64,000 nt of DNA from Candidatus Eiseniibacteriota bacterium. Lineage in GTDB: Bacteria; Joyebacterota; Joyebacteria; Joyebacterales; Joyebacteraceae. The notes below the pieces were generated by a model. That model was not told the origin of the DNA, did no database searches, and worked only from the letters and a program-made list of their open reading frames with translations. The stretch spans positions 4,614 to 68,613 of the forward strand of contig JAUVLG010000001.1 of assembly GCA_030595835.1 (NCBI GenBank), written 5' to 3'. Each line of letters starts with the position of its first letter. Within the stretch, counting starts at the first letter, position 1. A program made the translations under genes and the position numbers. Below, in pieces: positions 1 through 64,000 of the stretch.

Positions 1-496
1 GAACCCGGAGACGACCTCCGGCGGGCGCGCGCTCAAGTTCTACTCGAGCGTCAGGTTGGACATCCGTCGTATCGGCGCGCTCAAGACTGGAGACGTGATC
101 GTCGGTAACAGAACCAAGGTCAAAGTCGTGAAGAACAAGGTGGCGCCGCCGTTCCGGATCGCCGAGTTCGACATCATCTACGGGAAGGGCATCTCGCTCG
201 CTGGCGACTTGCTCGATCTGGGGATGGAGCACGGGCTGGTCACCCAGAAGGGAACCTGGTTCAGCTACGGTGACCTTCAGCTCGGGCAGGGGCGGGAACG
301 GTCCAGGACATATCTCGAAGAGGACGCCACCGTCCGGGAGCGGCTGGAGCGCGAGATACGTGAGGCCACGGGGCTGGTGGCTGGTCGCGCCGCGGCCCCT
401 GCTCCGGCGAAAGAGAAGTCGGCTGAGGTAGAGAGCAAGGCCAAGAAGGCTACGAAGAAGGAGCTGGCTCGGCAGGCGGTGGGCGCGAAGAAGTGA
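1..496 (+). CDS. recA: Recombinase RecA, C-terminal part (5' end lies outside the window)
   Basis: Frame-2 translation from nt 2 reads [25 protein letters not shown]...[26 protein letters not shown], the conserved RecA C-terminal core. It ends in a Lys/Ala/Glu-rich tail and a stop at 494-496. Confidence 0.9.
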
Positions 497-536
497 GGTC
501 TGAGGGACTCCACGCGGATGACGGGGACGGACGCCT

Positions 537-1178
537 GTGAGCGGCAGGATCACCGAGATCAGGAAGAGCCCGGGCGACGACCTGCGCCTGACGGTGTTCG
601 TCGACGGCTCTGAGGCGTTCACGGTCTCCGAGGAAGTCGCGCGCGAACTCAAGCTTTGCGTGGGATGCGAACTGGCCCCGGCGGCGACGGAGCGGCTGGG
701 GGAGAACGACGAGCGGAGCAGGGCCAGAGAGGCGGCTCTGAGGCTCCTGGCCGTCCGGGCGAGAAGCGAGGGCGAACTGGTCGACCGCCTGAGACGGAAG
801 GGCTTCACTGAGGAGCTGACCGCTGTCGTCGTGTCCGGTCTGGCCGAGGTTGGTCTGGTCGATGACGCTGCGTTTGCGAGGGCGTGGGCCGACGAGAAGA
901 TGAGGCTTCGTCCCATCGGACCGCGGCGACTGACATCTGAGCTTCTGTCGAAGCGGATACGCAAGGAACTGGTGGCCGTGGTTGTGGACGAGACCTTCCG
1001 AGAGCATTCTGAGCTCGAGCTGGCCCGCAGGGCGGTAGAGAAGAAGGTGCGAGTGTCAGGAGGCGCGGACGCCGCGAAGCGCCGCGCCCGCCTGCACTCG
1101 TTTCTGCTAAGAAGGGGCTTCTCCTACGAGGTCGCGGCCACGATCCTCAAGGAGATAGAGGGAGAGTCCGATGCCTGA
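537..1178 (+). CDS. recX: Recombination regulator RecX
   Basis: GTG start 40 nt after recA. The 213-aa product has three repeated helical modules (RLLAVRARSEGELVDRLRRKGF...) typical of RecX. The recA-recX-alaS synteny is conserved. Confidence 0.75.
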   Translation: MSGRITEIRKSPGDDLRLTVFVDGSEAFTVSEEVARELKLCVGCELAPAATERLGENDERSRAREAALRLLAVRARSEGELVDRLRRKGFTEELTAVVVSGLAEVGLVDDAAFARAWADEKMRLRPIGPRRLTSELLSKRIRKELVAVVVDETFREHSELELARRAVEKKVRVSGGADAAKRRARLHSFLLRRGFSYEVAATILKEIEGESDA

Positions 1179-3858
1179 CGGCATGTCTTCGAACGAGATC
1201 AGACGACTGTTCATCGAGTATTTCACGGAGCGGGGACACGAGCACGTGGAGAGCGCGCCCTTGATACCCCGCGACGATCCGACGCTTCTCTTCACGTCGG
1301 CGGGGATGGTGCCGTTCAAGCCCTACTACGTGGACGAGAACCCTCCGTTCAAGAGAGCGGTGTCCATCCAGAGGTGCCTCCGTCTGTCCGACCTGGACGA
1401 GGTCGGGCGCACCCCTTATCATGCGACGTTCTTCGAGATGCTCGGGAACTTCTCCTTCGGCGACTACTTCAAGGAAGAGGCGATCGAGTGGGGTTGGGAG
1501 TTCCTGACTGAGGTCATTGGTTTGCCCGCTGACCGTCTGTGGGTGACCGTCCACAAGGACGACACCGCGGCGGCCGAGATCTGGCGCACGCGAGTGAAGT
1601 TCCCGGTCGAGCGCATCGTGGCGCTCGGCGACGAGCACAACTTCTGGGGACCGGCCGGCGACTCGGGCCCCTGCGGCCCCTGTTCCGAGATACACCTCGA
1701 CATGGGAGCGGACGTCGGCTGTGGCAGGGCGGACTGCGATCCCGGATGCGACTGTGACCGTTTCCTGGAGGTCGGGAACCTGGTGTTCCCACAGTTCGTC
1801 CAGGCGGTAGACGGCACTCGCGAGCCGCTCAAGCGTCCCGGGATCGATACGGGTATGGGATTCGAGCGTCTCGCCAGCGTCGTCCAGGGGGCCGCGAGCA
1901 TCCACGAGACGGACACGGGACTGCCCGTGCTGGAGGCCGTTCGGAACGAGGCCGAGGCGGCAAGCGGCAAGCGGCCGCCCGAGGGCAAGCCGGGGATGGA
2001 ACTCATCGTCATCGCCGACCACGTCCGGGCCGCCACGTTCGCCATCGCGGAGAACATCCTGCCGTCAAACGAGGGTCAGGGTTACGTTATCAGAAGGCTG
2101 ATCAGGAGAGCCGTCCGTCGAGGGCTGTCCCTGGGCATAGATCAGCCGTTCTTGTACCGTCTCAGCGGTGTGGTGACCGAGACGATGGGAGAGGCGCATC
2201 CGCACCTCCTGCAGAAGCGTGAGCACATCGCTCTGGTTGTTCAGTCGGAGGAAGAGCGTTTCCACGAGACGTTGGCTGCGGGCAGTGCGGTGTTCGGGGA
2301 CATGATCGAATCGCTTGAGAGAAACGGCTCCAGGGTCGTTCCCGGAGATGTCGCCTTCAGCCTCTACGACACGTACGGATTCCCGCTGGACCTTACCCGG
2401 GAGATGGCAACCGAGCGCGGCTTCACCGTCGACGAGAAGGGCTTCCAGACCGCGATGGAAGAGCAGAAGGAACGCGGGAGGCGCGCTTCCACGTTCGCTG
2501 AGAGCAGCGACGCCGGGGTCTGGGAGGGACAGCGCGCTGAGACCGATTTTGTGGGGCACGAGCTGCCGTGCGCGTGTGGGGACGGCTCTGCATGCGAGAC
2601 GGCCGAGACGCTTCTGTCCGGTCCTGTTGCTACGGTCGTCACGGAAGCGAGGCGCATGAGCAACGATGGAGTGGAGTTCACACTGACCGAGAGCCCGTTC
2701 TACGCGGAATCGGGAGGGCAGGTCGCCGACACCGGAACTCTCACCGTCGGCGACGCGACCATCGACGTGGCGAATGTGTTGAGGAGAGACGAGCGCTACG
2801 CGCACGTTGCGAGCGACCCCGACCGGGTCGTACGACCGGGCGCACGAGCTGAGGCCCGTGTCGACGTTGCGAGGCGGCGCCTGATAGAGAAGAATCACAC
2901 CGTGACCCACCTGCTTCAGGCAGCGCTGCGTGCCGAGCTGGGTGACCACGTGCACCAGTCCGGTTCCTGGGTGGGTGCTGACAGGTTGAGATTCGACTTC
3001 ACGCATTTCTCGGAACTCTCAGGACGCGAGATCGGGGCCATCGAGGACCGGGTGAATGCCTGGGTCCGCGCTGATATTCCCGTCACGCCGGAGAGTATGA
3101 CGGTTGAGGCGGCGCTCGAGAGGGGAGCAATGGCACTCTTCGGCGAGAAGTACGGATCCCTGGTTCGCGTCGTCTGCATCGGGTGCGATGAATCCGGAGT
3201 GAGCCTCGAGCTGTGCGGCGGCACTCACGTCGAGCGCACGGGCGAGATAGGCGCCTTCTCGGTAGTGAGCGAGTCGAGCGTGGCCGCCGGCGTCAGAAGG
3301 ATAGAGGCAGTGACGGGCAGAACGGCATCCGCGCGGGCCCGCCACGATGCGGAGCTGCTCCGGGAGTTCATGAGCGTGCTCAAGGTGGCGCCGGATGAGA
3401 TGTTGGCCAAGGCCAGGGAACTGACGGCCGAGACATCTGAACTCAGGAAAAGCATCGAGAAGGAGAGACAGAAGGCGGCCGGAGGGTCGATTGACTCACT
3501 GATTGCCGGCGCCCGCGAGGTGGCCGGTGTGCGGATGTTGTCGGCACGCACCGATGCACCGGACATAAAGACACTTCGCGGACAGGCGGACCGGCTGCGC
3601 GACGGATTGGGCAGCGGCGCCGGCCTCCTGGCTGCTGTCACCGAAGGTGGGGTCATCCTGATAGCGGTGGTCACGGACGACCTGGTCAGTAAGGGCACGC
3701 TCAAGGCCGGAGACATCGTGCGGGAGGCCGCGGCGGTCATGGGAGGCCGCGGTGGAGGGAAACCGCACCTGGCGCAGGCGGGTGGCGGGGATCCGGCGCA
3801 ACTCGAGCAGGCTCTGGAGGCATTCTACGAGATCGCGGAGCGGCTGACCGGCAGTTGA
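1171..3858 (+). CDS. alaS: Alanine--tRNA ligase
   Basis: 895 aa. N-terminal SNEIRRLFIEYFTERGHEHVESAPLIP and FTSAGMVPFKPYY class-II motifs are present. It also has the zinc/editing region and a C-terminal DHHA1-like end. It overlaps the recX stop; the alternative start at 1183 reads MSSNEIRR. Confidence 0.95.
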   Translation: MPDGMSSNEIRRLFIEYFTERGHEHVESAPLIPRDDPTLLFTSAGMVPFKPYYVDENPPFKRAVSIQRCLRLSDLDEVGRTPYHATFFEMLGNFSFGDYFKEEAIEWGWEFLTEVIGLPADRLWVTVHKDDTAAAEIWRTRVKFPVERIVALGDEHNFWGPAGDSGPCGPCSEIHLDMGADVGCGRADCDPGCDCDRFLEVGNLVFPQFVQAVDGTREPLKRPGIDTGMGFERLASVVQGAASIHETDTGLPVLEAVRNEAEAASGKRPPEGKPGMELIVIADHVRAATFAIAENILPSNEGQGYVIRRLIRRAVRRGLSLGIDQPFLYRLSGVVTETMGEAHPHLLQKREHIALVVQSEEERFHETLAAGSAVFGDMIESLERNGSRVVPGDVAFSLYDTYGFPLDLTREMATERGFTVDEKGFQTAMEEQKERGRRASTFAESSDAGVWEGQRAETDFVGHELPCACGDGSACETAETLLSGPVATVVTEARRMSNDGVEFTLTESPFYAESGGQVADTGTLTVGDATIDVANVLRRDERYAHVASDPDRVVRPGARAEARVDVARRRLIEKNHTVTHLLQAALRAELGDHVHQSGSWVGADRLRFDFTHFSELSGREIGAIEDRVNAWVRADIPVTPESMTVEAALERGAMALFGEKYGSLVRVVCIGCDESGVSLELCGGTHVERTGEIGAFSVVSESSVAAGVRRIEAVTGRTASARARHDAELLREFMSVLKVAPDEMLAKARELTAETSELRKSIEKERQKAAGGSIDSLIAGAREVAGVRMLSARTDAPDIKTLRGQADRLRDGLGSGAGLLAAVTEGGVILIAVVTDDLVSKGTLKAGDIVREAAAVMGGRGGGKPHLAQAGGGDPAQLEQALEAFYEIAERLTGS

Positions 3859-3896
3859 CGGGCCAGCCGTGCGGGAGCCGAACGGAAGGGCGCACA

Positions 3897-4652
3897 ATGC
3901 GGGACATCGGCAGGACACTTGCGTGGCTGGAGAGCGGCATCGGGACTCTCGGTGCGCTCTATCTCGTGCTTCTGGACCCGGACAGGTTCGAGCCCGCGGA
4001 GAACGTGAGGCTGGCCGAGCTGGCCGTGGGGGCGGGAGCCGACGCGTTGCTTCTGGGGGGCAGCCTGTCCCTGAGGGAACGCTGTGACGAGACGGTGCGA
4101 GCCATCAAGGCCGCCGTGGACGTTCCCGTCATTATCTTCCCGGGCGATGTGGGCTTCGTGAGTGAGGCTGCTGACGCGATCCTGTTCCTGTCTCTCGTGA
4201 GCGGGCGCAACCCGCAGTTCCTCATCGGGGAGCACGTACGCGCGGCTCCCGTTCTGAAGAAGATGGGACTCGAGGCGATACCGACGGCGTACATGCTGGT
4301 CGACGGCGGCGTGACGACGTCCGTCGAGTTCATGAGTTCGACCAGACCCATCCCTCGCGATAAGCCGGACATAGCCATGGCGCACGCGCTCGCGGCCCAG
4401 TACCTGGGTCTACAACTCGCCTTCTTCGACGCGGGCAGCGGTGCCGCGGAGCACGTTCCCGAGGAATTGGTACGCGCCGTATCGGGGTACGTCGATCTGC
4501 CGATCATGGTCGGCGGGGGAATTCGTGAGCCCGAGGTGGCCGGGCGGCTGGTGGAAGCGGGCGCAGGCGTGATCATCACGGGCGACGTGGTCGAGAAGAC
4601 CGGTGACGCTGGACTTGTGAAGGCGATTGCTGCGGCGGTGCACGGGCATTAG
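3897..4652 (+). CDS. PcrB/GGGPS-family (hepta/geranylgeranyl)glyceryl phosphate synthase
   Basis: TIM-barrel prenyl-glycerol-phosphate synthase motifs are present: LVLLDPDR, LLLGGSLSL, IMVGGGIRE and VIITGD (compare B. subtilis PcrB LDPNK / IIGGS / GGGI / VVGNA). ATG at 3897 has a GGAAGG ribosome-binding site. The ORF track's 3855 start would overlap the alaS stop. Confidence 0.75.
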   Translation: MRDIGRTLAWLESGIGTLGALYLVLLDPDRFEPAENVRLAELAVGAGADALLLGGSLSLRERCDETVRAIKAAVDVPVIIFPGDVGFVSEAADAILFLSLVSGRNPQFLIGEHVRAAPVLKKMGLEAIPTAYMLVDGGVTTSVEFMSSTRPIPRDKPDIAMAHALAAQYLGLQLAFFDAGSGAAEHVPEELVRAVSGYVDLPIMVGGGIREPEVAGRLVEAGAGVIITGDVVEKTGDAGLVKAIAAAVHGH

Positions 4653-4716
4653 GGGCTTGTGAGGGCGAGGCACCAAGGGCGCCCGGGATTATTTTCAGGA
4701 GACAGTCGAAAGGCAG

Positions 4717-5790
4717 GTGGTTCGCATCAAGGCTCTGGTTCTTTCCGGCGGCAAGGGTACGCGGCTGAGACCGATCACACACACGAGCGCAAAGCAGCTT
4801 GTCCCGATAGCGAACAAGCCCATTCTCTTCTACGGGCTAGAGGCGATCAGGGATGCCGGGATCGTCGATGTTGGCATCATTGTCGGGGAGACGGCGAAGG
4901 AGATAGAGGCCGCCGTCGGTGACGGGTCGTCGTTCGGACTCAAGGTCTCGTTCATCCACCAGGAGGCCCCGCTGGGGCTGGCCCACGCCGTGAAGATAGC
5001 TGCTGACTACATCGGTAAGGAGCCGTTCGTGATGTACCTCGGCGACAATCTGATCATGGGTGGCATAACCGATTTCGTCGCCGAGTTCCAGAAGAACAAA
5101 CCGAACGCGCAGATACTGCTGGCGCGCGTCGACAACCCGAGCGAGTTCGGCGTGGCTGAGCTGGCCGGGGGACGGGTGGAGCGTCTGGAGGAGAAGCCGG
5201 AGAACCCGCGCTCGAACCTCGCGCTCGTCGGGGTCTACATGTTCGACGCCGAGATCTTCGAGGCGGTCGATAGCATCAAGCCGTCGGCACGCAATGAACT
5301 TGAGATCACCGATGCGATCCAGAGGTTGATAGATACGGGGAAAGAGGTGAGGGCGCACGAGGTCATTGGTTGGTGGAAGGACACGGGGAAGCTCGACGAT
5401 ATCCTCGAAGCCAATCGGATGATCCTCGAGACCGTCAAGCGTGACATCGCGGGCAGCGTGGACAGTGACTCGCGCGTCGACGGGAAGGTGGTGATAGCGG
5501 AGGGAGCTCACGTGCAGGGCAGCGTACTGCGTGGACCTCTCGTCATAGGACGCGACTGCAAGATCGTGAAGTCGTACATAGGGCCCTTCACCTCCATCTA
5601 TCACGACGTGACGATCCAGAACTCGGAGATCGAGCACAGCATCGTGCTCGAGAACTCCAGGATCTCGAATCTCGGGAGCAGGATGGAGAAGAGCCTTATC
5701 GGGAAGGACGTCGAGATCAGCAAGAGCGCCACGATGCCCAAGGCCTTCCGCTTCATGGTCGGTGACGCCAGTCGGATCGAGGTGCCGTAG
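4717..5790 (+). CDS. rmlA: Glucose-1-phosphate thymidylyltransferase, long form with C-terminal left-handed beta-helix
   Basis: N-terminal LVLSGGKGTRLRPITHTSAKQLVPIANKP nucleotidyltransferase signature is present. The length (357 aa) and C-terminal hexapeptide-repeat region match long-form RmlA-like enzymes. GTG start. Confidence 0.7.
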   Translation: MVRIKALVLSGGKGTRLRPITHTSAKQLVPIANKPILFYGLEAIRDAGIVDVGIIVGETAKEIEAAVGDGSSFGLKVSFIHQEAPLGLAHAVKIAADYIGKEPFVMYLGDNLIMGGITDFVAEFQKNKPNAQILLARVDNPSEFGVAELAGGRVERLEEKPENPRSNLALVGVYMFDAEIFEAVDSIKPSARNELEITDAIQRLIDTGKEVRAHEVIGWWKDTGKLDDILEANRMILETVKRDIAGSVDSDSRVDGKVVIAEGAHVQGSVLRGPLVIGRDCKIVKSYIGPFTSIYHDVTIQNSEIEHSIVLENSRISNLGSRMEKSLIGKDVEISKSATMPKAFRFMVGDASRIEVP

Positions 5791-6665
5791 TGGGAAGCGA
5801 GGCGCCGGAGAGAGGACGCGGCAGGACGAGAGTTCTGGTCACGGGTTCGGCCGGGATGCTGGGAACGGAGTTGGTGCGTCTCTTTCAGCGCGAGTTCGAC
5901 GTGACCGAGGCCGACCTGGGCGAGTTCGACATACGGGACAGCGTTGTGACCGACGCGTTCGTCGCGGGGGCCACTCCCGACATCGTGATCAACTGCGCCG
6001 CCTACACGGACGTCGACGGCGCTGAGAGCGATTCGGAGGAGGCGTTCGCGGTCAACGCGAGGGGAGCGGGGAACATCGCGGCCGCGGCGGAGAGGGTCGG
6101 CGCTCGGGTGGTGCACGTCAGTACGGACTACGTGTTCGACGGCACGGGCGACAGGCCCTATGAGGAGACGGACGAGCCCGGGCCAGTCTGCGTGTACGGG
6201 CGTTCGAAGCTCGCCGGTGAGCTAGCCGTCTCAGAGGCTGCTCAGGACGCACTGATAGTCCGTACGGCGTGGCTCTACGGGCAGGCGGGGCCGAACTTCA
6301 TTGAGACGATATTGACTCTGGCGTCCTCTGGACGGGATTTGAAGGTCGTGGAAGACCAGGTGGGTGCTCCGACCAACGTTCGAGACCTTGCGCGGACGAT
6401 TCTGGAACTAATTGCAGTCGGGGCCACCGGTGTGGTAAACGCTACGAACCGGGGGTGGTGTACCTGGTTCGAGTTTGCCCGTGAGATACTCGACCAGGCG
6501 GGATATCGGGACATGCCCATAGAACCCGTGACCAGTGAGCAATTTCCTCGGCCCGCGCCGCGGCCAGGCTATTCGGTTCTGTCTCTCGCGAGGCTCGTAT
6601 CGCTCACGGGGAAGGAACCGCGGAGCTGGCAGGATGCGCTGACCGAGTACCTTGCCGAAAGGTAG
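5790..6665 (+). CDS. rmlD: dTDP-4-dehydrorhamnose reductase
   Basis: VLVTGSAGMLGTELV Rossmann start and an RmlD-like layout (YTDVD..., VHVSTDYVFDG, YGRSKLAGE with YxxxK). Its GTG start overlaps the rmlA TAG stop. Confidence 0.75.
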   Translation: MGSEAPERGRGRTRVLVTGSAGMLGTELVRLFQREFDVTEADLGEFDIRDSVVTDAFVAGATPDIVINCAAYTDVDGAESDSEEAFAVNARGAGNIAAAAERVGARVVHVSTDYVFDGTGDRPYEETDEPGPVCVYGRSKLAGELAVSEAAQDALIVRTAWLYGQAGPNFIETILTLASSGRDLKVVEDQVGAPTNVRDLARTILELIAVGATGVVNATNRGWCTWFEFAREILDQAGYRDMPIEPVTSEQFPRPAPRPGYSVLSLARLVSLTGKEPRSWQDALTEYLAER

Positions 6666-6670
6666 GTCGA

Positions 6671-7261
6671 ATGGGACGAGAGACTGAGACGGGCGCCGAC
6701 CGAGTGAGAGCAATCTTCGCGGAGTCAGCGAGGGTGCACGAGATGGCGGCTGAGTCGCTTTCTGATGTGATCGCTGCTGCGGCAACTGCTTTGACGAACG
6801 CGCTCCGGGCTGGGCGGAAAGTGCTGCTGTGCGGCAACGGAGGGAGCGCGGCCGACGCGCAGCACATGGCGGCCGAGCTGGCGGGCAGGCTGCGTCTGGA
6901 GCGTGGGGGCCTGCCGGCCATCGCGCTAACGGTGAACTCGTCGGTGATGACCGCGCTGGCGAACGACTACGGGTACGACATGGTCTTCGCGCGGCAGGTG
7001 GAGGCCCTCGGGCGAGAGGGAGACGTACTGATCGGTATCTCTACGAGCGGTAGGTCGGCCAACGTTGTTAGGGCCCTGGAGGCGGCCAGAGCTGCCGGAC
7101 TCGTGACCGTGGGGCTGGTCGGTCGGGACGCAGGGCCCATGGAGGGCCTGTGCGATCACCTGATCGCGGCTCCGATCCAGGACACACAGCGCATTCAGGA
7201 GATACACATCGCCGCCGGACATGCGATGTGCGAGATAATCGAATCGGCGTTGTTCGGCTAG
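6671..7261 (+). CDS. gmhA: Phosphoheptose (sedoheptulose-7-phosphate) isomerase
   Basis: SIS-domain motif [22 protein letters not shown] is near-identical to the GmhA consensus. Size is 196 aa. Confidence 0.8.
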
Positions 7262-7286
7262 ACGCTGCCTGGCAGAGGGAGAACGA

Positions 7287-7907
7287 GTGGATCCAATAAT
7301 CATCGGCATCGGGGGAGGAACCGGCTCGGGGAAGACGACCGTCGCGAAGCAGGTGCGCAAGCACTTCCCGGAGACGAGCGTCGTCATTGTTCACCACGAT
7401 TCATACTACGTGGACCGTGGTGATCTCCCACCTGCGAGTCGCGAGAAGATCAACTACGACCACCCGGATTCGTTCGACAACGAGCTTCTGATAGCGCAGT
7501 TGACCGATCTAAGGGGCGGGCGCGAGATCGAAAAGCCCATCTACGACTTCGAGACCCACACCAGGCAGAAGGAGACCATCACCGTTCGTTCCGCGCGGAT
7601 CATCCTTCTCGAGGGCATTATGGTGCTGGCGGAGGACGCGCTCAGGGAGACGATGGACATCAAGCTCTACGTCGACACGGACGCCGACGAGCGCTTCATC
7701 CGACGCTTGAAGCGTGACATTGCGAATCGAGGCAGAACGGTCGATCAGGTGATCGAGCAGTATCTTCGGACCGTCCGGCCGATGCACCTGCAGTTCGTTG
7801 AGACCAGCAAGCGGTACGCCGACGTCATAATCCCCGAGGGCGGACTGAACCTCGTGGCGGTGGACCTGATCGTGACGAAGATAAAGGACATCCTCGCGGA
7901 CAGCTAG
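7287..7907 (+). CDS. udk: Uridine kinase
   Basis: P-loop [19 protein letters not shown] is followed by HHDSYY and the typical Udk layout. GTG start with a GAGGGAG ribosome-binding site. Confidence 0.85.
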
Positions 7908-7952
7908 CGGTGGGCAGGGCGCCAGAAGAAGCGCGGAAGGGACCCTCGGTTG

Positions 7953-8840
7953 ATGCTGCGACACATCATCAGGATGCTCAGACCGGAGCAGTGGACGAAG
8001 AACCTCGTGCTCTTCGCCGGACTGCTCTTCGCCGGCGGGCTCGGGACACGGACGCTCGTTCTCCACGCGGCCGGGGGGTTCTTCGCGTTCTGCGCGCTCT
8101 CGAGCGCGACGTACGTGTTCAACGACCTCATGGACGTGAAACGTGATCGTGAGCACCCGATCAAGAAGCACAGGCCACTCGCTGCCGGCGACTTGCCGGT
8201 CGGGCTCGCTGCTGCCATCGCGGTTGTGCTGGCGGCGCTGGGGCTAGTCTGGGCCTACAAGCTTCACCTGAACTTCGGGTTGGTAGCGGTCGGCTACCTG
8301 ACCCTCCAGGTGCTCTACAGCCTGGCGCTCAGGAACATGGTCGCGCTCGATGTGATGGCAATCGCCGTGGGGTTTGTGCTGCGCGCCGTCGGGAGCGTGG
8401 AGGTTCTCAAGGGGCCCGCTCCGCATACGGAACTCTCTCCGTGGCTTCTCGTCTGCACGTTCTTCCTGGCTCTGTTTCTGGGGTTGGGGAAGCGCCGTCA
8501 CGAGGTCCTGGCCCTGGGCGAGGATGCGGGGAGGCATCGCCCGGTACTCAAGCATTACCCACCGCCGCTCATCGACTCATTGTTCGGTGTGGTGACCGCG
8601 TCGACCGTGATCTCATACACGATCTACACCATCTGGCCCGGTACCGTTGCGAAGGTGGGCGGCACCGGACTTGTCTACACGGTGCCGTTCGTGGTGTACG
8701 GTGTCTTCCGCTACTTCTATCTGATGTTCGCGGCAGGCGCGGGAGGAGAACCCTCGCGGGCGCTCCTGTCGGACGTCCCGCTCGCGGTCAATATAGTCCT
8801 GTGGGTGGTTGTTGTGGCCTTCGTGATCTACGCAGGGTAA
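7953..8840 (+). CDS. UbiA-family prenyltransferase, decaprenyl-phosphate 5-phosphoribosyltransferase (DPPR synthase)-like
   Basis: Polytopic membrane protein. It has RPEQWTKNLVLFAG and NDLMDVKRDREHPIKKHRPLAAG, matching the RPRQWVKN / NDVRDVEADREHPTKRFRPIAAG signature of mycobacterial Rv3806c-type enzymes rather than UbiA/MenA or archaeal DGGGP synthase. Confidence 0.65.
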   Translation: MLRHIIRMLRPEQWTKNLVLFAGLLFAGGLGTRTLVLHAAGGFFAFCALSSATYVFNDLMDVKRDREHPIKKHRPLAAGDLPVGLAAAIAVVLAALGLVWAYKLHLNFGLVAVGYLTLQVLYSLALRNMVALDVMAIAVGFVLRAVGSVEVLKGPAPHTELSPWLLVCTFFLALFLGLGKRRHEVLALGEDAGRHRPVLKHYPPPLIDSLFGVVTASTVISYTIYTIWPGTVAKVGGTGLVYTVPFVVYGVFRYFYLMFAAGAGGEPSRALLSDVPLAVNIVLWVVVVAFVIYAG

Positions 8841-8943
8841 CTGTTCAGCGAGCGTCCCACGGGGCTCAGCTGATCGCATCGCGCCGAGGGCGTGTGCGCG
8901 GGCGCTGCCGTCCTCTGGCGGCAGCGCTTCTTCAGGGAGGGCG

Positions 8944-9849
8944 TTGAGACTGCAAGCGGTCAGGGTAGAAGCCTTCGCGAAGATCAACCTCGGACTGGCC
9001 GTGACGGCGTCACGGCCTGACGGCTATCACGACATAGAGACGCTGTTCCAGAGTGTGTCGTTGTCGGACACACTCATCCTGGCGCCCCTGGAGGGCGCTC
9101 CGCGAGCGGCTTTGAGCGTAAGCGGGATCCCCGTTCCTGACGGCGCCGAGAATCTCGCGTGGAGGGCGGTCGACGTCGCGCTGGCGGAGTTCGGGTGCCC
9201 CGGTGTGTCCATTGACCTTACGAAGCGGATACCGGTGGCAGCCGGGTTGGGTGGCGGCAGTGCCGACGCGGCGGCGGTCCTGCGTGGCATCGATGCCCTG
9301 TTCGAGCTAGGGGCCGCTCGCGCGACGCTGCTCAGGCTGGCGGCGCTCCTGGGCTCGGACGTGCCGTTCATGTTGTTCGGAGGGACGGCTCTGGGGACCG
9401 GGAGGGGGGAGAGCCTCGAAGCTCTGCCCGCGCTCAGAGGCGTCTGGTTCGTGCTGGCGACGCCGCGCTTCGGGGTCTCGGCGGGGGAGGCCTACGAAAT
9501 GGCGAGAATCGGGTTGACAGACCCCGTCAACTTCATTAGAGTAAACTGTTTAGCTGTCCGGGAAGGCGATATCCCGATGCTTGCCAAGGGGCTTCGGAAC
9601 GACCTGGAAGCTGGTGTCGTATCTGCATGTCCGGAGGTCGCGCGCGTGAAGGAGGCTCTGCTTTCGCACGGTGCCTTTGCGGCGGTGATGTCCGGGAGCG
9701 GGCCGACGGTGGTCGGTCTCGTCAAAGACGAGCCGGCCGGACAGAGTGTAGCGTCACGCCTTTCAGGGCGTGGTTGGGACATACATGTCGTAGCGCCGAT
9801 CGATGTCGGCCAGAGCGTGACTGCGGTCGAGGACAAACCACACGGGTGA
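8944..9849 (+). CDS. ispE: 4-diphosphocytidyl-2-C-methyl-D-erythritol kinase
   Basis: GHMP-kinase motifs AFAKINLGL and PVAAGLGGGSADAAAVL. TTG start with a GGGAGGG ribosome-binding site. Confidence 0.85.
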   Translation: MRLQAVRVEAFAKINLGLAVTASRPDGYHDIETLFQSVSLSDTLILAPLEGAPRAALSVSGIPVPDGAENLAWRAVDVALAEFGCPGVSIDLTKRIPVAAGLGGGSADAAAVLRGIDALFELGAARATLLRLAALLGSDVPFMLFGGTALGTGRGESLEALPALRGVWFVLATPRFGVSAGEAYEMARIGLTDPVNFIRVNCLAVREGDIPMLAKGLRNDLEAGVVSACPEVARVKEALLSHGAFAAVMSGSGPTVVGLVKDEPAGQSVASRLSGRGWDIHVVAPIDVGQSVTAVEDKPHG

Positions 9850-9918
9850 GTTTTCTCCGAGTGCACTCGGGCGCCGACTCGATCCAGTCCCTTCATCCAG
9901 GCGGAGGGCGGTGAAGCG

Positions 9919-10236
9919 ATGGAAATCACCGAGGTAAGGCTGACGCTGCGCCACGAGGAACGGCTGAAGGCGTTCGTCAGCATCACGTTCGACAACGCGT
10001 TCGTCGTCAGAGGGCTCAAGGTCATCGACGGCAACACGGGGATATTCGTTGCGATGCCCAGCCGGCGACGCAAGGACGGGGAGTTCAGGGACATCGCTCA
10101 CCCGATCAACAACGCGACGCGGCAAATGATCGAGGACGCCGTTCTCGCCGAGTATGAGCATCAGATTGCACTCGGTGGCGGTGAGCCTCAAACGGTGGAG
10201 CGCCAGCTGGTGCACGCCGATGAGTTGTGCGACTAG
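9919..10236 (+). CDS. spoVG: Septation/regulatory protein SpoVG
   Basis: The 105-aa product [64 protein letters not shown] is a near-textbook SpoVG. Confidence 0.9.
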
Positions 10237-10248
10237 AGAGTCAGTCGC

Positions 10249-10322
10249 TGGGGCGTCGTCAAGTGGCAAGACACGGGACTTTGGCTCCCGCATCGGAGGT
10301 TCGAATCCTCCCGCCCCAGCCA
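10249..10322 (+). tRNA. tRNA-Gln (anticodon TTG)
   Basis: 74-nt cloverleaf folded by hand. Acceptor TGGGGCG/CGCCCCA, D stem GTC/GAC, anticodon stem CGGGA/TCCCG with loop CTTTGGC, T arm GGAGG-TTCGAAT-CCTCC, discriminator G and encoded CCA. Overall similar to bacterial tRNA-Gln. Confidence 0.8.
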
Positions 10323-10392
10323 GATTCACTGCTGGGGCGGTGTGGCTATATCGGCGCTGGCAACGTGGTGGACGTGTTCCGGAGGAGACGAG

Positions 10393-11325
10393 ATGCTTAA
10401 CGATCTGGGCCTTTTCACCGGCAATGCCAACCGGGCGCTCGCTTCCGAGATCGCTGGATACCTGGGGCTCAGGCTGGGTGAGGCCGCGGTGGGAAGGTTC
10501 CGGGATGGGGAGATCAACGTCAGCATCTCCGAGAACGTGCGCGGCATGGACGCGTTCGTGATACAACCGACGGCCCCTCCAAGCGAGACGTTGTTCGAGC
10601 TGCTCATAATGATAGACGCTCTGAAGAGGGCGTCCGCACGACGAATCACGGCGGTTGTGCCTTACTTCGGCTACGCCAGGCAGGACCGCAAGGATCGCCC
10701 GCGGGTGGCGATCACGGCGAAGCTTGTTGCGAACCTGCTGACCGTTGCAGGGGCGGACAGGATTCTGACCATGGACCTTCACGCCCCGCAGATACAGGGG
10801 TTTTTCGACATACCGATGGATCACATCTACGCGGCGCCAGTGCTCCTTCGCTATTTCGATGAGCACGCCGGGAACGATCTCGTCATCATGGCGCCGGACA
10901 TCGGTAGCATTAAGATGGGAAGGGCGTTCGCCAAGCGACTCGGTGCGTCGCTCGGTTTCGTCGACAAGCGACGCCCGAGGCCCGACGCGACCGAGGTGAT
11001 GAACGTCGTTGGTGAGGTGGAGGGCAAGCACGTCATCATGATCGACGACATCATAAGTACTGGAAGCTCGATGATCCAGGCGGCGGCGGCCGTGATGAAG
11101 ATGGGGGCAGCGAAGGTGACGGCGGGCGCGACTCACGCGCTCTTCGCGGAAGGCGCCGTGGAGGCGCTCAGCGATTCGCTGATTGAGGAGATCGTCGTTA
11201 CGAACACGCTCAGCAACGAACATTGCGGATCGGATAAGATCCGGACTCTGTCAGTCGCGGAGTTGCTTGGGGAAGCGATCGACAGGATACATGGGGAGAA
11301 GTCGGTGAGCTCGCTCTTCGTCTGA
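10393..11325 (+). CDS. prs: Ribose-phosphate pyrophosphokinase
   Basis: MLNDLGLFTGNANRALASEIAGYLG start. PRPP-binding loop HVIMIDDIISTGSSM. ATG at 10393 is preceded by GGAGGAG; the longer 10342 start lacks a ribosome-binding site. Confidence 0.9.
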   Translation: MLNDLGLFTGNANRALASEIAGYLGLRLGEAAVGRFRDGEINVSISENVRGMDAFVIQPTAPPSETLFELLIMIDALKRASARRITAVVPYFGYARQDRKDRPRVAITAKLVANLLTVAGADRILTMDLHAPQIQGFFDIPMDHIYAAPVLLRYFDEHAGNDLVIMAPDIGSIKMGRAFAKRLGASLGFVDKRRPRPDATEVMNVVGEVEGKHVIMIDDIISTGSSMIQAAAAVMKMGAAKVTAGATHALFAEGAVEALSDSLIEEIVVTNTLSNEHCGSDKIRTLSVAELLGEAIDRIHGEKSVSSLFV

Positions 11326-11420
11326 CGCGGGCTCTCGTAGGACGGCGTCTCGGGCGCCGCGGTAACGGCGGCCCGATGGCTCCAGATGTCAACTGACAGG
11401 GGAACTAGGGAGAGGAATAC

Positions 11421-12110
11421 ATGGCGACGATCAAACTCGCGGTGCGGCGCAGAACCGACACCGGCAAGCAGGGAACCAAGCGAACCCGCGCGCTCGGCGA
11501 TGTACCGGCGGTGCTCTATGGGGAGGAGCAGGAGAACGTGCCGATCGCCATTAGCTTCAATGACCTTCGGATGACGCTATCGACACCGGCGGGCCGTAAC
11601 GTGATCATTGAGCTGGGGGTGGATGGTGAGGAGATGACGGCGAGTGCCGTCATCAGAGACCTGACGCGCGACCCGCTGACGCGAGAGATACTGCATGTTG
11701 ATCTGCAGCGGATCTCTGAGAACAAGGCCATCGTGATGCACGTGCCGGTTAGTCTGGTGGGTGAGTCGCTCGCGGTAAAGGAGGGACGTGGCATTCTTGA
11801 CCACACGATGCGGCAGTTGGAGGTCAGGTGTCTCCCTCGTGACATCCCGGAGTCGATTGAGGTCGACATCTCGAGCCTCGAGGTCAGGCACGCCATTCAC
11901 GTGAATGAGATTGTGGTAGACAAGCTCGAGATACTCGACCACCCAGAGCGTCCAGTCGTTGAGGTACTCCAGCCGACTCTGTTCGTCGAGCCGACCGCTG
12001 AGGGCGAAGAGGGCGTAGAGGGCGAAGAGGTCGAAGAGGGCGCGGAGGCGACTGCTGCCGGCGAGGAAGCCGCGGAAGGCGCTGCCGAGACCTCCGAGGA
12101 GAAGAGCTAG
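11421..12110 (+). CDS. rplY: 50S ribosomal protein L25 / general stress protein Ctc
   Basis: L25/Ctc fold signature (KQGTKRTRALGDVPAVLYG...) with an acidic Glu/Gly/Ala-rich C-terminal tail. The spoVG-prs-ctc-pth order is conserved. Confidence 0.85.
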   Translation: MATIKLAVRRRTDTGKQGTKRTRALGDVPAVLYGEEQENVPIAISFNDLRMTLSTPAGRNVIIELGVDGEEMTASAVIRDLTRDPLTREILHVDLQRISENKAIVMHVPVSLVGESLAVKEGRGILDHTMRQLEVRCLPRDIPESIEVDISSLEVRHAIHVNEIVVDKLEILDHPERPVVEVLQPTLFVEPTAEGEEGVEGEEVEEGAEATAAGEEAAEGAAETSEEKS

Positions 12111-12115
12111 AGGTA

Positions 12116-12691
12116 GTGAAGGTCATTGCCGGGCTTGGGAATCCCGGGCACGAATACGTGGGTTCCCGTCACAATGTTGGGTTCCTTGTTGTCGCCGGGC
12201 TGGCCGACGGGTGCGGTATCCGACTCTCGGCTGGGCGCGGCGACTTCATGAGTGGGGTAGGACGGATCGCGGGCGTGGCTGCGCGACTCGTGATGCCGCT
12301 GACGTACATGAACAGAAGCGGGCTTGCAATTGCGCAGGTTCTCGAAGAGACGAACACTGCGCCGGACGAGCTGCTCGTGGTCTGCGATGATGTGAATCTG
12401 CCGCTCGGTCAGCTGCGTCTCAGGGCCGCGGGCAGTGCCGGAGGGCACAACGGTCTGTCGTCAGTCATCGAACGGCTGCACACGGAGAGCTTCGCTCGCC
12501 TCCGTGTCGGAGTGGGACGTCCCCCTGATGGCGATGACATGGTCGACTTCGTCCTCGATGTCTTCAGGGATGAAGAGCGCACTGACGTGGACGAGATGAT
12601 CGGCCGCGCCGTTGGCGCGGTGGAGTTGCTGCTCAGTGACGGGATCGAAGCGACAATGACGATGTTCAACAGGAAGACGGACATCGCCTAA
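12116..12691 (+). CDS. pth: Peptidyl-tRNA hydrolase
   Basis: MKVIAGLGNPGHEYVGSRHNVGF and the catalytic His/Asp layout. GTG start. Confidence 0.9.
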   Translation: MKVIAGLGNPGHEYVGSRHNVGFLVVAGLADGCGIRLSAGRGDFMSGVGRIAGVAARLVMPLTYMNRSGLAIAQVLEETNTAPDELLVVCDDVNLPLGQLRLRAAGSAGGHNGLSSVIERLHTESFARLRVGVGRPPDGDDMVDFVLDVFRDEERTDVDEMIGRAVGAVELLLSDGIEATMTMFNRKTDIA

Positions 12692-12715
12692 GAACGAGTG
12701 ATGGCAGGAGGACTA

Positions 12716-14752
12716 ATGGCAGAGGTCTTTGTTCCGCTGGCGTCGAGCATCATCGGGCTCGTCTTCGTGGTCATCCTCGCACGGGACGTGCTGTCGAAGA
12801 ACCCCGGCAACGAGGTCATGCAGAAGATATCCCTGGCCATTCAGGAGGGCGCACGCACGTTCCTGAAGCGGGAGTATTCATACGTCTCTGTGCTGGTCGT
12901 CGTGGTCGCCGGTCTGATAGCACTGGCTCCTACGCTGTCGGGCAAGCCCGACCTGCCGCTGGGCTGGAAGACGGCGGTCGCGTTCGTTGTGGGAGCCGTC
13001 ATCTCGGCGCTCGCGGGCTACATCGGGATGAGCATCGCCACGCGCGCCAACGCCAGGACGACCCAGGCGGCGGTCGATGGAGGGGTCAGGGGAGCCCTGG
13101 GAGTGGCGGTTTCGGCGGGCTCGGTGATGGGTTTGAGCGTCGCCAGCATGGCGCTTCTTGGTCTTGCTATCGTCTACTGGGTGTTCCGCGTGCCTGCCGT
13201 GGTCAACGGATACGCGATGGGAGCATCGCTGGTGGCTCTGTTCGCTCGTTCCGGAGGAGGGCTCTTCACGAAGGGCGCCGACATGGGCGCCGACCTGGTA
13301 GGTAAGGTGGAGGCCGGTATCCCGGAGGACGACCCCAGGAACCCGGCCGTTATTGCGGACAACGTCGGCGACAATGTCGGCGATGTCGCGGGGCTGGGGG
13401 CGGACCTTCTCGAGTCGTACGTCGAATCCATGATCGCCAGCATGGCCCTGGCAGCGGCTCTCGTTACGGGCGCCGCGGTTTCCGAGCGGCTGATGCTGCT
13501 ACCCCTCAACATCGCCGCGGCAGGGATAGCGGCATCGATTATCGGGATTCTCTTTGTCAAGGTCGTGGGGCGCAGGAACCCACAGGCGGCCCTCATGGGG
13601 GGCACGTATGTTGCGGCGGGCCTGACGGCCGTTGCCAGCTTCTTCATCATACGAACCATGGGAACCGAATTCACGATCGGAGACACGACATACGGTGTGA
13701 TGGGACCGTTCTACGCGACGATAGCCGGTATTCTCAGCGGCGTGATCATCGGGATGGTCAGCGAGTACTTCACGTCCACGAAGTACCGCCCGGTCAGAAA
13801 CCTTGCTGAGGCCTCGCAGAGCGGGCCGGCGATCACCGTTACGGCGGGAACGGCAGTCGGCATGGGCAGCACGGCCGTGCCGGTGCTCGTGATCGGCGTT
13901 GCCATCGTTATCGCACACCACTTCGCGGGCATGTACGGTATCGCCATGGCGGCGTTCGGAATGCTCGCAACGGTCGGAATGGTCGTCGCCGTCGACTCCT
14001 ACGGCCCCGTCGCTGACAACGCGGGGGGCATAGCCGAGATGGCAGGGCTTCCGACGGAGATCAGGGACATCACCGACAATCTGGACGCGGTCGGCAACAC
14101 GACGGCCGCGATTGGCAAGGGCTTCGCCATAGGCTCGGCCGCGTTCGCGGCGATCGGACTTCTGTCGGCATACATGGTCTCGGCAGGGATAACCGTCGCC
14201 GACATGACCGAGCCCACGGTGATGGCGGGTCTCCTTGTCGGAGGCATGCTCCCGTTCTTCTTTTCTTCGATGCTCTTCGGAGCGGTGTCGAAAGTCGCCT
14301 TCAAGATGATCGACGAGGTGAGAAGGCAGTTCAGAGAGATACCGGGTCTTCTGGAGGGCAAGGTCATGCCCGATTCGGCGACCTGCGTGGACATCAGCAC
14401 CAGGGGCGCCATCGCCGGCATGATAAAGCCCGGCCTGTTGGCGCTGCTTGTGCCGGTGGCGGTCGGTCTGTACGACGAGAGGGCGCTTGCGGGGTTGCTC
14501 GTCGGCGCGGTTGTGACGGGCGTGGTTCTGGGCATTCAGACCGCCAATTCAGGCGGTGCGATGGACAACGCCAAGAAGTACATAGAGGAGGGGCATTTCG
14601 GAGGTAAGGGCTCCGATGCCCACAAGGCCGCGGTGGTGGGTGACACGGTAGGCGATCCGCTCAAGGACACCGTCGGGCCGTCCATAAACATCCTGATCAA
14701 GCTGATGTCCGTCATCTCTCTCGTGCTCGCCCCACTGTTCATCAAGGGGTAG
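12716..14752 (+). CDS. hppA: Membrane-bound proton/sodium-translocating pyrophosphatase (H+-PPase)
   Basis: [20 protein letters not shown] and DNVGDNVGD signature motifs with 15 or more TM helices. ATG at 12716 has an AGGAGGA ribosome-binding site; the track start 12698 is GTG. Confidence 0.9.
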
Positions 14753-14785
14753 CGTTCAGAGCGGGAGCAGGGCGCGGAGGCGTGA

Positions 14786-15880
14786 GTGGCTCTCGAACTC
14801 GGGATCATAGGCCTTCCGAACGTGGGCAAGTCCACGCTCTTCAACACCCTGGCTGGGACAAGCGTCGCTTGCAGCAACTACCCGTTCTGCACGGTCGATG
14901 CGAACGTCGGGGTGGTTGCTGTGCCCGACCGCAGGCTCGCGAAGCTAGGGAGTATCCTGGCTCCCGAGAAGCTGACGCCCGCGGCGATTCGCTTCGTGGA
15001 CATAGCAGGGCTCGTCAGAGGAGCAAGCAGGGGCGAGGGGCTCGGGAACAAGTTCCTCGCGAACATCAGGGAGGTCGACGCGGTCGCTCACGTCGTGCGG
15101 TGCTTCCAGGACTCGTCGGTTGCTCACGTCGATGGAACGGTCGATCCGGAACGTGACCTGTCCACTATCAGAACGGAACTGCTGCTGGCCGATCTGGAGA
15201 CCAGCGAGCGGAATCTGAAGAAGCGACGAAAAGAACAGCAGAGAGGCGACAAGGAAGCCGGCCCGATAGGCGACGCGCTCGAGAAGGCCAGGGACGCTTT
15301 GGACGCGGGAACGCCGCTACGGCTCGCAACGCTTTCCCGGAGCGAGCGAGGCCTCCTCGAGGAATACCGCTTCCTCACGACGAAAGACCACCTGATCGTC
15401 GCCAACATATCCGAGGCCGATGCAGGAACGGGCGAAGACGTGTGGATCAAGCGTCTGTCGGCAGCGACGGGCGAGCCTGAGTGGAAGATCGTGCCCATAG
15501 CGGCGTCGCTCGAGGCCGAGCTTGTGACTCTGGACGAGGAAGAGCAGGGGGAGTTCCTGGAGGGCTGGGGCATTAGGGAGAGAGGCCTCGAGAGGCTCAT
15601 CCGCGCCGGCTACCGGCTGCTTGGGCTCGTGACCTTCTTCACGGTCAAGGGACCTGAAACGCGCGCATGGACGGTTCCCGAGGGGACCACGGTGGCCGAG
15701 GCAGCGGGCAGGATACACTCCGATATGGAGAAGGGGTTCATCAGGGCCGACGTTGTGTCGTTCGACGACCTCGTTGCTGAGGGATCGATGCACGCGGTCC
15801 GCGACAGCGGACACCTGAGAACCGAAGGACGTGACTACGAGGTGCACGAGGGGGACGTCGTTCTCGTTCACTTCAGCTAG
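14786..15880 (+). CDS. ychF: Ribosome-binding ATPase YchF (Obg-family GTPase)
   Basis: [20 protein letters not shown]-loop, a coiled-coil insert and a C-terminal TGS domain. GTG start with GGAGG. Confidence 0.9.
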
Positions 15881-15931
15881 AGTGTGGTTGTTGTGTTGGT
15901 GTTGTGTGTGACAGAAGAGGGGCAAGTCTCT

Positions 15932-15980
15932 GGTCTCTAAGGAGACCTGAGATCTCCTCACCCCGTCCCGAAGGATGGGG
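15932..15980 (+). promoter_or_regulatory. Structured rpsF 5' leader / ychF terminator region
   Basis: Two hairpins lie between ychF and rpsF. GGTCTC-TAAG-GAGACC is a perfect 6-bp stem (15932-15947). CCCCGTCC-CGAA-GGATGGGG is an 8-bp stem (15961-15980). A GT-rich run and a GGGGGAGG ribosome-binding site follow. Confidence 0.3.
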
Positions 15981-16012
15981 TCGCAGTCAGACCAGGGGGA
16001 GGTAAGTAAGGA

Positions 16013-16300
16013 ATGAGGACCTACGAGGGTACGTTCATTTTCCGCCCGAGCCTCGACGAGACCGGCCTCGCGGAAGAGATGGGCAAGGTCGATGAGCTCA
16101 TCGTCGCTGAAGGTGGCGAGATCAAGGAGTGGGACAAGTGGGGCAAGCGTCGGCTCGCCTACGAGATCAAGGGTGAGCACGACGGGATCTACGCGTTCCT
16201 CACGTTCGAAGCGGACCCCGCGTCCATCGAGAAGCTCGTGGAGGCTTATCGCCTGCGGGAGAACATTCTCCGCAATATGAACATCGTGATGGGCGAGTAG
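16013..16300 (+). CDS. rpsF: 30S ribosomal protein S6
   Basis: MRTYEGTFIFRPSLDE...WGKRRLAYEI: canonical S6. Confidence 0.9.
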   Translation: MRTYEGTFIFRPSLDETGLAEEMGKVDELIVAEGGEIKEWDKWGKRRLAYEIKGEHDGIYAFLTFEADPASIEKLVEAYRLRENILRNMNIVMGE

Positions 16301-16342
16301 CCCGACCGTCTCGCATTACAATCATTGATTTCGGAGGCACAC

Positions 16343-16579
16343 ATGGCCAGACGTGAGAGGCACGGCAAGTTCTGCCGGTTCTGCCAGGACAAGGTCGATA
16401 AGATCGACTACAAGGACGAGAAGCGTCTGCTTCGGTTCGTCACGGAGCAGGGCAAGATCATTCCGCGCAGGGTGACCGGAGCCTGCGCAAGACATCAGAG
16501 ACAGCTGGCGGTGGCGGTGAAGCGCGCCCGCCAGATCGCCCTTCTGCCGTTCGTCGGCCGACATCACAAGCATGGCTAG
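16343..16579 (+). CDS. rpsR: 30S ribosomal protein S18
   Basis: [46 protein letters not shown]: canonical S18. ATG at 16343 follows GGAGG. Confidence 0.9.
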
Positions 16580-16618
16580 GCCGACAGTGGAAGGCCGTCA
16601 CAGAGAGGTGGATCCGCA

Positions 16619-17062
16619 ATGAAGGTTATACTCGCCGAGGACGTGGACCAGCTGGGGTCCAGAGGGGATGTCGTCACGGTCAAGGACGGATACGGCAGGA
16701 ACTTCCTCCTTCCGTCCGGAAAAGCGCTTCCCGCCACGCCGGGTGCACTGGCGCAGCTTGAGGTCAAGGTCCAGACAGACGAAGCGCGGGTTAAGAAGGA
16801 CAAGCGAGCCGCTGAGGAGATGGCAGAACGTCTGAGCGGCGTGTCCTGCACAGTACGTGTTCAGGCCGATGAGGGCGACAAACTCTATGGGTCGGTGGGC
16901 GAGAGGGAGATCGCGCAGGCGCTGGACGAGCAGGGACATGAGACAGACCCCAACAACGTGATCATGGAAGAGCACATCAAGATGCTTGGTGTCTACCCGG
17001 TCAAGATTCGCCTGTTCAAGGACGTCGAGGCGGAGATCAAGGTTTGGGTCATCAGAGAGTAG
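16619..17062 (+). CDS. rplI: 50S ribosomal protein L9
   Basis: MKVILAEDVDQLGSRGDVVTVKDGYGRNFLLP: canonical L9. Confidence 0.9.
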   Translation: MKVILAEDVDQLGSRGDVVTVKDGYGRNFLLPSGKALPATPGALAQLEVKVQTDEARVKKDKRAAEEMAERLSGVSCTVRVQADEGDKLYGSVGEREIAQALDEQGHETDPNNVIMEEHIKMLGVYPVKIRLFKDVEAEIKVWVIRE

Positions 17063-17136
17063 GAGCGGGACCAGCGCTCAGCCTGGGAGTGGCTTCGCGC
17101 GACAGCATTCGCTCAGAATCAAGCGGGGAGGAGCAC

Positions 17137-18306
17137 ATGTCGAGGAGTTTCACAATCGCCGCGCTCATGCTCGTCGTTCTCGCTGCGGGCATTTGGTGCG
17201 TGGGGTGCGGGTCCGGGGGCGACGACCAGATCGTAGCCAGAGTCGGACGAACGGACATTACGAAGAGCTATCTCATGCAGAAGCTGGCCGAGCTGCCACC
17301 CTTTGCTCAGCAGCAGTTCGCGGGGCCGGAGGGAACGATAGCGTTCCTCCATAGGTTGGTGGATGAGGAGGTGCTCTATCAGGCGGCCCTCAAGGCGGGG
17401 CACGACCAGGATCCCGAGGTGGTGAGAGCGCTGGACGCGGTCAAGCGGCGCGCGGTGATCCAGGCCTTCTACGCCCAGGGTGTCGAGGCGACGACGGTGG
17501 TTTCGGACGAGGACGTCCAGATCTACTACGATGAGCACAGCGAGCAGTTCCAGCGTCGCGGGCGCGTCAAGTTCCGTCACATCCTGGTGGCGACTCGCGC
17601 CGCGGCCGAGGGCGTCAGGTCGAGAGTGCTCGGTGGAGAGGATTTCGCGACAGTAGCACGCGAGGTCTCGACCGACACGGCGACCAAGAGCGCCGGTGGA
17701 CTCATGGGCTCCATCTCTGAGGGTGACGGCGCACCGGACGCCGGTATGGATGCGGCATTCATCGAGCGCGTCAGGGAATGGAAGCCCGGTGAGATCACGG
17801 ACCCGCTGCGATCTGACAGAGGGTGGCACGTTGTCTACCTCGAGGAGAAGGTAGATGGGGGCACCAAGCCTCTGGAGGAGGTCCACGAACAGATCGTGAA
17901 GAGCCTGCTGCCGGAGCGGACGAGAGAGCACTACGAGGAGGTGCTCGCGAGTCTGAAGGAGAGCTATGGTGTCAGGGTCAATGAGGAGGTCTTCAGAGCA
18001 AAGCCCAGGAGCGAAGAGGAGCTCTTCACGCTCGCTCAGGAGACGGACGATCCACTGACCCGCCTGAACTACTACTCCGAACTCGTCTTCAACTACCCCG
18101 ATGGAGAACACGCTGCTGAGGCGCAGTTCATGATCGGGTTCATCCACGCCGAGGAGCTGTCGAACTACGAGCCGGCGCGCAACGCATTCGAGAGAATGAA
18201 GACGCGCTACCCCGAGTCGGCCCTCGTGGCGTCCGCTGACTGGATGCTCGAGCACATGGGCGAGGAGAACCCGCCCTTTGATGAGGCTGATGTCATCTCC
18301 CAGTAG
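17137..18306 (+). CDS. Peptidyl-prolyl cis-trans isomerase, SurA/PrsA-like parvulin lipoprotein with C-terminal TPR-like region
   Basis: Lipoprotein signal MSRSFTIAALMLVVLAAGIWCVGC. SurA-like chaperone region, then parvulin core (KFRHILV...GGLMGSISEG). ATG at 17137 follows GGGGAGGAG. Confidence 0.7.
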   Translation: MSRSFTIAALMLVVLAAGIWCVGCGSGGDDQIVARVGRTDITKSYLMQKLAELPPFAQQQFAGPEGTIAFLHRLVDEEVLYQAALKAGHDQDPEVVRALDAVKRRAVIQAFYAQGVEATTVVSDEDVQIYYDEHSEQFQRRGRVKFRHILVATRAAAEGVRSRVLGGEDFATVAREVSTDTATKSAGGLMGSISEGDGAPDAGMDAAFIERVREWKPGEITDPLRSDRGWHVVYLEEKVDGGTKPLEEVHEQIVKSLLPERTREHYEEVLASLKESYGVRVNEEVFRAKPRSEEELFTLAQETDDPLTRLNYYSELVFNYPDGEHAAEAQFMIGFIHAEELSNYEPARNAFERMKTRYPESALVASADWMLEHMGEENPPFDEADVISQ

Positions 18307-18409
18307 GTGCGGGAGGGAGCCTGAGAGAGCTTCCTGGGAATGTTCCAACTCGCCGCCGTAACCGCGGTCTTCCCTGCGACCTGTGCTCTCAGATATGCCC
18401 GTACTCCAA

Positions 18410-18442
18410 GACGAGGGGTGGCGCCGAGCGCCACCCCTCGTC
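18410..18442. terminator. Bidirectional intrinsic-terminator hairpin between convergent genes
   Basis: Perfect 15-bp inverted repeat GACGAGGGGTGGCGC-cga-GCGCCACCCCTCGTC. It sits between the + strand PPIase stop (18306) and the - strand gene stop (18470). No clear U-tract. Confidence 0.55.
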
Positions 18443-18469
18443 TCACTGAGAAACACTGCTTCCGAACGT

Positions 18470-19684
18470 CTACCTATACATCGCCTTGATGCTGCCCCAG
18501 CTCTTCTCTTCAACGGCTGAACCGGTCCAGTCCTCAAGCCATGTGTCGTCCAGCATGATCCCGGCACCGCCAGCGGAACCCGGACCGCACCCGTTATCGG
18601 TCGAGTAGAACGTCAGCTTGAACTGGAACGCCGTTCCAGGCAGGAGCGAACTGATATCTACGCCAGCAATACCGCTGGTGCCCCAACCGTCGCACTGACC
18701 GAAGTCTCCCCACCACGCGCCGGTCATCACCCAGTTGGCGCCACCGTCGACAGTGACCTCCTCGGTCCAGTAGTCGTTGTCCACCGTGGGAACTTCGGCG
18801 TGGAGCAGGAAGCGGAGCGTGCAGGTCACGCTGCCGACAACACTGACGGCCGGAGAGATCAGGGAGTTGTTGAGGTTCGGAGGCGTCAGGGACGTGTCCG
18901 CGTCGTCGCCGCACCACCAGCTGTGCGGGTCGCTGTAGGCCGGGCAGCACCTGTCGATGATGTGCCACCAGTCGCCCGAAGTCGCCGGGATACCGGGCAC
19001 GCAGAGGCCGCCGCTCTCGCCGTCATCGTAGAAATACACGTAGCCGCCGAAGTAGTCGAAGACCTTCACGTTGTCGCACGCGAAGCCGCCACCGACGGAC
19101 GCATAGAGACCGTCCTGATCCGACCAGGCGCCGTCCGACAGGAAGCGGAAACGGGCGTTGAGCGGATTGTCATACGTCTGGAGAATGAAACCGTAGATGC
19201 CGATATCGGTCCACGGCTGCGTGCCGTCGTAGCCACGGTTCAGGTCCACGTAGACACCGAGGCTCTCGGCCTGCACGTACGTGTAGTCGTAGCCCGCCTC
19301 CGAGTCATGACGGAACGCGTATGTCAGGATCGGATACGTGGCGCCCGTCAGGTCCACTGTCGGGATGACCAGTCTGTCGTCCCAGCTGTTGCCGTAACCA
19401 CCGTCGGCATCGTAGTCGAAGCTACCGCACCACCAGGACTGACCGGCGAAGGCCATGTACGCGTCCAGGTGGAAGTGAGGCACCGATGTGGCGGTGTTGT
19501 CGACGGACGTCCAGCCGGCGGTGCCGGCCTCCATGTCGTCGAAGAACAGTATGACGGGATTGCGTGAGTGCGGTGCGTCGACATCGGTCGTGTAGTTCGC
19601 GGCCGTCTTCCTGGCTACTGCGGTCGTTGCAAGGGCGAACACAGCGGCAACAACTATCAGCACACAAAGCGTTCTCTTAAGCAT
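18470..19684 (-). CDS. Secreted hypothetical protein (Sec signal peptide; Trp/Asp/Gly/Tyr-rich, Cys-containing)
   Basis: Only convincing minus-strand gene; it fills an otherwise gene-free gap. The start at 19684 gives MLKRTLCVLIVVAAVFALATTAVA-RK (classic signal peptide) with a GGAG ribosome-binding site. The track's longer start is 19756. No catalytic motif was recognised. The C-terminus ends ...EEKSWGSIKAMYR. Confidence 0.6.
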   Translation of the reverse strand: MLKRTLCVLIVVAAVFALATTAVARKTAANYTTDVDAPHSRNPVILFFDDMEAGTAGWTSVDNTATSVPHFHLDAYMAFAGQSWWCGSFDYDADGGYGNSWDDRLVIPTVDLTGATYPILTYAFRHDSEAGYDYTYVQAESLGVYVDLNRGYDGTQPWTDIGIYGFILQTYDNPLNARFRFLSDGAWSDQDGLYASVGGGFACDNVKVFDYFGGYVYFYDDGESGGLCVPGIPATSGDWWHIIDRCCPAYSDPHSWWCGDDADTSLTPPNLNNSLISPAVSVVGSVTCTLRFLLHAEVPTVDNDYWTEEVTVDGGANWVMTGAWWGDFGQCDGWGTSGIAGVDISSLLPGTAFQFKLTFYSTDNGCGPGSAGGAGIMLDDTWLEDWTGSAVEEKSWGSIKAMYR

Positions 19685-20268
19685 CGCTTCAAACTCCATG
19701 TTGAAGCCCTGGGTCGTGAGGGGAGGTGTCACATGCCCCTCTCTGGTCCATCCCAATCGCCGGGCGGAAGATCCGCCCCGGATGTAAGAACGGTTGTCTT
19801 GATATCCTCCTTTGCTGCAGCCGAGCCCGTTGGCTCAAATGTCCCCTGAACGGTTCTCGCGGGGCCTACAGCTTCGTTCTTCGTGCAATTGACGTGCCAA
19901 GAGCGGCTTGTGACCTCTGTAACGAGCACAAGTGTGGGGGATTAGGAACTCAAGAGAGCAGTCGAGTAGCTCGAAGGAGAACTCGCGCCTCGCATGGCCC
20001 CGGGATCATGGAACGGGCCGCAGAGCATCATGCAAGCACCCGGTTGCACCGTGCCCTGCACGCGGCGGGGGGTGCCTCGCGGTACCCGTGGATTCTCCGC
20101 AACTTGCGACGGTGAAAGCCCTTGACCGCCTGTTCGATGACGGATATTCTGACGGTATTGCTGACTATTCGAGAGCGCGTTCGGAAGCGGCCGTTCTTCG
20201 GTGCGGGTACCCGCGCCCCGGAACTGCCGCGGAGGGCGCGCAGGCCCACAAGGCGTGAGCCCTGAGAC

Positions 20269-21681
20269 ATGACTGAGAAGAGCAACCTGAGCGCAATCCC
20301 TTCCGTGGATGCCGTCATGGCCCATCTCGCTGAGAGGGGCCTCGACGCGATCCAGCCGAGAGCGATCGCCCTGCGACTCGTGAGGGAGATCCTCGAACGC
20401 GAGCGCGCGGCTATGCTCGAGGGAGACGAGTGCGACGGTGAGTCAGCAGCGCGCGCGCGGCGCCGCATCCTGGCCGACGTGGAGGCAGAGATCATCCATT
20501 CTCCCGCGCGGGGGCTCGTCCCGGTAATCAATGCGACCGGGATCGTCGTTCACACGAACCTGGGCAGGGCTCCGCTGTCCGAGGAGGCCGTGGCCGCCGT
20601 CGCGGAGGTTGCGCGGGGCTACTCGAACCTGGAGTACGATCTTCTGCGGGGCGCTCGCGGCAAGCGTGACTACCTCGTGACGGACGCACTGTGCGAACTG
20701 ACGGGGGCCGAGGATGCGCTTGTCGTTAACAACAACGCTGCGGCCGTCCTCTTGGTGCTGAACACGCTCGCCCAGGGCCGTGAGGTTATCGTTTCGCGCG
20801 GTGAGCTGATCGAGATCGGCGGATCGTTCAGATTGCCGGACGTGTTCGAGCGCAGCGGCTCTCGGATGGTGGAAGTGGGAACGACGAACCGTACTCACCT
20901 TTCGGACTTCCGGGATGCGATCAGAAGCAGTACCGGCGCCCTGTTGTCGGCTCACTGGAGCAACTACTCGATATCGGGTTTCGTCGAGCGCGTGTCTCTC
21001 CGGGAACTGGCGGCGCTCGGGACGCACTTCGGTATTCCCGTGATTCACGATCTCGGGAGTGGCATCCTTGCCGAGCCCGCGAAGCTGGGACTCGCGGGCG
21101 AGATGACGGTCAGGGAAAGCGTCTCCGCGGGAGCGACGGTGTCGACGTTCAGCGGTGACAAGATACTCGGGGGCCCGCAGGCGGGGATCGCAGTGGGCAC
21201 GGCGAGCGCCATCGCCCGCATGAGGGCCAATCCACTGATGCGGGCGCTTCGCCCCGGGAAGCTGACCCTGGCCGCGCTGGCGGCGACCCTTCAGAGCTAT
21301 CTCAGGGGAGAAGCGGAGACGGCGGTCCCTGTGCTGGCGTCCATCCTGATCCCGCTCGACGCGCTCGCCCGAAGGGCAGAGGGTATGGCCGACTCGCTGG
21401 CGTCCTCGCTGGGCGATGTGGCGCGGGTGTCGGTGGTGGATCTGGAGGGACTGGTCGGCGGCGGAGCCGCGCCGGAGAGGGTGATACCCAGCATCGGTCT
21501 CGAGATAGAGCCGCGAGGTGATGTTTCGACGGGGTTCGTCAAATCGGCGATGCTGAGGCAATCGCCCGCCGTCGTGGCCCGGACTCATGAAGACCGGATC
21601 ATCCTGGATCTGAGGACGGTCGCTGAGAGTCAGGATCCCGCGGTTATTGCCGCGTTGCTTAGCGCATTCGAGGAGAAATAG
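20269..21681 (+). CDS. selA: L-seryl-tRNA(Sec) selenium transferase
   Basis: 470 aa. SelA-specific N-terminal domain, PLP fold and FSGDKILGGPQAGI lysine motif. Confidence 0.9.
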   Translation: MTEKSNLSAIPSVDAVMAHLAERGLDAIQPRAIALRLVREILERERAAMLEGDECDGESAARARRRILADVEAEIIHSPARGLVPVINATGIVVHTNLGRAPLSEEAVAAVAEVARGYSNLEYDLLRGARGKRDYLVTDALCELTGAEDALVVNNNAAAVLLVLNTLAQGREVIVSRGELIEIGGSFRLPDVFERSGSRMVEVGTTNRTHLSDFRDAIRSSTGALLSAHWSNYSISGFVERVSLRELAALGTHFGIPVIHDLGSGILAEPAKLGLAGEMTVRESVSAGATVSTFSGDKILGGPQAGIAVGTASAIARMRANPLMRALRPGKLTLAALAATLQSYLRGEAETAVPVLASILIPLDALARRAEGMADSLASSLGDVARVSVVDLEGLVGGGAAPERVIPSIGLEIEPRGDVSTGFVKSAMLRQSPAVVARTHEDRIILDLRTVAESQDPAVIAALLSAFEEK

Positions 21682-21683
21682 CT

Positions 21684-23237
21684 GTGGAACTGAGGTCCTC
21701 GTCGGGAGTGCATCGTGAAGAGCTCGAGCGTCTGCGCGAGTCCGGTGTGCTCGTTGGCTTCGTCACCCTGGAGCGTTTCGGGGAACCGCGTGCGCGTGTA
21801 CTGGTGCGTCCGGTGATTGGGGATGGGGTCGCAGGGTGGATGCCGGACCTCGAGAGCTCCCTGGATGTCGTGAAGGGCGTTGTCGGGATCTCCGGAACGG
21901 ACATGGCAGAGGCCGCGGGTCTCGCGGCCGACGCCGCAGCGTGGTTCGGTGACAGAGGAAGAGCGGTGGTCCTTGTAGACGCGGCCGTCGAACACCCCGT
22001 TCTTGGGAAGGCGCTCTACGAAGACCGCGATGAGGGATTGGTGGACGCGGTCCTGTTCGGAGTGTCGGGTGCCGCCGTTCTCCGGCGCACTCTCGCGGCG
22101 GGCGTAAGCGTGATCACGGCGGGTTCGCATCCCCTGTCGGTTGACAGCGTCTTCGAGACGGTGGAGTTCGCAAGGACGCTCAGGGGACTCGCTGAGGATG
22201 CGTTGGTTCTCGTGATCGTGCCTCCGAGCCATGTGCCGCAGACCCTGCGGCTTTTGGACGCCGCGGTCTGCGTTGCCGGGAGCAGCGCGGAGCTTGCGGC
22301 TCTGGCCTCGCTCACTGGTGACGTGAGGACGATAGGAGTGCTCGTTAGCGAGGGACGGGAGCTGGACGTGGACGTCGCGGATTCCGTGGACGCCGGGGAG
22401 TCCGTGGGCCTCGAGGGGTCCGGTGAGCGGGTCGAGGATCCAGTACTCGTGCTGCCGACGCGCGATCAACCCGGCATCGAGGAAGGAACTGAAGCGCCGG
22501 GGATGGATCCCACGCTCGAGGGTTTGGAACTCCGTGATGACGAGAGCGAAACAGCGCCTGAGGGTAACGAGAGCGCCCAGGACAGCTCCACTCTGATAGG
22601 CTCCCCCTCCGGACGCAGTCGGAGAAGGTCCCAGCATGTGGCTATTACGGTGGCAGTGCTTGTGATCGTCGGGATCGCGACGATCTTGTGGTGGTTCGTT
22701 GACGGAGAGCGCAGGTTTGCCTCGCGACTCGACGGACCTGTCCGGACGGCACAGGAGCGCGTGTTGCCGGATCGAGGCACGGAGATCTCAGAGGACGGGG
22801 CTCTGTCCCCCGGTGAACCGAGCGGAGACGTGCCGGCCGACGAAGGCGCGGCTGGCGCGGATCAAGGTCCGGGTGGCGCGGAAGAAGGCGTCGCTGGAGC
22901 GGAAGAAGGCGCGGCTGGGGCGGACGACTCCGCTGTGCGCCCGGCGCGCGAGCCGCTCGACGGGGACGCGGTGATCCGCGGACCCGGCGGTCGGTACCGT
23001 ATCATGATCAGCTCGCATCGCCACGAGGGCGCAGCCGTCTTCGAAGCAGGACAGCTGATCGAGCAGGGTGTGGCCGTGGAGGTGGTGGGGGCGGAGGTGG
23101 AAGACAGAGGAACCTGGTTCCGGGTCGTGGTGTCCGGGGGGTATCCAACTGTCACGAGCGCGCGCGAAGTTCTTGACACCATCAAGGTTCTTGGGTATGA
23201 AGGTGCCTGGATAGAGCGTGTGGCCGACAACAAGTAA
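21684..23237 (+). CDS. SPOR-domain membrane protein with an N-terminal degenerate ParA/MinD-like domain
   Basis: The N-terminal ~230 aa resemble a deviant-Walker ATPase fold, but the P-loop reads GISGTDMAEAAG (no GKT/S). An acidic Gly/Glu/Ala linker, one TM helix (VAITVAVLVIVGIATILWWFV) and a second low-complexity stretch follow. The C-terminus is a SPOR repeat (YRIMISSHRHEGAAVFEAGQLIEQGVAVEVV...WFRVVVSGGYPT). GTG start with AGGAG. Confidence 0.6.
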   Translation: MELRSSSGVHREELERLRESGVLVGFVTLERFGEPRARVLVRPVIGDGVAGWMPDLESSLDVVKGVVGISGTDMAEAAGLAADAAAWFGDRGRAVVLVDAAVEHPVLGKALYEDRDEGLVDAVLFGVSGAAVLRRTLAAGVSVITAGSHPLSVDSVFETVEFARTLRGLAEDALVLVIVPPSHVPQTLRLLDAAVCVAGSSAELAALASLTGDVRTIGVLVSEGRELDVDVADSVDAGESVGLEGSGERVEDPVLVLPTRDQPGIEEGTEAPGMDPTLEGLELRDDESETAPEGNESAQDSSTLIGSPSGRSRRRSQHVAITVAVLVIVGIATILWWFVDGERRFASRLDGPVRTAQERVLPDRGTEISEDGALSPGEPSGDVPADEGAAGADQGPGGAEEGVAGAEEGAAGADDSAVRPAREPLDGDAVIRGPGGRYRIMISSHRHEGAAVFEAGQLIEQGVAVEVVGAEVEDRGTWFRVVVSGGYPTVTSAREVLDTIKVLGYEGAWIERVADNK

Positions 23238-23253
23238 CGAGTAAGGAGGGGCG

Positions 23254-26200
23254 GTGTACCTCAAGACGCTGGATCTCTTCGGGTTCAAATCCTTCGCGCA
23301 CAAGCTGAGTCTTGAGTTCGGTCGCGGCATGACGTGCGTCGTCGGGCCCAACGGGTGTGGGAAAACGAACATCGCTGACGCCATTCGGTGGGTCCTGGGG
23401 GAACAGAGCCCCTCGGAGCTGCGCGGCGCCAGCATGGCCGACGTCATATTCAACGGCACGAAGCAGCGCCGTCGACTCGGTATGGCCGAAGTATCGCTGA
23501 CTATCGACAATTCCGGCGGCTACCTTCCGACCGACTACACGGAGGTCGTCATCGGGCGACGCGTCTTCCGGTCGGGAGAGAGCGAGTATCTTCTCAACAA
23601 GACCCCCTGTCGACTCAGGGACATCCAGGACCTGTTCCTCGATACGGGCCTCGGCACGCGGACCTACTCGCTGATCGAGCGTAAGATGGTCGACTCGATC
23701 CTCTCGGACTCCAGCGGCCACCGCCGCTTCATGTTCGAGGAAGCGGCCGGTATCATGAAGTACAAGGTCCGGAAGCGCTCGACACTCAACAAGATCGCCG
23801 CCACCGAAAGCGACATGCAGCGCGTGTCTGATATCATCAGCGAGGTCGAGAAGCAGGTGAGGTCGCTCAAGCGTCAGCTGGCGCAGGCGCGGCGGCACCG
23901 GCGCTACACCGACGGCCTCAAGGAACTGGATATCTCGCTGGGTCGCAGGGAATACGCCGAGTGGCAGGCCAGGAAGGACGAGTCGAGCGGCCGGCTCGAC
24001 CAGCTGCGCGGGACGATACGCGATTGTGACGCAGTGCTCGGGAGGTCCGAGCGTGACGGCATGGGTGTCCGCACGGAGCGCCACGACAAGGAAGAGGCAC
24101 TGGAGAGTCTCGAGATAGAGATCGGCGAACTGGATGCGCGGGCGCGTTCACTCGCGGACGGACTCCTGGTCGCCACCGAGAGGCGCAGTGCGTCGGAGCG
24201 CCGCGTCGCGGAACTGGACACAGAACTCACCGACATAAGGGCCGATCTGTCTCTCGCGCTTACGAAGGTGGCGCGACTCGATGACGAGATCAATGGAGCC
24301 GCGGAGAGGGCCGAGGAACGCGACGGCGAGCTGTCGTCCGTGACGGAAGGCCTGTCCGACGTTGAAGGGGAGTATCGCAGACTCAGGGATCTGCTCGACG
24401 GGCAGAAACAGACTCGACTCGCCGGTCTCGAGAGTTCGGCGGGACTCAAGGGAGAACTCGAGAGCTACAGGACGCGTCTGGACGATCTGTCGGAGGAGCA
24501 CGTCGCCCTCGAGGCGGGACTCGGTGAGAACAGGGGGGCACTCGCCGAGAAGGAAGAACTCATCCTGACGGCGCTGGAGTCTGAGAAGAGCCTCCGCGAA
24601 GTGGCTCACGAGGCCGCGGTCGCGCACAAGCAGGGGACCGCCTCGCTTGACGGCGCCAGAGAGAATCTCCTCGGAGCGCGCGAGCGCAAGACGAAGCTCG
24701 AGGGAGAACTGGACGCGGCAGAGCACAAGAGGCAGCTTCTGTCCGAGATGCGCGACGGCTACGGCGGCTTCCAGGAGGGTGTGCGATCGCTGCTGACTGA
24801 CGACGCGGGCACGGTCACGGGGCTTGTGGGAACGGTGGCCGACGTGATCAGCGTCGATCAGGGCATGGAGGGCGCCATCGAGACGGCGCTGGCGGGTGCG
24901 GTGCAGTACATCGTAACTCGTGACGTACAATCGGCGCGAGATGCCATGGGGCATCTTTCCAGAGGTGCGCTCGGCAAGGCGACATTCATCCCGGTCTCCG
25001 AGCTCGCCGGAATCCACGTGGAACGTCCGCCTGAAGGCGTTCTGTCGGCGGACGGTGTGGTGGGCCGGGGGTCGGACGTGGTCAGCTGTGACGCTTCCCT
25101 GGGAACGCTGCCCGAGTTCCTGCTCGAGGGCGTTGTGATCGTGCGCGACCTCGACACCGCGCTGGCTCTCAGGGGGCGAGAGGACGCGCGTACCCTGGCA
25201 TTCGTCACTCCAGAGGGCGACATGGCGACCGCGGCGGGGGTCCTGTCCGGGGGGCGCCCCGGGAATGAGGAGGCCGGCCTCCTGCGGCGCTCTGAGCGGC
25301 TCAAGGCGGCGGAGCGAGACGCGGAGGAACTCACGAAGCGTCTGGCGGAGGCGAGGCAGAACGAGGAGAAGGTAGAGCGTGAGCTGGCCGATGCGTCGGA
25401 GGCCGCGGAGCGGGCGGAGGCCGCGGCGGAACGTGCGGAGGCCGAGCTCTGGGAAGCCAAGCGACAGCTCACTGAGCTGGAACTAGGTAAGACGCACCTC
25501 GCCGACAGCGGCGCCCGGCTCGCGGCCAATCGGGACGCGCTTGGCGTCAGGATGGAATCCACGAGAAAGGACGTCGCGCTGCTGGCCGATCGACTGTCTC
25601 AGCTCTCGAGGGGCGAGGACGAGCTGGGAGAGCAGGTGGGCGAACTCGAGCGGAGATTCAAGCTCGCCGAGAGGGAGCGCGCCAAGGCGGCGGAGAAGGA
25701 GAAGCAGACTGAGATAGGCGCCGCCGCCGCGAGGTCTGAACTCACGCAGCTGAAGGCGGAGCACGCACAGCTCAACGAGAACGTGAGGACGGCGCGGAGC
25801 GCCATCGAGAGGAAGATGGAGGAACGCGAGCAGCACACACGCGTCGTGACCCAGTTGGACACTCGCAATGCGGCCGACGGCGAGGTCCTTTCCGGTCTGA
25901 ACGAACAGAAGAACGCGATCGAGCGGGACAGGGACTCGATGCGCGATCTGGTGAGGGAGCTCCGCGTTCGGATAGAGAGGCTGGACGAGGGTACCAAGTC
26001 GTCCAGGGAGGCCAGGGACGGAGCGCAGGTCGAGCTGCACGAGATCGAGCTTAGGAACACCGAACTCCGGAGCCGGTTCGAGTCCTTGCGGGAGCGGCTC
26101 ATGGAGGAGTACTCCGCTGATGTTCAGGAACTCGGCGACCTCCCGTCCGGGGAGGACGCGCCGCTCTTCGACGCTCCGAAGGCGAGGGAGGAGATCGAAC

Positions 26201-26865
26201 GCCTCAAGGCGCGTCTGCGCGCGATGGGACCGGTCAACCTCCTTGCGCTTGACGAGTATGACGAGGAGAGCAAGCGCCTTGAGTTCCTCACGGGGCAGTA
26301 TGAGGACCTCGAGAAATCCAAGGAGTCCCTGAAGGCCGCGATCAACAAGATCAACGAGACCGCGCGCGAGATGTTCCTCGAGACGTTTGCGCTGGTGCAG
26401 CGGAACTTCATCGATGTGTTCCAGCGGCTCTTCGAGGGGGGAGACGCGGACCTCAGGCTCGCCGAACCGGACAATCCACTCGAGTCGGCCATCGAGATAG
26501 TGGCATCACCACGGCAGAAGAGACTCGGCCGTCTCTCGCTGCTCTCGGGCGGCGAGAGGGCGCTGACGGCGATCGCGCTCCTGTTCGCGATCTACCTGGT
26601 CAAGCCGTCTCCGTTCTGTATTCTTGACGAGGTGGACGCGCCGCTTGACGACGCGAACGTGCAACGATTCGTCCGCATGCTGAGGGAGTTCTCCGCACGG
26701 ACCCAGTTCATCATCATCACGCACAACAAGGCGACCATGAAGGAGACCGATCGTCTCTACGGCATCACGATGGAGGAGTCGGGCGTTTCCAAGGTCGTTT
26801 CTGTCAGTCTCGATCACGCACGGGAAGAGGTGGCGAGTGAGGAAACCGTTCTCGAGACTGCGTGA
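23254..26865 (+). CDS. smc: Chromosome partition protein Smc
   Basis: 1203 aa. N-terminal Walker A VVGPNGCGKTNIADAIRWVLGEQS, long coiled coils, a hinge, and C-terminal LSGGERALTAIALLFAI...ILDEVDAPLD signature. Confidence 0.95.
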   Translation: MYLKTLDLFGFKSFAHKLSLEFGRGMTCVVGPNGCGKTNIADAIRWVLGEQSPSELRGASMADVIFNGTKQRRRLGMAEVSLTIDNSGGYLPTDYTEVVIGRRVFRSGESEYLLNKTPCRLRDIQDLFLDTGLGTRTYSLIERKMVDSILSDSSGHRRFMFEEAAGIMKYKVRKRSTLNKIAATESDMQRVSDIISEVEKQVRSLKRQLAQARRHRRYTDGLKELDISLGRREYAEWQARKDESSGRLDQLRGTIRDCDAVLGRSERDGMGVRTERHDKEEALESLEIEIGELDARARSLADGLLVATERRSASERRVAELDTELTDIRADLSLALTKVARLDDEINGAAERAEERDGELSSVTEGLSDVEGEYRRLRDLLDGQKQTRLAGLESSAGLKGELESYRTRLDDLSEEHVALEAGLGENRGALAEKEELILTALESEKSLREVAHEAAVAHKQGTASLDGARENLLGARERKTKLEGELDAAEHKRQLLSEMRDGYGGFQEGVRSLLTDDAGTVTGLVGTVADVISVDQGMEGAIETALAGAVQYIVTRDVQSARDAMGHLSRGALGKATFIPVSELAGIHVERPPEGVLSADGVVGRGSDVVSCDASLGTLPEFLLEGVVIVRDLDTALALRGREDARTLAFVTPEGDMATAAGVLSGGRPGNEEAGLLRRSERLKAAERDAEELTKRLAEARQNEEKVERELADASEAAERAEAAAERAEAELWEAKRQLTELELGKTHLADSGARLAANRDALGVRMESTRKDVALLADRLSQLSRGEDELGEQVGELERRFKLAERERAKAAEKEKQTEIGAAAARSELTQLKAEHAQLNENVRTARSAIERKMEEREQHTRVVTQLDTRNAADGEVLSGLNEQKNAIERDRDSMRDLVRELRVRIERLDEGTKSSREARDGAQVELHEIELRNTELRSRFESLRERLMEEYSADVQELGDLPSGEDAPLFDAPKAREEIERLKARLRAMGPVNLLALDEYDEESKRLEFLTGQYEDLEKSKESLKAAINKINETAREMFLETFALVQRNFIDVFQRLFEGGDADLRLAEPDNPLESAIEIVASPRQKRLGRLSLLSGGERALTAIALLFAIYLVKPSPFCILDEVDAPLDDANVQRFVRMLREFSARTQFIIITHNKATMKETDRLYGITMEESGVSKVVSVSLDHAREEVASEETVLETA

Positions 26866-27781
26866 TGGTCTGGCGAAGACAAGGCGGGCGATCACAGAGG
26901 GGATCCGGGGAGCGCTCGGTCGAGGCGGAGGCCTTGACGGCGCCGCGCTGGATTCGATAGAAGAGATCCTGATTGCAGCCGACCTCGGGGTCGAGACCGC
27001 CCTCCACCTGGTGGATGCACTCCGGAACCGCTTCGGAGGGAACGGCGCGGGCTCGGAGGAAGAGGTCAGGGAATTCCTCGCCGTGGAGATAGAACAGACG
27101 CTGCGAGCTGCTGAGCGAGAGGGCGCCCAGGGAGAACCCGGGGCGCCTCTTGTCGTCATGGTGGCGGGCGTCAACGGAGTGGGCAAGACAACCACGATCG
27201 GCAAGCTCTCGCGCATTCACGCAGACGAGGGACGCAGTGTCATCCTGGCGGCGGCGGACACGTTCCGGGCCGCCGCGAGCGAGCAGCTGTCCATCTGGGC
27301 GGACAGGAGCGCCGCGCAGTTCGTCGGGGGCCAGCTGGGTGGTGACGCGGCCGCCGTCGCGTACGATGCTCTGGACGCGGCGATCGCCCGTTCGGCGCAG
27401 GTGCTTCTGGTGGACACGGCCGGCCGGCTCCACACGCAGAAGAACCTGATGCAGGAACTCGTGAAGGTCAAACGAGTCCTCGGCAAACGACTTGCCAGCG
27501 CGCCCCACGAGGTGCTGCTCGTGATCGATGCGAACACGGGGCAGAACGCGCTCTTGCAGGCCAGGGTGTTCGATGACGCACTGGGTCTGACGGGGCTCGT
27601 GCTGACCAAGCTCGACGGGACCGCGCGCGGGGGCATCGTCGTCGCCATCGCCAGGGAGCTATCCATTCCCGTGCGGTTCGTGGGGGTGGGTGAGGCCATC
27701 GATGACATCGAGCCTTTCGACGCCTCCGCCTTCGCCAGGGGCCTCCTGGGAGTGCCCGCAGTGAGTTCCGAGACGACTTGA
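26837..27781 (+). CDS. ftsY: Signal recognition particle receptor FtsY
   Basis: MRKPFSRLRDGLAKTR start, NG domain with VVMVAGVNGVGKTTTIGKL and DTAGR. GTG start overlaps the smc 3' end by 29 nt. Confidence 0.9.
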   Translation: MRKPFSRLRDGLAKTRRAITEGIRGALGRGGGLDGAALDSIEEILIAADLGVETALHLVDALRNRFGGNGAGSEEEVREFLAVEIEQTLRAAEREGAQGEPGAPLVVMVAGVNGVGKTTTIGKLSRIHADEGRSVILAAADTFRAAASEQLSIWADRSAAQFVGGQLGGDAAAVAYDALDAAIARSAQVLLVDTAGRLHTQKNLMQELVKVKRVLGKRLASAPHEVLLVIDANTGQNALLQARVFDDALGLTGLVLTKLDGTARGGIVVAIARELSIPVRFVGVGEAIDDIEPFDASAFARGLLGVPAVSSETT

Positions 27782-27801
27782 CACCGCCCCACCGGGGTGG
27801 T
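27782..27801 (+). terminator. Possible ftsY terminator hairpin
   Basis: CACCGCCCC-acc-GGGGTGGT stem-loop (8 bp including one G-U) directly after the ftsY stop. No U-tract. Confidence 0.25.
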
Positions 27802-27825
27802 AGATTCTCTAGTGACATCTGAATA

Positions 27826-27945
27826 CAAGTTCCTTCGGGGCGGGGTGCAAGTCCCCACCGGCGGTCAGAGCCCGCGAGCGGAGCAATCCGCAGAGCCTGT
27901 GTAATCCAGGCGCCGACAGTGAAAGTCTGGATGGTAGGAGGAGCC
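27826..27945 (+). promoter_or_regulatory. FMN riboswitch (RFN element) upstream of ribD
   Basis: Highly conserved RFN segments are present: UUCGGGGCGGGGUGCAAGUCCCCACCGGCGGU, then AGAGCCCGCGAGCG, then CCGACAGUGAAAGUCUGGAUGGUAGGAG. They match the B. subtilis ribD-leader consensus (GGUGAAAUUCC...CCGACAGUGAAAGUCUGGAUGGGAGA). A U-rich expression platform (GCGUUUUCUUUGCCCGGCGGUGUUUCUC) follows. Confidence 0.85.
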
Positions 27946-28080
27946 GGCACGGTAGCAGTTTGTACTCGTGTCTCGTAGCGCCTCGAAGGATGTACGGGGC
28001 GCGTTTTCTTTGCCCGGCGGTGTTTCTCAGCGTCGCAGGGGATCCTTCTCACTGCTACATGAGGCGGTGGCGGTTTGAGT

Positions 28081-29262
28081 ATGACGACGAAGAACCGAGA
28101 CAGAACTCGCAGCGACGTCGACTCGTTCTTCATGAGCAGAGCATTCGAGCTGGCGAAGCGCGGGCGGGGCGCCACCAGTCCCAACCCGGTCGTCGGTGCG
28201 GTGATCGTCAGAGACGGCGAGATAGTTGGCAGCGGCTATCACGAGCGTTACGGGAGCGCGCACGCCGAGGTGAACGCTCTCGCTGAGGCCGGCGCGAGGG
28301 CATCCGGAGCCACGCTATACGTCACGCTGGAGCCGTGCTCTATCTCAGGTAAGACCCCGCCGTGCACGGACGCGATAGTTGCGGCGGGCATCGCCAGAAC
28401 CGTGGTTCCGGTCGAGGACCCGAACCCGAGAGTGTCAGGGGAGGGCATCTCGATCCTTCGAAATGCGGGGGTAGAGGTTGACCTTGGTCTGATGCACGAA
28501 GAAGCGCGGAGTCTGAACGCTGCGTACTTCAAGTATCGGAGTACGGGACTACCGTTCACCACGCTCAAGCTCGCGCTCTCACTGGACGGGCGCATCGCGC
28601 CGCCACCGGGCGGCACACGCTGGACCTCGTCCGAAGCGTCCCGCGAACTCGTACACGCAATGAGAGCAAAGGTCGACTGTGTGATGGTCGGCATAGGCAC
28701 GGTCCTGGCCGACGATCCGTTGTTAACTGACAGGCGGACCCGGACCGGTGGTCACGCGCCGGATGGCATGTCTCCCGACGGCGGCCCGCGGCAGCCGGCG
28801 CGGCTGGTACTGGACACGCACCTGCGCACTCCGCTCGAGTCGGCCATTGTCAGCGGCGCCCGTGATGTCCGGACCATCGTGGTGTGTCGTGAGAGCGCTG
28901 ATCCGTCGCGCCGCGCGCAGCTTGAGGGAGCCGGTGTCGCCGTGTGGAGTGCAGGCACTCTCGACGGAAGACTCGATCTGGACGTCGTCTTGAGGCGGGC
29001 GGCCGCCGAGGGACTCATCTCGGTGCTGTCCGAGGGTGGCGCTGGCGTTGCGAGCTCGCTCTTGAACGGAGGGTTCGTCGACCGCGTGGCGTTCTTCGTG
29101 ACGCCGAAACTGTACGGCGGCGGGGGGGTACCGGCACTTGGAACGCTGGACGACAGCTGGTGGAGCGAGCGCAGCAGACTGGTCAACGGAACGTGGACGG
29201 AGATTGGCGGTGACTGTCTGTTTGAGTCGGATGTGTTTGCCTCGGACGGGGAGCCCGTCTAA
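28081..29262 (+). CDS. ribD: Bifunctional riboflavin biosynthesis protein RibD (deaminase/reductase)
   Basis: FFMSRAFELAKRGRGATSPNPVVGAVIVRDGEIVGSGYHERYGSAHAEVNAL...YVTLEPC deaminase motifs, then the C-terminal reductase domain. ATG at 28081; the track's TTG start is at 28075. Confidence 0.85.
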   Translation: MTTKNRDRTRSDVDSFFMSRAFELAKRGRGATSPNPVVGAVIVRDGEIVGSGYHERYGSAHAEVNALAEAGARASGATLYVTLEPCSISGKTPPCTDAIVAAGIARTVVPVEDPNPRVSGEGISILRNAGVEVDLGLMHEEARSLNAAYFKYRSTGLPFTTLKLALSLDGRIAPPPGGTRWTSSEASRELVHAMRAKVDCVMVGIGTVLADDPLLTDRRTRTGGHAPDGMSPDGGPRQPARLVLDTHLRTPLESAIVSGARDVRTIVVCRESADPSRRAQLEGAGVAVWSAGTLDGRLDLDVVLRRAAAEGLISVLSEGGAGVASSLLNGGFVDRVAFFVTPKLYGGGGVPALGTLDDSWWSERSRLVNGTWTEIGGDCLFESDVFASDGEPV

Positions 29263-29274
29263 GGAGAGCCCTTG

Positions 29275-29946
29275 ATGTTCACAGGTCTCGTGGAGTGCAA
29301 GGGAAGAGTCGTGTGGATGCGTCGGGTGGCCGGCGCGGCGATCATTCGGATCACGGCACCCTTCGCTTCCGAACTCGAGCAAGGCGAGAGCGTGTCGGTG
29401 AAGGGCGTCTGCCAGACGGTCGTCCGGTCCGACGCCGCCGGGTTCGAGGTCGAGGCCGTGGCCCAGACGCTTGCGGTCACGACGCTCGGGGAGTTGGGGA
29501 GTGGCGACGAAGTGAACCTCGAACGCGCGCTCAGACTGGGCGACAGGCTCGGTGGCCACATGGTCGCCGGGCACGTGGACGGCGTCGCCCGCGTTCTGGA
29601 ACTCCGCAGCGACAGGGACGGGACTCGGCTGACGCTGGAACTGCCCGCTCCGCTTGTTCGGTACGTCGTGGCGCGTGGTTCCATCGCGGTGGACGGTGTC
29701 AGTCTGACGGTGGCGGAGGTATCGGGCGAGCGAGTGACCGTGGCTCTGATCCCGGAGACGCTGCGAGCCACAGGGGCCGCTTCGTACGAACCCGGCATGA
29801 AGGTCAACATAGAGACGGACATTCTGGCGAAACACCAGGAGAAACTGCTCGAACGACAGGGTGAAGCATCGGGCCCGCCGGACGGGAAGAAGAGCGCAGG
29901 CGGGTTGACAGAGAAACGACTCAGGGAACTGGGATTCATGGAGTGA
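29275..29946 (+). CDS. ribE: Riboflavin synthase (alpha chain)
   Basis: MFTGLVE start and two lumazine-binding repeats. AAGGAGAG ribosome-binding site 6 nt upstream of ATG 29275. Confidence 0.85.
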
Positions 29947-29951
29947 GGATC

Positions 29952-31208
29952 ATGAAGGAAAGACTCCGTACGGTTACGGCCGCGATCGAGGACATCCGTC
30001 AGGGCAAGATGATCATCGTGGTCGACGATGAGACAAGGGAGAACGAGGGCGACCTGATCATGGCCGCCGAGAAGGTGACGCCCGAAGCGATCAACTTCAT
30101 CTCCCGGGAGGGCCGGGGACTCATCTGCGTGTCGATGACCGGCGCGCGCCTCGACGACCTCGATCTTCATCCAATGGTGGGGAAGAACACGTCGATAATG
30201 GGCACGGCCTTCGCCGTGTCGGTCGACGCGGTCAAGGGGACGACGACCGGCATCTCGGCGCACGACCGCGCGACCACCATCGAGGCTTTGGTCGCTCCCG
30301 CCACAAGGCCGTCCGACCTCGGGAGACCGGGCCACATTTTCCCGCTGCGCGCGAGTGAGGGAGGAGTCCTCAAGCGGGCCGGCCACACGGAGGCGGCGGT
30401 GGACCTGGCGAGACTGGCGGGTCTGGCGCCCGCCGGAGTGCTGTGCGAGATCATGGGTGAGGACGGGAGCATGGCGAGGATGCCGGAGCTCACGCGCATG
30501 GCCAAGCGCTTTGAGCTGGGCATCGTGAGCGTCCGCTCCATCATCGAGTACAGGCGGTCGACCGAGAGACTCGTGCACGCGGCCGCGCGGACGGTCCTGC
30601 CGACGAGGTACGGCGAGTTCGAGCTGGTGGTATACGAGAGCGACCTCGATCGTGACCCGCATCTCGCGCTGATCAAGGGGGAACCGGCGCCCGAGAAGGA
30701 CGTGCTGGTCCGGGTGCACTCCGAGTGTCTGACCGGCGACGTCTTCGGGTCGGCGCGGTGCGACTGCGGCGACCAGTTGGGACAGGCACTGGAAGCGATA
30801 GAGCGGGAGGGCGAGGGCGTCTTCCTCTACATGCGTCAGGAGGGGCGCGGGATCGGCCTTCTCAATAAGCTCAAGGCCTACGAACTCCAGGACAATGGTA
30901 GAGATACAGTGGAAGCCAACGAGGAGTTGGGCTTCGAAGCCGACCTGAGGGACTACGGGATCGGGGCGCAGATCCTTGCTGATATCGGAGTCCGTCGCAT
31001 AAGGCTCCTGACGAACAACCCGCGGAAGGTGGTAGGGCTGGAGGGCTACGGGCTGACGATCGTGGAGAGAGTGCCGATCGAGATAGAACCCACTGACAGG
31101 AACAGGCGCTATCTGACGACGAAGAAGGAGAAGCTGGGACATCTGCTGGAGCTGGAGAAGTGCGCCGTCTGCACGAGCGGCGGCTCTGGTCCGGAACGAG
31201 ACGAGTAA
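29952..31208 (+). CDS. ribBA: Bifunctional 3,4-dihydroxy-2-butanone-4-phosphate synthase / GTP cyclohydrolase II
   Basis: [29 protein letters not shown] (RibB) and [15 protein letters not shown]...[10 protein letters not shown] (RibA) motifs. The start could alternatively be GTG 29943. Confidence 0.9.
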
Positions 31209-31225
31209 CGGAGGGAACTGAAGAC

Positions 31226-31693
31226 ATGAGCAAGGTCTACGAGGGGAACATCACCGGTAAGGGACGGAAGTTCGCGATCGTCATCTCGCGGTTCAACGAA
31301 TTCGTCTCGCTCAGGCTTCTGGAAGGGGCGATGGACTGTCTGAGGAGGCACGGGACGGCCGACGATGACATCTCCGTTGCGTGGGTGCCGGGCGCCTTTG
31401 ACATCCCCGCGGTCGCCAAAAGAATGGGTGGCTCCGGGAGTTACGATGCGGTAATATGCTTGGGCGTGGTCATCCGTGGGGCGACCCCGCATTTTGACTA
31501 CGTGGCCTCGGAAGTTTCGAAGGGTGTTGCGCATGTGGCGGCGGAAACGGGTGTTCCTGCCGTCTTCGGAGTCGTGACGGCCGACAGCCTGGAACAGGCC
31601 ATCGAGCGCGCCGGGTCGAAGAGCGGAAACAGGGGATGGGACGCGGCGCAGTCGGCCATGGAACTGGCCGACCTCTACGCGTGTATGGAATAG
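31226..31693 (+). CDS. ribH: 6,7-dimethyl-8-ribityllumazine synthase
   Basis: [13 protein letters not shown]...WVPGAFDIP...[18 protein letters not shown] canonical motifs. ATG at 31226 follows GGAGGG. Confidence 0.9.
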
Positions 31694-31719
31694 TGGACGG
31701 CGAGAGGGGCGTTCCATTC

Positions 31720-32133
31720 ATGGACGTCAGAAGGGAAGGCCGCGAGCTCGCCGTGATGCTCCTGTATCGCGAGAAGCTGACGGGGCTTGCGGACCTGACG
31801 ATACCGGACATAGAGGATGTCAGCGCGGATGCAGTGCGATTCGCGGGCAAGCTCCTGTCCGGCGTGCGTTCCGATCTTCCGGCCATTGACGCCGCAATAT
31901 CCGAGGCGAGCGAGCACTGGGATATCTCCCGGATGGGCCTCGTGGATCTCGCGATGCTCCGTGTTGGTGTGTACGAGCTGCTCGAGCGGCCGGACACGCC
32001 GGTTGGCGTCATCATCAACGAGGCGGTGGAGATAGCCCGCAAGTTCAGTTCGGATGAATGCAGCAGGTTCGTCAACGGAGTCCTCGACCGGATAGCCGGG
32101 GACGTCAGAGGCGAGGTGAACACGGAGGACTGA
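31720..32133 (+). CDS. nusB: Transcription antitermination factor NusB
   Basis: 137-aa all-helical protein directly after ribH (conserved ribH-nusB pairing). ATG at 31720. Confidence 0.8.
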   Translation: MDVRREGRELAVMLLYREKLTGLADLTIPDIEDVSADAVRFAGKLLSGVRSDLPAIDAAISEASEHWDISRMGLVDLAMLRVGVYELLERPDTPVGVIINEAVEIARKFSSDECSRFVNGVLDRIAGDVRGEVNTED

Positions 32134-32142
32134 CAGACTCCC

Positions 32143-32868
32143 GTGCGATACGCCATTCTGAGCGACATACACGGCAACTACGAGGCCTTCACGGCGGTGC
32201 TCAAGGCAGTCGACGGGATGGACATCGATGATGTCGTTTGCCTCGGGGATGTTGTGGGCTACGGCGCCAATCCCAACGAGGTCGTTGAACTCGCGAGAAC
32301 GAGAGTCAGGGTGACCATCCTAGGCAACCATGACCAGGCGGCCGTGGACCCGGCCGAGGAAGCGCACTTCAACTCGTGGGCCGTGCAGGCCATCCGCTGG
32401 ACGCGCGACAGGCTGACCGCGGACAGCTTGGACTACCTCAGAAGCTTGGCTTACGAGAGCCTTCTTCCGGATGTCCGCTTCGTTCACGCGTCTCCGAGTG
32501 AGCCCGAGAAGTGGCGTTACATCCTGAGTCCCCAGGCGGCGGCGCGGGAATTCTCGACGTTCGAGGAGTCGTTCTGTTTCATCGGTCACTCGCACGTGCC
32601 TATGATAGTCCTGAGAACGGAAGTCGGGACCAGTGAACTGCTGGACGGCGAAGTAGCCCTGCCGGCGGGCGCGCGCGTGCTGATAAATGTTGGGAGCGTG
32701 GGGCAGCCGAGGAACGGCGATCCGCGCGCGAGCTTCGCGGTCCTGGATCTTGAGGACAGGAGCGCGCATCTGGTCCAGGTTCCGTACGACGTTGACGCGG
32801 CACGTGCCAAGATAGTCGAGGCTGGGTTGCCTCGATTTCTGGGGGACAGGCTCCTGCTCGGACAGTAG
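32143..32868 (+). CDS. Metallophosphoesterase (calcineurin-like, YfcE/MJ0936-type)
   Basis: Motifs ILSDIHGN, CLGDVVGYG, ILGNHD and GHSH. GTG start. Confidence 0.7.
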   Translation: MRYAILSDIHGNYEAFTAVLKAVDGMDIDDVVCLGDVVGYGANPNEVVELARTRVRVTILGNHDQAAVDPAEEAHFNSWAVQAIRWTRDRLTADSLDYLRSLAYESLLPDVRFVHASPSEPEKWRYILSPQAAAREFSTFEESFCFIGHSHVPMIVLRTEVGTSELLDGEVALPAGARVLINVGSVGQPRNGDPRASFAVLDLEDRSAHLVQVPYDVDAARAKIVEAGLPRFLGDRLLLGQ

Positions 32869-32889
32869 ACGGTCGACCGGAGGATGAAC

Positions 32890-33822
32890 ATGCTGACAGC
32901 AAGCGTCGGCGTGATGGCATACAACGAAGAGCAGAACATCGGCAAGCTCCTGACGGCACTCAAGGGACAGTCCCTCGAGAACGTGGAGATTCGCCAGATC
33001 ATCGTGGTGTCCAGCGGCTCGAGCGACCACACCGACGAGATAGTCGCCGAGTGCGCGGCGAAGGACGACCGGATATCGCTCATCAGGCAGGAACAGCGCA
33101 TGGGCAAGGCATCGGCCATCAATCTGTTCCTGGATGCGGCCGAAGCGGATATCTTCGTGCTTGAGAGCGGCGACACCATCCCTGCGCCCGATTGCGTGGA
33201 GCGCATGCTCGCGCCCTTCACCAACTCCGGCGTGGGCATGAGCGGGGGCAGACCCGTTCCCGTCGATGACCCGAACACATTCATGGGTTTCGTGGTCCAC
33301 ATGCTGTGGCGGCTCCACCACATGCTGGCGCTCAAGTCGCCGAAGCTGGGAGAGATGGTCGCTTTCCGGTCGTTTGTGAGATCTATCCCAGCGGATACCG
33401 CGGTGGACGAAGCCAGCATCGAGGCCCTCGTCATCGAGGAAGGACTGTCGCTGGCGTACGCGCACGATGCCATCGTCTACAACAAGGGGGCCGCGACGGT
33501 CGGCGATTTCCTCAAGCAAAGACGGCGCATCTACGCGGGGCACATCTGGCTGTCGAAGGTCCAGTCCTACGAGGTGTCGACCAAGAAGGTCGGCGGCATT
33601 CTCTCGGTTCTGCTGGAGGATCTCAAACCGACCCCGCGGACGCTTCTGTGGACAGCCGGCGGCGTGTTCCTGGAGTTCGTGGGACGCCTGCTGGGCGCCA
33701 TCGACTATCACGTCCTGAAGAGGAACCCCTACACGTGGGAAGTGTCCCACAGTACGAAGAACCTCGACGCGCCCGTGAGTCATGACAGCGGAGCGAGGGG
33801 GGCGGGGGCGCTCGATGGTTGA
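32890..33822 (+). CDS. Family 2 glycosyltransferase
   Basis: VGVMAYNEEQNI start with DxD-type GT-A fold features (ESGDTIP). ATG 32890 has better ribosome-binding-site spacing than 32884. Confidence 0.65.
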   Translation: MLTASVGVMAYNEEQNIGKLLTALKGQSLENVEIRQIIVVSSGSSDHTDEIVAECAAKDDRISLIRQEQRMGKASAINLFLDAAEADIFVLESGDTIPAPDCVERMLAPFTNSGVGMSGGRPVPVDDPNTFMGFVVHMLWRLHHMLALKSPKLGEMVAFRSFVRSIPADTAVDEASIEALVIEEGLSLAYAHDAIVYNKGAATVGDFLKQRRRIYAGHIWLSKVQSYEVSTKKVGGILSVLLEDLKPTPRTLLWTAGGVFLEFVGRLLGAIDYHVLKRNPYTWEVSHSTKNLDAPVSHDSGARGAGALDG

Positions 33823-34918
33823 GATCCTCGCGAAGATCCCATTCTACAAGCTGGCCCGCGCGACGGGGTGGCCCCGCGTGCTCCCGCTGAACCTGACGGT
33901 CAGCGTTACGTATCGCTGCAACTCCCGATGCCTCACGTGCAACGTCTACACAAAGGAAGCGGCTGAGTTTACGGTGGACGAGTTCGATCGGACCTTCCGG
34001 TCGCTCGGCCGCGCGCCGTACTGGTACACGATGAGCGGCGGCGAGCCCTTCCTTCGATCCGACCTGCCGGATATCTGCGCGAGTGCGTACCTGCACGGCA
34101 AGCCTAGGATAATCAACATACCGACCAACGGTCTCCTCTCGTCGCGAATACCCTCAATGGTCGAGGAGATCGCGCGGCGCTGCCCGAGAACACAGATCAT
34201 CATCAACCTCTCACTCGACGGCATAGAGGACGAGCACGACAGGATCAGGGGCGTTCCCGGCAGCTTCGAGAAGGCCGTCGAGACGTACCGCGGCCTGCGG
34301 GCTCTGAACGTCCCGAATCTTGCCTTGGGTGTTCACACCGTGATCTCAGTACACAACGTCGAGCGGATACCCGCAATCTATGAGCACATCACCCGGGAGC
34401 TCGCTCCCGACTCGTTCATCACGGAGATCGCGGAGGAACGAGTGGAACTCGAGACGATCGGCGCCTCGATAACACCGCCGGCGGATGCGTACGGCCGCGC
34501 CGTCGACTTCCTGATCGCGCGCATCAGGGAGCAGAGTTACTCGGGCATCTCGCGCATCACGCAATCGTTCCGGATCCGCTATTACGAACTGGTGAAGCGC
34601 TTCCTCGCTGCCGGCGGCCAGCCGATCCCGTGCTACGCGGGAGTGGCGTCGGCCCAGATCGCTCCGGATGGCCACGTGTGGTTCTGCTGCATCAAGGCCG
34701 AGTCGATGGGGAACCTGCGCGACGTGGATTACGACTTCCGCCGCATCTGGTACGGCGAGCCGGCGGTGGAGGAACGGAAGAGGGTCCGTGCAGGCGACTG
34801 TTCGTGTCCACTCGCGAACGCCGCCTACACGAACATGCTGATGCACGTGCCGACGGTCGCGGGCGTGGCCTTCGAGGTTGCAGCAGGACGGAGCGGTGGG
34901 AAGACAAGGAGAGCGTGA
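33815..34918 (+). CDS. Radical SAM enzyme with C-terminal SPASM/twitch-like cysteine cluster
   Basis: CX3CX2C motif YRCNSRCLTCNV plus GGEPFL. C-terminal extra cysteines: CYAGV...WFCC...GDCSCP. ATG overlaps the upstream GT2 stop (ATGGTTGA). Confidence 0.7.
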   Translation: MVEILAKIPFYKLARATGWPRVLPLNLTVSVTYRCNSRCLTCNVYTKEAAEFTVDEFDRTFRSLGRAPYWYTMSGGEPFLRSDLPDICASAYLHGKPRIINIPTNGLLSSRIPSMVEEIARRCPRTQIIINLSLDGIEDEHDRIRGVPGSFEKAVETYRGLRALNVPNLALGVHTVISVHNVERIPAIYEHITRELAPDSFITEIAEERVELETIGASITPPADAYGRAVDFLIARIREQSYSGISRITQSFRIRYYELVKRFLAAGGQPIPCYAGVASAQIAPDGHVWFCCIKAESMGNLRDVDYDFRRIWYGEPAVEERKRVRAGDCSCPLANAAYTNMLMHVPTVAGVAFEVAAGRSGGKTRRA

Positions 34919-34921
34919 GAA

Positions 34922-36061
34922 GTGGCCGTTTTTCTGGAGGAGATAGGACGCTACCGGCTGGAGGATGTGCGGAACGCGATAGGTCGGGCCCTGGACGAAC
35001 TGGGCGTGGACCTCTCGGGCAAGCGCACGGCGTTCATCAAGCCCAACCTCGTCATCGCCGCGAAGCCCGGGACGGCCGTCGTGACACACCCCGTGGTGGT
35101 CGAGGCGCTCGTCGGCGTACTGCGGGAGCGAGGACTCACGTCGATCTCGATGGGTGATGGACCGGGGGTCGGACTCGACGTCGAGAAGGTCTTCCGCGTG
35201 ACCGGGTACAGGAAGCTCTCCGAGCGCCTGGGTGTTGAACTCGTCAATCTCAACACCACGGAGCGACGGAAGAGGGAATGGAAGTACGGGGAGATGGGAG
35301 TTCCCGCGATAGTCGAGGACACCGACCTCTATGTCAACGTACCGAAGCTCAAGACGCACGGTTACACGAAGGTCACGCTTGCGGTCAAGAACCACAAGGG
35401 CCTGCTGTCCGAGGCCGACAAGAAGCGCGATCATCAGTTGGGGTTGCACGATCCTCTGGCCCAGCAGGCCACGATACGTCCCCCTGACCTCATCGTGCTG
35501 GACGGCATAACAGGAGTGGAGGGGGACGGCCCCCTCAACGGCAAGGTTGTGAAGTCGCGCGTCTTCGCGGTCGGCACCAACATGGTCGAGGTCGATGCGG
35601 TGGCCGCGCGTCTGATGGGGTTCGATCCTGCCGAGATAGAGCACCTGAGACTGGCGCACGAACTCGGCGTGGGCAACATGGACCCCGAGGTCAGGGGAGC
35701 AGCGCCCTCGAGGCAGTTTGAACCTGCCAACGAGGAGTTCGGCCGCGTCGCGAACATCTACTCGTGGCGCGATCCTACCGCGTGCTCCATGTGCATCGAC
35801 TCATTCAGCGGAGCGGCACACCTGGCGGTGCGCAAGCCGAAGTACTGGTTTACGCTGGTACCGAAGCTGGCGTACTGGGGCGTGTTCAAGAAGCTCCACA
35901 TCATCCAGGGGAAGGCGGCACGGCTTCCGGGTGAGCGCGGACGAGTCATCTGCCTCGGACAATGCACCCGCGACCTTGCGGAGAGCGAGGGCCTCACGCA
36001 CATAGCCGGGTGCCCACCGACGCCCGAGGAAGTGGCCGAGACTCTGAGGAAGGAACTCTAA
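34922..36061 (+). CDS. DUF362 domain protein (putative Fe-S protein)
   Basis: Hallmark AFIKPNLV motif near the N-terminus. C-terminal cysteines: CSMCID, CLGQC, GCPP. GTG start 3 nt after the radical-SAM stop. Confidence 0.6.
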   Translation: MAVFLEEIGRYRLEDVRNAIGRALDELGVDLSGKRTAFIKPNLVIAAKPGTAVVTHPVVVEALVGVLRERGLTSISMGDGPGVGLDVEKVFRVTGYRKLSERLGVELVNLNTTERRKREWKYGEMGVPAIVEDTDLYVNVPKLKTHGYTKVTLAVKNHKGLLSEADKKRDHQLGLHDPLAQQATIRPPDLIVLDGITGVEGDGPLNGKVVKSRVFAVGTNMVEVDAVAARLMGFDPAEIEHLRLAHELGVGNMDPEVRGAAPSRQFEPANEEFGRVANIYSWRDPTACSMCIDSFSGAAHLAVRKPKYWFTLVPKLAYWGVFKKLHIIQGKAARLPGERGRVICLGQCTRDLAESEGLTHIAGCPPTPEEVAETLRKEL

Positions 36062-36064
36062 CGC

Positions 36065-36919
36065 ATGGCGGCGACGGACAAGGACACCGGACTGGGAACC
36101 AGCTACGAGCGCATCGCCGTGGCGCGGCTCCTCGCGGGACTCGCTGAGAGGTACACCATCAGCAAGGTGCTCGAGGGCCCCACGGACGGCATAACAGGAA
36201 TCAGCGGGCTCAACAGCATTCCTCTCGCGCAGCGTGGTGCGTCCGTCGAACTCGTGCTCGGGGATCCCGACGAGGTCGTGCTTGCCGAGCGCGCCTGGGA
36301 GACGCTTGGTCTGAAGGACAGGGTCACGATTCGGGCGGCCGGCGGGGATTCTCTCGGGGTCGAGCCACGCTCCTACGATCTGGTGTGGAACTTCAACTCG
36401 CTTCCCATTGTCGCGTCGGCTGACGCACTTCTGGACGAGATGTGCGAGGCCAGCCGTGAATTCGTCATGGTCTTCGTTTCCAACACGTGGAACTACGGGT
36501 TCCCGATCCATCGCCTTCACCACAAGGTCGCGGGTGAACCATGGAGCCACGGGAACATCTCCGTGATGAACACACGAATGGTATCCGAGAGGCTCGAGCA
36601 GCGGGGATTCAAGATCATCGAGCGCCTGCTGGTCGACACCCCGTGGTGGCCGGACATCGATTCACCGATAGAGGAGGTCGCCGCGACCTTCCTTCCATTC
36701 CTCAAGAGGTTCGTCAGCGGTTCGAAGAGGCTGGAGAGGTACACCTGGACGATAGACACGCTCCCGTACTTCGACGAGGAGCGACTCGCCCGTCTCCTGT
36801 CCGACATCGAGAAGCACTTCGCGATAGAGAACACCGGATTCAAACCCCTCAAGATCTTCTTTGCGCACCACAGAGGCGTGCTCGCGCGGAGGACCGGGGG
36901 CGGGGAGGCGTCGGTTTGA
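36065..36919 (+). CDS. Hypothetical protein, possibly a degenerate class I methyltransferase-like fold
   Basis: VLEGPTDGITGISGL and DLVWNFNSL resemble methyltransferase motifs I and II only loosely. No firm family call. Confidence 0.35.
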   Translation: MAATDKDTGLGTSYERIAVARLLAGLAERYTISKVLEGPTDGITGISGLNSIPLAQRGASVELVLGDPDEVVLAERAWETLGLKDRVTIRAAGGDSLGVEPRSYDLVWNFNSLPIVASADALLDEMCEASREFVMVFVSNTWNYGFPIHRLHHKVAGEPWSHGNISVMNTRMVSERLEQRGFKIIERLLVDTPWWPDIDSPIEEVAATFLPFLKRFVSGSKRLERYTWTIDTLPYFDEERLARLLSDIEKHFAIENTGFKPLKIFFAHHRGVLARRTGGGEASV

Positions 36920-37959
36920 GTCGGCGACTCCGCATAACGCTCGGGATCATAGCGGGCGTTGTTCTCCTGGCACTCGCCCTGTGGGGCGTGGATGCGACCG
37001 AGCTTCGGAACAACATCGCCCGAGCGAAGGTCGGCTGGCTCGCCGCCGCCGCCGTTCTCTACCTCGCCGCGTACTTCGTGCGCAGTCTCAGATGGCGCGC
37101 CATTCTCCACCCAATCGTTCCTGTCCGCGTCTCCGAGAGCTTCCACATGCTCATGGCCGGGTATTTCCTCAACTACATCATCCCGATCAGAGCGGGGGAA
37201 GTGGCGAAGTCGTTCTTTCTGAAGAGGCTCAAGGGTGTGCCGATCGCGACGACCCTCCCGACGGTGTTTGTGGACAAACTGTTCGAACTCGTCTCGATCC
37301 TCTTCGTCGTCACCATGCTGCCGATACTCTCGATCAGCATGAGCGCGACGCTCGCCGCGCTGATCTACACCGTCCTGGCCATCTTCCTGCTGGCGATCGG
37401 GTTGCTCTTCTTCGCGTTTCGAAACCCGGACGGCGCCTCACGTCTTCTGTGCGCCCTGTTCTCGTGGATGCCCCACCGTGTCTACAGTAAGCTGTCCGAA
37501 TTCATCAGCCTCTTCGTGCAGGGCATGGGGGTCGCCAGACGTGAGGCCCGCACGCTCTGGATGTTTCTGGGGCTGACGGGCCTCGCCGTGCTCATCGACG
37601 GGCTCTACTTCTACTTCATGTTCAGGGCCTTTTCGGTCGATGTCGCCTTTACGAGAGTCCTCTTCGGGTATACTCTGCTGACGTTGTCGTACATCCTGCC
37701 GACGCCACCGGCACAGATCGGCTACAACGAGTTCGTGATAGGGCTGATCTTCGCGGGAGGAATCGCGGTGGGCGGTGTGGCCCGAGATGAGGTGATGGCA
37801 GTGGTCATAGTCGCACACGCGATGACGGGGCTTCTCATCGCAGGTGTCGGCATGTGGTCGTTTGGTGCGATGGGTATCAAGGTGAAAGAGAGCTTCAGGA
37901 GGGTGGCCGGCGTCGCAGGGGACGACGGCACGAAGAGCGGGAGGTCGGAGCGTGAGTGA
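36916..37959 (+). CDS. UPF0104/flippase-like domain membrane protein (MprF-N-terminal/AglD-like family)
   Basis: Polytopic. Motifs ALWGVDATELRNNIARAKVGWLAAA, LRWRAIL and YFLNYIIPIRAGEVAKSFFLKR are typical of the TIGR00374 flippase-like family. TTG start at 36916 overlaps the upstream stop (TTGA) and follows GGGGAGG. The track's 36541 start lies inside the previous gene. Confidence 0.6.
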   Translation: MSRRLRITLGIIAGVVLLALALWGVDATELRNNIARAKVGWLAAAAVLYLAAYFVRSLRWRAILHPIVPVRVSESFHMLMAGYFLNYIIPIRAGEVAKSFFLKRLKGVPIATTLPTVFVDKLFELVSILFVVTMLPILSISMSATLAALIYTVLAIFLLAIGLLFFAFRNPDGASRLLCALFSWMPHRVYSKLSEFISLFVQGMGVARREARTLWMFLGLTGLAVLIDGLYFYFMFRAFSVDVAFTRVLFGYTLLTLSYILPTPPAQIGYNEFVIGLIFAGGIAVGGVARDEVMAVVIVAHAMTGLLIAGVGMWSFGAMGIKVKESFRRVAGVAGDDGTKSGRSERE

Positions 37960-38932
37960 GATCGTCCTAGTGACTGGCGCGGCGGGTTTCGTGGGTTCGC
38001 ACGTCGTCGAGCGTTTGCTGGCGGACGGGAAGACCGTGCGCGGTGTGGACGCCTTCATCGACTACTACCCGCGGGCGGTCAAGGAAGAGAATCTCAGGGC
38101 GGCGATGGAGAGCGATTCCTTCGAGCTCGTCGAGGCCGACCTGGCGGTGGCGGATCTCACGCCTATCCTCGAAGGGGTGACGTCGGTTTGTCATCTGGCC
38201 GCGCAGGCCGGGGTCCGTGCCAGTTGGGGAACGACCTTCTCCACCTACATCGACTGCAATATCCTGTCGAGCCAGCGCCTTCTCGAAGCGGTCAAGGACC
38301 GAGCGCTCTCGAGGTTCGTGTACGCGTCCAGCTCATCAGTCTACGGCGAGACGACGGACCTTCCGATGCGGGAGAATGGGCTGACGTGTCCCGTGTCTCC
38401 TTACGGTGTGACGAAGCTGGCGGCCGAGCACCTCGCGGTTCTTTACAATCGGAACTACGGCGTGCCGACGGTGTCGCTCAGGTACTTCACCGTCTACGGT
38501 CCGCGGCAGCGGCCCGACATGGCGTTCCACCGTTTCATCCGCTCGGGGCTTCTGGGCGAGCCGATTACGATCTTCGGTAACGGCCATCAGACGCGCGACT
38601 TCACGTATGTGGGCGACATCGTCGCCGCGACCGTGGCGGCCCTGGAATCGGGGCCCGAGGGAGGTGTGCTGAACGTCGGAGGCGGAAGTCGTGTCACACT
38701 CAATGAGGCACTGGACGCCATAGAGAGCACTCTCGGTATCAAATTGGAGAGGCGGTACATCGAGCGCGCCAGAGGAGATGTTACGGACACACTGGCGGAC
38801 AATTCGAGGGCGAGGGACATGCTCGGCTTCCGTCCGACCGTGGGGCTCGAGGAAGGTCTGGCGCTCGAACGCGGATGGATGGAATCGGCCGTGCTGACGC
38901 CTGGTGCAGCCGCGAACGAGGAGGCTAGCTGA
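37952..38932 (+). CDS. NAD-dependent nucleotide-sugar 4-epimerase (GalE/WbpP-like SDR)
   Basis: VLVTGAAGFVGSHVVERLL, SSSSVYGE and PYGVTKLAAE (YxxxK). GTG start. Confidence 0.75.
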   Translation: MSEIVLVTGAAGFVGSHVVERLLADGKTVRGVDAFIDYYPRAVKEENLRAAMESDSFELVEADLAVADLTPILEGVTSVCHLAAQAGVRASWGTTFSTYIDCNILSSQRLLEAVKDRALSRFVYASSSSVYGETTDLPMRENGLTCPVSPYGVTKLAAEHLAVLYNRNYGVPTVSLRYFTVYGPRQRPDMAFHRFIRSGLLGEPITIFGNGHQTRDFTYVGDIVAATVAALESGPEGGVLNVGGGSRVTLNEALDAIESTLGIKLERRYIERARGDVTDTLADNSRARDMLGFRPTVGLEEGLALERGWMESAVLTPGAAANEEAS

Positions 38933-38935
38933 TAC

Positions 38936-39889
38936 ATGGACATCTCTGTCGTAATACCGTTGCTGAACGAGGCCGACAGCCTGAGGGAGCTCTACGAACG
39001 CATCGACGACGCGCTCGGCCCTCTCGGCCGCGAATGGGAAGTGATCTTCATCAACGATGGAAGCACCGACTCCTCGATGGACGTTCTGCGCAGCCTTCAC
39101 GAGGAGAAGGAGAACGTCAGGGTGCTCGTGTTCGGGAGAAACCTCGGCAAGTCGGCCGCGCTCAGTGTGGGTTTCAAGGAAGCCGTGGGAGACGTCGTTT
39201 TCACCATGGACGCCGATCTACAAGATGACCCCGCGGAGCTGCCTGTGATGCTCAAGATGATAGAGAGCGGGTACGACCTCGTGTCGGGATGGAAGAAGGA
39301 GCGCAGGGACCCACTCTCGAAGCGGCTCCCGTCGAAGCTCTACAACGCGGTGACCGGGAGGCTGTCCGGCGTCGGGATCCACGACATGAACTGCGGACTC
39401 AAGGCGTACCGCAAGCAGGTCGTGAAGACCATCCGGGTGTACGGCGAACTCCACCGCTACACGCCCGTCCTGGCACAGTGGGCGGGCTTCACGGTGACCG
39501 AGGTTGTGGTCAAACACCACGCTCGCAAGCACGGACGCTCGAAGTTCGGCGCGGAGCGCTTCCTCAGAGGCTTCTTCGACCTCCTGACGGTGCTATTCCT
39601 GCGACGCTACATCACAAGACCACTCCACCTCTTCGGGATGTTGGGTGGGGTGCTCTTCTCAGGCGGGTTCCTGGCGGGGCTCTACCTCACGATCCTGAAG
39701 ATCATGGGGCAGGCGATAGGCCGCAGGCCCCTCCTGACGCTCGCGATTCTTCTTATGGTCGTCGGTGTGCAGTTCGTCTCGTTGGGACTCCTGGGAGAGA
39801 TGCTGGCAAATCTCAGAGGGGACGACATCTCGTACCCACTGAGGGAGCGTCTCGGGCGGAAGGACGGTGGGCTTGGCGATAAGTCCTGA
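38936..39889 (+). CDS. Polyprenyl-phosphate glycosyltransferase (GT2, GtrB/ArnC/Dpm1-like with two C-terminal TM helices)
   Basis: ISVVIPLLNEADSL...FINDGSTD...TMDADLQDDP GT-A motifs. C-terminal TM pair: LFGMLGGVLFSGGFLAGLYL and LLTLAILLMVVGVQFVSLGLLG. Confidence 0.75.
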   Translation: MDISVVIPLLNEADSLRELYERIDDALGPLGREWEVIFINDGSTDSSMDVLRSLHEEKENVRVLVFGRNLGKSAALSVGFKEAVGDVVFTMDADLQDDPAELPVMLKMIESGYDLVSGWKKERRDPLSKRLPSKLYNAVTGRLSGVGIHDMNCGLKAYRKQVVKTIRVYGELHRYTPVLAQWAGFTVTEVVVKHHARKHGRSKFGAERFLRGFFDLLTVLFLRRYITRPLHLFGMLGGVLFSGGFLAGLYLTILKIMGQAIGRRPLLTLAILLMVVGVQFVSLGLLGEMLANLRGDDISYPLRERLGRKDGGLGDKS

Positions 39890-41075
39890 GAAGAGCTCGT
39901 CAGCGGACGCGCCTCTCGGATCCGATGCGAGCGCGCGGATCGCCATTGTCGGTCCGGCATATCCTCTGAGGGGTGGCAACGCGCTCTTCGTGGCGCACCT
40001 CTACGACAGCCTGCGGCTTGACCACGACGCCTATGTCGTCTCATTCAGACGGCTGTACCCCTCGCTGCTCTTCCCGGGCAAGACACAGATGAACCTGAGC
40101 CACGACCCCGTCAAGAGCACGCCGTCGCGGCAGATGATCGACTCGGTGAATCCGTTCTCCTGGATTGAGGCGGTCCGGTGGATAACTCAGCCGAAGAGAC
40201 AACCGGACCTGGTAGTCTTCGTTTGGTGGAACCCGTTCTTCGGGGTCTGCTATGGCGCCATGGCACGGATGCTGAGGCGGAAGCTCGGCCACCGCGTCAT
40301 GTTCGTGTGTGAGAACGTCGTATCGCACGAGAATAGATTCGTCGATCGATTCCTGACGAGATTCGCGCTGAGCGCGGCAGACTACTTCATGGTTCTCTCT
40401 GGAGTGGTCGCCAGCCGTGTCCACTCGCTCTTCCCGAGGACGCCGGTGCGACAAGCGGCCCTGCCGATCTACACCTGCTACAATCCGTCCGGTGTCGACC
40501 GCGATGCGGTACGGGAATCGCTTGGGCTCACGCGGCCGACCGTGCTCTTCTTCGGTTACGTCCGTGAGTACAAGGGTCTTGCTTACTTGCTGCGCGCGAT
40601 GCCCATGATACTCGAGGAGATCGACGTTGACCTCCTCGTGGTCGGCGAGTTCTACGACGACCGCTCCAAGTACGACCACATCATAGAGAAACTGGACATA
40701 GGGAAGCGCGTCCGCGTCGTAGCGGAGCACGTCCCGGATGAAGCCGTCGGCAACTATTTCGGAGCAGCGGATGTGGCGGTCCTGCCGTACGTCTCAGCCA
40801 CGCAGAGCGGTATTACACAGATAGCCTTTGCCTTCGGGCTTCCCGTGATAAGCACGAACGTCGGTGGGCTGCCCGAGGTGGTGCGGGAAGGGGAAACGGG
40901 CTATATTGTAGAGCCTGGGGACGAGCGGAAGCTCGCCCGCGCGATCGTGCGCTACTTCACCGCCGGAGACGCTCCGCGGATGAGAGCGAACGTGGCCGTG
41001 GAGGCGCAGCGTGATCACGCTGGTGACCTGATGCGGAGGGCCGTGCAGGACTTTCTCGAGATGGCGAGGTCTTAG
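39867..41075 (+). CDS. Family 4 (GT-B) glycosyltransferase
   Basis: C-terminal GT4 motif ...ADVAVLPYVSATQSGITQIAFAFGLPVISTNVGGLPEVV...GYIVEP. GTG start overlaps the previous gene by 23 nt. Confidence 0.75.
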   Translation: MGLAISPEKSSSADAPLGSDASARIAIVGPAYPLRGGNALFVAHLYDSLRLDHDAYVVSFRRLYPSLLFPGKTQMNLSHDPVKSTPSRQMIDSVNPFSWIEAVRWITQPKRQPDLVVFVWWNPFFGVCYGAMARMLRRKLGHRVMFVCENVVSHENRFVDRFLTRFALSAADYFMVLSGVVASRVHSLFPRTPVRQAALPIYTCYNPSGVDRDAVRESLGLTRPTVLFFGYVREYKGLAYLLRAMPMILEEIDVDLLVVGEFYDDRSKYDHIIEKLDIGKRVRVVAEHVPDEAVGNYFGAADVAVLPYVSATQSGITQIAFAFGLPVISTNVGGLPEVVREGETGYIVEPGDERKLARAIVRYFTAGDAPRMRANVAVEAQRDHAGDLMRRAVQDFLEMARS

Positions 41076-41076
41076 A

Positions 41077-41973
41077 GTGCGGGATCCCCTGGTCCGGGCG
41101 GTGGTGATCAACTGGAACGGCAGGGAGGTTCTCGAGCCGTGTCTGCGGACACTGCTGGCCTCATCATACCCGAACCTCTCGGTGCTGGTTGTGGACAACG
41201 CATCCACCGACGGCTCCGCGCAGTTCGTGCGTGACGAGTTCCCATCCGTCAGTGTGTCCGAGCAGAGCTCAAATCTCGGCTTCGCGGCGGGAGTGAACGT
41301 AGGGCTGAAGGCAGCGCTCGAAGAAGGGGCTGACTACGTACTGCTCCTGAACAACGACATCGAACTGGACGGCGATGCTGTGAGTGCGCTCGTCGAGGCT
41401 GCGCTCGCGCATCCGGAGAGTGCATTCGTAGGTCCCTTGATCTACTACGCCGACCGGCCTTCGGTCATATGGTCGGCGGGCGGTGCGGTGTCCTTCTGGA
41501 CGGGAAACATACGTCACCTCGGCCTTCGTGAAGAGGACGCGGGACAGTACGCCGAAGTGCGGGAGGTCGACTACGTCACGGCTTGTGCCGTGCTCGCGTC
41601 AGCGAAAGCGGTCAGTGCGATCGGCCTGATGGACGAAGCCTACTACATGTACAACGAGGACACGGACTGGTGTATCCGTGCCGGAGATGCAGGCTTCGGC
41701 GTGCTTTTCGCTCCGAGCGCGAGGATCTGGCACAAGGTCTCGATGAGCTCGGGCGGCGGACTGACGCCTTTCAAAATATACCACCGGCTGCGCAGCACCC
41801 TCAGGTTCTTCTCCCTGCACGCGCGGCTCTATCACTGGCTCGGGATCGTCCCCTTCACTGTAGCTCGCACCCTGTGTTTCGCGGTCCGTGAGCTGGCTGG
41901 AGGAAAGGGCGCCAACGTAACCGCGGTCCTGCGCGGTACGTGGGACTCGATGACGCGACAAAGGAGAACCTAG
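41077..41973 (+). CDS. Family 2 glycosyltransferase (rhamnosyltransferase-like)
   Basis: AVVINWNGREVLEPCL...VVDNASTDGS...LNNDIEL...YMYNEDTDWC motifs. GTG start 2 nt after the upstream stop. Confidence 0.75.
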   Translation: MRDPLVRAVVINWNGREVLEPCLRTLLASSYPNLSVLVVDNASTDGSAQFVRDEFPSVSVSEQSSNLGFAAGVNVGLKAALEEGADYVLLLNNDIELDGDAVSALVEAALAHPESAFVGPLIYYADRPSVIWSAGGAVSFWTGNIRHLGLREEDAGQYAEVREVDYVTACAVLASAKAVSAIGLMDEAYYMYNEDTDWCIRAGDAGFGVLFAPSARIWHKVSMSSGGGLTPFKIYHRLRSTLRFFSLHARLYHWLGIVPFTVARTLCFAVRELAGGKGANVTAVLRGTWDSMTRQRRT

Positions 41974-41977
41974 CCAC

Positions 41978-43396
41978 ATGCCCCTTCATTTCACGGGGCC
42001 GCGGCGTGCGGTCCAGAGCAACTCCCCATGTGGGTCAACTGCCGCGTTCGTCCTGACGGCGGTCCTTCTGCTGACACTGCTGCTCGCGGTCGCCGGGTGC
42101 TCGAACGACGAGGCGCCCGTTGCGACACCGTGCCTCCTGTTCTTTGGAGTGGACGCTGGCAACTGGAACATCCTCACACCAATGATGCAGGCAGGTGAGC
42201 TGCCGACACTCACGTCACTGGTCAACAGGGGCTCGTATGGGATCCTGAAATCCGGTGTTCCGATCCAGTCGCCACAGATGTGGACCTCGATAGCTACAGG
42301 CGTCACCCCCGAGAAGCACGGCATCATGCGGTTCACTGCCGAGATCCCGGGAACGGGCCGCGAGGTTCCAGTGACGAGCAACATGAGGAAGGTGAAGGCT
42401 TTCTGGAACATCCTCTCGGAGGCGGACATCACAGTCGGGATAGTGGGGTGGTGGCCCAGCTGGCCCGCGGAGCCGGTCAACGGCTTCATGATCGCCCAGC
42501 GTGCCTGGCCGGTCAACTGGAGTCGGCACGGGATCCCCTTCGGCGCGGCCCGCGATGCGTCGGGCCGTTTGATAGTGGAGCATTTCGAGGGTCGGACCTA
42601 CCCTGAAGAACTGTACGCGGAGTTCGAGCCGTTCATCCTCACCGAGGAGGACGTTACCAGAGACGACCTCGCGCTCCTCTTCTCGGACCCGGCGTTCACG
42701 CCTCCCGTCAAGCAGTTCCACGCCCGCTGGGTGTTCGCGAAGGACAAGACTTTCGCCGATGCGGGTCTGGCAATGCTCAAGCGGTACACGCCGGACGTGT
42801 TCGCGGTCTACCTCCAGGGTACCGACGTCGTCTCCCACTACTACTGGGGCTATCAGCGCGAGGAAGGCTTCACGGTGGCTCCGGCCGACGAGCGGCTCTA
42901 CGGAGGCGTGGTGCGCAACTACTACCGCTACGTCGACGGCGTGATCGCGCGCTATCTGGCGGAGGCCGGAGAGAACACGACGGTCATGGTAGTGTCCGAT
43001 CACGGCTTCGAGACCAAGCGCGACCTCAAGGAGCTCTGGGAGAGGGGCGAGAAGATCCGGACCGAGGAGGGCGGGAAGGACGTGCCGTGGGACCACGGCG
43101 TGGACGGCATCTTCATAATGGCCGGTCCGGGTATCAAGAAGGACAACAGGCTCCCTGACATGTCAGTCGTGGACGTGACACCCACGCTGCTGGCGTACCT
43201 CGGCCTTCCCGTGGCCGAGGACATGGACGGCGCCGCGGAACTCGCGATGTTCGAGGCTTCCTTCCTGGAGGCGAACCCGGTGGCCACCATCTCGACCTAC
43301 GAAACCGGCGGCCCCGGAGGCGATGAGGCTCCGATGGAATCGCCGATGGACGATGGTATCAAAGAGAAGCTGCGGGCACTCGGCTACATAGAGTAG
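41978..43396 (+). CDS. NPP-family (type I phosphodiesterase / nucleotide pyrophosphatase, AlkP superfamily) lipoprotein
   Basis: Lipobox LLAVAGC. MWTSIATGVTPEKHGIM matches the ENPP nucleophile region (HYSIVTGLYPESHGII). VMVVSDHGF metal site. C-terminal ...KLRALGYIE. Confidence 0.65.
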   Translation: MPLHFTGPRRAVQSNSPCGSTAAFVLTAVLLLTLLLAVAGCSNDEAPVATPCLLFFGVDAGNWNILTPMMQAGELPTLTSLVNRGSYGILKSGVPIQSPQMWTSIATGVTPEKHGIMRFTAEIPGTGREVPVTSNMRKVKAFWNILSEADITVGIVGWWPSWPAEPVNGFMIAQRAWPVNWSRHGIPFGAARDASGRLIVEHFEGRTYPEELYAEFEPFILTEEDVTRDDLALLFSDPAFTPPVKQFHARWVFAKDKTFADAGLAMLKRYTPDVFAVYLQGTDVVSHYYWGYQREEGFTVAPADERLYGGVVRNYYRYVDGVIARYLAEAGENTTVMVVSDHGFETKRDLKELWERGEKIRTEEGGKDVPWDHGVDGIFIMAGPGIKKDNRLPDMSVVDVTPTLLAYLGLPVAEDMDGAAELAMFEASFLEANPVATISTYETGGPGGDEAPMESPMDDGIKEKLRALGYIE

Positions 43397-43426
43397 TAGG
43401 CCCTTGAGGGAGGCGGAGCCCTACAA

Positions 43427-44533
43427 ATGCCGATTCATGTGAAGACCGATTGCAGGCTGTTCCTTGGAGACAGACCCTGCGTATGGGGCGGGCGGTGTGA
43501 GGAGTGCGAGCACTACGCCAAGCGGGGCGAGCACATAGTCGTCATCAAACTGGCGGCGGCCGGTGACGTGCTACGGACCACGTCAATCCTGCCTCCACTC
43601 AAGAGAGCGCATCCGGATTCCTTCGTCACGTGGGTCACCGATCCCGTCGCGCTTCCCCTGATAGAGCTTAACCCTTTCGTTGACCGCGCAATCCCGTTTG
43701 GGTTCGACGCGTGGCTGACGCTCTCGGTGCAGTCCATCGACCTCTTGATCTGTCTGGACAAGGATGAGCGCGCGTGCGCCCTCGCCTCAACGCTCAACGC
43801 CGCCGAGAAGTCAGGCTTCGCCCTGTCGCCGGCCGGTGCGGTGGAGCCTCTCAACGAAGGAGCGCGTTACGACTACGATCTGGGGTTGTCCAACGAGATG
43901 AAGTTCCACGAGAACGCGATGACGTACCCCGCGATCTTCTGCCGCACGGCGGGGCTCGAGTATCAGGACGAGCCCTATCTGCTTGCGCTTCCCGAGACTG
44001 CGATCGAGCACGCAAAGGACTTTCTGGGTGGGCTGTCTCTGTCCGAACCCGTGATCGGCCTCAATGTCGGCGCCGGGAACGTTTTCGCGAACAAGGCCTG
44101 GACGACGGAGGGGTACGCGGGCCTGGCGGGCGCGATTCGCGAGAAGCTGGGCGGCACGTCGCTGGTTCTCGGTGGCCCAGCCGACAGGGAGCGTGCGGAG
44201 TCAGTACTGGTCGCAGCACCGGACACCGCCGTCGACGGCGGGCTGCACGAGGTGCTGGATTTCGCTGCGGTGGTCGGGATGCTGGACGCGCTCGTGACCG
44301 GCGACACACTGGCGATGCACATAGCCATCGCGCTCGGCGTGCCCACGGTGGTGCTGTTCGGACCGAGTGCGCCGCAGGAAATAGAGCTGTTCGGGGCAGG
44401 CTCGAAGGTGCTGACCCCGCTCGACTGTGCGCCATGCTACAGACGGGACTGTGACGTGAGGCCGTCCTGCATGGAGGCCATCGATATGGAGACGGTATTC
44501 GAGGCACTCGTGGAGGCGTTGGAGAAGGCATGA
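43427..44533 (+). CDS. Family 9 glycosyltransferase (ADP-heptose:acceptor heptosyltransferase-like)
   Basis: GT9 C-terminal motif VTGDTLAMHIAIALGVPTVVLFGPS. The N-terminus carries an unusual cysteine cluster: CRLFLGDRPCVWGGRCEECEH. Confidence 0.75.
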   Translation: MPIHVKTDCRLFLGDRPCVWGGRCEECEHYAKRGEHIVVIKLAAAGDVLRTTSILPPLKRAHPDSFVTWVTDPVALPLIELNPFVDRAIPFGFDAWLTLSVQSIDLLICLDKDERACALASTLNAAEKSGFALSPAGAVEPLNEGARYDYDLGLSNEMKFHENAMTYPAIFCRTAGLEYQDEPYLLALPETAIEHAKDFLGGLSLSEPVIGLNVGAGNVFANKAWTTEGYAGLAGAIREKLGGTSLVLGGPADRERAESVLVAAPDTAVDGGLHEVLDFAAVVGMLDALVTGDTLAMHIAIALGVPTVVLFGPSAPQEIELFGAGSKVLTPLDCAPCYRRDCDVRPSCMEAIDMETVFEALVEALEKA

Positions 44534-46311
44534 CAGGGGACGCGCTGAAGAACCCCGGCGGGGGAGCCGTCGTGTGGAAAACACTCGTCTTCTCGGGACT
44601 CGGGTTCGCGCTGGCCGTCGGCGCTCTGCTCGGTGTGGTCGGATTCCGGACCAGCGGGTTCGTGCTGACCCTCGTGCCCTCGCAAGTATTGCCAATGCTG
44701 GCCATCTTCGCACTTCTGTACACCGCGCTCGCCGGACTGTGTCTGCTCCTCACCGCCGGCGCGAGAAGGCGCGGCGGGAGCGCCCGCGCCTCCGAACGCG
44801 CGGTCATGACGGCTCTCTTCACCGCAACTCTCTGGGCCGCGCTCGTGCTGATGTTCCTCCCGCTCAAGGGCGCGGAGGCCTTCGTGCAGGCGGACACGCT
44901 GACCACGCTGCAACTCAACGTGATCGGGCTCGCGGTCGTACTGGTGGTCGGCCTTGTTGCGGGCTGGGTTCTCGGCCGGGTGTTGTCTGCCGTCCTCTCG
45001 GCTCTCAGAAGACGAATGGGCAGACGCGGAATCCTCCTGCTTGGAGCGGCGTCCGCGGTCGCGGCTGTCCTGGTCCTCATCGTGGGTGTCCAGCTCAGAT
45101 CCGGTGGGACGGGAGCCTCGGGCGTAGCTGTCGCGGCCGGCGAGACCCCCAGAGTCGCGATAATCGGAGTCGACGGTTGTGACTGGGAAAAGCTCGGACC
45201 TCTAGTTGAGTCGGGCAGACTCCCGAACTTCCGACGCATCATGGAGCGCGGGGCCTACGGACCGCTCCTGTCGGAGCCGCCTCTGGTCTCGCCTCGTATC
45301 TGGACGACCATCGCGACCGGCAAGACGGCCGACAAGCACGGCATCCGCGACTTCATCAACGACGTCGGGGTGCCTGTGAACGCCACAATGAGGACGGCCG
45401 CGCCCGTCTGGGACATCGTCTCCAGCTTTGGTCTCCCTGTCGGTGTTGTCGGGTGGTACGTCACATGGCCGGTGGACGAGGTCAACGGCTTCGTATTGTC
45501 CGACCGGCTCCATTCGTTGCTGCGTGGCCCGGTGCAGATGCTTCAGTCGCTCGGCCGCCACACGACGAACGAGCGTCTGGAGTCCTTCGGAGCGTTCACG
45601 TTTGACGCGGGGTACAAACGCCATGGGGAGGACGAGCTCCGCTTCCAGCTCAACAGGATTGTAGACGAGCCTCTTCGCTGGGGGTATCTGCGCGACGCCA
45701 TCTACACCCGCATGTCAACCACTCTGACGCCGGGCTACAGACCGGTCTTCTCAGCCGTATACCTACGCGGCGTCGACTTCGTTCAGCATTTCTTCTGGCA
45801 GTACGCGGACCCCGAGCCCTTCGGCGGCGTTTCTGAGGAGAGCATCTCGGCGTACGGGGAAGTGATCAACAACTACTACGAATACACCGACGTTCTGCTC
45901 GGTCGGTTGCTCGAGGCTCTGGACGACGACGTCAACATCATCGTGGTGTCCGACCACGGTTTCAAAGCGCGCCTGGACCTGGACCCGGGCAGACCGCAAC
46001 TGACCGGCAGGCATGACGTGGCCGGGGTCATCATTGCGTCCGGCCCCGCGTTTCGCGCGGCGGGACACTTCGAGGGCGCGACGATCTTCGACATTGCGCC
46101 CACGGCGCTCGCGATCATGGGGCTGCCCGTGGGGGAGGACATGGACGGCAGGGTGCTGTTGGAGATCATCAAGCGGGAGCACTTGGCCGTTCGGCCGCTG
46201 TCGTTTATCCCCTCGTACGAGCCCGCCCTCGGTAAGGAGAGGGGAGAGGTCGGGTCGACGATGGACGACGCGATAAGGGAACAGCTCAAGTCACTGGGCT
46301 ACATTGAGTAG
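44530..46311 (+). CDS. Membrane-anchored NPP-family phosphodiesterase, paralog of 41978-43396
   Basis: About 200-aa N-terminal polytopic segment, then PRIWTTIATGKTADKHGIRDF and IIVVSDHGF. C-terminal ...QLKSLGYIE parallels the upstream paralog. ATGA overlap with the GT9 stop. Confidence 0.65.
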   Translation: MTGDALKNPGGGAVVWKTLVFSGLGFALAVGALLGVVGFRTSGFVLTLVPSQVLPMLAIFALLYTALAGLCLLLTAGARRRGGSARASERAVMTALFTATLWAALVLMFLPLKGAEAFVQADTLTTLQLNVIGLAVVLVVGLVAGWVLGRVLSAVLSALRRRMGRRGILLLGAASAVAAVLVLIVGVQLRSGGTGASGVAVAAGETPRVAIIGVDGCDWEKLGPLVESGRLPNFRRIMERGAYGPLLSEPPLVSPRIWTTIATGKTADKHGIRDFINDVGVPVNATMRTAAPVWDIVSSFGLPVGVVGWYVTWPVDEVNGFVLSDRLHSLLRGPVQMLQSLGRHTTNERLESFGAFTFDAGYKRHGEDELRFQLNRIVDEPLRWGYLRDAIYTRMSTTLTPGYRPVFSAVYLRGVDFVQHFFWQYADPEPFGGVSEESISAYGEVINNYYEYTDVLLGRLLEALDDDVNIIVVSDHGFKARLDLDPGRPQLTGRHDVAGVIIASGPAFRAAGHFEGATIFDIAPTALAIMGLPVGEDMDGRVLLEIIKREHLAVRPLSFIPSYEPALGKERGEVGSTMDDAIREQLKSLGYIE

Positions 46312-46355
46312 CGAGTGAGACTTAAGCGACACGCTCGATCCTGCACGGAGGGCCG

Positions 46356-47624
46356 GTGAGGGCCATCAAGAAACTCCAGACCCTGCTTGCCACACATGCA
46401 TCTTCAACACCCACGCGGGTCGGTCGCGTTCTCGGCGTCGTGCTTCTCGGCGCTGGCCTGCAGATCGTCACGCAGACGTTGCTCGCCCGCACACTCCCCA
46501 AGACACAGGTTGGAGTGATATCGCTTCTTCTCGGCGCCCTTCCAATCCTGACAACGCTGTCAATGGCCGGGCAGGGCGCGTCCGTCGTGCGCTTCCTCTC
46601 GAGGAGCGCGCGCGGCACGTACGATACGGCCGCGCACGTACGACGTATCCTCGCTCTCGTACTGCCTCTCGGGGCCGTGGCGGCGCTGGCCGGCGCCGGA
46701 TTCTACGCGCTGGGCTGGGGGCTCGCTCTGGTGCTCGTCGCTCTCGTCGTCTCGCAGAACACAGCGGTGACCGTGAGCTCGGTCCTGCGCGCGGAGCACC
46801 GCTATGAACTTGCAATGGCGGCAACGCACCTGCCTGCCATGGCTGCCGCGCTCGCGCTCATCGTGCTGCGACTCTCAGGACTACTCACGTTCAGAACCGC
46901 CGTCGTGACCTTCGGCGTCGCGTTCCTGTTCTCCGGTTGCCTGATCGCCGTGCGCTGGGCCAAGACGGCTCGAACGGGCGGAAAACCGGTGCCCCGCTCG
47001 GTGGTGCGTGAGGGCCTCTTCCTCCTCGGCCTGAACATCTCCTTCGCGCTCATGGTGTCCGTAGACAAGCTCGTCATAGGGAAGATGCTGCCGTACGCTG
47101 AGTTGGCGGTCTACGCCTCGATCTTCAGCGTCATGAGAGGCTTCGACTTCCTCTTCTACTCGGTTACCTACGTGCTCATGCCGAGGGTCAACGTCCTCCG
47201 GAAGGTTCCGCTTCGGCAGTACAACATTGTGATTGCGGGTCTAGCCGGCGTTGTCACCGTGGGATACCTTCTCCTGGGGGACGACGTCGTGAGCTTCCTT
47301 TATGAGGGGCGCTACGACGAAGGGGCCTATCTCATACTGCCTTTCGCCTTGTCTGGCGTCGCCAAGCTGTTCTACTCTGTTCCCTCCAGCGTGATAGGCG
47401 GACGATTGCCACGACCGGCCCTGAGGCAGTTCCTGTGGTTCAACCTCGCTGCCGTGGTCGTGAACGTGGTTCTGGACATTATCATGATCCGGGCCATGGG
47501 ACTGATGGGGGCGGCGATCGCCACCGCGATCGCGTGGAGCTTGAGGCTTGCGGGAGGCTACATCATCCTCGCGCGGAACCGCTCCCTGCTCGACGTGCGA
47601 GCTGAGGGAACGCCTGAGCCGTAA
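46356..47624 (+). CDS. MOP-superfamily oligosaccharide flippase (Wzx-like)
   Basis: 422 aa with about 12 TM helices and a polysaccharide-biosynthesis-protein layout. GTG start. Confidence 0.65.
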   Translation: MRAIKKLQTLLATHASSTPTRVGRVLGVVLLGAGLQIVTQTLLARTLPKTQVGVISLLLGALPILTTLSMAGQGASVVRFLSRSARGTYDTAAHVRRILALVLPLGAVAALAGAGFYALGWGLALVLVALVVSQNTAVTVSSVLRAEHRYELAMAATHLPAMAAALALIVLRLSGLLTFRTAVVTFGVAFLFSGCLIAVRWAKTARTGGKPVPRSVVREGLFLLGLNISFALMVSVDKLVIGKMLPYAELAVYASIFSVMRGFDFLFYSVTYVLMPRVNVLRKVPLRQYNIVIAGLAGVVTVGYLLLGDDVVSFLYEGRYDEGAYLILPFALSGVAKLFYSVPSSVIGGRLPRPALRQFLWFNLAAVVVNVVLDIIMIRAMGLMGAAIATAIAWSLRLAGGYIILARNRSLLDVRAEGTPEP

Positions 47625-47730
47625 CTCGCCTCGGTCAGATTCGAGTTGCCGGGTGCGGATGCACCGGCAGTGGCATCGTGGGGAACTGGCTCAGAGGAAC
47701 GCTTGAGAGCATCGAGAGAGGGGAAGCACT

Positions 47731-50106
47731 ATGAAGACCAGCAAACGACACAGCGAAGAGCGGAGAGTGCGCGCGCCAAGGGACGGCGAAGCGCCGCCAC
47801 TCTTCGGAAGCCACGCGACACTCATCTCGATCCTGCTCCTGGTAGCCGCGGGGCTCATCTTCTTCTGGCGAGTGCTCTTCCTTGGTGAGATCCTGACGGG
47901 CGGCGACGTCCTGGCTGCGGCAGCCATCTTCGAGGACTACGCGACGGACCAGATGGCGAGCGGGCGGCTCCCCCTCTGGAACCCGTACATCTTCTCGGGA
48001 ATGCCGTTCTTCGACAGCATGAGCTGGAGTGCCTTCGTCTACCCGAGCTACTGGCTCACGTTTGCCCTGGAGAAGATCCCGGGCGTCGAGCTGCCCCGGC
48101 TCTTCTTCCTGTTCCTGCACTACGAGCTGGCCGCGCTCGGCACGTACTTCTACCTGCGGTCACGTAAGGTCGGCCACGGCGGCGCCGTCATCGCGGGGCT
48201 GGCCTTCATGCTGTCACCTCATATGATAGGCTTAGCTACGATCGGGCACGGAGGGAAGATACTCGCGACGGCTTATCTTCCGCTCATCCTGATGGCCGCG
48301 CACAAGCTGATGGAGTCGGCTGACAGGCGGTGGATCGCGATTCTGGGCCTCGTCGGCGGGCTGCAGTTCCTCGCCCGACACGTGCAGATAAGTTACTACA
48401 CATGGCTGGCCGTCCTCGTGCTTATGGTCTACTACCTTGTGGTGCGCCGCCGGGCAGGCGAGCCGTGGAACGCACTGGGCGCGAGCGTCGGGTCAGTGGC
48501 AATCGGCGGCGTTCTGTCCGCAATGCTCGCGGCCGTTCTGCTTCTGCCACTCATGAGTTACTCAGAGTTCTCTACGCGCGCCGCGCACGCCGGCGGGATG
48601 GGTTTCGAGAACGCGGTGATGTGGTCGATGCACCCCAAGGAACTCCTGACCTTCCTTGTCCCGTCCTTCTTCGGCCTGGCGAACGAAACCTACTGGGGGA
48701 CCATGCCGTTCCAGCAGGTCTCTCACTACGTCGGTTACGTGGTGCTCTGCCTCGGTGCTGTTGCGTTGATACGAAGGAAGGACCGCAGCGTCGGCTTCCT
48801 TCTTGCCCTGGTGGCCGTTGGGATCTTCATGTCGTTCGGACGGCACCTGGGACCTGTCTACAGGGTGATCTACCAGGTGCTGCCGGGCTTCCGGCGCTTC
48901 AGGGTCCCTGCCATGTCGCTGATACTGGCGCAGTTCTCGCTGGCGGTACTCGCCGGCTACGGTGCCTCGCTGCTGCTGGGGGAAACCGGGCGTCGCCGGG
49001 GAAGCATGGTACGGTGGGCCATCGGTTGCGCCGCGCTCGGAGGCGTGGTGAGTCTGATCGTAATGGCATCTCGGGGATCGATCGGATCCGCGGCCACAAC
49101 GGCGCTCATGCTGAAGCACGTCGGTGCCCAGGCATCCGCGCTCCGGGAGGTCGGCGCACGTGCGGCCACCATGGCGTTCCGGGACGCAGGAATCCTATTG
49201 GCATTCGCTGCCGCCTCGGGCGTGGCGGTCTTCGTCGCCGGCACGCGCAGGCTGCCTCGCCTGCTCGTGTTCACCCTGCTTCTCGGAGTGGTGATCTGGG
49301 ACGTGGGTGTGGTGAACGCGCGCTTCATGCACCCAGAGAAGATGAGTTCGCTCGATCAGTACTACCGGGAGTCACCGGCCGTATCGTTCCTGAAGCAGCA
49401 GGAGGGCGTGTTCCGGATCGCGCCCGTCGACAGGGAGTTCTCCTCGAACGTGTGGATGTACCATCGGATCCAGACCATCGGCGGCTACCACCCGGCCAAG
49501 CTGGCGGTCGCCGACGACCTTCTGGGCAAGCTGGGTATCGGCAATCTGAAGCTCCTGGCTCTCCTCAACGTCAAATACGTAGTCGGGCCGGAGGAACTCG
49601 ATCACCCGGCGTTTGTGCGCGTTGCACCCGGGGTACACGAGAACCTCGCTGCATTCCCAAGGGTGTTTCTGATCGGCTCGGTCAAGCAGGTCTCGCGCGA
49701 GAGGATGGCACTGACCGAGCTCGGTATCGACAACTTCAATCCGGCAGAGACCGCGATCTTGCTGGAGGAGCTGCCCGGCCCGGTATTTGGCACCGAGGGG
49801 AGCACAGCCGAGCTGGTTTCGTACGAAGCGCACGAGATGACCGTGCACGCCAGCATCCGGCAACCTTGTCTTCTCGTCTTTTCCGAGGTATACTATCCGC
49901 CGGGTTGGAAGGCGTTTGTTGATGGCGCCGAGACGACAATCTATCGAACCGACTACGCTCTGAGATCGGTGTATCTTACGCTCGGTGAACACACCGTGGT
50001 GATGAGGTACGTCCCATCTCAGTTGCGTCGTGGCCTCTTCATCAGTCTCCTCGCGGCCGCTGCCCTAGTGGGACTTTTGGTGTGGCCGGTGAAGCGACAC
50101 GAATAG
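47731..50106 (+). CDS. YfhO-family GT-C membrane glycosyltransferase
   Basis: 791 aa. Large N-terminal TM domain, then a C-terminal domain with EVYYPPGWKAFVDGAETTIYRTDYALRSVYLTLGEHTVVMRY, the characteristic YfhO tail. Confidence 0.75.
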   Translation: MKTSKRHSEERRVRAPRDGEAPPLFGSHATLISILLLVAAGLIFFWRVLFLGEILTGGDVLAAAAIFEDYATDQMASGRLPLWNPYIFSGMPFFDSMSWSAFVYPSYWLTFALEKIPGVELPRLFFLFLHYELAALGTYFYLRSRKVGHGGAVIAGLAFMLSPHMIGLATIGHGGKILATAYLPLILMAAHKLMESADRRWIAILGLVGGLQFLARHVQISYYTWLAVLVLMVYYLVVRRRAGEPWNALGASVGSVAIGGVLSAMLAAVLLLPLMSYSEFSTRAAHAGGMGFENAVMWSMHPKELLTFLVPSFFGLANETYWGTMPFQQVSHYVGYVVLCLGAVALIRRKDRSVGFLLALVAVGIFMSFGRHLGPVYRVIYQVLPGFRRFRVPAMSLILAQFSLAVLAGYGASLLLGETGRRRGSMVRWAIGCAALGGVVSLIVMASRGSIGSAATTALMLKHVGAQASALREVGARAATMAFRDAGILLAFAAASGVAVFVAGTRRLPRLLVFTLLLGVVIWDVGVVNARFMHPEKMSSLDQYYRESPAVSFLKQQEGVFRIAPVDREFSSNVWMYHRIQTIGGYHPAKLAVADDLLGKLGIGNLKLLALLNVKYVVGPEELDHPAFVRVAPGVHENLAAFPRVFLIGSVKQVSRERMALTELGIDNFNPAETAILLEELPGPVFGTEGSTAELVSYEAHEMTVHASIRQPCLLVFSEVYYPPGWKAFVDGAETTIYRTDYALRSVYLTLGEHTVVMRYVPSQLRRGLFISLLAAAALVGLLVWPVKRHE

Positions 50107-50118
50107 GGGAACCCCTGC

Positions 50119-50832
50119 ATGAAGACTACGGTGGTAGTGCCCACCTACAACGAGAGAGCGAACCTGGAAGAGCTGATACCGCGCATCCTGGGGCAGCTCC
50201 CCGACATTGAGCTTCTGGTTGTCGACGACGGTTCCCCGGACGGGACCGGCGAGTACGCGGACTCGGTGGCGGCTGAGAACCCGCGCGTCCAGGTGCTGCA
50301 CCGGCCCGGGAAGATGGGCCTGGGTTCCGCCTATGTCTACGGCTTCACGCATTGCCTCGCCACGGACACCGAGCTCGTGATCCAGATGGACGCGGACTTC
50401 TCGCACAACCCGGACGAGATTCCCAAGCTCGTCGAGCGGGCGCGCACACACGACGTCGTTCTGGGCTCGCGGTACATCAGCGGGGCCAATGTGGTCAACT
50501 GGCCGCTCAGGCGACTGTTTCTGAGCTACTTCGCGAACGTGTATACGCACATCATCACTGGACTGCCACTTCGGGACTCCACGGGCGGTTTCAAGTGCTT
50601 CCGCCGGAAGGTTCTGGCTGAGATAAAACTCGATACCATCAAGTCCGACGGGTACTCGTTCCAGATAGAAGTGAACTTCAGGAGCTGGAGAAAGGGCTTC
50701 TCGATGGTCGAGATCCCCATAGTGTTCGTGGATCGTCACTCCGGCACTTCGAAGATGTCCAGGTGGATAGTATGGGAGGCGATGTGGTTGGTCTGGCGCC
50801 TGAGACTCGAGAGAATACTGAGGAGGCTGTGA
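50119..50832 (+). CDS. Polyprenol-monophosphate hexose synthase (Dpm1/Ppm1-like GT2)
   Basis: VVVPTYNERANLEELI...LVVDDGSPDGT...IQMDADFSHNP: canonical dolichyl/polyprenyl-phosphate mannose synthase core. 237 aa, soluble. Confidence 0.8.
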   Translation: MKTTVVVPTYNERANLEELIPRILGQLPDIELLVVDDGSPDGTGEYADSVAAENPRVQVLHRPGKMGLGSAYVYGFTHCLATDTELVIQMDADFSHNPDEIPKLVERARTHDVVLGSRYISGANVVNWPLRRLFLSYFANVYTHIITGLPLRDSTGGFKCFRRKVLAEIKLDTIKSDGYSFQIEVNFRSWRKGFSMVEIPIVFVDRHSGTSKMSRWIVWEAMWLVWRLRLERILRRL

Positions 50833-53036
50833 GCTACCCTTCAGAGCCCGACCTCTCGATTGTCATCGTCGGCTACAACAGCCTGCCGGAGCTGGGCAGG
50901 TGCCTGGCGTCGGTTCGAGATACCGCGGCCGCCATACATCCTGAGATCGTGGTTGTTGACAACGCCTCCGCAGACGGTACGGTGGAGTTCCTGGAGCGGG
51001 AACTCCCCGATGTGCGTCTGGTGGCCAACGGCAGGAACGTCGGTTACTCCAGGGCGGTCAACCAGGGCATAGCCGAGGCCAGGGCACGCTATATCCTGGT
51101 GCTCAATCCTGACATCGTCGTGCTCCCGGGCGCGCTGGACCGACTCGTCTCGTTCATGGACGACCAGCCGGATGCCGGAATCGCAGGGGCGAAGCTACTG
51201 AACGAGGACGGATCTCTACAGCACTCGTGCAGGCGCTTCTACACATTCTGGACGCTGGTGCTTCGACGAACGCCACTCGGGAAGCTGTTCCAAAACGGCA
51301 AGACGATCTCACGCTATCTGATGCTCGAGTTCGACCACGAGGAGTCGAGGGAAGTAGACTGGGTTCTCGGCGCCTGCATGATCGTGCGGAGAACGGCGCT
51401 CGCTGATTTCGGGGGTATGGACGAGCGCTTCTTCCTGTACTTCGAGGACGTCGATTGGTGCTACCGCGTCTGGCAGAGCGGGTGGAAGGTCTGGTACGTC
51501 GCCGATTCCGTCATGCGGCACCGGCACGCGCGGGAGAGCGCGCGAGGCGGCCTCTCCAAGCAGCTCATCGCGCATGGGCTCTCCATGATCCACTTCTACG
51601 AGAAGTGGGGGAAGGCGATCTACGGGTTGAAGAAGTACCGGACGGTTCTCACCAACTCGGTCCTCCTGTTCACCGACCTCGTCGCCATCAACGTCGGCTT
51701 CGGACTCGCCTACATCCTGAGGTCCAGCCTGCACGGACTTCTCGAGAAGCCGATGTTCGGTGTCTCGATCTACGCGACATTGCTGGCGTTCGCCAACCTC
51801 GTTTTCGTGGTCTCGTACGGGTTCTTCGGGCTGTACGGGGCCTCCATCGAGAGGGAGCGGTCATCGGACGTGGCCCTGAGGATCTTCAGGGCGGCCCCTG
51901 TAGCCGCTATCATCCTGATGGCGAGCACGTTTCTCACATCGAGGACCGTCTACTCGCGCGTACTCATAGCCGCCTTCTGCGTCCTGGCGGTCGTCCTGAC
52001 GTTCCTTCTGCGGATGGGACTCAAGAGGCTCCACTGGCTGGTGCGCGCCGGGCGATTCGACCTGACGAGGGTGGCGGTGGTTGGTACGGACGAGACCTCC
52101 CGCAGAGTGGCGGAGCGGCTGCTCTCGCACTCCGCGCTGGGCTATGATCTGGCCGGGCTCGTGGCGGCCGACGGCGACGAACGACCACCGGGCTTCCAGG
52201 TTATCGGGCGGCTGGAGGATCTGCCCGAGCTCATCGAGAAGCACCGGGTCGGAGAAGTCATATTCGCGGACTCGGAGATCTCTCAGGAGAGGGTCGCCGA
52301 CTTCCTCCTCAAGGCAAGAAGAAGCGCCGTCGACGTCAAGATGGTGTCCGGACTGACCGGCATCCTGACGCAGCGGGCTAAGGTCGAGGAATTCCTGGAC
52401 CTCCCCGTTGTCGCATTCGAACGCGAAGCGCTCCTTAGAGCCGATGCCGGGATCAAGCGTACGTTCGACGTCGTCGCAGCCGCCCTGCTCATTGCCATCT
52501 GGGCGCCGCTTCTTCTCGTAACGTCCGTCGCTACCCTGATAACCAGGAAGACCGGGCCTCTCTCGACGGTCGAGTGCGCGGGTCTGGGCGGAAGAACGTT
52601 CAGCATGCACGTCCTCAACAGGATCGACGAGCCGTCGGCGCTCAGGAGGTTCACGCTTCGTCACGGGCTCTCTGTCTTCCCGGCGGTCATCAATGTGCTG
52701 AGAGGTGACATGAGTTTCATCGGTCCTCGCGTGGTCGCCCCGGTGGACCCCGGCTCCCTCAACCTGAGGGAGCGACTGCGATTCGATGCGAGGCCGGGGA
52801 TCACCGGCCTTGCGCGGGTGTCCGCGGGGGAAGATCTGTGTTCTCGAGACGAACTCGAGGCACTCGACGCCTACTACGTGCAGGGTTGGTCCCTCGGCGG
52901 GGACGCCAAGATCCTGATGAGATGGTCCATGCAGTGCCTTCTGGGATGGGTTCATGTGTCGGGTGAACCAGGTTCGCTCGGAGCGCCGACGGCGTCCGAG
53001 GAGCTCGCCGGATCCGGCGCGTCCGGCGACCATTGA
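50829..53036 (+). CDS. Fusion protein: N-terminal GT2 glycosyltransferase + C-terminal WbaP-type polyprenyl-phosphate glycosylphosphotransferase (large PGT) domain
   Basis: N-terminus has SIVIVGYNSLPEL...VVDNASADGT...YFEDVDWC GT2 motifs. Four TM helices and a CoA-binding-like domain follow. The PGT core carries KRTFDVVAAALLIAIWAPLLL...NVLRGDMSFIGPRVVAP...PGITGLARVSAGEDL...LDAYYVQGWSLGGDAKIL. GTG start at 50829 overlaps the upstream stop (GTGA) and follows AGGAGG. Confidence 0.7.
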   Translation: MSYPSEPDLSIVIVGYNSLPELGRCLASVRDTAAAIHPEIVVVDNASADGTVEFLERELPDVRLVANGRNVGYSRAVNQGIAEARARYILVLNPDIVVLPGALDRLVSFMDDQPDAGIAGAKLLNEDGSLQHSCRRFYTFWTLVLRRTPLGKLFQNGKTISRYLMLEFDHEESREVDWVLGACMIVRRTALADFGGMDERFFLYFEDVDWCYRVWQSGWKVWYVADSVMRHRHARESARGGLSKQLIAHGLSMIHFYEKWGKAIYGLKKYRTVLTNSVLLFTDLVAINVGFGLAYILRSSLHGLLEKPMFGVSIYATLLAFANLVFVVSYGFFGLYGASIERERSSDVALRIFRAAPVAAIILMASTFLTSRTVYSRVLIAAFCVLAVVLTFLLRMGLKRLHWLVRAGRFDLTRVAVVGTDETSRRVAERLLSHSALGYDLAGLVAADGDERPPGFQVIGRLEDLPELIEKHRVGEVIFADSEISQERVADFLLKARRSAVDVKMVSGLTGILTQRAKVEEFLDLPVVAFEREALLRADAGIKRTFDVVAAALLIAIWAPLLLVTSVATLITRKTGPLSTVECAGLGGRTFSMHVLNRIDEPSALRRFTLRHGLSVFPAVINVLRGDMSFIGPRVVAPVDPGSLNLRERLRFDARPGITGLARVSAGEDLCSRDELEALDAYYVQGWSLGGDAKILMRWSMQCLLGWVHVSGEPGSLGAPTASEELAGSGASGDH

Positions 53037-53082
53037 GAAGGCTCTAGCTAGGCTATGATCTTGCATGAAGGAGCAGACAACC

Positions 53083-54456
53083 ATGAGACTACTACTGCTT
53101 ATCTCACTCGTCGTCGCGCTCGTGCCTGCGCTCCCTGCGGGAGCTCAGGAGTGGCTGGAGGTGCCACTCCCGGACGGGCCGAGCGACGGGAACCCGAAGA
53201 TCCTCGACATTGCCGTGGAGGGTAGCACGGTGTGGTTCTCCACGCTGCGCGACGGCATCATCGGATACAACGGCGCGGAGTGGGTCCTTCATACGCTCGA
53301 GGACGGTGGGCTCCGCAGCAACAATTACCGGTACGTGATTTTCGTCGACTCGGACGGAGACAAGTGGACCTCAAAGGACAACAGCGATTTCGCCGTGGAC
53401 AGACTCGATGACGGCGGGAGTTTCCTTTTGAAGAGCGACGACATCTGGACCTACTACAACAGCCCCACACCGTTGCAGAGCAACCGTGTGTTCGCAATGT
53501 CCGAGGATTCGGCCGGAAACAAGTGGTTCGGGATCAGGGACGAGAGCAGCAGCAACGCGGAGCCTACTACACTCGAACTCCTTGTAGAGAACGACCCTGA
53601 TACGACCGCGGATGACGAGTGGTTGGCGTTCGACTACTTCGACGACGAGAGCCTCTTCTTCGATGATGATGTGAGGGGTCTGGCGGTCGACCACGAGAAC
53701 CGTCTTTGGATCGTCTACGCGCCCGAAGGCGTGGGGATGGGGCTCGACGTGTGGGAGTTCGGCGACTACTACTCCTTTGACGACGATACGGTGACGCACT
53801 ACGGCCCGCTCGAGGGCCTCCCCAGCAGGTCGGTGTACGACGTCCACGTCGGACCGAACGGCCGCGTCTGGGTCGGGACCCAAGCGGGCCCGGCGTATCT
53901 GGACGCGTCGACCGATCAGTGGGTCGCTATCGACGACGTCACGGCCAGGACCCGGTCGGTCGCATCGGACGCCCAGGGACACATATGGGCCGGCACCGAC
54001 GAGGGTGTCGTCATGCTCTACAGAAGCGGTGAGGTTGTGAAGACCTACACCGCGCTCGCCGACGGCTTGCACGACGATGCGATCGCCCTGGTTGGCGTTG
54101 ATCAGACGAACGGAACGGTGTGGGCCGTCTCCGTGAACGGCGTGGACGAGACCTTCCTCAACGTGCTCGAGTCCGGGTTCGGTCCGGAGCCGCGCCTCTT
54201 CGCCTATCCCAACCCATGGAAGGCAGGGGAGACGTCCGAGAGGAACGTGAGTATCCTGGGCGCACCGGAGGGCTCCACCGTCGAGATCCTTGATATCATG
54301 GGGCAGAGCGTCCGGAAGCTCGACGCGGAGCGTGAACCCTACGTCTGGAATTCACTGGACGACGACCTGAACGAGGTGCCGAGCGGAGTGTATGTGGTCA
54401 GGGTAGAGACCCCCGCGGGCGAAATGATGTTCACGAAGGTCGCCATCATAAGGTAG
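53083..54456 (+). CDS. Secreted beta-propeller-like protein with T9SS type-A / FlgD-Ig-like C-terminal sorting domain
   Basis: Signal peptide MRLLLLISLVVALVPALPAGAQE. Repeated ...W.GT..G... propeller-like units. C-terminal domain FAYPNPWKAGETSERNVSILGAPEGSTVEILDIMGQSVRKL...SGVYVVRVETPAGEMMFTKVAIIR, with G.Y...V and terminal K..I.R. Confidence 0.6.
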   Translation: MRLLLLISLVVALVPALPAGAQEWLEVPLPDGPSDGNPKILDIAVEGSTVWFSTLRDGIIGYNGAEWVLHTLEDGGLRSNNYRYVIFVDSDGDKWTSKDNSDFAVDRLDDGGSFLLKSDDIWTYYNSPTPLQSNRVFAMSEDSAGNKWFGIRDESSSNAEPTTLELLVENDPDTTADDEWLAFDYFDDESLFFDDDVRGLAVDHENRLWIVYAPEGVGMGLDVWEFGDYYSFDDDTVTHYGPLEGLPSRSVYDVHVGPNGRVWVGTQAGPAYLDASTDQWVAIDDVTARTRSVASDAQGHIWAGTDEGVVMLYRSGEVVKTYTALADGLHDDAIALVGVDQTNGTVWAVSVNGVDETFLNVLESGFGPEPRLFAYPNPWKAGETSERNVSILGAPEGSTVEILDIMGQSVRKLDAEREPYVWNSLDDDLNEVPSGVYVVRVETPAGEMMFTKVAIIR

Positions 54457-54459
54457 CCA

Positions 54460-55923
54460 ATGAACAAGCAGAAGAAGGAAGTTCGCACGCTGGTGGTTGG
54501 TGCGGGATCCGCCGGGACGATGGCCGCAACCGAGATGGCCAAACGCTCCGAGCATGGCTACGTCGTCACGGGGTTTCTTGATGACGATCCGGCGAAGCTT
54601 GGGCGGACGATCGCCGGGGCTCCGGTGCTCGGTGCCATAGCGGACCTTGCAGTCGTCGCAGCCGAACACGACATCCAGGAAGTAGTCATAGCCATACCCT
54701 CTGCATCAGGCCACACCATCCGCGAGGTGGTGCGACTCTGTGAGGGGGCCGGGCGCTCGTTCAAGATCGTCCCAGGCGTCTGGGAGATAATCCTCGGCGA
54801 CGTCCAGATCAGTCAGATCAGGGAACTCGAGCTCGCGGATCTGCTGGGACGCGAGACCGTCGCGCTCGACACCGAGAAGATGACCGCCTATCTCAGCGGT
54901 CGCGTCGTCCTCATCACCGGCGCGGGCGGTTCCATCGGGTCCGAGCTGGCCAGGCTCGTCGCCGGGTTCAAGCCTTCGTGCATCCTTCTGATGGGACGGG
55001 GGGAGAACAGCGTCTACGAGATCGACAGGGAGCTGGCGATCGACCACCCGGACGTCAGTCGGGTTCCTGTTATCGGCAGCGTTACAGACGAGGTGGCGCT
55101 GGAGAAGGTCTTCGCCGAGCACCATCCAGAGATAGTGTTCCATGCGGCCGCGCACAAGCACGTTCATCTGATGGAGTTCTTTCCGGACGAGGCCATCAAG
55201 AACAACGTTACCGGCACGCGCAGGCTGATCGAGGCGGCCACGAGGCACGACGTCGACCGGCTTGTGATGCTCTCGACGGATAAGGCGGTGCGCCCGAGGG
55301 GTGTCATGGGCGCGTCGAAGCGCCTGGCAGAGCTGACGATACTCAGGAAGACGGCGGCGGGGTGCCGCACCAAGCTGATCGCCGTGCGTTTCGGCAACGT
55401 ACTGGGCAGCCGAGGCAGCGTAGTACCCATGTTCCAGCAGCAGGTTCGGCTTGGTGGGCCCGTCACGGTGACGCACCCGGACGTGACGCGATACTTCATG
55501 ACCATCCGCGAGGCCGCGATGCTCGTGCTGGAGGCCGGTTTCGCCGGCCGCGGTGGTGAGATATTCGTGCTGGATATGGGGGACCCCATACGAATAGCGG
55601 AACTGGCCGAGCACGTGATCAGGCTGTCCGGCCTCGAACCCGGCACGGATATCGCTATAGAGTACTGTGGACTCCGTCCTGGCGAGAAACTGCACGAGGA
55701 GCTGTGGTCCTCAGCGGAGACCTTGTCGCGGACCGAGTACGAGAAGATCATGGTCCTGAAGTCCAGTGACACACCGCCGCTCGCGCAGACGACCGCTGCC
55801 TCCGACGCGCTGGAGGAACTGGCCGCACGCGGCGACCGCGAGGGAATTGTCCGGATGCTCCGTGAACTGTTCGAGGACATGCCGGCGGAGGAGCTAGATG
55901 AAGACGGCACTACCTGCGGTTGA
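54460..55923 (+). CDS. UDP-N-acetylglucosamine 4,6-dehydratase (PglF/CapD/WbpM family, soluble form)
   Basis: N-terminal CoA-binding-like domain, then SDR core VLITGAGGSIGSEL...MGASKRLAE... Confidence 0.8.
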   Translation: MNKQKKEVRTLVVGAGSAGTMAATEMAKRSEHGYVVTGFLDDDPAKLGRTIAGAPVLGAIADLAVVAAEHDIQEVVIAIPSASGHTIREVVRLCEGAGRSFKIVPGVWEIILGDVQISQIRELELADLLGRETVALDTEKMTAYLSGRVVLITGAGGSIGSELARLVAGFKPSCILLMGRGENSVYEIDRELAIDHPDVSRVPVIGSVTDEVALEKVFAEHHPEIVFHAAAHKHVHLMEFFPDEAIKNNVTGTRRLIEAATRHDVDRLVMLSTDKAVRPRGVMGASKRLAELTILRKTAAGCRTKLIAVRFGNVLGSRGSVVPMFQQQVRLGGPVTVTHPDVTRYFMTIREAAMLVLEAGFAGRGGEIFVLDMGDPIRIAELAEHVIRLSGLEPGTDIAIEYCGLRPGEKLHEELWSSAETLSRTEYEKIMVLKSSDTPPLAQTTAASDALEELAARGDREGIVRMLRELFEDMPAEELDEDGTTCG

Positions 55924-57097
55924 GGGCGGCGAACCCGTCAGGGAGGAATTCCTTCCGTTCGCGACGCCCTCCGTTGGCGAGGACGAGATAGCCGAGGTCG
56001 TCGAGACCCTGAGATCTGGATGGCTGACCGTCGGTCCGAGAACGAAGAGGTTCGAGGAGATGATCGCGGGCTACGTTGGGGTCGCACGTGCGGCGGCTCT
56101 CAGCTCGTGCACGGCGGGCCTGCATCTCGGCATGATAGCCCTCGGCGTGGAGGAAGGCGACGAGGTCATCCTCCCGGCACTCAACTTCGTTGCCGGGCCG
56201 AACTGCGCGATTCATCTTGGCGCGACACCAGTGCTCGTGGATGTGGACCCAGAGACGCTCAACGTAACACCCGAGATCCTGGCTGCCGCGATCACGGAGC
56301 GCACGAAGCTCATCGTGCCGGTGCATTATGGGGGACGGCCGATTGACATCGACGGCATCATGGAGGTTGCGCGCTCCCGGGGTATTCCGGTTCTGGGTGA
56401 CGCCGCGCATGCTCTGGGGTCGGACTACGGCGGACGCAAGGTGGGGTCCGTTGCTGACGCCACGTCGTTCAGCTTCTACGTGACCAAGGGGATCACAACC
56501 GGAGAGGGGGGCAGCCTGACCTCCCCGAACCCCGACCTGGTTGAGCGCGTCGGAGTCTTGAGCCTCCACGGAATGAGCAGCGGGGCGTGGAACCGCTACT
56601 CGGCGCGCGGCTCGTGGTTCTACGAGATCCACGAGGCAGGTTACAAGTACAACATGAACGATATCCAGGCCGCCATCGGCGTCCACCAGATGAAGAAGAT
56701 CGACGAGTTCAGAGACAGGCGAGAGAAGATCGCACGAATCTTCGATCGCGGGCTTCGGAGCGAAGAGGCGATCAGTGTGCCCTCCTCGTCCGAGTCGAGC
56801 GGACACGCGTGGCACCTGTACCCGATCCGCTTGAGAACGCAGGCGCTTAAGGTCGACCGCGACTCGTTCATAGGGTGTCTCAGGGACGAGGGAATAGGAA
56901 CGAGTGTCCACTTCATTCCGGTCCACTACCACGACTACTACAGCAAGCGGCTCGGCTACAAGCGCGGTAGTTTCCCTGTGACCGAGACGTTCTTCGAGCA
57001 CGCGGTCTCGCTTCCCATCTACCCGTCGATGAGCGATGCTGATGCGAACGATGTGGTCGAGGCAGTGACCAAACTGCTGGCCTACTACAGGAGATAG
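55898..57097 (+). CDS. DegT/DnrJ/EryC1/StrS-family PLP-dependent sugar aminotransferase (PglE/PorR-like)
   Basis: SFSFYVTKGITTGEGG lysine motif and overall DegT fold. Confidence 0.85.
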   Translation: MKTALPAVEGGEPVREEFLPFATPSVGEDEIAEVVETLRSGWLTVGPRTKRFEEMIAGYVGVARAAALSSCTAGLHLGMIALGVEEGDEVILPALNFVAGPNCAIHLGATPVLVDVDPETLNVTPEILAAAITERTKLIVPVHYGGRPIDIDGIMEVARSRGIPVLGDAAHALGSDYGGRKVGSVADATSFSFYVTKGITTGEGGSLTSPNPDLVERVGVLSLHGMSSGAWNRYSARGSWFYEIHEAGYKYNMNDIQAAIGVHQMKKIDEFRDRREKIARIFDRGLRSEEAISVPSSSESSGHAWHLYPIRLRTQALKVDRDSFIGCLRDEGIGTSVHFIPVHYHDYYSKRLGYKRGSFPVTETFFEHAVSLPIYPSMSDADANDVVEAVTKLLAYYRR

Positions 57098-57160
57098 CCC
57101 TTCTGGGAGCGTCCGGGGTGATCCCCAACGAGGCTATCGCCGAGGACAGGCAGAGAAGAG

Positions 57161-58147
57161 GTGGCTCAAGCGTTGGACATAGAGGTATCAGTCGGCATCG
57201 ATTCGCAGGAGTGGGGCTGCCTCGTCGCTGAAGACGAGGCAGCTACGTTCTTCCATACGTCGGAGTGGTCCGAGGTTCTGACCTCGACGCTGCCCGGCTT
57301 CGAGTCGGCGCACGTCACCGCGCGTGAGCACGGTCGTTTGGTGTCCATCATGCCGGTACTCAGTCGACCGAGGCTCAGGACCGCGACGCTGGAGTCAATG
57401 GCTTTCGGCACCTTCGGAGGACCGGTGCTGGGCGCCCACGCTCCCGCGGCCGCAGCGGGGGCGGTACTCGCTGCATTCGCCGGCGCTGCGGCGTCGCTGC
57501 GGGTCGGGCTGGCGCAGGTGGTCGACCGGTCGGGCCGAATACAGGACTCGCATCTGCCCGGCTTCCGCCGCACCGACGATACTCTGCAGGTCGTTTCTCT
57601 CGAGGCGAGCTACGACGAGCTCGAGAGACACTTCAAGCCGTCCGCCCGCAACAAGGTGCGGAAGGCCATCAAGGCCGGAGTGACAGTCAGACGCGCGGAG
57701 TCCGAGGCGGACTTCCTGGCCTACCACGCGGTCCTCGAGGAGTGCAGCCGCGAGTGGGCGATCAGGCCACGCCCGGGACGCGAGTTCTTCAGCGCGCTGT
57801 TTGAGCTCGACCGGGACGTGGTGCAGATGTGGCTGGCGTTTCACGATGGTGACGTGCTGGCGGGCGACCTCAACTTCGCCCTTCACGGGACCGTGATGAA
57901 CTGGGGCAACGTGTCGACCGACGCCGCCAAGTCGCTCGCGCCGAACAACCTCCTGCACGCCAACGCGATAGAGCAGGGCGTGCGTGACGGGTACCAGACC
58001 TATGACCTTGGCTCGAGCGGCGGCATCGAGGGAGTCAGAGCTTTCAAATCGTCCTTCGGGACGGCGGACGTCCCGCTGCGAAGATTCGTGATGGAGAAGA
58101 CCTGGTATCGTGGCCTGAAGAAGGCTACTGGTCGCCGGTCGGGCTGA
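57161..58147 (+). CDS. FemAB / Acetyltransf_6-family (GNAT-fold) acyl- or aminoacyl-transferase
   Basis: Motifs SARNKVRKAIKAGVTVRRAESEADF, FFSALFE, WLAFHDGDVLAGDLNF, YQTYDLGSS and AFKSSFG match the BioF2-like/FemAB-like acetyltransferase family common in polysaccharide loci. GTG start. Confidence 0.6.
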   Translation: MAQALDIEVSVGIDSQEWGCLVAEDEAATFFHTSEWSEVLTSTLPGFESAHVTAREHGRLVSIMPVLSRPRLRTATLESMAFGTFGGPVLGAHAPAAAAGAVLAAFAGAAASLRVGLAQVVDRSGRIQDSHLPGFRRTDDTLQVVSLEASYDELERHFKPSARNKVRKAIKAGVTVRRAESEADFLAYHAVLEECSREWAIRPRPGREFFSALFELDRDVVQMWLAFHDGDVLAGDLNFALHGTVMNWGNVSTDAAKSLAPNNLLHANAIEQGVRDGYQTYDLGSSGGIEGVRAFKSSFGTADVPLRRFVMEKTWYRGLKKATGRRSG

Positions 58148-58249
58148 GAACACCTGGAAGGCACGCGGCTTCCGCCCGGGGGCGTACATGAAGTTCACCC
58201 ATGAAAAGGACGCTCAGCAGGCGCTGACGGAAGACGGGGGAGAGCTCAC

Positions 58250-59536
58250 ATGAAATCCAGTGCCAGGATAGTCCTCCTCGTGGCCATCGCGGTCCACATT
58301 GTGTTCCTGGCGTCACTCATCGCCCCCGGGCACTTCCTGAATCCGCTTTTCCCCGAGGGGATGCACAATCTGGGTGAGGGGCAGGGCAGTGACTTCTATG
58401 CTTTCTATCAGGCCGGGCGCTACGTGCTCGACAATGAGAATATCTACACGAGACCCATGGACGACCCGGACCGCGTCGTTCCGTACGCGTACTTCTACCG
58501 CTACCTTCCATTCGTGGCGTACACGATAGGAGTTGCGGCGAATGCGGTCCCGCCCGTGGTCGCCTACTGGATCTGGGTCGCGATCATCGAGCTGGTCCTG
58601 GGACTCTGCATCTGGGGCACGCGCGGCATCACTCGAGACGGAAGCCTCTTCGCCTACCTGGCCGCGATGTGGCTCATGTACACGCCCTTCTATCTGGAAC
58701 AGTACATGGGGCAGCTCACGTTCGCGATGGCGGCGATGTCGTTCGCTTTCGCCGTGATGCACCTTCGGGGGAGAGCGCTTGCATCCGACGGTTGGTGGTG
58801 GGCCAGTGTGGTCATCAAGCACCTGACGGTGCTCTATGTGCCGATTCTGATCAGGTTGCGGAAGTACCGGACCATCGCCATCGCCGTACTGCTGCTGCTC
58901 GTGACGAGCGTTCCCTACTATCTGCTCCGGAACCACGGGACCGGCCATTTCACGCATGACAACTTCAGCCTCAATCTTGACCCCTACGCCGGGAACATGG
59001 GCGCTGTTGCCTTCTTCATGGTCATAAAGGAGCGTTTCTTCCCGTTCGCCTCACAGGTGCTGGTTCACCTGGGTCCGCTCAAACTATCGATCACACGCGT
59101 GGGCGTGGGGCTGATCATGGGCGTGCCCGTGCTCGTGAGTCTCTGGGCCACCTTTCGAAGGAGACCCTTCGATTTCCTCGAGTCCTTCGCGCTGTGGACG
59201 ATGGTGTACTTCTTCGTATTCAGAGAAGTGTGGGAATACCACTACGTTCTCCTGATGCCCGTGTTCGTGCTTCTCTACGCGCGGACGCGGGCGCGGGTGC
59301 TGTGGTTCATCTACGCGCTGGCCGCCCTCCCAACGCTCTTCGTTCTATATGACGTCCCCGGCTCGGACCCGGGAGAGGCGTGGGAAGCGTGGAGCGCGTT
59401 CGAGCACGTCCTTAACCACGGCTTGAAACTGATACCCGTCGTGTGGCTCTTCGTCTGGGTGGCCGCGGGCTACCTCCGCCGACACACGAAGCTCATGGAA
59501 TCCCGAATGGACACGGGACTCGACCTGCTCACCTGA
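58250..59536 (+). CDS. Polytopic membrane protein, candidate GT-C-fold glycosyltransferase (DUF2029/GT87-like)
   Basis: 428 aa, about 10 TM helices, aromatic-rich loops. The assignment rests only on context and topology. Confidence 0.4.
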   Translation: MKSSARIVLLVAIAVHIVFLASLIAPGHFLNPLFPEGMHNLGEGQGSDFYAFYQAGRYVLDNENIYTRPMDDPDRVVPYAYFYRYLPFVAYTIGVAANAVPPVVAYWIWVAIIELVLGLCIWGTRGITRDGSLFAYLAAMWLMYTPFYLEQYMGQLTFAMAAMSFAFAVMHLRGRALASDGWWWASVVIKHLTVLYVPILIRLRKYRTIAIAVLLLLVTSVPYYLLRNHGTGHFTHDNFSLNLDPYAGNMGAVAFFMVIKERFFPFASQVLVHLGPLKLSITRVGVGLIMGVPVLVSLWATFRRRPFDFLESFALWTMVYFFVFREVWEYHYVLLMPVFVLLYARTRARVLWFIYALAALPTLFVLYDVPGSDPGEAWEAWSAFEHVLNHGLKLIPVVWLFVWVAAGYLRRHTKLMESRMDTGLDLLT

Positions 59537-59626
59537 GCAGCCAGGGAGCACGTTCCGCCTTCACGCGGCCTCCCGCGACGGTGGGCGCAGCGGAGGCTGG
59601 CAGACGGTTGATATGGAGCTGACAGC

Positions 59627-60736
59627 ATGCGAATTGCGTATCTCTCAATAGGCGGACACATACACACCGAGCGGTGGCTCCGCTTCTTCGTGGATCGTGG
59701 GCACGACGTCCACCTGATGACGGTCCAGCCTGCGCCGATCGAAGGCGTGAAGCTGTACGACATCCGAACGGGCATTCCCTTCAAGGCTCTGCACTACGCC
59801 GTGGCGCTGCGGGAAGTGAAGAGGATCCTGGCGGAGATCCAGCCGGATCTCCTGCACACTCACTTCCTCACCGGGTACGGCTACTGGGGCGTCTTCTCGG
59901 GATTTCATCCCAACATCCTGACGGTCTGGGGCGATGACGTCTACCTGACACCCCACACGTCCTTTCTGAAGGGCTGGCTCGCACGCATGGCGCTGAGAGG
60001 CGCCGATCTCGTAACGGGAGACTCGGACGACATACTGGAGCATGCCATCGCCATGGGGGCGGAGAGGGAGGCGTGCCACGTGATTCAGTGGGGCGTTGAT
60101 CTGGCGGCTTTCAGGCCCGACGCGCCGTCCGACGTGCGGGAGCAGCTTGGCATCCCCGCCGACTCACCGGTCGTCATCAGCATCAGGAGCTTCACGCAGC
60201 CGTACTACAACATCGACGTCATCGTGCGTGCCATTCCCGGGATTCTCGAGAAGCGGCCGGACACACATTTCATCATCGCCGGAAACGAGGGCGACGACAC
60301 GGAGTTCAGAGCCCTGGCCGGAGAGCTGTCCATCGACGACAGAGCACACTTCGTGGGCAAGATCCCACACGAGGAGCTGCCGGGGTACCTGGTGGCTTCA
60401 GACGCGTTCCTGAGCGTGCCGTCGGTCGATGCGACGGCCGTGTCGTTGCTGGAGGCCATGGCGTGCGGGACTCCGGTCGTGGTGTCAAGCCTGGATTCGG
60501 CGCTTGAGTGGGTCACCGATGGGAAGAACGGACTCGTCGTCACTCCGCGCGACCAGGGTGCGCTCGAGTCCGCCGTCCTGCAGCTCCTGGACTCGCCAGA
60601 GCGCAGGCGCGAGTTCGGGACCATCACTGCCGGGATGGTTCGGGAGCGCGCCGACCACGACGCGCACATGTCCAGAATGGAGGAGCTCTGCGTGGAGCTC
60701 GTCGAGCGCTGGAGGAAGACCAGTGGAACCAGCTAG
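59627..60736 (+). CDS. Family 4 (GT-B) glycosyltransferase
   Basis: MRIAYLSIGGHIHTERW start, then GT4 C-terminal E-x7-E region ...LEAMACGTPVVVSSLDSALEWVTDGKNGLVV. Confidence 0.75.
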   Translation: MRIAYLSIGGHIHTERWLRFFVDRGHDVHLMTVQPAPIEGVKLYDIRTGIPFKALHYAVALREVKRILAEIQPDLLHTHFLTGYGYWGVFSGFHPNILTVWGDDVYLTPHTSFLKGWLARMALRGADLVTGDSDDILEHAIAMGAEREACHVIQWGVDLAAFRPDAPSDVREQLGIPADSPVVISIRSFTQPYYNIDVIVRAIPGILEKRPDTHFIIAGNEGDDTEFRALAGELSIDDRAHFVGKIPHEELPGYLVASDAFLSVPSVDATAVSLLEAMACGTPVVVSSLDSALEWVTDGKNGLVVTPRDQGALESAVLQLLDSPERRREFGTITAGMVRERADHDAHMSRMEELCVELVERWRKTSGTS

Positions 60737-61679
60737 ATCAGTTAGCGTCATCATCCCCACATTCGGGAAGCGGGAGCTCCTCGAGGCTACGCTCGACTCG
60801 CTCGGACGGCAGACCTACCCCGCGGAGCAGATCGAGATCGTCGTCGTTGATGACGGGTCCGATGATGACACGTTCGAGTATCTCCGGTCGCTCGATACTC
60901 CCTACGCTCTCGTTCCCATCAAGCACGAGATCAACAAGGGGAGGGCCGCCGCCCGGAACACGGCCATCGAAGCCTCAACGGGCGACCTCACCGTGTTCGT
61001 GGACGACGACATGCGCTGCGAGCCTGATCTCATAGAGCGCCACGTCTCCTTCCACGCCGCGCACCCCGGTGTTGTCGTCATAGGCAGCGCCGTCACGGCG
61101 CCGGAGCTCGGCCGCGCGACCGTGTTCACATACCTTGACGAGATGGGGGTGCACCGTCTGCCGGCAGGCTCGGTATCTCCGGCCCGGTACTTCGCCACCA
61201 ACAACGCGTCCGTCGAGCGGCGACACCTCCTGGACGTTGGGTTGTTCGACGAGTCATTCAGAAACTACGGATGCGAGGACACGGAGCTGGCCTTTCGTCT
61301 GGAGGACGATGCGGGACTGAGGTTCATGTACTGCGCCGAGGCCGTCGCATACCACATACACACGCAAACGCTCGACGATGTCCTCGCGAAGCGCATCGGC
61401 AGCGTCCCCCCGTTGCTGCTGCTGATCACCAAGCATCCTGACCGCGCCTCCGAACTCTCCATCGACGTGCTGATGCCGCCCGCGCCGGGAGACTCCGTTG
61501 GAGTCAGGCTACATAAACTCCTCCTTGCGTTCTCCACGAACCGGCTCTTCTATGCGCTGGTCAAGTCGCTCGCGCGAGTCGTCTGGCTCCGCGGCCTCTC
61601 CAGGGACGTGATGGTGTATCTCATCGCCTGCCAGTACCGTCGCGGACTGCGCCTGATCTCGGAAGAGAACAGCAGCTGA
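60723..61679 (+). CDS. Family 2 glycosyltransferase
   Basis: VSVIIPTFGKRELLEATLDSLGRQTYPAEQIEIVVVDDGSDD...VFVDDDM. GTG at 60723 follows GGAGGA; the track's 60429 start lies inside the previous gene. Confidence 0.7.
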   Translation: MEPARSVSVIIPTFGKRELLEATLDSLGRQTYPAEQIEIVVVDDGSDDDTFEYLRSLDTPYALVPIKHEINKGRAAARNTAIEASTGDLTVFVDDDMRCEPDLIERHVSFHAAHPGVVVIGSAVTAPELGRATVFTYLDEMGVHRLPAGSVSPARYFATNNASVERRHLLDVGLFDESFRNYGCEDTELAFRLEDDAGLRFMYCAEAVAYHIHTQTLDDVLAKRIGSVPPLLLLITKHPDRASELSIDVLMPPAPGDSVGVRLHKLLLAFSTNRLFYALVKSLARVVWLRGLSRDVMVYLIACQYRRGLRLISEENSS

Positions 61680-61822
61680 CGAGGTCGGGCCCGGGGGCCA
61701 ATGCGAACCGCCACACCCTTGCAGAATGAAAGGACCTGTGTGCCGTTCGCGTCCTTTCCAGGTCCCACTCCCCAAGCCAGTGACGCCGCCCGCTAGCTGC
61801 AGCGTCCGTCCCCCAGACCCCG

Positions 61823-61849
61823 CAGATCCCACAGATCCCACAGATCTCC
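61823..61849. repeat. 3 x 9-nt direct tandem repeat (CAGATCCCA CAGATCCCA CAGATCTCC)
   Basis: Read directly in the 660-nt non-coding region upstream of the microcompartment genes. Confidence 0.5.
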
Positions 61850-62218
61850 CTCAAGCCCCTTGCAATGCCCTTCCGGTGTCCGGTGGGCACACTTCCTGCT
61901 CCTCTGTACACCAGACAACTGAATAGGGACTTGCGTCCCCTGCCATGTTCGTGAGCAGTCACCAGGTCGTGGGCTGATCCCATTACCCAGAGAATGAGTC
62001 GTACGCTACCTGATTGCACGGCATGTATGCGGGGGACGCGTTATTGTACCCCAGTTCTACACTGGGCGGGGTATGCGTGCTCCGACCACACCGGGACAGC
62101 TGCACGCCGCGTCGAACCCGCGTGGGTAGTGGCGGCGCGGCATCCTGTCGGGGCACAGACTGCCTGAGAGATCCCCCTCCGCGACGATCACACCTTCCAA
62201 CAACCCTTTGCGTTTCCG

Positions 62219-62247
62219 TTGACAGGTATTGGGCCCGGTGCTAGACT
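62219..62247 (+). promoter_or_regulatory. Candidate sigma-70-type promoter for the microcompartment operon
   Basis: TTGACA, 17-nt spacer, TAGACT, about 95 nt upstream of the pduL-like ATG. Confidence 0.35.
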
Positions 62248-62342
62248 CACGCTCATCTCGGGACGGAAGCCACGTTCTCGTGCGGAGTTGCGGCGCCCGG
62301 TCCTTGATTTTCAGCTGCCTTTGAGCCCAGCGAGGAAGCCAG

Positions 62343-63095
62343 ATGGATGACGTCGAAAGGCTGGCCTCTGAGGTCATCCGAAGGCTAAGGGGAAACGAGA
62401 CCAACGCCAGCGGGCCCGGTGAGGGCCAGACCGCCGCAGGTGGCACGAGGGAACCCGCGTCCGGCGGAGGTGTATCCTCCGGCCAGGGACAGGGACAAGA
62501 GAAGCTCGGGGAAGCGGGCGCGCTGACGGGAATCCCGGTGACCGTGTCCGGACGCCACATGCACATCTCGAGGGGTGTGCTGGACCGGCTGTTTGGCGAG
62601 GGGTTCCAGCTGAGCAGGCTTCGCGACCTCGGTCAGCCGGGCGAATTCGCCTCCGAGCAGACGGTGACCGTAGTGGGTCGCTCGATGCGCACGCTTGAGG
62701 GTCTGCGTGTGCTGGGTCCCGTGCGGCCTTACGCGCAGATCGAGCTTTCTGGCACAGACGCTGTCCGGTTGGGTATCGACCCGCCCGTCCGGACGTCCGG
62801 CGATCTGGTCGGGAGCGAGAGCGTCACGGTCGTGGGTCCGTGTGGATCGGTGCATCTCAAGGAGGGCGTCATAATGGCGACCCGCCATATCCACATGACG
62901 GAGCGCGACGCTCGCGAGTATGGAGTTGCCGACGGCGCCCGCGTTCGCATACGCTTCTCGGGCGACCGTGCGCTGGTTCTGGAGAACGTGCTGGTGCGCG
63001 TCGGAAGAAGCTCGGCGCTCGAGCTGCACCTGGACACTGACGATTCCAACGCCGCGGGTGTGCGGCTGCCGATGACCGTGAAGATTCTTCGCTGA
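62343..63095 (+). CDS. pduL: PduL-type phosphate acyltransferase with N-terminal encapsulation peptide
   Basis: Two PduL repeats: GRHMHISRGVLDRLFGEGFQL..LGQPGEFASEQTVTVVG...LRVLGPVRPYAQIELSGTDAVRLGI and GPCGSVHLKEGVIMATRHIHMTERDAREYGVADGARV...LELHLDTDDSNAAGV. N-terminal amphipathic helix MDDVERLASEVIRRLRG, then a Gly/Ser/Gln-rich linker. Confidence 0.85.
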   Translation: MDDVERLASEVIRRLRGNETNASGPGEGQTAAGGTREPASGGGVSSGQGQGQEKLGEAGALTGIPVTVSGRHMHISRGVLDRLFGEGFQLSRLRDLGQPGEFASEQTVTVVGRSMRTLEGLRVLGPVRPYAQIELSGTDAVRLGIDPPVRTSGDLVGSESVTVVGPCGSVHLKEGVIMATRHIHMTERDAREYGVADGARVRIRFSGDRALVLENVLVRVGRSSALELHLDTDDSNAAGVRLPMTVKILR

Positions 63096-63131
63096 TCTTG
63101 AGGGTCGAAGCATTTGAGGGAGGTGTGGCAC

Positions 63132-63407
63132 TTGTCAGGCCTTGCGCTGGGGATGGTCGAGACGAAGGGCGTGATCGGGCTGATCGAAGCCACGGACGCC
63201 ATGGTGAAGACGGCGAATGTCACGCTGACGAAGTACGAACGGATCGGCGGCGGCTACGTGACGACGCTGGTCAGAGGTGATGTTGGTGCGGTCAAGGCGG
63301 CGGTGGCGGCGGGTGCGGAGGCCGCGCAGAAGATCGGCGAACTCGTGGCGTACCACGTGATACCGGCGCCTCACGAGATGCTGGAGGACGTACTGCTCAA
63401 GCCGTAA
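63132..63407 (+). CDS. BMC-H shell protein (PduA/EutM-like)
   Basis: [55 protein letters not shown]: canonical BMC domain. TTG start at 63132; the track's TTG is at 63114 and an in-frame ATG at 63153. Confidence 0.85.
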
Positions 63408-63478
63408 GGCTACCCTCGGCGGGCAGCCGGACGGACGATGCTGTGACGAACAACTGAATTCGTTCACAGGAGGTTACG

Positions 63479-63775
63479 ATGGGCGAGGCCCTAGGAATGA
63501 TCGAGACTCGCGGCTTCATCGGCATGGTTGAGGCAACCGACGCAATGGTCAAGGCCGCGAACGTCACGCTGGTGCACTACGAGAAGGTGGGCGGAGGCTA
63601 CGTCACCTCGCTCGTTCGCGGTGACGTAGCTGCGGTCAGAGCCGCGGTTGACGCGGGAACCGCAGCGGCCAGCAAGGTCGGCGAGCTGATCTCGACGCAC
63701 GTCATCCCGAAGCCGCACCTCAGTCTTGAGGACGTGCTGCCGATCGGGAAGACGACCGGAGCAAAATCCAAGTAG
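63479..63775 (+). CDS. BMC-H shell protein (PduA/EutM-like), second copy
   Basis: [60 protein letters not shown] follows AGGAGG. Confidence 0.9.
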
Positions 63776-63899
63776 CTGGGCGATCGTCCGGATGTTGTTC
63801 GGACGACCGGGCTCCGGCGGACCGGGTGCGCAGGCGCCCTCGCTTGTGCCGGGCACACCCAGCGCTATCCGCGCGCCCCAACCGGGGCAAGGGCGGAAC

Positions 63900-64000
63900 A
63901 TGAATCTAGGTAGAGTCGTCGGGACGGTGGTCTCGACCAGGAAAGACGAGAAGCTGGTAGGGACGAAGCTCCAGATCGTCCGGCAGATCGACCCGGAGGG
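63900..64000 (+). CDS. BMC-P vertex protein (EutN/PduN/CcmL family), 5' part cut by the window edge
   Basis: MNLGRVVGTVVSTRKDEKLVGTKLQIVRQIDPE matches the EutN/CcmL N-terminus (..GxViGtvvaT.K...L.G.KLL.v). Confidence 0.7.
   Translation, partial: MNLGRVVGTVVSTRKDEKLVGTKLQIVRQIDPE

Follow-up and report, generated by a model that had tools for sequence, protein, structure and literature searches.

VimA, from the Wbp/Vim pathway of Porphyromonas gingivalis and Tannerella forsythia, is an N-acetyltransferase-like protein of a surface-glycan pathway, and genetic evidence shows that it sets whether serine or glycine is carried, in amide linkage, by the amino sugar that anchors cargo of type IX secretion (T9SS), the T9SS linking sugar (PMC7468200). 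VimA matches the family TIGR03019 (PMC7468200) and had earlier been reported as a putative acetyl-CoA transferase (as cited in PMC7468200). The amine on which VimA is proposed to act sits at C2 of a 2,3-diamino uronic acid, where VimE exposes it by deacetylation. In P. gingivalis, the product of the DegT-family aminotransferase WbpE is acetylated by an LbH enzyme. The FemAB family TIGR03019 itself comprises Fem-like proteins from exopolysaccharide loci that are tied to protein sorting (PEP-CTERM/exosortase).

Aminoacyl transfer to an amino sugar is also found in the streptothricin-type antibiotics, where Sbb17, Sba18 and Orf11 (Gly-tRNA-dependent; PDB 9wqw-9wqy) act on a free secondary-metabolite intermediate of Streptomyces rather than on a surface-glycan nucleotide sugar. 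Sba18 and Sbb17, labelled in the PDB as aminoacyl-tRNA-dependent peptide synthases, were solved with the amino sugar streptothrisamine, and Orf11 transfers glycine from Gly-tRNA to streptothrisamine in vitro (PMC12945691). FemX of W. viridescens is a soluble Fem enzyme that uses aminoacyl-tRNA and a UDP-linked substrate, its acceptor being the lysine side chain of UDP-MurNAc-pentapeptide in peptidoglycan synthesis. The lysine of its FK motif is proposed to be catalytic (K305), and the equivalent residue is required in DhpH-C (K329) (PMC12945691). In the PglF-PglE-PglD pathway of C. jejuni, the third gene encodes an LbH N-acetyltransferase. Sugars of the type considered below occur in O-antigens, which contain N-glycyl and N-alanyl 4-amino-4,6-dideoxyhexoses (PMC3210612; PMC7685785), as the initial annotation of the present DNA had said of such N-acyl chemistry in general.

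A gene trio within a surface-glycan cluster

The window (the whole 64-kb stretch of DNA analysed) comes from an uncultured Eisenbacteria-like bacterium and contains a contiguous + strand surface-glycan cluster of ~29 kb (32884-61679). Within it, three closely spaced genes lie in the same direction: a PglF-like dehydratase gene (54460-55923, +, 487 aa; Pfam Polysacc_synt_2, 2e-109), a DegT-family aminotransferase gene (55898-57097, +, 399 aa; Pfam DegT_DnrJ_EryC1, 8e-123) and a Fem/VimA-like double-GNAT gene (57173-58147, +). The initial annotation had delimited this feature as 55898-58147, which takes in the latter two genes and omits the dehydratase directly upstream. The dehydratase and aminotransferase reading frames share 26 nt, and 63-75 nt separate the aminotransferase stop from the Fem-like start, with a ribosome-binding site, GAGAAGAGG, ahead. 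The TTG at 57173, the start position used by homologues, gives a Fem-like protein of 324 aa; an alternative GTG at 57161 would give 328 aa.

The dehydratase combines an N-terminal CoA_binding_3-like domain with Polysacc_synt_2 and is of the soluble type, its sequence having no transmembrane segments and lacking the hydrophobic N-terminus that anchors PglF and WbpM. Its nearest solved relative is C. jejuni PglF (5bju, 260 bits), and the catalytic motifs STDK and MGASK align with STDK and MGCTK of PglF; the Polysacc_synt_2 domain thus carries the Thr-Asp-Lys triad, with Met replacing the SDR Tyr, that defines the retaining PglF/WbpM class. Relatives of the inverting or 5-epimerising type reach no more than 122-157 bits, and the PseB and FnlA equivalogs fall far under cutoff. 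These similarities identify the protein as a PglF/WbpM-like, NAD-dependent UDP-GlcNAc 4,6-dehydratase, in agreement with the earlier reading, and the enzyme would convert UDP-GlcNAc to UDP-2-acetamido-2,6-dideoxy-hexos-4-ulose.

For the aminotransferase, the highest scores were obtained with solved C4 enzymes (ArnB, 308 bits; Spr1654, 245; TlmJ, 232; perosamine synthase, 215), whereas the C3 aminotransferases QdtB (190 bits) and WbpE (145 bits) were lower. The sequence is therefore that of a DegT-family, PLP-dependent sugar aminotransferase of the C4 type, predicted to transaminate C4 and so yield a UDP-4-amino-4,6-dideoxy-HexNAc of one or the other C4 configuration. The earlier label of a PglE-like aminotransferase holds as to the C4 type, but the protein is closer to ArnB and Spr1654 than to PseC (160 bits), and no PglE-labelled chain is among the matches listed at E <= 1e-30. 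The first two steps follow the logic of the C. jejuni bacillosamine pathway, with a homologous dehydratase and the third gene in the N-acyltransferase position, while both enzymes differ from their counterparts there, the dehydratase in having no membrane anchor and the aminotransferase in being nearer to ArnB.

The genes around the trio would supply the remainder of a glycan pathway. At 50763-53036 (+), a GT2 glycosyltransferase is fused to a polyprenyl-phosphate glycosylphosphotransferase, and this fusion protein is the likely initiating enzyme of the glycan (Pfam GT2 5e-25, Bac_transf 3e-22, CoA_binding_3 6e-15; NCBIfam EPS_sugtrans 207 bits). A candidate Wzx-like flippase (46356-47624, +) gives a weak Polysacc_synt match (3e-06, 27.3 bits) slightly below the 28.2 cutoff, and its syntenic counterparts in the related loci L001 and L004 also match this family. 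The polytopic membrane protein encoded at 58250-59536 (+) has no Pfam match in the window copy, while the gene in the same position in L002-L005 matches GT87 (PF09594), a GT-C type glycosyltransferase family. Towards the end of the cluster lie a GT4 glycosyltransferase (59627-60736, +; Glycos_transf_1, 3e-32) and finally a GT2 glycosyltransferase (60741-61679, +; Glycos_transf_2, 5e-28). The trio is proposed to form a nucleotide-sugar branch of the cluster; the phosphoglycosyl transferase and glycosyltransferases encoded next to it would build the modified sugar into a glycan on an undecaprenyl carrier, which would then be exported.

The + strand cluster (32884-61679) encodes no LbH/Hexapep acetyltransferase, no other GNAT and no CE4 deacetylase, and neither a second aminotransferase nor homologues of WbpA, WbpB, WbpD or the VimE-like CE4 deacetylase are found in it. 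Since no other acyltransferase or deacetylase is present, the C4 amine is the sole new amine on offer. This bears upon the possibility that the Fem-like protein aminoacylates something else in the same pathway, such as a lipid, a hydroxyl group or a further amine of the glycan, whether the latter is still lipid-linked or complete, with the 4-amino group staying free as in AATGal-containing zwitterionic polysaccharides. S. aureus FemX acts on lipid II and not on a nucleotide precursor, and VimA is proposed to use a deacetylase-exposed C2 amine instead of an aminotransferase product. Furthermore, of the solved aminotransferases that take a 4-keto-6-deoxy-HexNAc, Spr1654 is the closest, and its product AATGal retains a free amine (PMC5936713). 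However, no deacetylase or second aminotransferase is available in the cluster to supply another amine, and together with the gene order described below this makes an alternative acceptor improbable in our estimation.

The Fem-like protein and its relatives of known function

The Fem-like protein matches Acetyltransf_6 (PF13480; 3e-16, 60.3 bits, cutoff 22) and, more weakly, FemAB (28 bits) and FemAB_like (25 bits). Its AlphaFold2 model (pLDDT 93) comprises tandem GNAT domains forming one fold. The third gene is therefore FemAB-like and not of the LbH type, as had been proposed from the outset, and differs in this from PglD. The top NCBIfam match is TIGR03019 (pepcterm_femAB; E 3e-20, 72.5 bits, under the 260 cutoff), and no exosortase or PEP-CTERM genes occur among the scanned window genes. 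VimA of Porphyromonas, which also matches TIGR03019, is the closest precedent, this family match being the one sequence feature common to both.

Searches with the model by Foldseek returned Sba18 and Sbb17 with streptothrisamine as best matches (TM 0.72/0.81), followed by FemX, FemA and MprF; full-length TM values to Sba18/Sbb17 and FemX are given as 0.69-0.72. In parallel, a profile search of PDB sequences placed Sba18 first (E 1e-14). Sequence identity to the streptothricin transferases is only 16-17%. The FK motif, F291-K292, lies near the C-terminus and aligns as GVRAFKSSFG with GINRFKLGFG in Sba18 and GLWAFKKVWG in S. aureus FemX. K292 is the sole invariant column in an alignment of 81 diverse relatives. 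In addition, residues 156-167 form a conserved basic helix that lines up with basic helices in Sba18 and FemX, a hint of aminoacyl-tRNA use. Both the fold and the FK lysine are shared with the streptothricin enzymes and with W. viridescens FemX, and the modelled structure is that of a Fem-type double GNAT best matched by aminoacyl-tRNA-dependent transferases. We infer that the enzyme would add an amino acid to the new C4 amine, most likely from an aminoacyl-tRNA, with the invariant lysine acting as in FemX. No dedicated tRNA gene lies near the Fem-like gene. The donor used by VimA is also putative.

A donor of the acyl-CoA type has also to be considered, in which case the Fem-like protein would be an N-acetyl or N-acyl transferase replacing PglD without the LbH fold, and the product would resemble di-N-acetyl-bacillosamine or be another N-acyl sugar. 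The family goes by the name of GNAT N-acetyltransferase in Pfam (Acetyltransf_6), in database entries and in automatic annotation, and the gene follows the aminotransferase in the usual N-acetyltransferase position. GNAT-fold sugar N-acetyltransferases do exist, for example PseH and WecD. The CoA-using tandem GNATs 2wpw, VipF and Eis are among the fold matches, though at lower rank (TM <= 0.59), whereas the best matches, by structure as well as by sequence, all use aminoacyl-tRNA. Moreover, the family-invariant residue is the FemX-type lysine and not a CoA-site residue, and the CoA pyrophosphate-binding loop Q/R-x-x-G-x-G/A is absent after beta-4 of domain 2 (residues 248-258, STDAAKSLAPNN), as it is from the family consensus. 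With regard to VimA, the initial annotation had taken it as an acyl-CoA transferase, which is no longer its best description, given its role in deciding which of the two amino acids, serine or glycine, the T9SS linking sugar carries; an interspecies swap of VimA turns serine into glycine on that sugar (PMC7468200). An aminoacyl reading is therefore favoured over an acyl one, and we regard acyl-CoA-dependent transfer as unlikely.

Gene order among relatives of the Fem-like gene

Searching some 186,000 species genomes yielded 80 related loci; the Fem-like gene was detected in 79 of them, and 77 were scorable. These span many phyla, including archaea (Halobacteria and Thermoplasmata). A DegT gene lies within 10 kb of the Fem-like gene in 44/79 loci and is its directly upstream, same-strand neighbour in 27 of the 77 scorable loci, with a further five loci having DegT two genes upstream; the reverse arrangement, with DegT directly downstream, occurs in none of the 77. 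Against a background of 1.7% DegT among other genes, the binomial P is about 4e-28, a value that is overstated by the shared ancestry of the loci. The adjacency is scattered across the entire family tree, and the relatives behind this statistic share just 23-35% identity with the Fem-like protein of the window. The PglF-like dehydratase is found in none of the 79 related loci.

The survey supports a functional link between the aminotransferase and the Fem-like gene that is much stronger than the initial annotation could have known. Because the order DegT-then-Fem is strict in 27 loci and never reversed, the two enzymes probably catalyse consecutive pathway steps, which argues against an acceptor other than the aminotransferase product. 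Such a direct step differs from P. gingivalis, where an LbH enzyme acts upon the product of WbpE, and the proposed C4 amine on a 4,6-dideoxy-HexNAc differs from the C2 amine assigned to VimA. Seven of the 27 loci with the DegT-Fem order also carry a gene for an LbH acetyltransferase, which would be redundant if the Fem-like protein itself acetylated the sugar.

The distribution of relatives also bears upon whether the Fem-like protein might be a peptidoglycan interpeptide-bridge enzyme (FemX/MurM type) placed by chance in a glycan cluster. Weak matches to FemAB (Pfam) and FemX (NCBIfam) are in its favour; however, the score against the peptidoglycan FemX equivalog (NF047883) is 30.4 bits, where the cutoff is 500, relatives both near and far are always found in Wzx/GT glycan clusters, and some occur in Halobacteria and Thermoplasmata, which are without murein. 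The grouping with cross-bridge enzymes that would have told against the original proposal was thus not seen, and we rejected this identity as exceedingly improbable on the basis of the FemX score and the murein-free archaeal relatives.

The T9SS context and a possible anchoring sugar

Directly upstream of the trio, at 53065-54456 (+), is a gene for a secreted PorZ-like protein, which combines a signal peptide and a single beta-propeller with a C-terminal sorting domain of T9SS type A. This T9SS context, lying inside the cluster, was missed by the initial annotation. The protein matches NCBIfam T9SS_PorZ (NF052228) with E 4e-22 and 78.5 bits, below the 260 cutoff, and its sorting domain matches Por_Secre_tail (TIGR04183) with 31 bits, over the cutoff of 23. 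The AlphaFold2 model (pLDDT 87) has PorZ (5m11) as its best PDB fold match, E 4.6e-20, although PorZ contains two beta-propellers. A PorZ-like gene occupies the equivalent position in the Eisenbacteria loci L001-L004.

Among the wider relatives, five Bacteroidota loci have a predicted PorU2 sortase gene (719-784 bits, cutoff 450) as the immediate upstream neighbour of the DegT-Fem pair. In these loci the Fem gene is followed by an LbH acetyltransferase or a formyltransferase, which could cap either amine. A T9SS context may be common to VimA, to the present cluster, through its PorZ-like gene, and to relatives of the Fem-like gene, through PorU2. The window contains no PorU, PorV or other T9SS core gene. 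Since taxa that lack T9SS (Chloroflexota, Actinomycetota, archaea) have the DegT-Fem pair as well, any part that it plays in T9SS cannot be general.

Taken together, the gene order, the fold and the invariant lysine lead us to favour, by a modest degree, a Fem-like enzyme that aminoacylates the 4-amino sugar, possibly making a T9SS anchoring sugar. More speculatively, a PorU-type sortase may amide-link T9SS cargo to the free alpha-amine of the amino acid so attached, and the PorZ-like protein of the cluster would act as glycan adaptor. In its broadest form, which we advance tentatively and consider rather doubtful, DegT-Fem would be a widespread, previously undescribed module for N-aminoacyl amino sugars, the amine of the amino acid would be the nucleophile for PorU/PorU2 ligation in T9SS lineages, and the window would hold an Eisenbacteria-like anchor-glycan locus with its own PorZ-like adaptor. 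If this is true, it would represent a second, deacetylase-independent route to the T9SS linking sugar, outside Bacteroidota.

The dehydratase, aminotransferase and Fem-like genes

Glycan genes run uninterrupted on the + strand from ~32.9 kb to 61.7 kb of the window, which has a G+C content of 63% and whose genes have homologues bearing the name Candidatus Eisenbacteria. The cluster encodes several GT2, GT4 and GT9 glycosyltransferases, an epimerase, a Wzx-like protein and a GT2-phosphoglycosyltransferase fusion. The last of these precedes a set of three genes, described in the initial annotation, that were all found on the + strand with Pfam support. They encode a Polysacc_synt_2 dehydratase (54460-55923, 2e-109), a DegT aminotransferase (55898-57097, 8e-123), whose gene overlaps that of the dehydratase by 26 nt, and, ~70 nt further on and preceded by a ribosome-binding site, an Acetyltransf_6 protein (57161/57173-58147, 3e-16; FemAB and FemAB_like matches weaker), termed the Fem-like protein. 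No other acyltransferase or deacetylase is encoded within the cluster.

Among solved proteins, the dehydratase is closest to the C. jejuni PglF catalytic domain (260 bits), and the unusual STDK and Met-for-Tyr motifs of PglF are retained; the inverting/5-epimerising enzymes PseB, CapE and FnlA score only 122-157 bits. Unlike PglF, the window enzyme has no membrane anchor. The aminotransferase is nearest to C4 enzymes (ArnB, 308 bits; Spr1654, 245; TlmJ, 232; perosamine synthase, 215) and further from the C3 enzymes QdtB (190 bits) and WbpE (145), while falling under the NCBIfam cutoffs of both PseC and ArnB. Since ArnB is the closest solved aminotransferase, an Ara4N-type pathway was considered; it was rejected because no ArnA-like decarboxylase is present, the sole other SDR being a generic epimerase. 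Given a PglF-like dehydratase and a C4-type aminotransferase, the most economical product predicted for the pair is UDP-4-amino-4,6-dideoxy-HexNAc.

Further features were observed on the + strand of the same cluster. Its upstream end (33782-37959) encodes a radical SAM/SPASM protein, a DUF362 protein, an unannotated 284-aa ORF and a stand-alone flippase-like LPG_synthase_TM protein. Two alkaline-phosphatase-superfamily (Phosphodiest/Sulfatase) proteins (41978-43396 and 44530-46311), one membrane-anchored and the other lipoprotein-like, have the C-terminal motif L(R/K)(A/S)LGYIE in common. A YfhO-family membrane protein adjoins a polyprenyl-phosphate GT2 (47731-50832), with weak NCBIfam matches to the Streptococcus protein-glycosylation components PgfM1 and PgfS, which suggests a second, extracytoplasmic glycosylation step. 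The small polyprenyl-phosphate-type GT2 (50119-50832) overlaps by ~70 nt the 757-aa fusion of a GT2 with a WbaP-like phosphoglycosyltransferase (within 50119-53036, ending at 53036), an unusual union of elongating and initiating enzyme in one protein. Directly 3' of the cluster is a bacterial microcompartment locus, described from the window (62343-64000) together with the downstream flanks of the related loci L001-L004 and encoding PduL, BMC shell proteins, an aldehyde dehydrogenase, an RnfC-like protein and a class II aldolase; it is syntenic across Eisenbacteria.

Family and fold of the Fem-like protein

Close homologues of the Fem-like protein (42-87% identity) come near-exclusively from Eisenbacteria, where gene order is identical, and the same set was returned by a second search using a diverse profile. 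Synteny within Eisenbacteria was left out as independent evidence, since conservation in these genomes extends even to the neighbouring microcompartment locus. The wider family is large: when 1.8 billion cluster representatives were searched with a profile, 1,925 of them matched at E <= 1e-30. Some members (P0153, P0160, P0182, P0195 and P0214) are fused to SAM methyltransferase, sulfotransferase, Kdo/WaaP-kinase-like or ATP-grasp-like domains, and these kinds of partner recur as neighbour genes of stand-alone Fem genes.

The AlphaFold2 model of the protein (pLDDT 93) gave as best fold matches, in order, Sba18/Sbb17, FemX of S. aureus and W. viridescens, FemA, and the aminoacyl-phosphatidylglycerol synthase domains of MprF, with CoA-using tandem GNATs ranking below all of these. 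Sba18/Sbb17, labelled as aminoacyl-tRNA-dependent peptide synthases, have structures with the amino sugar streptothrisamine, and Sba18 was also top in a profile search of PDB sequences (E 1e-14). In that search the family motif GVRAFKSSFG was aligned to GINRFKLGFG of Sba18 and GLWAFKKVWG of S. aureus FemX. This FK motif contains the lysine proposed as catalytic in W. viridescens FemX (K305) and needed in DhpH-C (K329) (PMC12945691); its counterpart here, K292, is the sole invariant column across 81 diverse relatives. An acyl-CoA pyrophosphate loop is absent from the protein. The grouping with peptidoglycan enzymes that the initial annotation had named as contrary evidence was not seen, the FemX equivalog model giving 30 bits where its cutoff is 500. 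The best NCBIfam match is TIGR03019 (pepcterm_femAB), yet at 72.5 bits against a cutoff of 260.

Linkage of aminotransferase and Fem-like genes across phyla

A motif-selected alignment of distant relatives was used to retrieve 80 loci from GTDB species genomes, spread over Chloroflexota, Acidobacteriota, Actinomycetota, Bacteroidota, Cyanobacteria, Myxococcota, Aminicenantes, Halobacteria, Thermoplasmata and others. Using tblastn with the window proteins, the Fem-like gene was detected in 79 loci, with a DegT homologue <=10 kb away in 44 of them. After gene calling, DegT was directly upstream on the same strand in 27 of the 77 loci that could be scored and directly downstream in none (0/77); it was two genes upstream in 5 more. 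One relative (28% identity) has DegT directly downstream. Among the other genes of the related loci, 1.7% are DegT, which gives a binomial P of ~4e-28 for the adjacency, an overstatement because the loci are related. Adjacency is spread over the entire family tree. Seventeen of the adjacent DegT genes score >300 bits against the window DegT, at 40-47% identity. The strict order, DegT then Fem, is that expected of consecutive steps in which an amine is made and then acylated.

Searches with the window proteins found a PglF-like dehydratase in none of the related loci, and several carry RmlA/RmlB-type genes instead, so the pair seems to serve various NDP-4-keto sugars. Further neighbours include Wzx flippases, GT4s, methyltransferases, sulfotransferases and LbH (left-handed beta-helix) acetyltransferases. 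Among the top neighbour families, enrichment of VimE-like deacetylases beside Fem genes without an adjacent DegT was not seen. Two or three Fem-like paralogues stand in tandem at L008:1844-6747 and in L020, L022, L029-L031, L039, L048, L049 and L052, notably in Chloroflexus and relatives; this arrangement, reminiscent of the sequential FemX/A/B system, hints at glycans that bear oligopeptide side chains.

The best-supported reading is that the Fem/VimA-like enzyme would aminoacylate the C4 amine made by its upstream DegT neighbour, placing an N-aminoacyl-4-amino-4,6-dideoxy-HexNAc in the surface glycan. As judged from fold and motif, the donor is probably aminoacyl-tRNA. A dedicated tRNA or aminoacyl-tRNA synthetase paralogue was not found near the cluster, the window's only such genes being tRNA-Gln (10249) and a housekeeping alaS (1171).

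Possible association with type IX secretion, and significance

A related use of such chemistry is known from type IX secretion (T9SS), in which the linking sugar is 2-N-seryl-3-N-acetylglucuronamide in P. gingivalis (Veith et al.) and 2-N-glycyl-3-N-acetylmannuronic acid in T. forsythia; substituting the T. forsythia gene for P. gingivalis vimA changes serine to glycine (PMC7468200). VimA matches N-acetyltransferase and TIGR03019 models, the latter also being the best NCBIfam match of the window protein. In P. gingivalis, however, the aminotransferase product is acetylated and VimA is proposed to work on another amine, in contrast with our reading of the window.

In five Bacteroidota loci, of which three are from Saprospiraceae MAGs and two from unclassified Bacteroidota MAGs, the DegT-Fem pair directly follows a gene for a ~1,665-aa protein scoring 719-784 bits on the NCBIfam PorU2 model (cutoff 450). 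These runs (L044:2070-7073, L046:2234-7228, L065:3788-8797, L077:1588-6579 and L083:3802-8796) have an operon-like order of putative sortase PorU2, DegT, Fem, LbH acetyltransferase or formyltransferase, methyl-/sulfotransferase, Wzx and GT4. In the window, a gene for a secreted PorZ-like protein (53065-54456, +) lies between the phosphoglycosyltransferase and dehydratase genes, a position kept in all Eisenbacteria loci examined. Its product scores 31 bits for the T9SS type A sorting domain (cutoff 23), and its structural model (pLDDT 87) has PorZ 5m11 as top PDB match (E 4.6e-20), followed by glycan-sensing propellers (~1e-14). The role of PorZ is to bind the anchor glycan and offer it to the sortase PorU (PMC8545088). 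By analogy, it is plausible, though unproven, that T9SS cargo is ligated onto the N-aminoacyl residue. Against this, the PorU2 loci have LbH or formyl transferases beside Fem, the PorZ-like protein is single-propeller and matches the PorZ model under its cutoff (E 4e-22), T9SS core genes are missing from the window, and the DegT-Fem module is present also in lineages without T9SS.

Aminoacylated amino sugars are themselves known chemistry (PMC3210612, PMC7685785). For decades, 3- or 4-amino-dideoxyhexoses of O-antigens and capsules have been documented to carry amide-linked amino acids, for example as N-acetylglycyl, alanyl and seryl groups, and the E. coli O-antigen review names no enzyme for such substituents. 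No direct literature precedent was found for FemAB with a polysaccharide, amino sugar or O-antigen; Fem-type transfer onto amino sugars does have precedents in Orf11 (biochemical) and VimA (genetic). What appears to be new is a conserved cross-phylum DegT-Fem module working without a deacetylase, its use together with a PglF-type dehydratase, and the physical linkage of the module to PorU2 and PorZ-like genes.

The conserved pair is a concrete candidate, in many phyla, for the addition of amino acids to amino sugars. The idea drawn from VimA is widened, in that a T9SS cargo-anchoring sugar could arise by a different, simpler route, and the Bacteroidota PorU2-DegT-Fem operons, together with the PorZ-like gene here, offer genetic handles on cargo attachment beyond the Porphyromonas model. 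Should the donor be aminoacyl-tRNA, the family would represent one more large non-translational use of charged tRNA.

Follow-up and report, generated by a model that had tools for sequence, protein, structure and literature searches.

A microcompartment locus of probable aldolase type in the Candidatus Eisenbacteria lineage

Introduction

The last 1.66 kb of a 64,000-nucleotide stretch of Candidatus Eiseniibacteriota DNA (GenBank assembly GCA_030595835.1; hereafter the window) carry, on the + strand, genes for a PduL-type phosphotransacylase, two BMC-H shell proteins and the start of a BMC-P vertex protein. These are microcompartment genes, and they raise the question of which kind of organelle they belong to and what chemistry that organelle would enclose. 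A sequence-only reading of the window had recognised four consecutive microcompartment genes and had placed an aldehyde dehydrogenase just past position 64000, together with a glycyl-radical enzyme, an aldolase or a B12 enzyme. Because the window stops short of the rest of the locus, we read that part from relatives. Beyond codon 33 of the BMC-P gene our evidence comes from other samples, first from DNA at 100% identity for about 1.1 kb further, and then from relatives at 93%, 90% and 82%.

Results

Microcompartment genes at the end of the window

Searching the open reading frames with the PF06130, PF00936 and PF03319 HMMs matched all three families, and the Pfam E-values of the four genes (6e-66 to 6e-10) are far beyond chance (Table 1). 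BMC-H and BMC-P genes are clustered as in other microcompartment loci, with two PF00936 genes and the PF03319 N-terminus inside 900 nt. The four genes predicted from the sequence thus all lie where that reading put them, each with its assignment borne out, and only two start codons needed correction, those of BMC-P and, most likely, BMC-H1.

Table 1. Features at the end of the window, with supporting evidence
Feature	Coordinates	Strand	Evidence or remark
Sigma-70-like promoter, putative	62219..62247	+	TTGACA, 17-nt spacer, TAGACT
PduL-type phosphotransacylase, 250 aa	62343..63095	+	PF06130 E 6e-66
PduL putative encapsulation helix, residues 3-16	62349-62390	+	
PduL low-complexity linker, residues 17-64	62391-62534	+	
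PduL catalytic PF06130 domain, residues 65-240	62535-63062	+	
BMC-H shell protein 1, 91 aa	63132..63407	+	PF00936 E 5.5e-29
BMC-H shell protein 2, 98 aa	63479..63775	+	PF00936 E 2.1e-30
GC-rich structured spacer between BMC-H2 and BMC-P, 124 nt	63776..63899	+	predicted MFE -67.8 kcal/mol
BMC-P pentameric vertex protein, first 33 codons (rest cut by window end)	63900..64000	+	PF03319 E 6.4e-10

The PTAC/PduL match in the first gene runs over profile positions 1-175 of 176, a full-length PF06130 domain, and contains two metal-binding RHxH motifs, (S)GRHMHIS and (A)TRHIHMT; the protein aligns with the solved R. palustris PduL (5CUO, E 1e-42). An exact-sequence look-up of this PduL returned no match, and its closest relative in a metagenome scan has 76% amino acid identity. 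Its N-terminal 64 residues, which no Pfam domain covers, consist of a helix (DVERLASEVIRRLR; hydrophobic moment 0.84-0.89) and a Gly-, Ser-, Gln- and Thr-rich linker some 48 residues long. Across 14 relatives the helix is kept and the linker is hypervariable, ranging from about 10 to 50 aa, in keeping with the earlier proposal that this N-terminus is of the lumen-targeting kind.

For BMC-H1 we take TTG 63132 as the most likely start: the frame is open from 63114, a GAGGGAGG box lies 7 nt upstream of this TTG, and independent gene calls on the related contigs L001 and L167 also give 91 aa. The KTANV and IPAPH motifs of BMC-H1 correspond to KAANV and IPKPH in BMC-H2, and the protein is 94.5% identical to that of L167. 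BMC-H2, with AGGAGG 3 nt ahead of its ATG, is encoded as an identical protein on 10 metagenome contigs; its top-ranked structure is an engineered tandem fusion (6NER), and among natural proteins of solved structure Haliangium ochraceum BMC-H (5DJB, E 1.4e-37) comes closest. The spacer that follows is confined to the window's sub-lineage, occurring in L001-L006 (in L003 only its last 32 nt match), and is absent from L007 and L167, where BMC-P begins 2-5 nt past BMC-H2. It might, for example, reduce expression of BMC-P and the enzymes relative to BMC-H. A mobile repeat was considered and rejected, as the window holds zero further copies. The 33 BMC-P residues inside the window (63900-63998) align to profile positions 1-31 of 83 in PF03319.

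The 61600-64000 interval contains a single promoter-like site, with 10 of 12 consensus matches and a TG preceding the -10 hexamer, some 95 nt before PduL begins; it would place the transcription start near 62254. The 49 nt around it (62211-62261) are 86% identical in L009 and are also kept in L011, and the flanking intergenic DNA cannot be aligned with either. We infer that this site is the promoter of the operon. Further upstream lies a conserved 6S-like RNA of 108 nt, which a sigma-54-like box may serve as promoter. A role for it as operon leader or riboswitch was rejected: matches to its covariance model are confined to Eisenbacteria-clade loci and never fall beside microcompartment loci of other phyla, and both the beta-helix gene that separates it from PduL in L167 and L168 and the separate conserved sigma-70-like promoter between RNA and PduL count against a leader.

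Among 40 upstream window genes scanned with Pfam or NCBIfam (a set leaving out about 14 genes at 28-33 kb and 41-46 kb), there are no fucose or rhamnose catabolic genes, acetate kinase or lactaldehyde reductase; the scanned genes comprise housekeeping genes, selA and a cluster for polysaccharide synthesis that spans roughly 33 kb to 61.7 kb. An FMN riboswitch at 27.8 kb stands ahead of genes left out of the scan. The nearest named genomes are Ca. Eisenbacteria/Effluviviaceae MAGs, and a genome scan with the NADH dehydrogenase of L001 found relatives at 82% or less. The lineage is thus unusual for Pdu or Eut organelles, as had been suspected from selenocysteine use and T9SS-type sorting domains, for which we find selA (20269-21678) and one weak, below-threshold T9SS C-terminal sorting domain (53065-54453).

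Continuation of the operon in relatives

The metagenome contigs L006 and L005, which match the window's last 630 bases at 100% and 99.7% identity, continue past its end with a complete BMC-P of 95 aa (best solved relative H. ochraceum BMC-P, 5V74, E 3.6e-32) and then a PF00171 aldehyde dehydrogenase (AldDh) adjoining the shell genes. Contigs identical to the window's end thus encode the dehydrogenase expected just beyond position 64000. Ten or more syntenic relatives, at 67-93% nucleotide identity, have in common the order PduL, BMC-H, BMC-H, BMC-P, AldDh, PduS-type NADH dehydrogenase (MNdh), PduT-type BMC-T, BMC-P, BMC-P and a class II FucA-like aldolase. This order is seen in L007-L011, L013, L092, L167 and L168, and in part in L001, L002, L012, L091 and L169, with Pfam assignments from independent gene calls. 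Of the three signature enzymes originally entertained, the relatives thus point to the aldolase; their loci contain no glycyl-radical or B12 enzyme, and likewise no alcohol dehydrogenase, acetate kinase (AckA), DERA, RpiB or DeoR.

The AldDh (full 477 aa in L001) is of PduP type, with E-values of 9e-136 to 5JFL and 1e-126 to 4C3S against 8e-52 to the EutE type, and has its catalytic Cys in the context NNIVCIAEKE. The MNdh of L001 contains PF01512, PF10531, 4Fe-4S dicluster and PF13375 domains (residues 13-154, 166-212, 256-318 and 383-443), the four in their published order with RnfC_N at the C-terminus (PMC11626177). In the relatives the MNdh stop codon falls within the BMC-T gene; the BMC-T protein of L001 and L167 has the sequence ICPGKY, with the CPGK pore motif, and CP(G/S)K occurs in 118 of 120 homologues. 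An S49 peptidase gene lies 3' of the aldolase; in L167 and L007 the two genes overlap at the peptidase start and aldolase stop. Membership of the peptidase gene in the locus is not supported: it belongs to a longer conserved housekeeping synteny block (HU, PilZ, TPR) and is absent beside equivalent Nitrospinota and Anaerolineae loci.

The aldolase matches PF00596 in L009 (E 1.6e-50) and also in the L167, L168 and L169 gene calls, and its closest structures are FucA-type (E 1e-27 to 6e-20). Reading of the relatives' sequences located a Glu (in TSE) and three His (in HAH and NHG), which, unaligned, presumably match the zinc-site residues of FucA. The second-best solved relative, 6BTD/6BTG (E 5e-27), ranks above the solved L-fuculose-phosphate aldolases; we take 6BTD to be the 5-deoxyribulose-1-phosphate aldolase DrdA. 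Because the enzyme is about equally similar to DrdA and FucA, it could release acetaldehyde or some other aldehyde. Neither the scanned genes of the 62 kb upstream nor the relatives' 10 kb downstream include an isomerase, kinase or transporter for fucose or rhamnose. A conserved CxxCGxC motif lies between the catalytic domain and the C-terminal helix of the relatives' aldolases.

This C-terminal helix and the N-terminal helices of PduL and AldDh resemble one another: all are amphipathic, all share the motif E-x-[IL]-[VA]-x-x-V-[IVL]-x-x-L, and each is joined to its enzyme by a hypervariable linker. These are the sequence features that encapsulation peptides (EPs) should show, and the three helices are putative EPs.

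Comparison with known microcompartment types

Set against the catalogue descriptions, the locus comes nearest to the types MIC4, MIC7 and MUF3 (Sutter et al. 2021, PMC8217296). MIC4 and MUF3 resemble the relatives' locus in having an AldDh with an N-terminal EP, a PduL-type PTAC, a PF00596 class II aldolase and a PduS homologue adjoining a PduT-type BMC-T with a pore cysteine. MIC4 also has the BMC-P triplet, whereas MUF3 has one BMC-P. In the relatives all of these MIC4 components occur in a single operon, and the window itself holds the PTAC, the two BMC-H genes and the first BMC-P. Both types, however, include a PF00871 acetate kinase, which is found neither among the scanned window genes nor in the relatives (the 10 kb downstream of the locus in L009 and L167 lack it), and their hosts differ, MIC4 being listed for Ignavibacteria, KSB1, Bacteroidetes, Firmicutes and others and MUF3 for Clostridia. 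Two Melioribacter loci (L028 and L057) were tried as a MIC4 comparison and proved to be satellite PduS/PduT pairs only.

MIC7, catalogued from Ca. Latescibacteria and Ca. Eisenbacteria (PMC8217296), has this locus's host lineage, two BMC-H proteins (standard and specialised), a BMC-P triplet, an AldDh with an N-terminal EP and a BMC-T^s, which has the PduS pairing and pore cysteine in two of six loci. It differs in that our locus has PduL, in the window, and an MNdh and EP-bearing class II aldolase, in all relatives. The catalogue lists the Eisenbacteria locus of RBG_16_71_46 with no PduS and with a BMC-T that lacks the pore cysteine; it does not appear among the best 120 BMC-T homologues.

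The fucose- and rhamnose-degrading PVM organelle of Planctomycetes and Verrucomicrobia resembles the locus in its class II aldolase signature (PF00596, here seen in the relatives alone), AldDh, PduL and several BMC-P proteins, and the chemistry is likely the same: a ketose-1-phosphate would be split to DHAP and lactaldehyde, which would pass through lactyl-CoA to lactyl-phosphate. PVM loci differ in having a DeoR regulator together with an acetate kinase and an NAD+ recycler of the lactate/malate-dehydrogenase type (PMC4207490); we find none of the three in or beside the locus in L009 and L167 or among the scanned upstream window genes. In addition, the MNdh/BMC-T^SE pair of PVM is mostly a satellite (PMC11626177) but lies in the core of the operon in the relatives here, and the host phylum differs.

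SPU1, represented by the Elusimicrobia locus L066, has the same PduL, BMC-H, BMC-P, AldDh, MNdh, BMC-T and BMC-P pair with the signature aldolase directly after, but a DeoC/DERA (PF01791) and RpiB (PF02502) signature takes the place of the single PF00596 class II aldolase. Both families were detected in L066, used as a positive control, and are absent from all annotated relatives' loci. The MNdh/BMC-T^SE module itself (Sutter et al. 2024, PMC11626177), a four-domain PduS homologue with an adjoining, overlapping CPGK BMC-T, shows no structural difference from that of the relatives, beyond the window's end. The same work lists 361 loci in which AldDh is present and AlcDH absent with MNdh/BMC-T^SE, the combination also seen in the relatives.

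Discussion

We favour the view that the genes at the end of the window open, on the promoter side, a catabolic metabolosome operon some 7 kb long, of the aldolase type and from a member of the Ca. Eisenbacteria/Effluviviaceae lineage, and that its organelle would convert a ketose-1-phosphate to lactaldehyde; we regard this as fairly likely. By extension from the relatives, the window's genome would continue past BMC-P with AldDh, MNdh, BMC-T^SE, two further BMC-P genes and an aldolase with a putative C-terminal encapsulation peptide. Its probable role is to cleave a sugar phosphate and render the aldehyde so formed harmless. We propose that a ketose-1-phosphate, likeliest L-fuculose-1-phosphate or L-rhamnulose-1-phosphate, enters the shell and would be cleaved by the aldolase to DHAP and an aldehyde (L-lactaldehyde), which AldDh would convert to an acyl-CoA, yielding NADH. 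PduL would then form the acyl phosphate and regenerate CoA in the lumen, and the acyl phosphate would leave the shell to yield ATP through a kinase encoded elsewhere. Since no alcohol dehydrogenase is encoded, NAD+ would be regenerated by MNdh, with electrons leaving by way of an Fe-S cluster in the pore of BMC-T^SE. Least secure in this scheme is the substrate, for which a deoxy-ketose-1-phosphate yielding lactaldehyde is our leading guess.

The same architecture could instead act on another ketose-1-phosphate, such as 5-deoxyribulose-1-phosphate or 5-methylthioribulose-1-phosphate (salvage of radical-SAM/SAM by-products) or a pentulose-1-phosphate, giving acetaldehyde, (methylthio)acetaldehyde or glycolaldehyde rather than lactaldehyde. 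The rank of the presumed DrdA structure above the solved L-fuculose-phosphate aldolases and the absence of deoxy-sugar catabolic genes near the locus, in window and relatives, argue for such a substrate, as does the catalogue's listing of MIC and MUF types as being of unknown or incompletely characterised function (PMC8217296). We nevertheless think it unlikely, given that the sole characterised microcompartments with a PF00596 aldolase, PVM and GRM5, act on the phosphates of fuculose and rhamnulose (PMC4207490, PMC8217296), that the AldDh is PduP-type and, more weakly, that JGI annotates the homologues as L-fuculose-phosphate aldolase. Our other proposal for the clade is distinctly speculative: its locus may be a separate, minimal metabolosome that lacks alcohol dehydrogenase and exports electrons through MNdh/BMC-T^SE, in which the CxxCGxC motif (metal or Fe-S) ties aldolase activity or assembly to lumenal redox and the substrate is new to microcompartments.

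Very improbable, in our judgement, is an SPU-like organelle, with a DERA elsewhere forming the aldehyde and the class II aldolase downstream condensing triose phosphates. The operon backbone of PduL, H, P, AldDh, MNdh, T, P, P and aldolase is indeed common to L066, where a DeoC-type aldolase follows the BMC-P pair and two RpiB genes precede it; such a role for a class II aldolase has been proposed for some SPU subtypes (PMC11585597), and the catalogue puts the MIC7 AldDh nearest that of SPU3. But none of the relatives' loci, at least ten in number, contains a PF01791 or PF02502 gene, the class II aldolase has its own conserved putative encapsulation peptide and occupies the slot of the SPU1 signature enzyme, and PF00596 comprises fuculose- and rhamnulose-phosphate rather than FBP aldolases. 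Window-identical DNA extends only about 1.1 kb past the window's end, and the AldDh of L002 is broken into two ORFs, an instance of decay within this clade; the window's genome might accordingly hold a locus truncated or rearranged past AldDh, an orphan cluster of shell genes, PduL and AldDh that has no signature enzyme. The gene order is invariant, however, in every relative whose sequence reaches far enough, over the whole span of 93% to 67% nucleotide identity, and the flanking synteny is kept too, which makes this the outcome we would least expect.

The find is sound but fairly ordinary, because the catalogue already lists loci of this general build for the lineage, as MIC7 in Eisenbacteria and Latescibacteria, and for other phyla, as MIC4, MUF2/3 and HO-II (PMC8217296). 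For the sister lineage Ca. Effluviviacota, a genomic study from 2024 described microcompartment genes and PduP without mention of an aldolase or a specific substrate (PMC11323493). The locus does not overturn current understanding. It adds a well-resolved, aldolase-type, MNdh-dependent metabolosome for a candidate phylum known from metagenomes alone and, compared with SPU1, exemplifies the swap of a signature enzyme on a common operon backbone. As a ten-gene operon with no alcohol dehydrogenase and with MNdh/BMC-T^SE at its core, it would offer a compact natural test case for the recent proposal of electrochemical NAD+ recycling across a protein shell.

Genes of the microcompartment locus

Four ORFs follow one another on the + strand at the window's end (see table), and their profile matches to PF06130, PF00936 and PF03319 (E 6e-66 to 6.4e-10) bear out the PduL, two hexameric shell proteins (BMC-H) and pentameric shell protein (BMC-P) of the sequence-only reading, which was right both in its observation and in interpreting them as the start of a microcompartment locus. 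The window PduL, which retains both RHxH motifs, matches the R. palustris PduL structure 5CUO with E 1e-42. For the first BMC-H the likely start codon is TTG 63132, preceded at 7 nt by a GAGGGAGG box; the resulting length of 91 aa agrees with independent gene calls on relatives' loci L001 and L167. The nearest natural solved structures for the second BMC-H (BMC-H2) and BMC-P are the Haliangium ochraceum BMC-H and BMC-P, and the top-ranked solved structure for BMC-H2 is the engineered tandem fusion 6NER.

An exact-sequence look-up returned no record of the window PduL protein, but ten metagenome contigs encode a BMC-H2 protein identical to the window's. The window's last 630 bases recur in L006 (100% identity) and L005 (99.7%), which run on through a 95-aa BMC-P into an aldehyde dehydrogenase (AldDh), where the sequence-only reading had expected one, just past 64000. 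Two further relatives, L002 (93% nucleotide identity) and L001 (90%), reach past AldDh to a 461-aa PduS-like protein, a 182-aa tandem-domain shell protein (BMC-T) and more BMC-P. By a scan with the PduS-like protein, the nearest genomes are MAGs of Ca. Eisenbacteria (L007, 82% amino-acid identity) and Ca. Effluviviaceae (L011), and synteny with relatives extends to the upstream glycosyltransferase genes. All relatives with sufficient sequence (L007-L011, L013, L092, L167, L168) have one gene order, shared by the partial loci L001, L002, L012, L091 and L169 as far as these extend: PduL, BMC-H, BMC-H, BMC-P, AldDh, PduS-like protein, BMC-T, BMC-P, BMC-P and class II aldolase. Next on the 3' side come genes for an S49 peptidase, HU and a PilZ protein. 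The relatives' loci contain no alcohol dehydrogenase, acetate kinase, DeoR regulator, DERA, RpiB, glycyl-radical enzyme or B12 enzyme. As read from relatives, the signature enzyme is thus an aldolase of class II (L009: PF00596, E 1.6e-50), one of the options listed by the sequence-only reading.

Features of the window and, where stated, of relatives' loci
Feature	Coordinates	Strand	Evidence or remark
Geranylgeranylglyceryl/heptaprenylglyceryl phosphate synthase homologue	3855-4652	+	NF003198, E 1e-84; adjoins alaS
rmlA, rmlD	4.7-6.7 kb
tRNA-Gln	10249-10322		sole tRNA in window
Long minus-strand gene	18470-19756	-	427-428 aa; no NCBIfam match
Sigma-54 promoter box	19884-19898	-	GGCACGTCAATTGCA, near-perfect; upstream of 18470-19756
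selA	20269-21678	+	TIGR00474, E 5e-156
517-aa ORF	21684-23237		3' of selA; no Pfam match at E 1e-8 or better
FMN riboswitch	27827-27946	+	RF00050, 107 bits; upstream of ORF 28075-29262
Polysaccharide-biosynthesis cluster	about 33-61.7 kb	+	reaches BMC operon
ORF with Reg_prop repeats	53065-54453		weak, sub-threshold match (E 5e-5) to T9SS C-terminal sorting domain
Conserved small structured RNA, ~108 nt	61932-62043	+	between GT2 gene and BMC operon
Sigma-70-like promoter	62219-62247	+	TTGACA, 17 nt, TAGACT, extended -10 TG
PduL, 250 aa	62343-63095	+	PF06130, E 6e-66; residues 65-240 = profile 1-175 of 176
BMC-H (first)	63114-63407	+	PF00936, E 5.5e-29
BMC-H2	63479-63775	+	PF00936, E 2.1e-30
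Structured GC-rich spacer, 124 nt, BMC-H2 to BMC-P	63776-63899		predicted MFE -67.8 kcal/mol
BMC-P, first 33 codons	63900-63998	+	PF03319, E 6.4e-10
CxxCGxC-bearing aldolases (relatives only)	L007 12591-13400; L009 12578-13354; L167 10001-10810; best homologues P0001-P0120

Enzymes, proposed electron export and putative cargo targeting

The relatives' AldDh is of the CoA-acylating PduP type (5JFL, E 9e-136, and 4C3S, E 1e-126, versus 8e-52 for the EutE type) and keeps the catalytic cysteine context. The PduS-like protein carries PF01512, PF10531, an Fe-S dicluster and a C-terminal PF13375, the permuted arrangement that defines the flavin/Fe-S NADH dehydrogenase MNdh (PMC11626177). The BMC-T gene overlaps the MNdh stop codon and encodes ICPGKY, with CP(G/S)K present in 118 of the 120 best BMC-T homologues; its sequence matches the electron-transfer tile BMC-T^SE.

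In matches to solved structures (E 1e-27 to 6e-20), the aldolase is nearest to the FucA type and about equally near to 6BTD, a 5-deoxyribulose-1-P aldolase that we take to be DrdA. Read by eye from the relatives' sequences, it has a putative FucA-like zinc site, made up of a Glu (in TSE) and three His (in HAH and NHG). Between the catalytic domain and a variable linker with a putative C-terminal encapsulation helix lies a CxxCG(A/S/V)C motif, found in 105 of the 120 best aldolase homologues and also in the Nitrospinota and Anaerolineae loci, that could bind a metal or an Fe-S cluster; the consulted part of the BMC catalogue supplement does not mention it (PMC8217296).

An N-terminal amphipathic helix and linker had been noted in PduL. 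Residues 3-16 (DVERLASEVIRRLR) indeed have a hydrophobic moment of 0.84-0.89, and the helix is kept in 14 relatives while the linker behind it varies in composition and in length, from about 10 to 50 residues. The AldDh N-terminus (IGEIVDQVVGELKARG, then a Pro-rich linker) follows the same pattern, and the aldolase ends in a variable linker and helix (e.g. EEIVRAVLARLGSVL). The pattern E-x-[IL]-[VA]-x-x-V-[IVL]-x-x-L fits all three helices, which look like putative encapsulation peptides of one organelle.

Putative regulatory elements and upstream RNA

The sigma-70-like site is unique within 61600-64000; its surroundings are kept in L009 and L011, where the remaining spacer lacks conservation. 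The 124-nt spacer is found in the window's sub-lineage (L001-L006; in L003 its last 32 nt only), with no second copy elsewhere in the window, and BMC-H2 and BMC-P almost abut in L007 and L167.

The ~108-nt RNA is present in all clade members, folds into a long hairpin in which 7 pairs covary, and is 80-88% identical among relatives, compared with 67-73% for their coding DNA. It is preceded by a conserved, sigma-54-promoter-like GGCAC-N6-TGC box (61886-61900). Rfam 6S scores 23-30 bits against it in the window and four other loci, below the gathering score of 46.4; the terminal stems match, whereas 85 apical positions of the model have no counterpart, as in a 'mini-6S'. Matches to its own covariance model are confined to Eisenbacteria-clade loci. 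We rejected a role as BMC operon leader: in L167 a beta-helix gene parts the RNA from PduL, and the RNA is therefore an independent gene.

Elsewhere in the window, selA (L-seryl-tRNA(Sec) selenium transferase) confirms the selenocysteine use proposed from sequence, and no tRNA-Sec was found. The gene at 3855-4652 encodes a homologue of an archaeal-type ether-lipid enzyme, here in a bacterial genome. The gene at 18470-19756 is the window's only long minus-strand gene. The polysaccharide cluster encodes GT2 and GT4 glycosyltransferases, a GT2 + Bac_transf fusion, a DegT aminotransferase, a FemAB-like GNAT, Polysacc_synt_2, a Wzx-like flippase, YfhO, a radical SAM protein and DUF362.

Proposed function and relation to known metabolosomes

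In the mechanism we propose, cleavage of a ketose-1-phosphate within the shell would yield DHAP and an aldehyde, and the aldehyde would be oxidised to acyl-CoA; PduL would recycle CoA via an acyl phosphate that exits the shell. Since no alcohol dehydrogenase is encoded, MNdh would reoxidise NADH and pass electrons out via the BMC-T^SE Fe-S pore, an exit route put forward for 361 loci of this sort (PMC11626177). PVM and GRM5 suggest, by analogy, L-fuculose-1-P or L-rhamnulose-1-P as substrate and lactaldehyde as the aldehyde. This assignment is the weakest point of the model. The aldolase is equally near to a 5-deoxyribulose-1-P aldolase, and no fuc/rha genes were found either upstream in the window's 62 kb (40 genes scanned; about 14 in 28-33 and 41-46 kb left out) or within 10 kb on the downstream side of the relatives' loci.

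The 2021 metabolosome catalogue describes MIC4, from several phyla, with AldDh, PTAC, a PF00596 aldolase, acetate kinase, PduS/T and a BMC-P triplet (PMC8217296, Supplementary Data 2), an enzyme set like that of our locus apart from acetate kinase; MUF2, MUF3 and HO type II, from various hosts, have similar builds and fit the locus partially (PMC8217296). The Elusimicrobia locus L066, of SPU build, shares the operon backbone, but there a DeoC-type aldolase fills the position that the class II aldolase has here, with two RpiB genes close by, as if the signature enzyme had been exchanged within a common backbone. Nitrospinota and Anaerolineae MAGs have the same gene order including the class II aldolase. 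For Ca. Effluviviacota, a paper of 2024 reported BMC genes and PduP, naming no aldolase (PMC11323493). The same kind of locus also occurs on an Asgard-archaeal contig, in Ca. Hodarchaeota MAG JAEOTY010000051.1 (L022, about 6.5-13.4 kb; PduL, BMC-P, AldDh, MNdh, BMC-H, BMC-T, BMC-P, BMC-P), with proteins 32-65% identical to those of Eisenbacteria, in agreement with a preprint of 2025 (PMC12747264) that deals with microcompartments in archaea. Judged against the catalogue descriptions, we assign the locus to an already known kind of metabolosome, and its novelty is modest. Its type can be inferred as aldolase-type and MNdh-dependent, operating without alcohol dehydrogenase.
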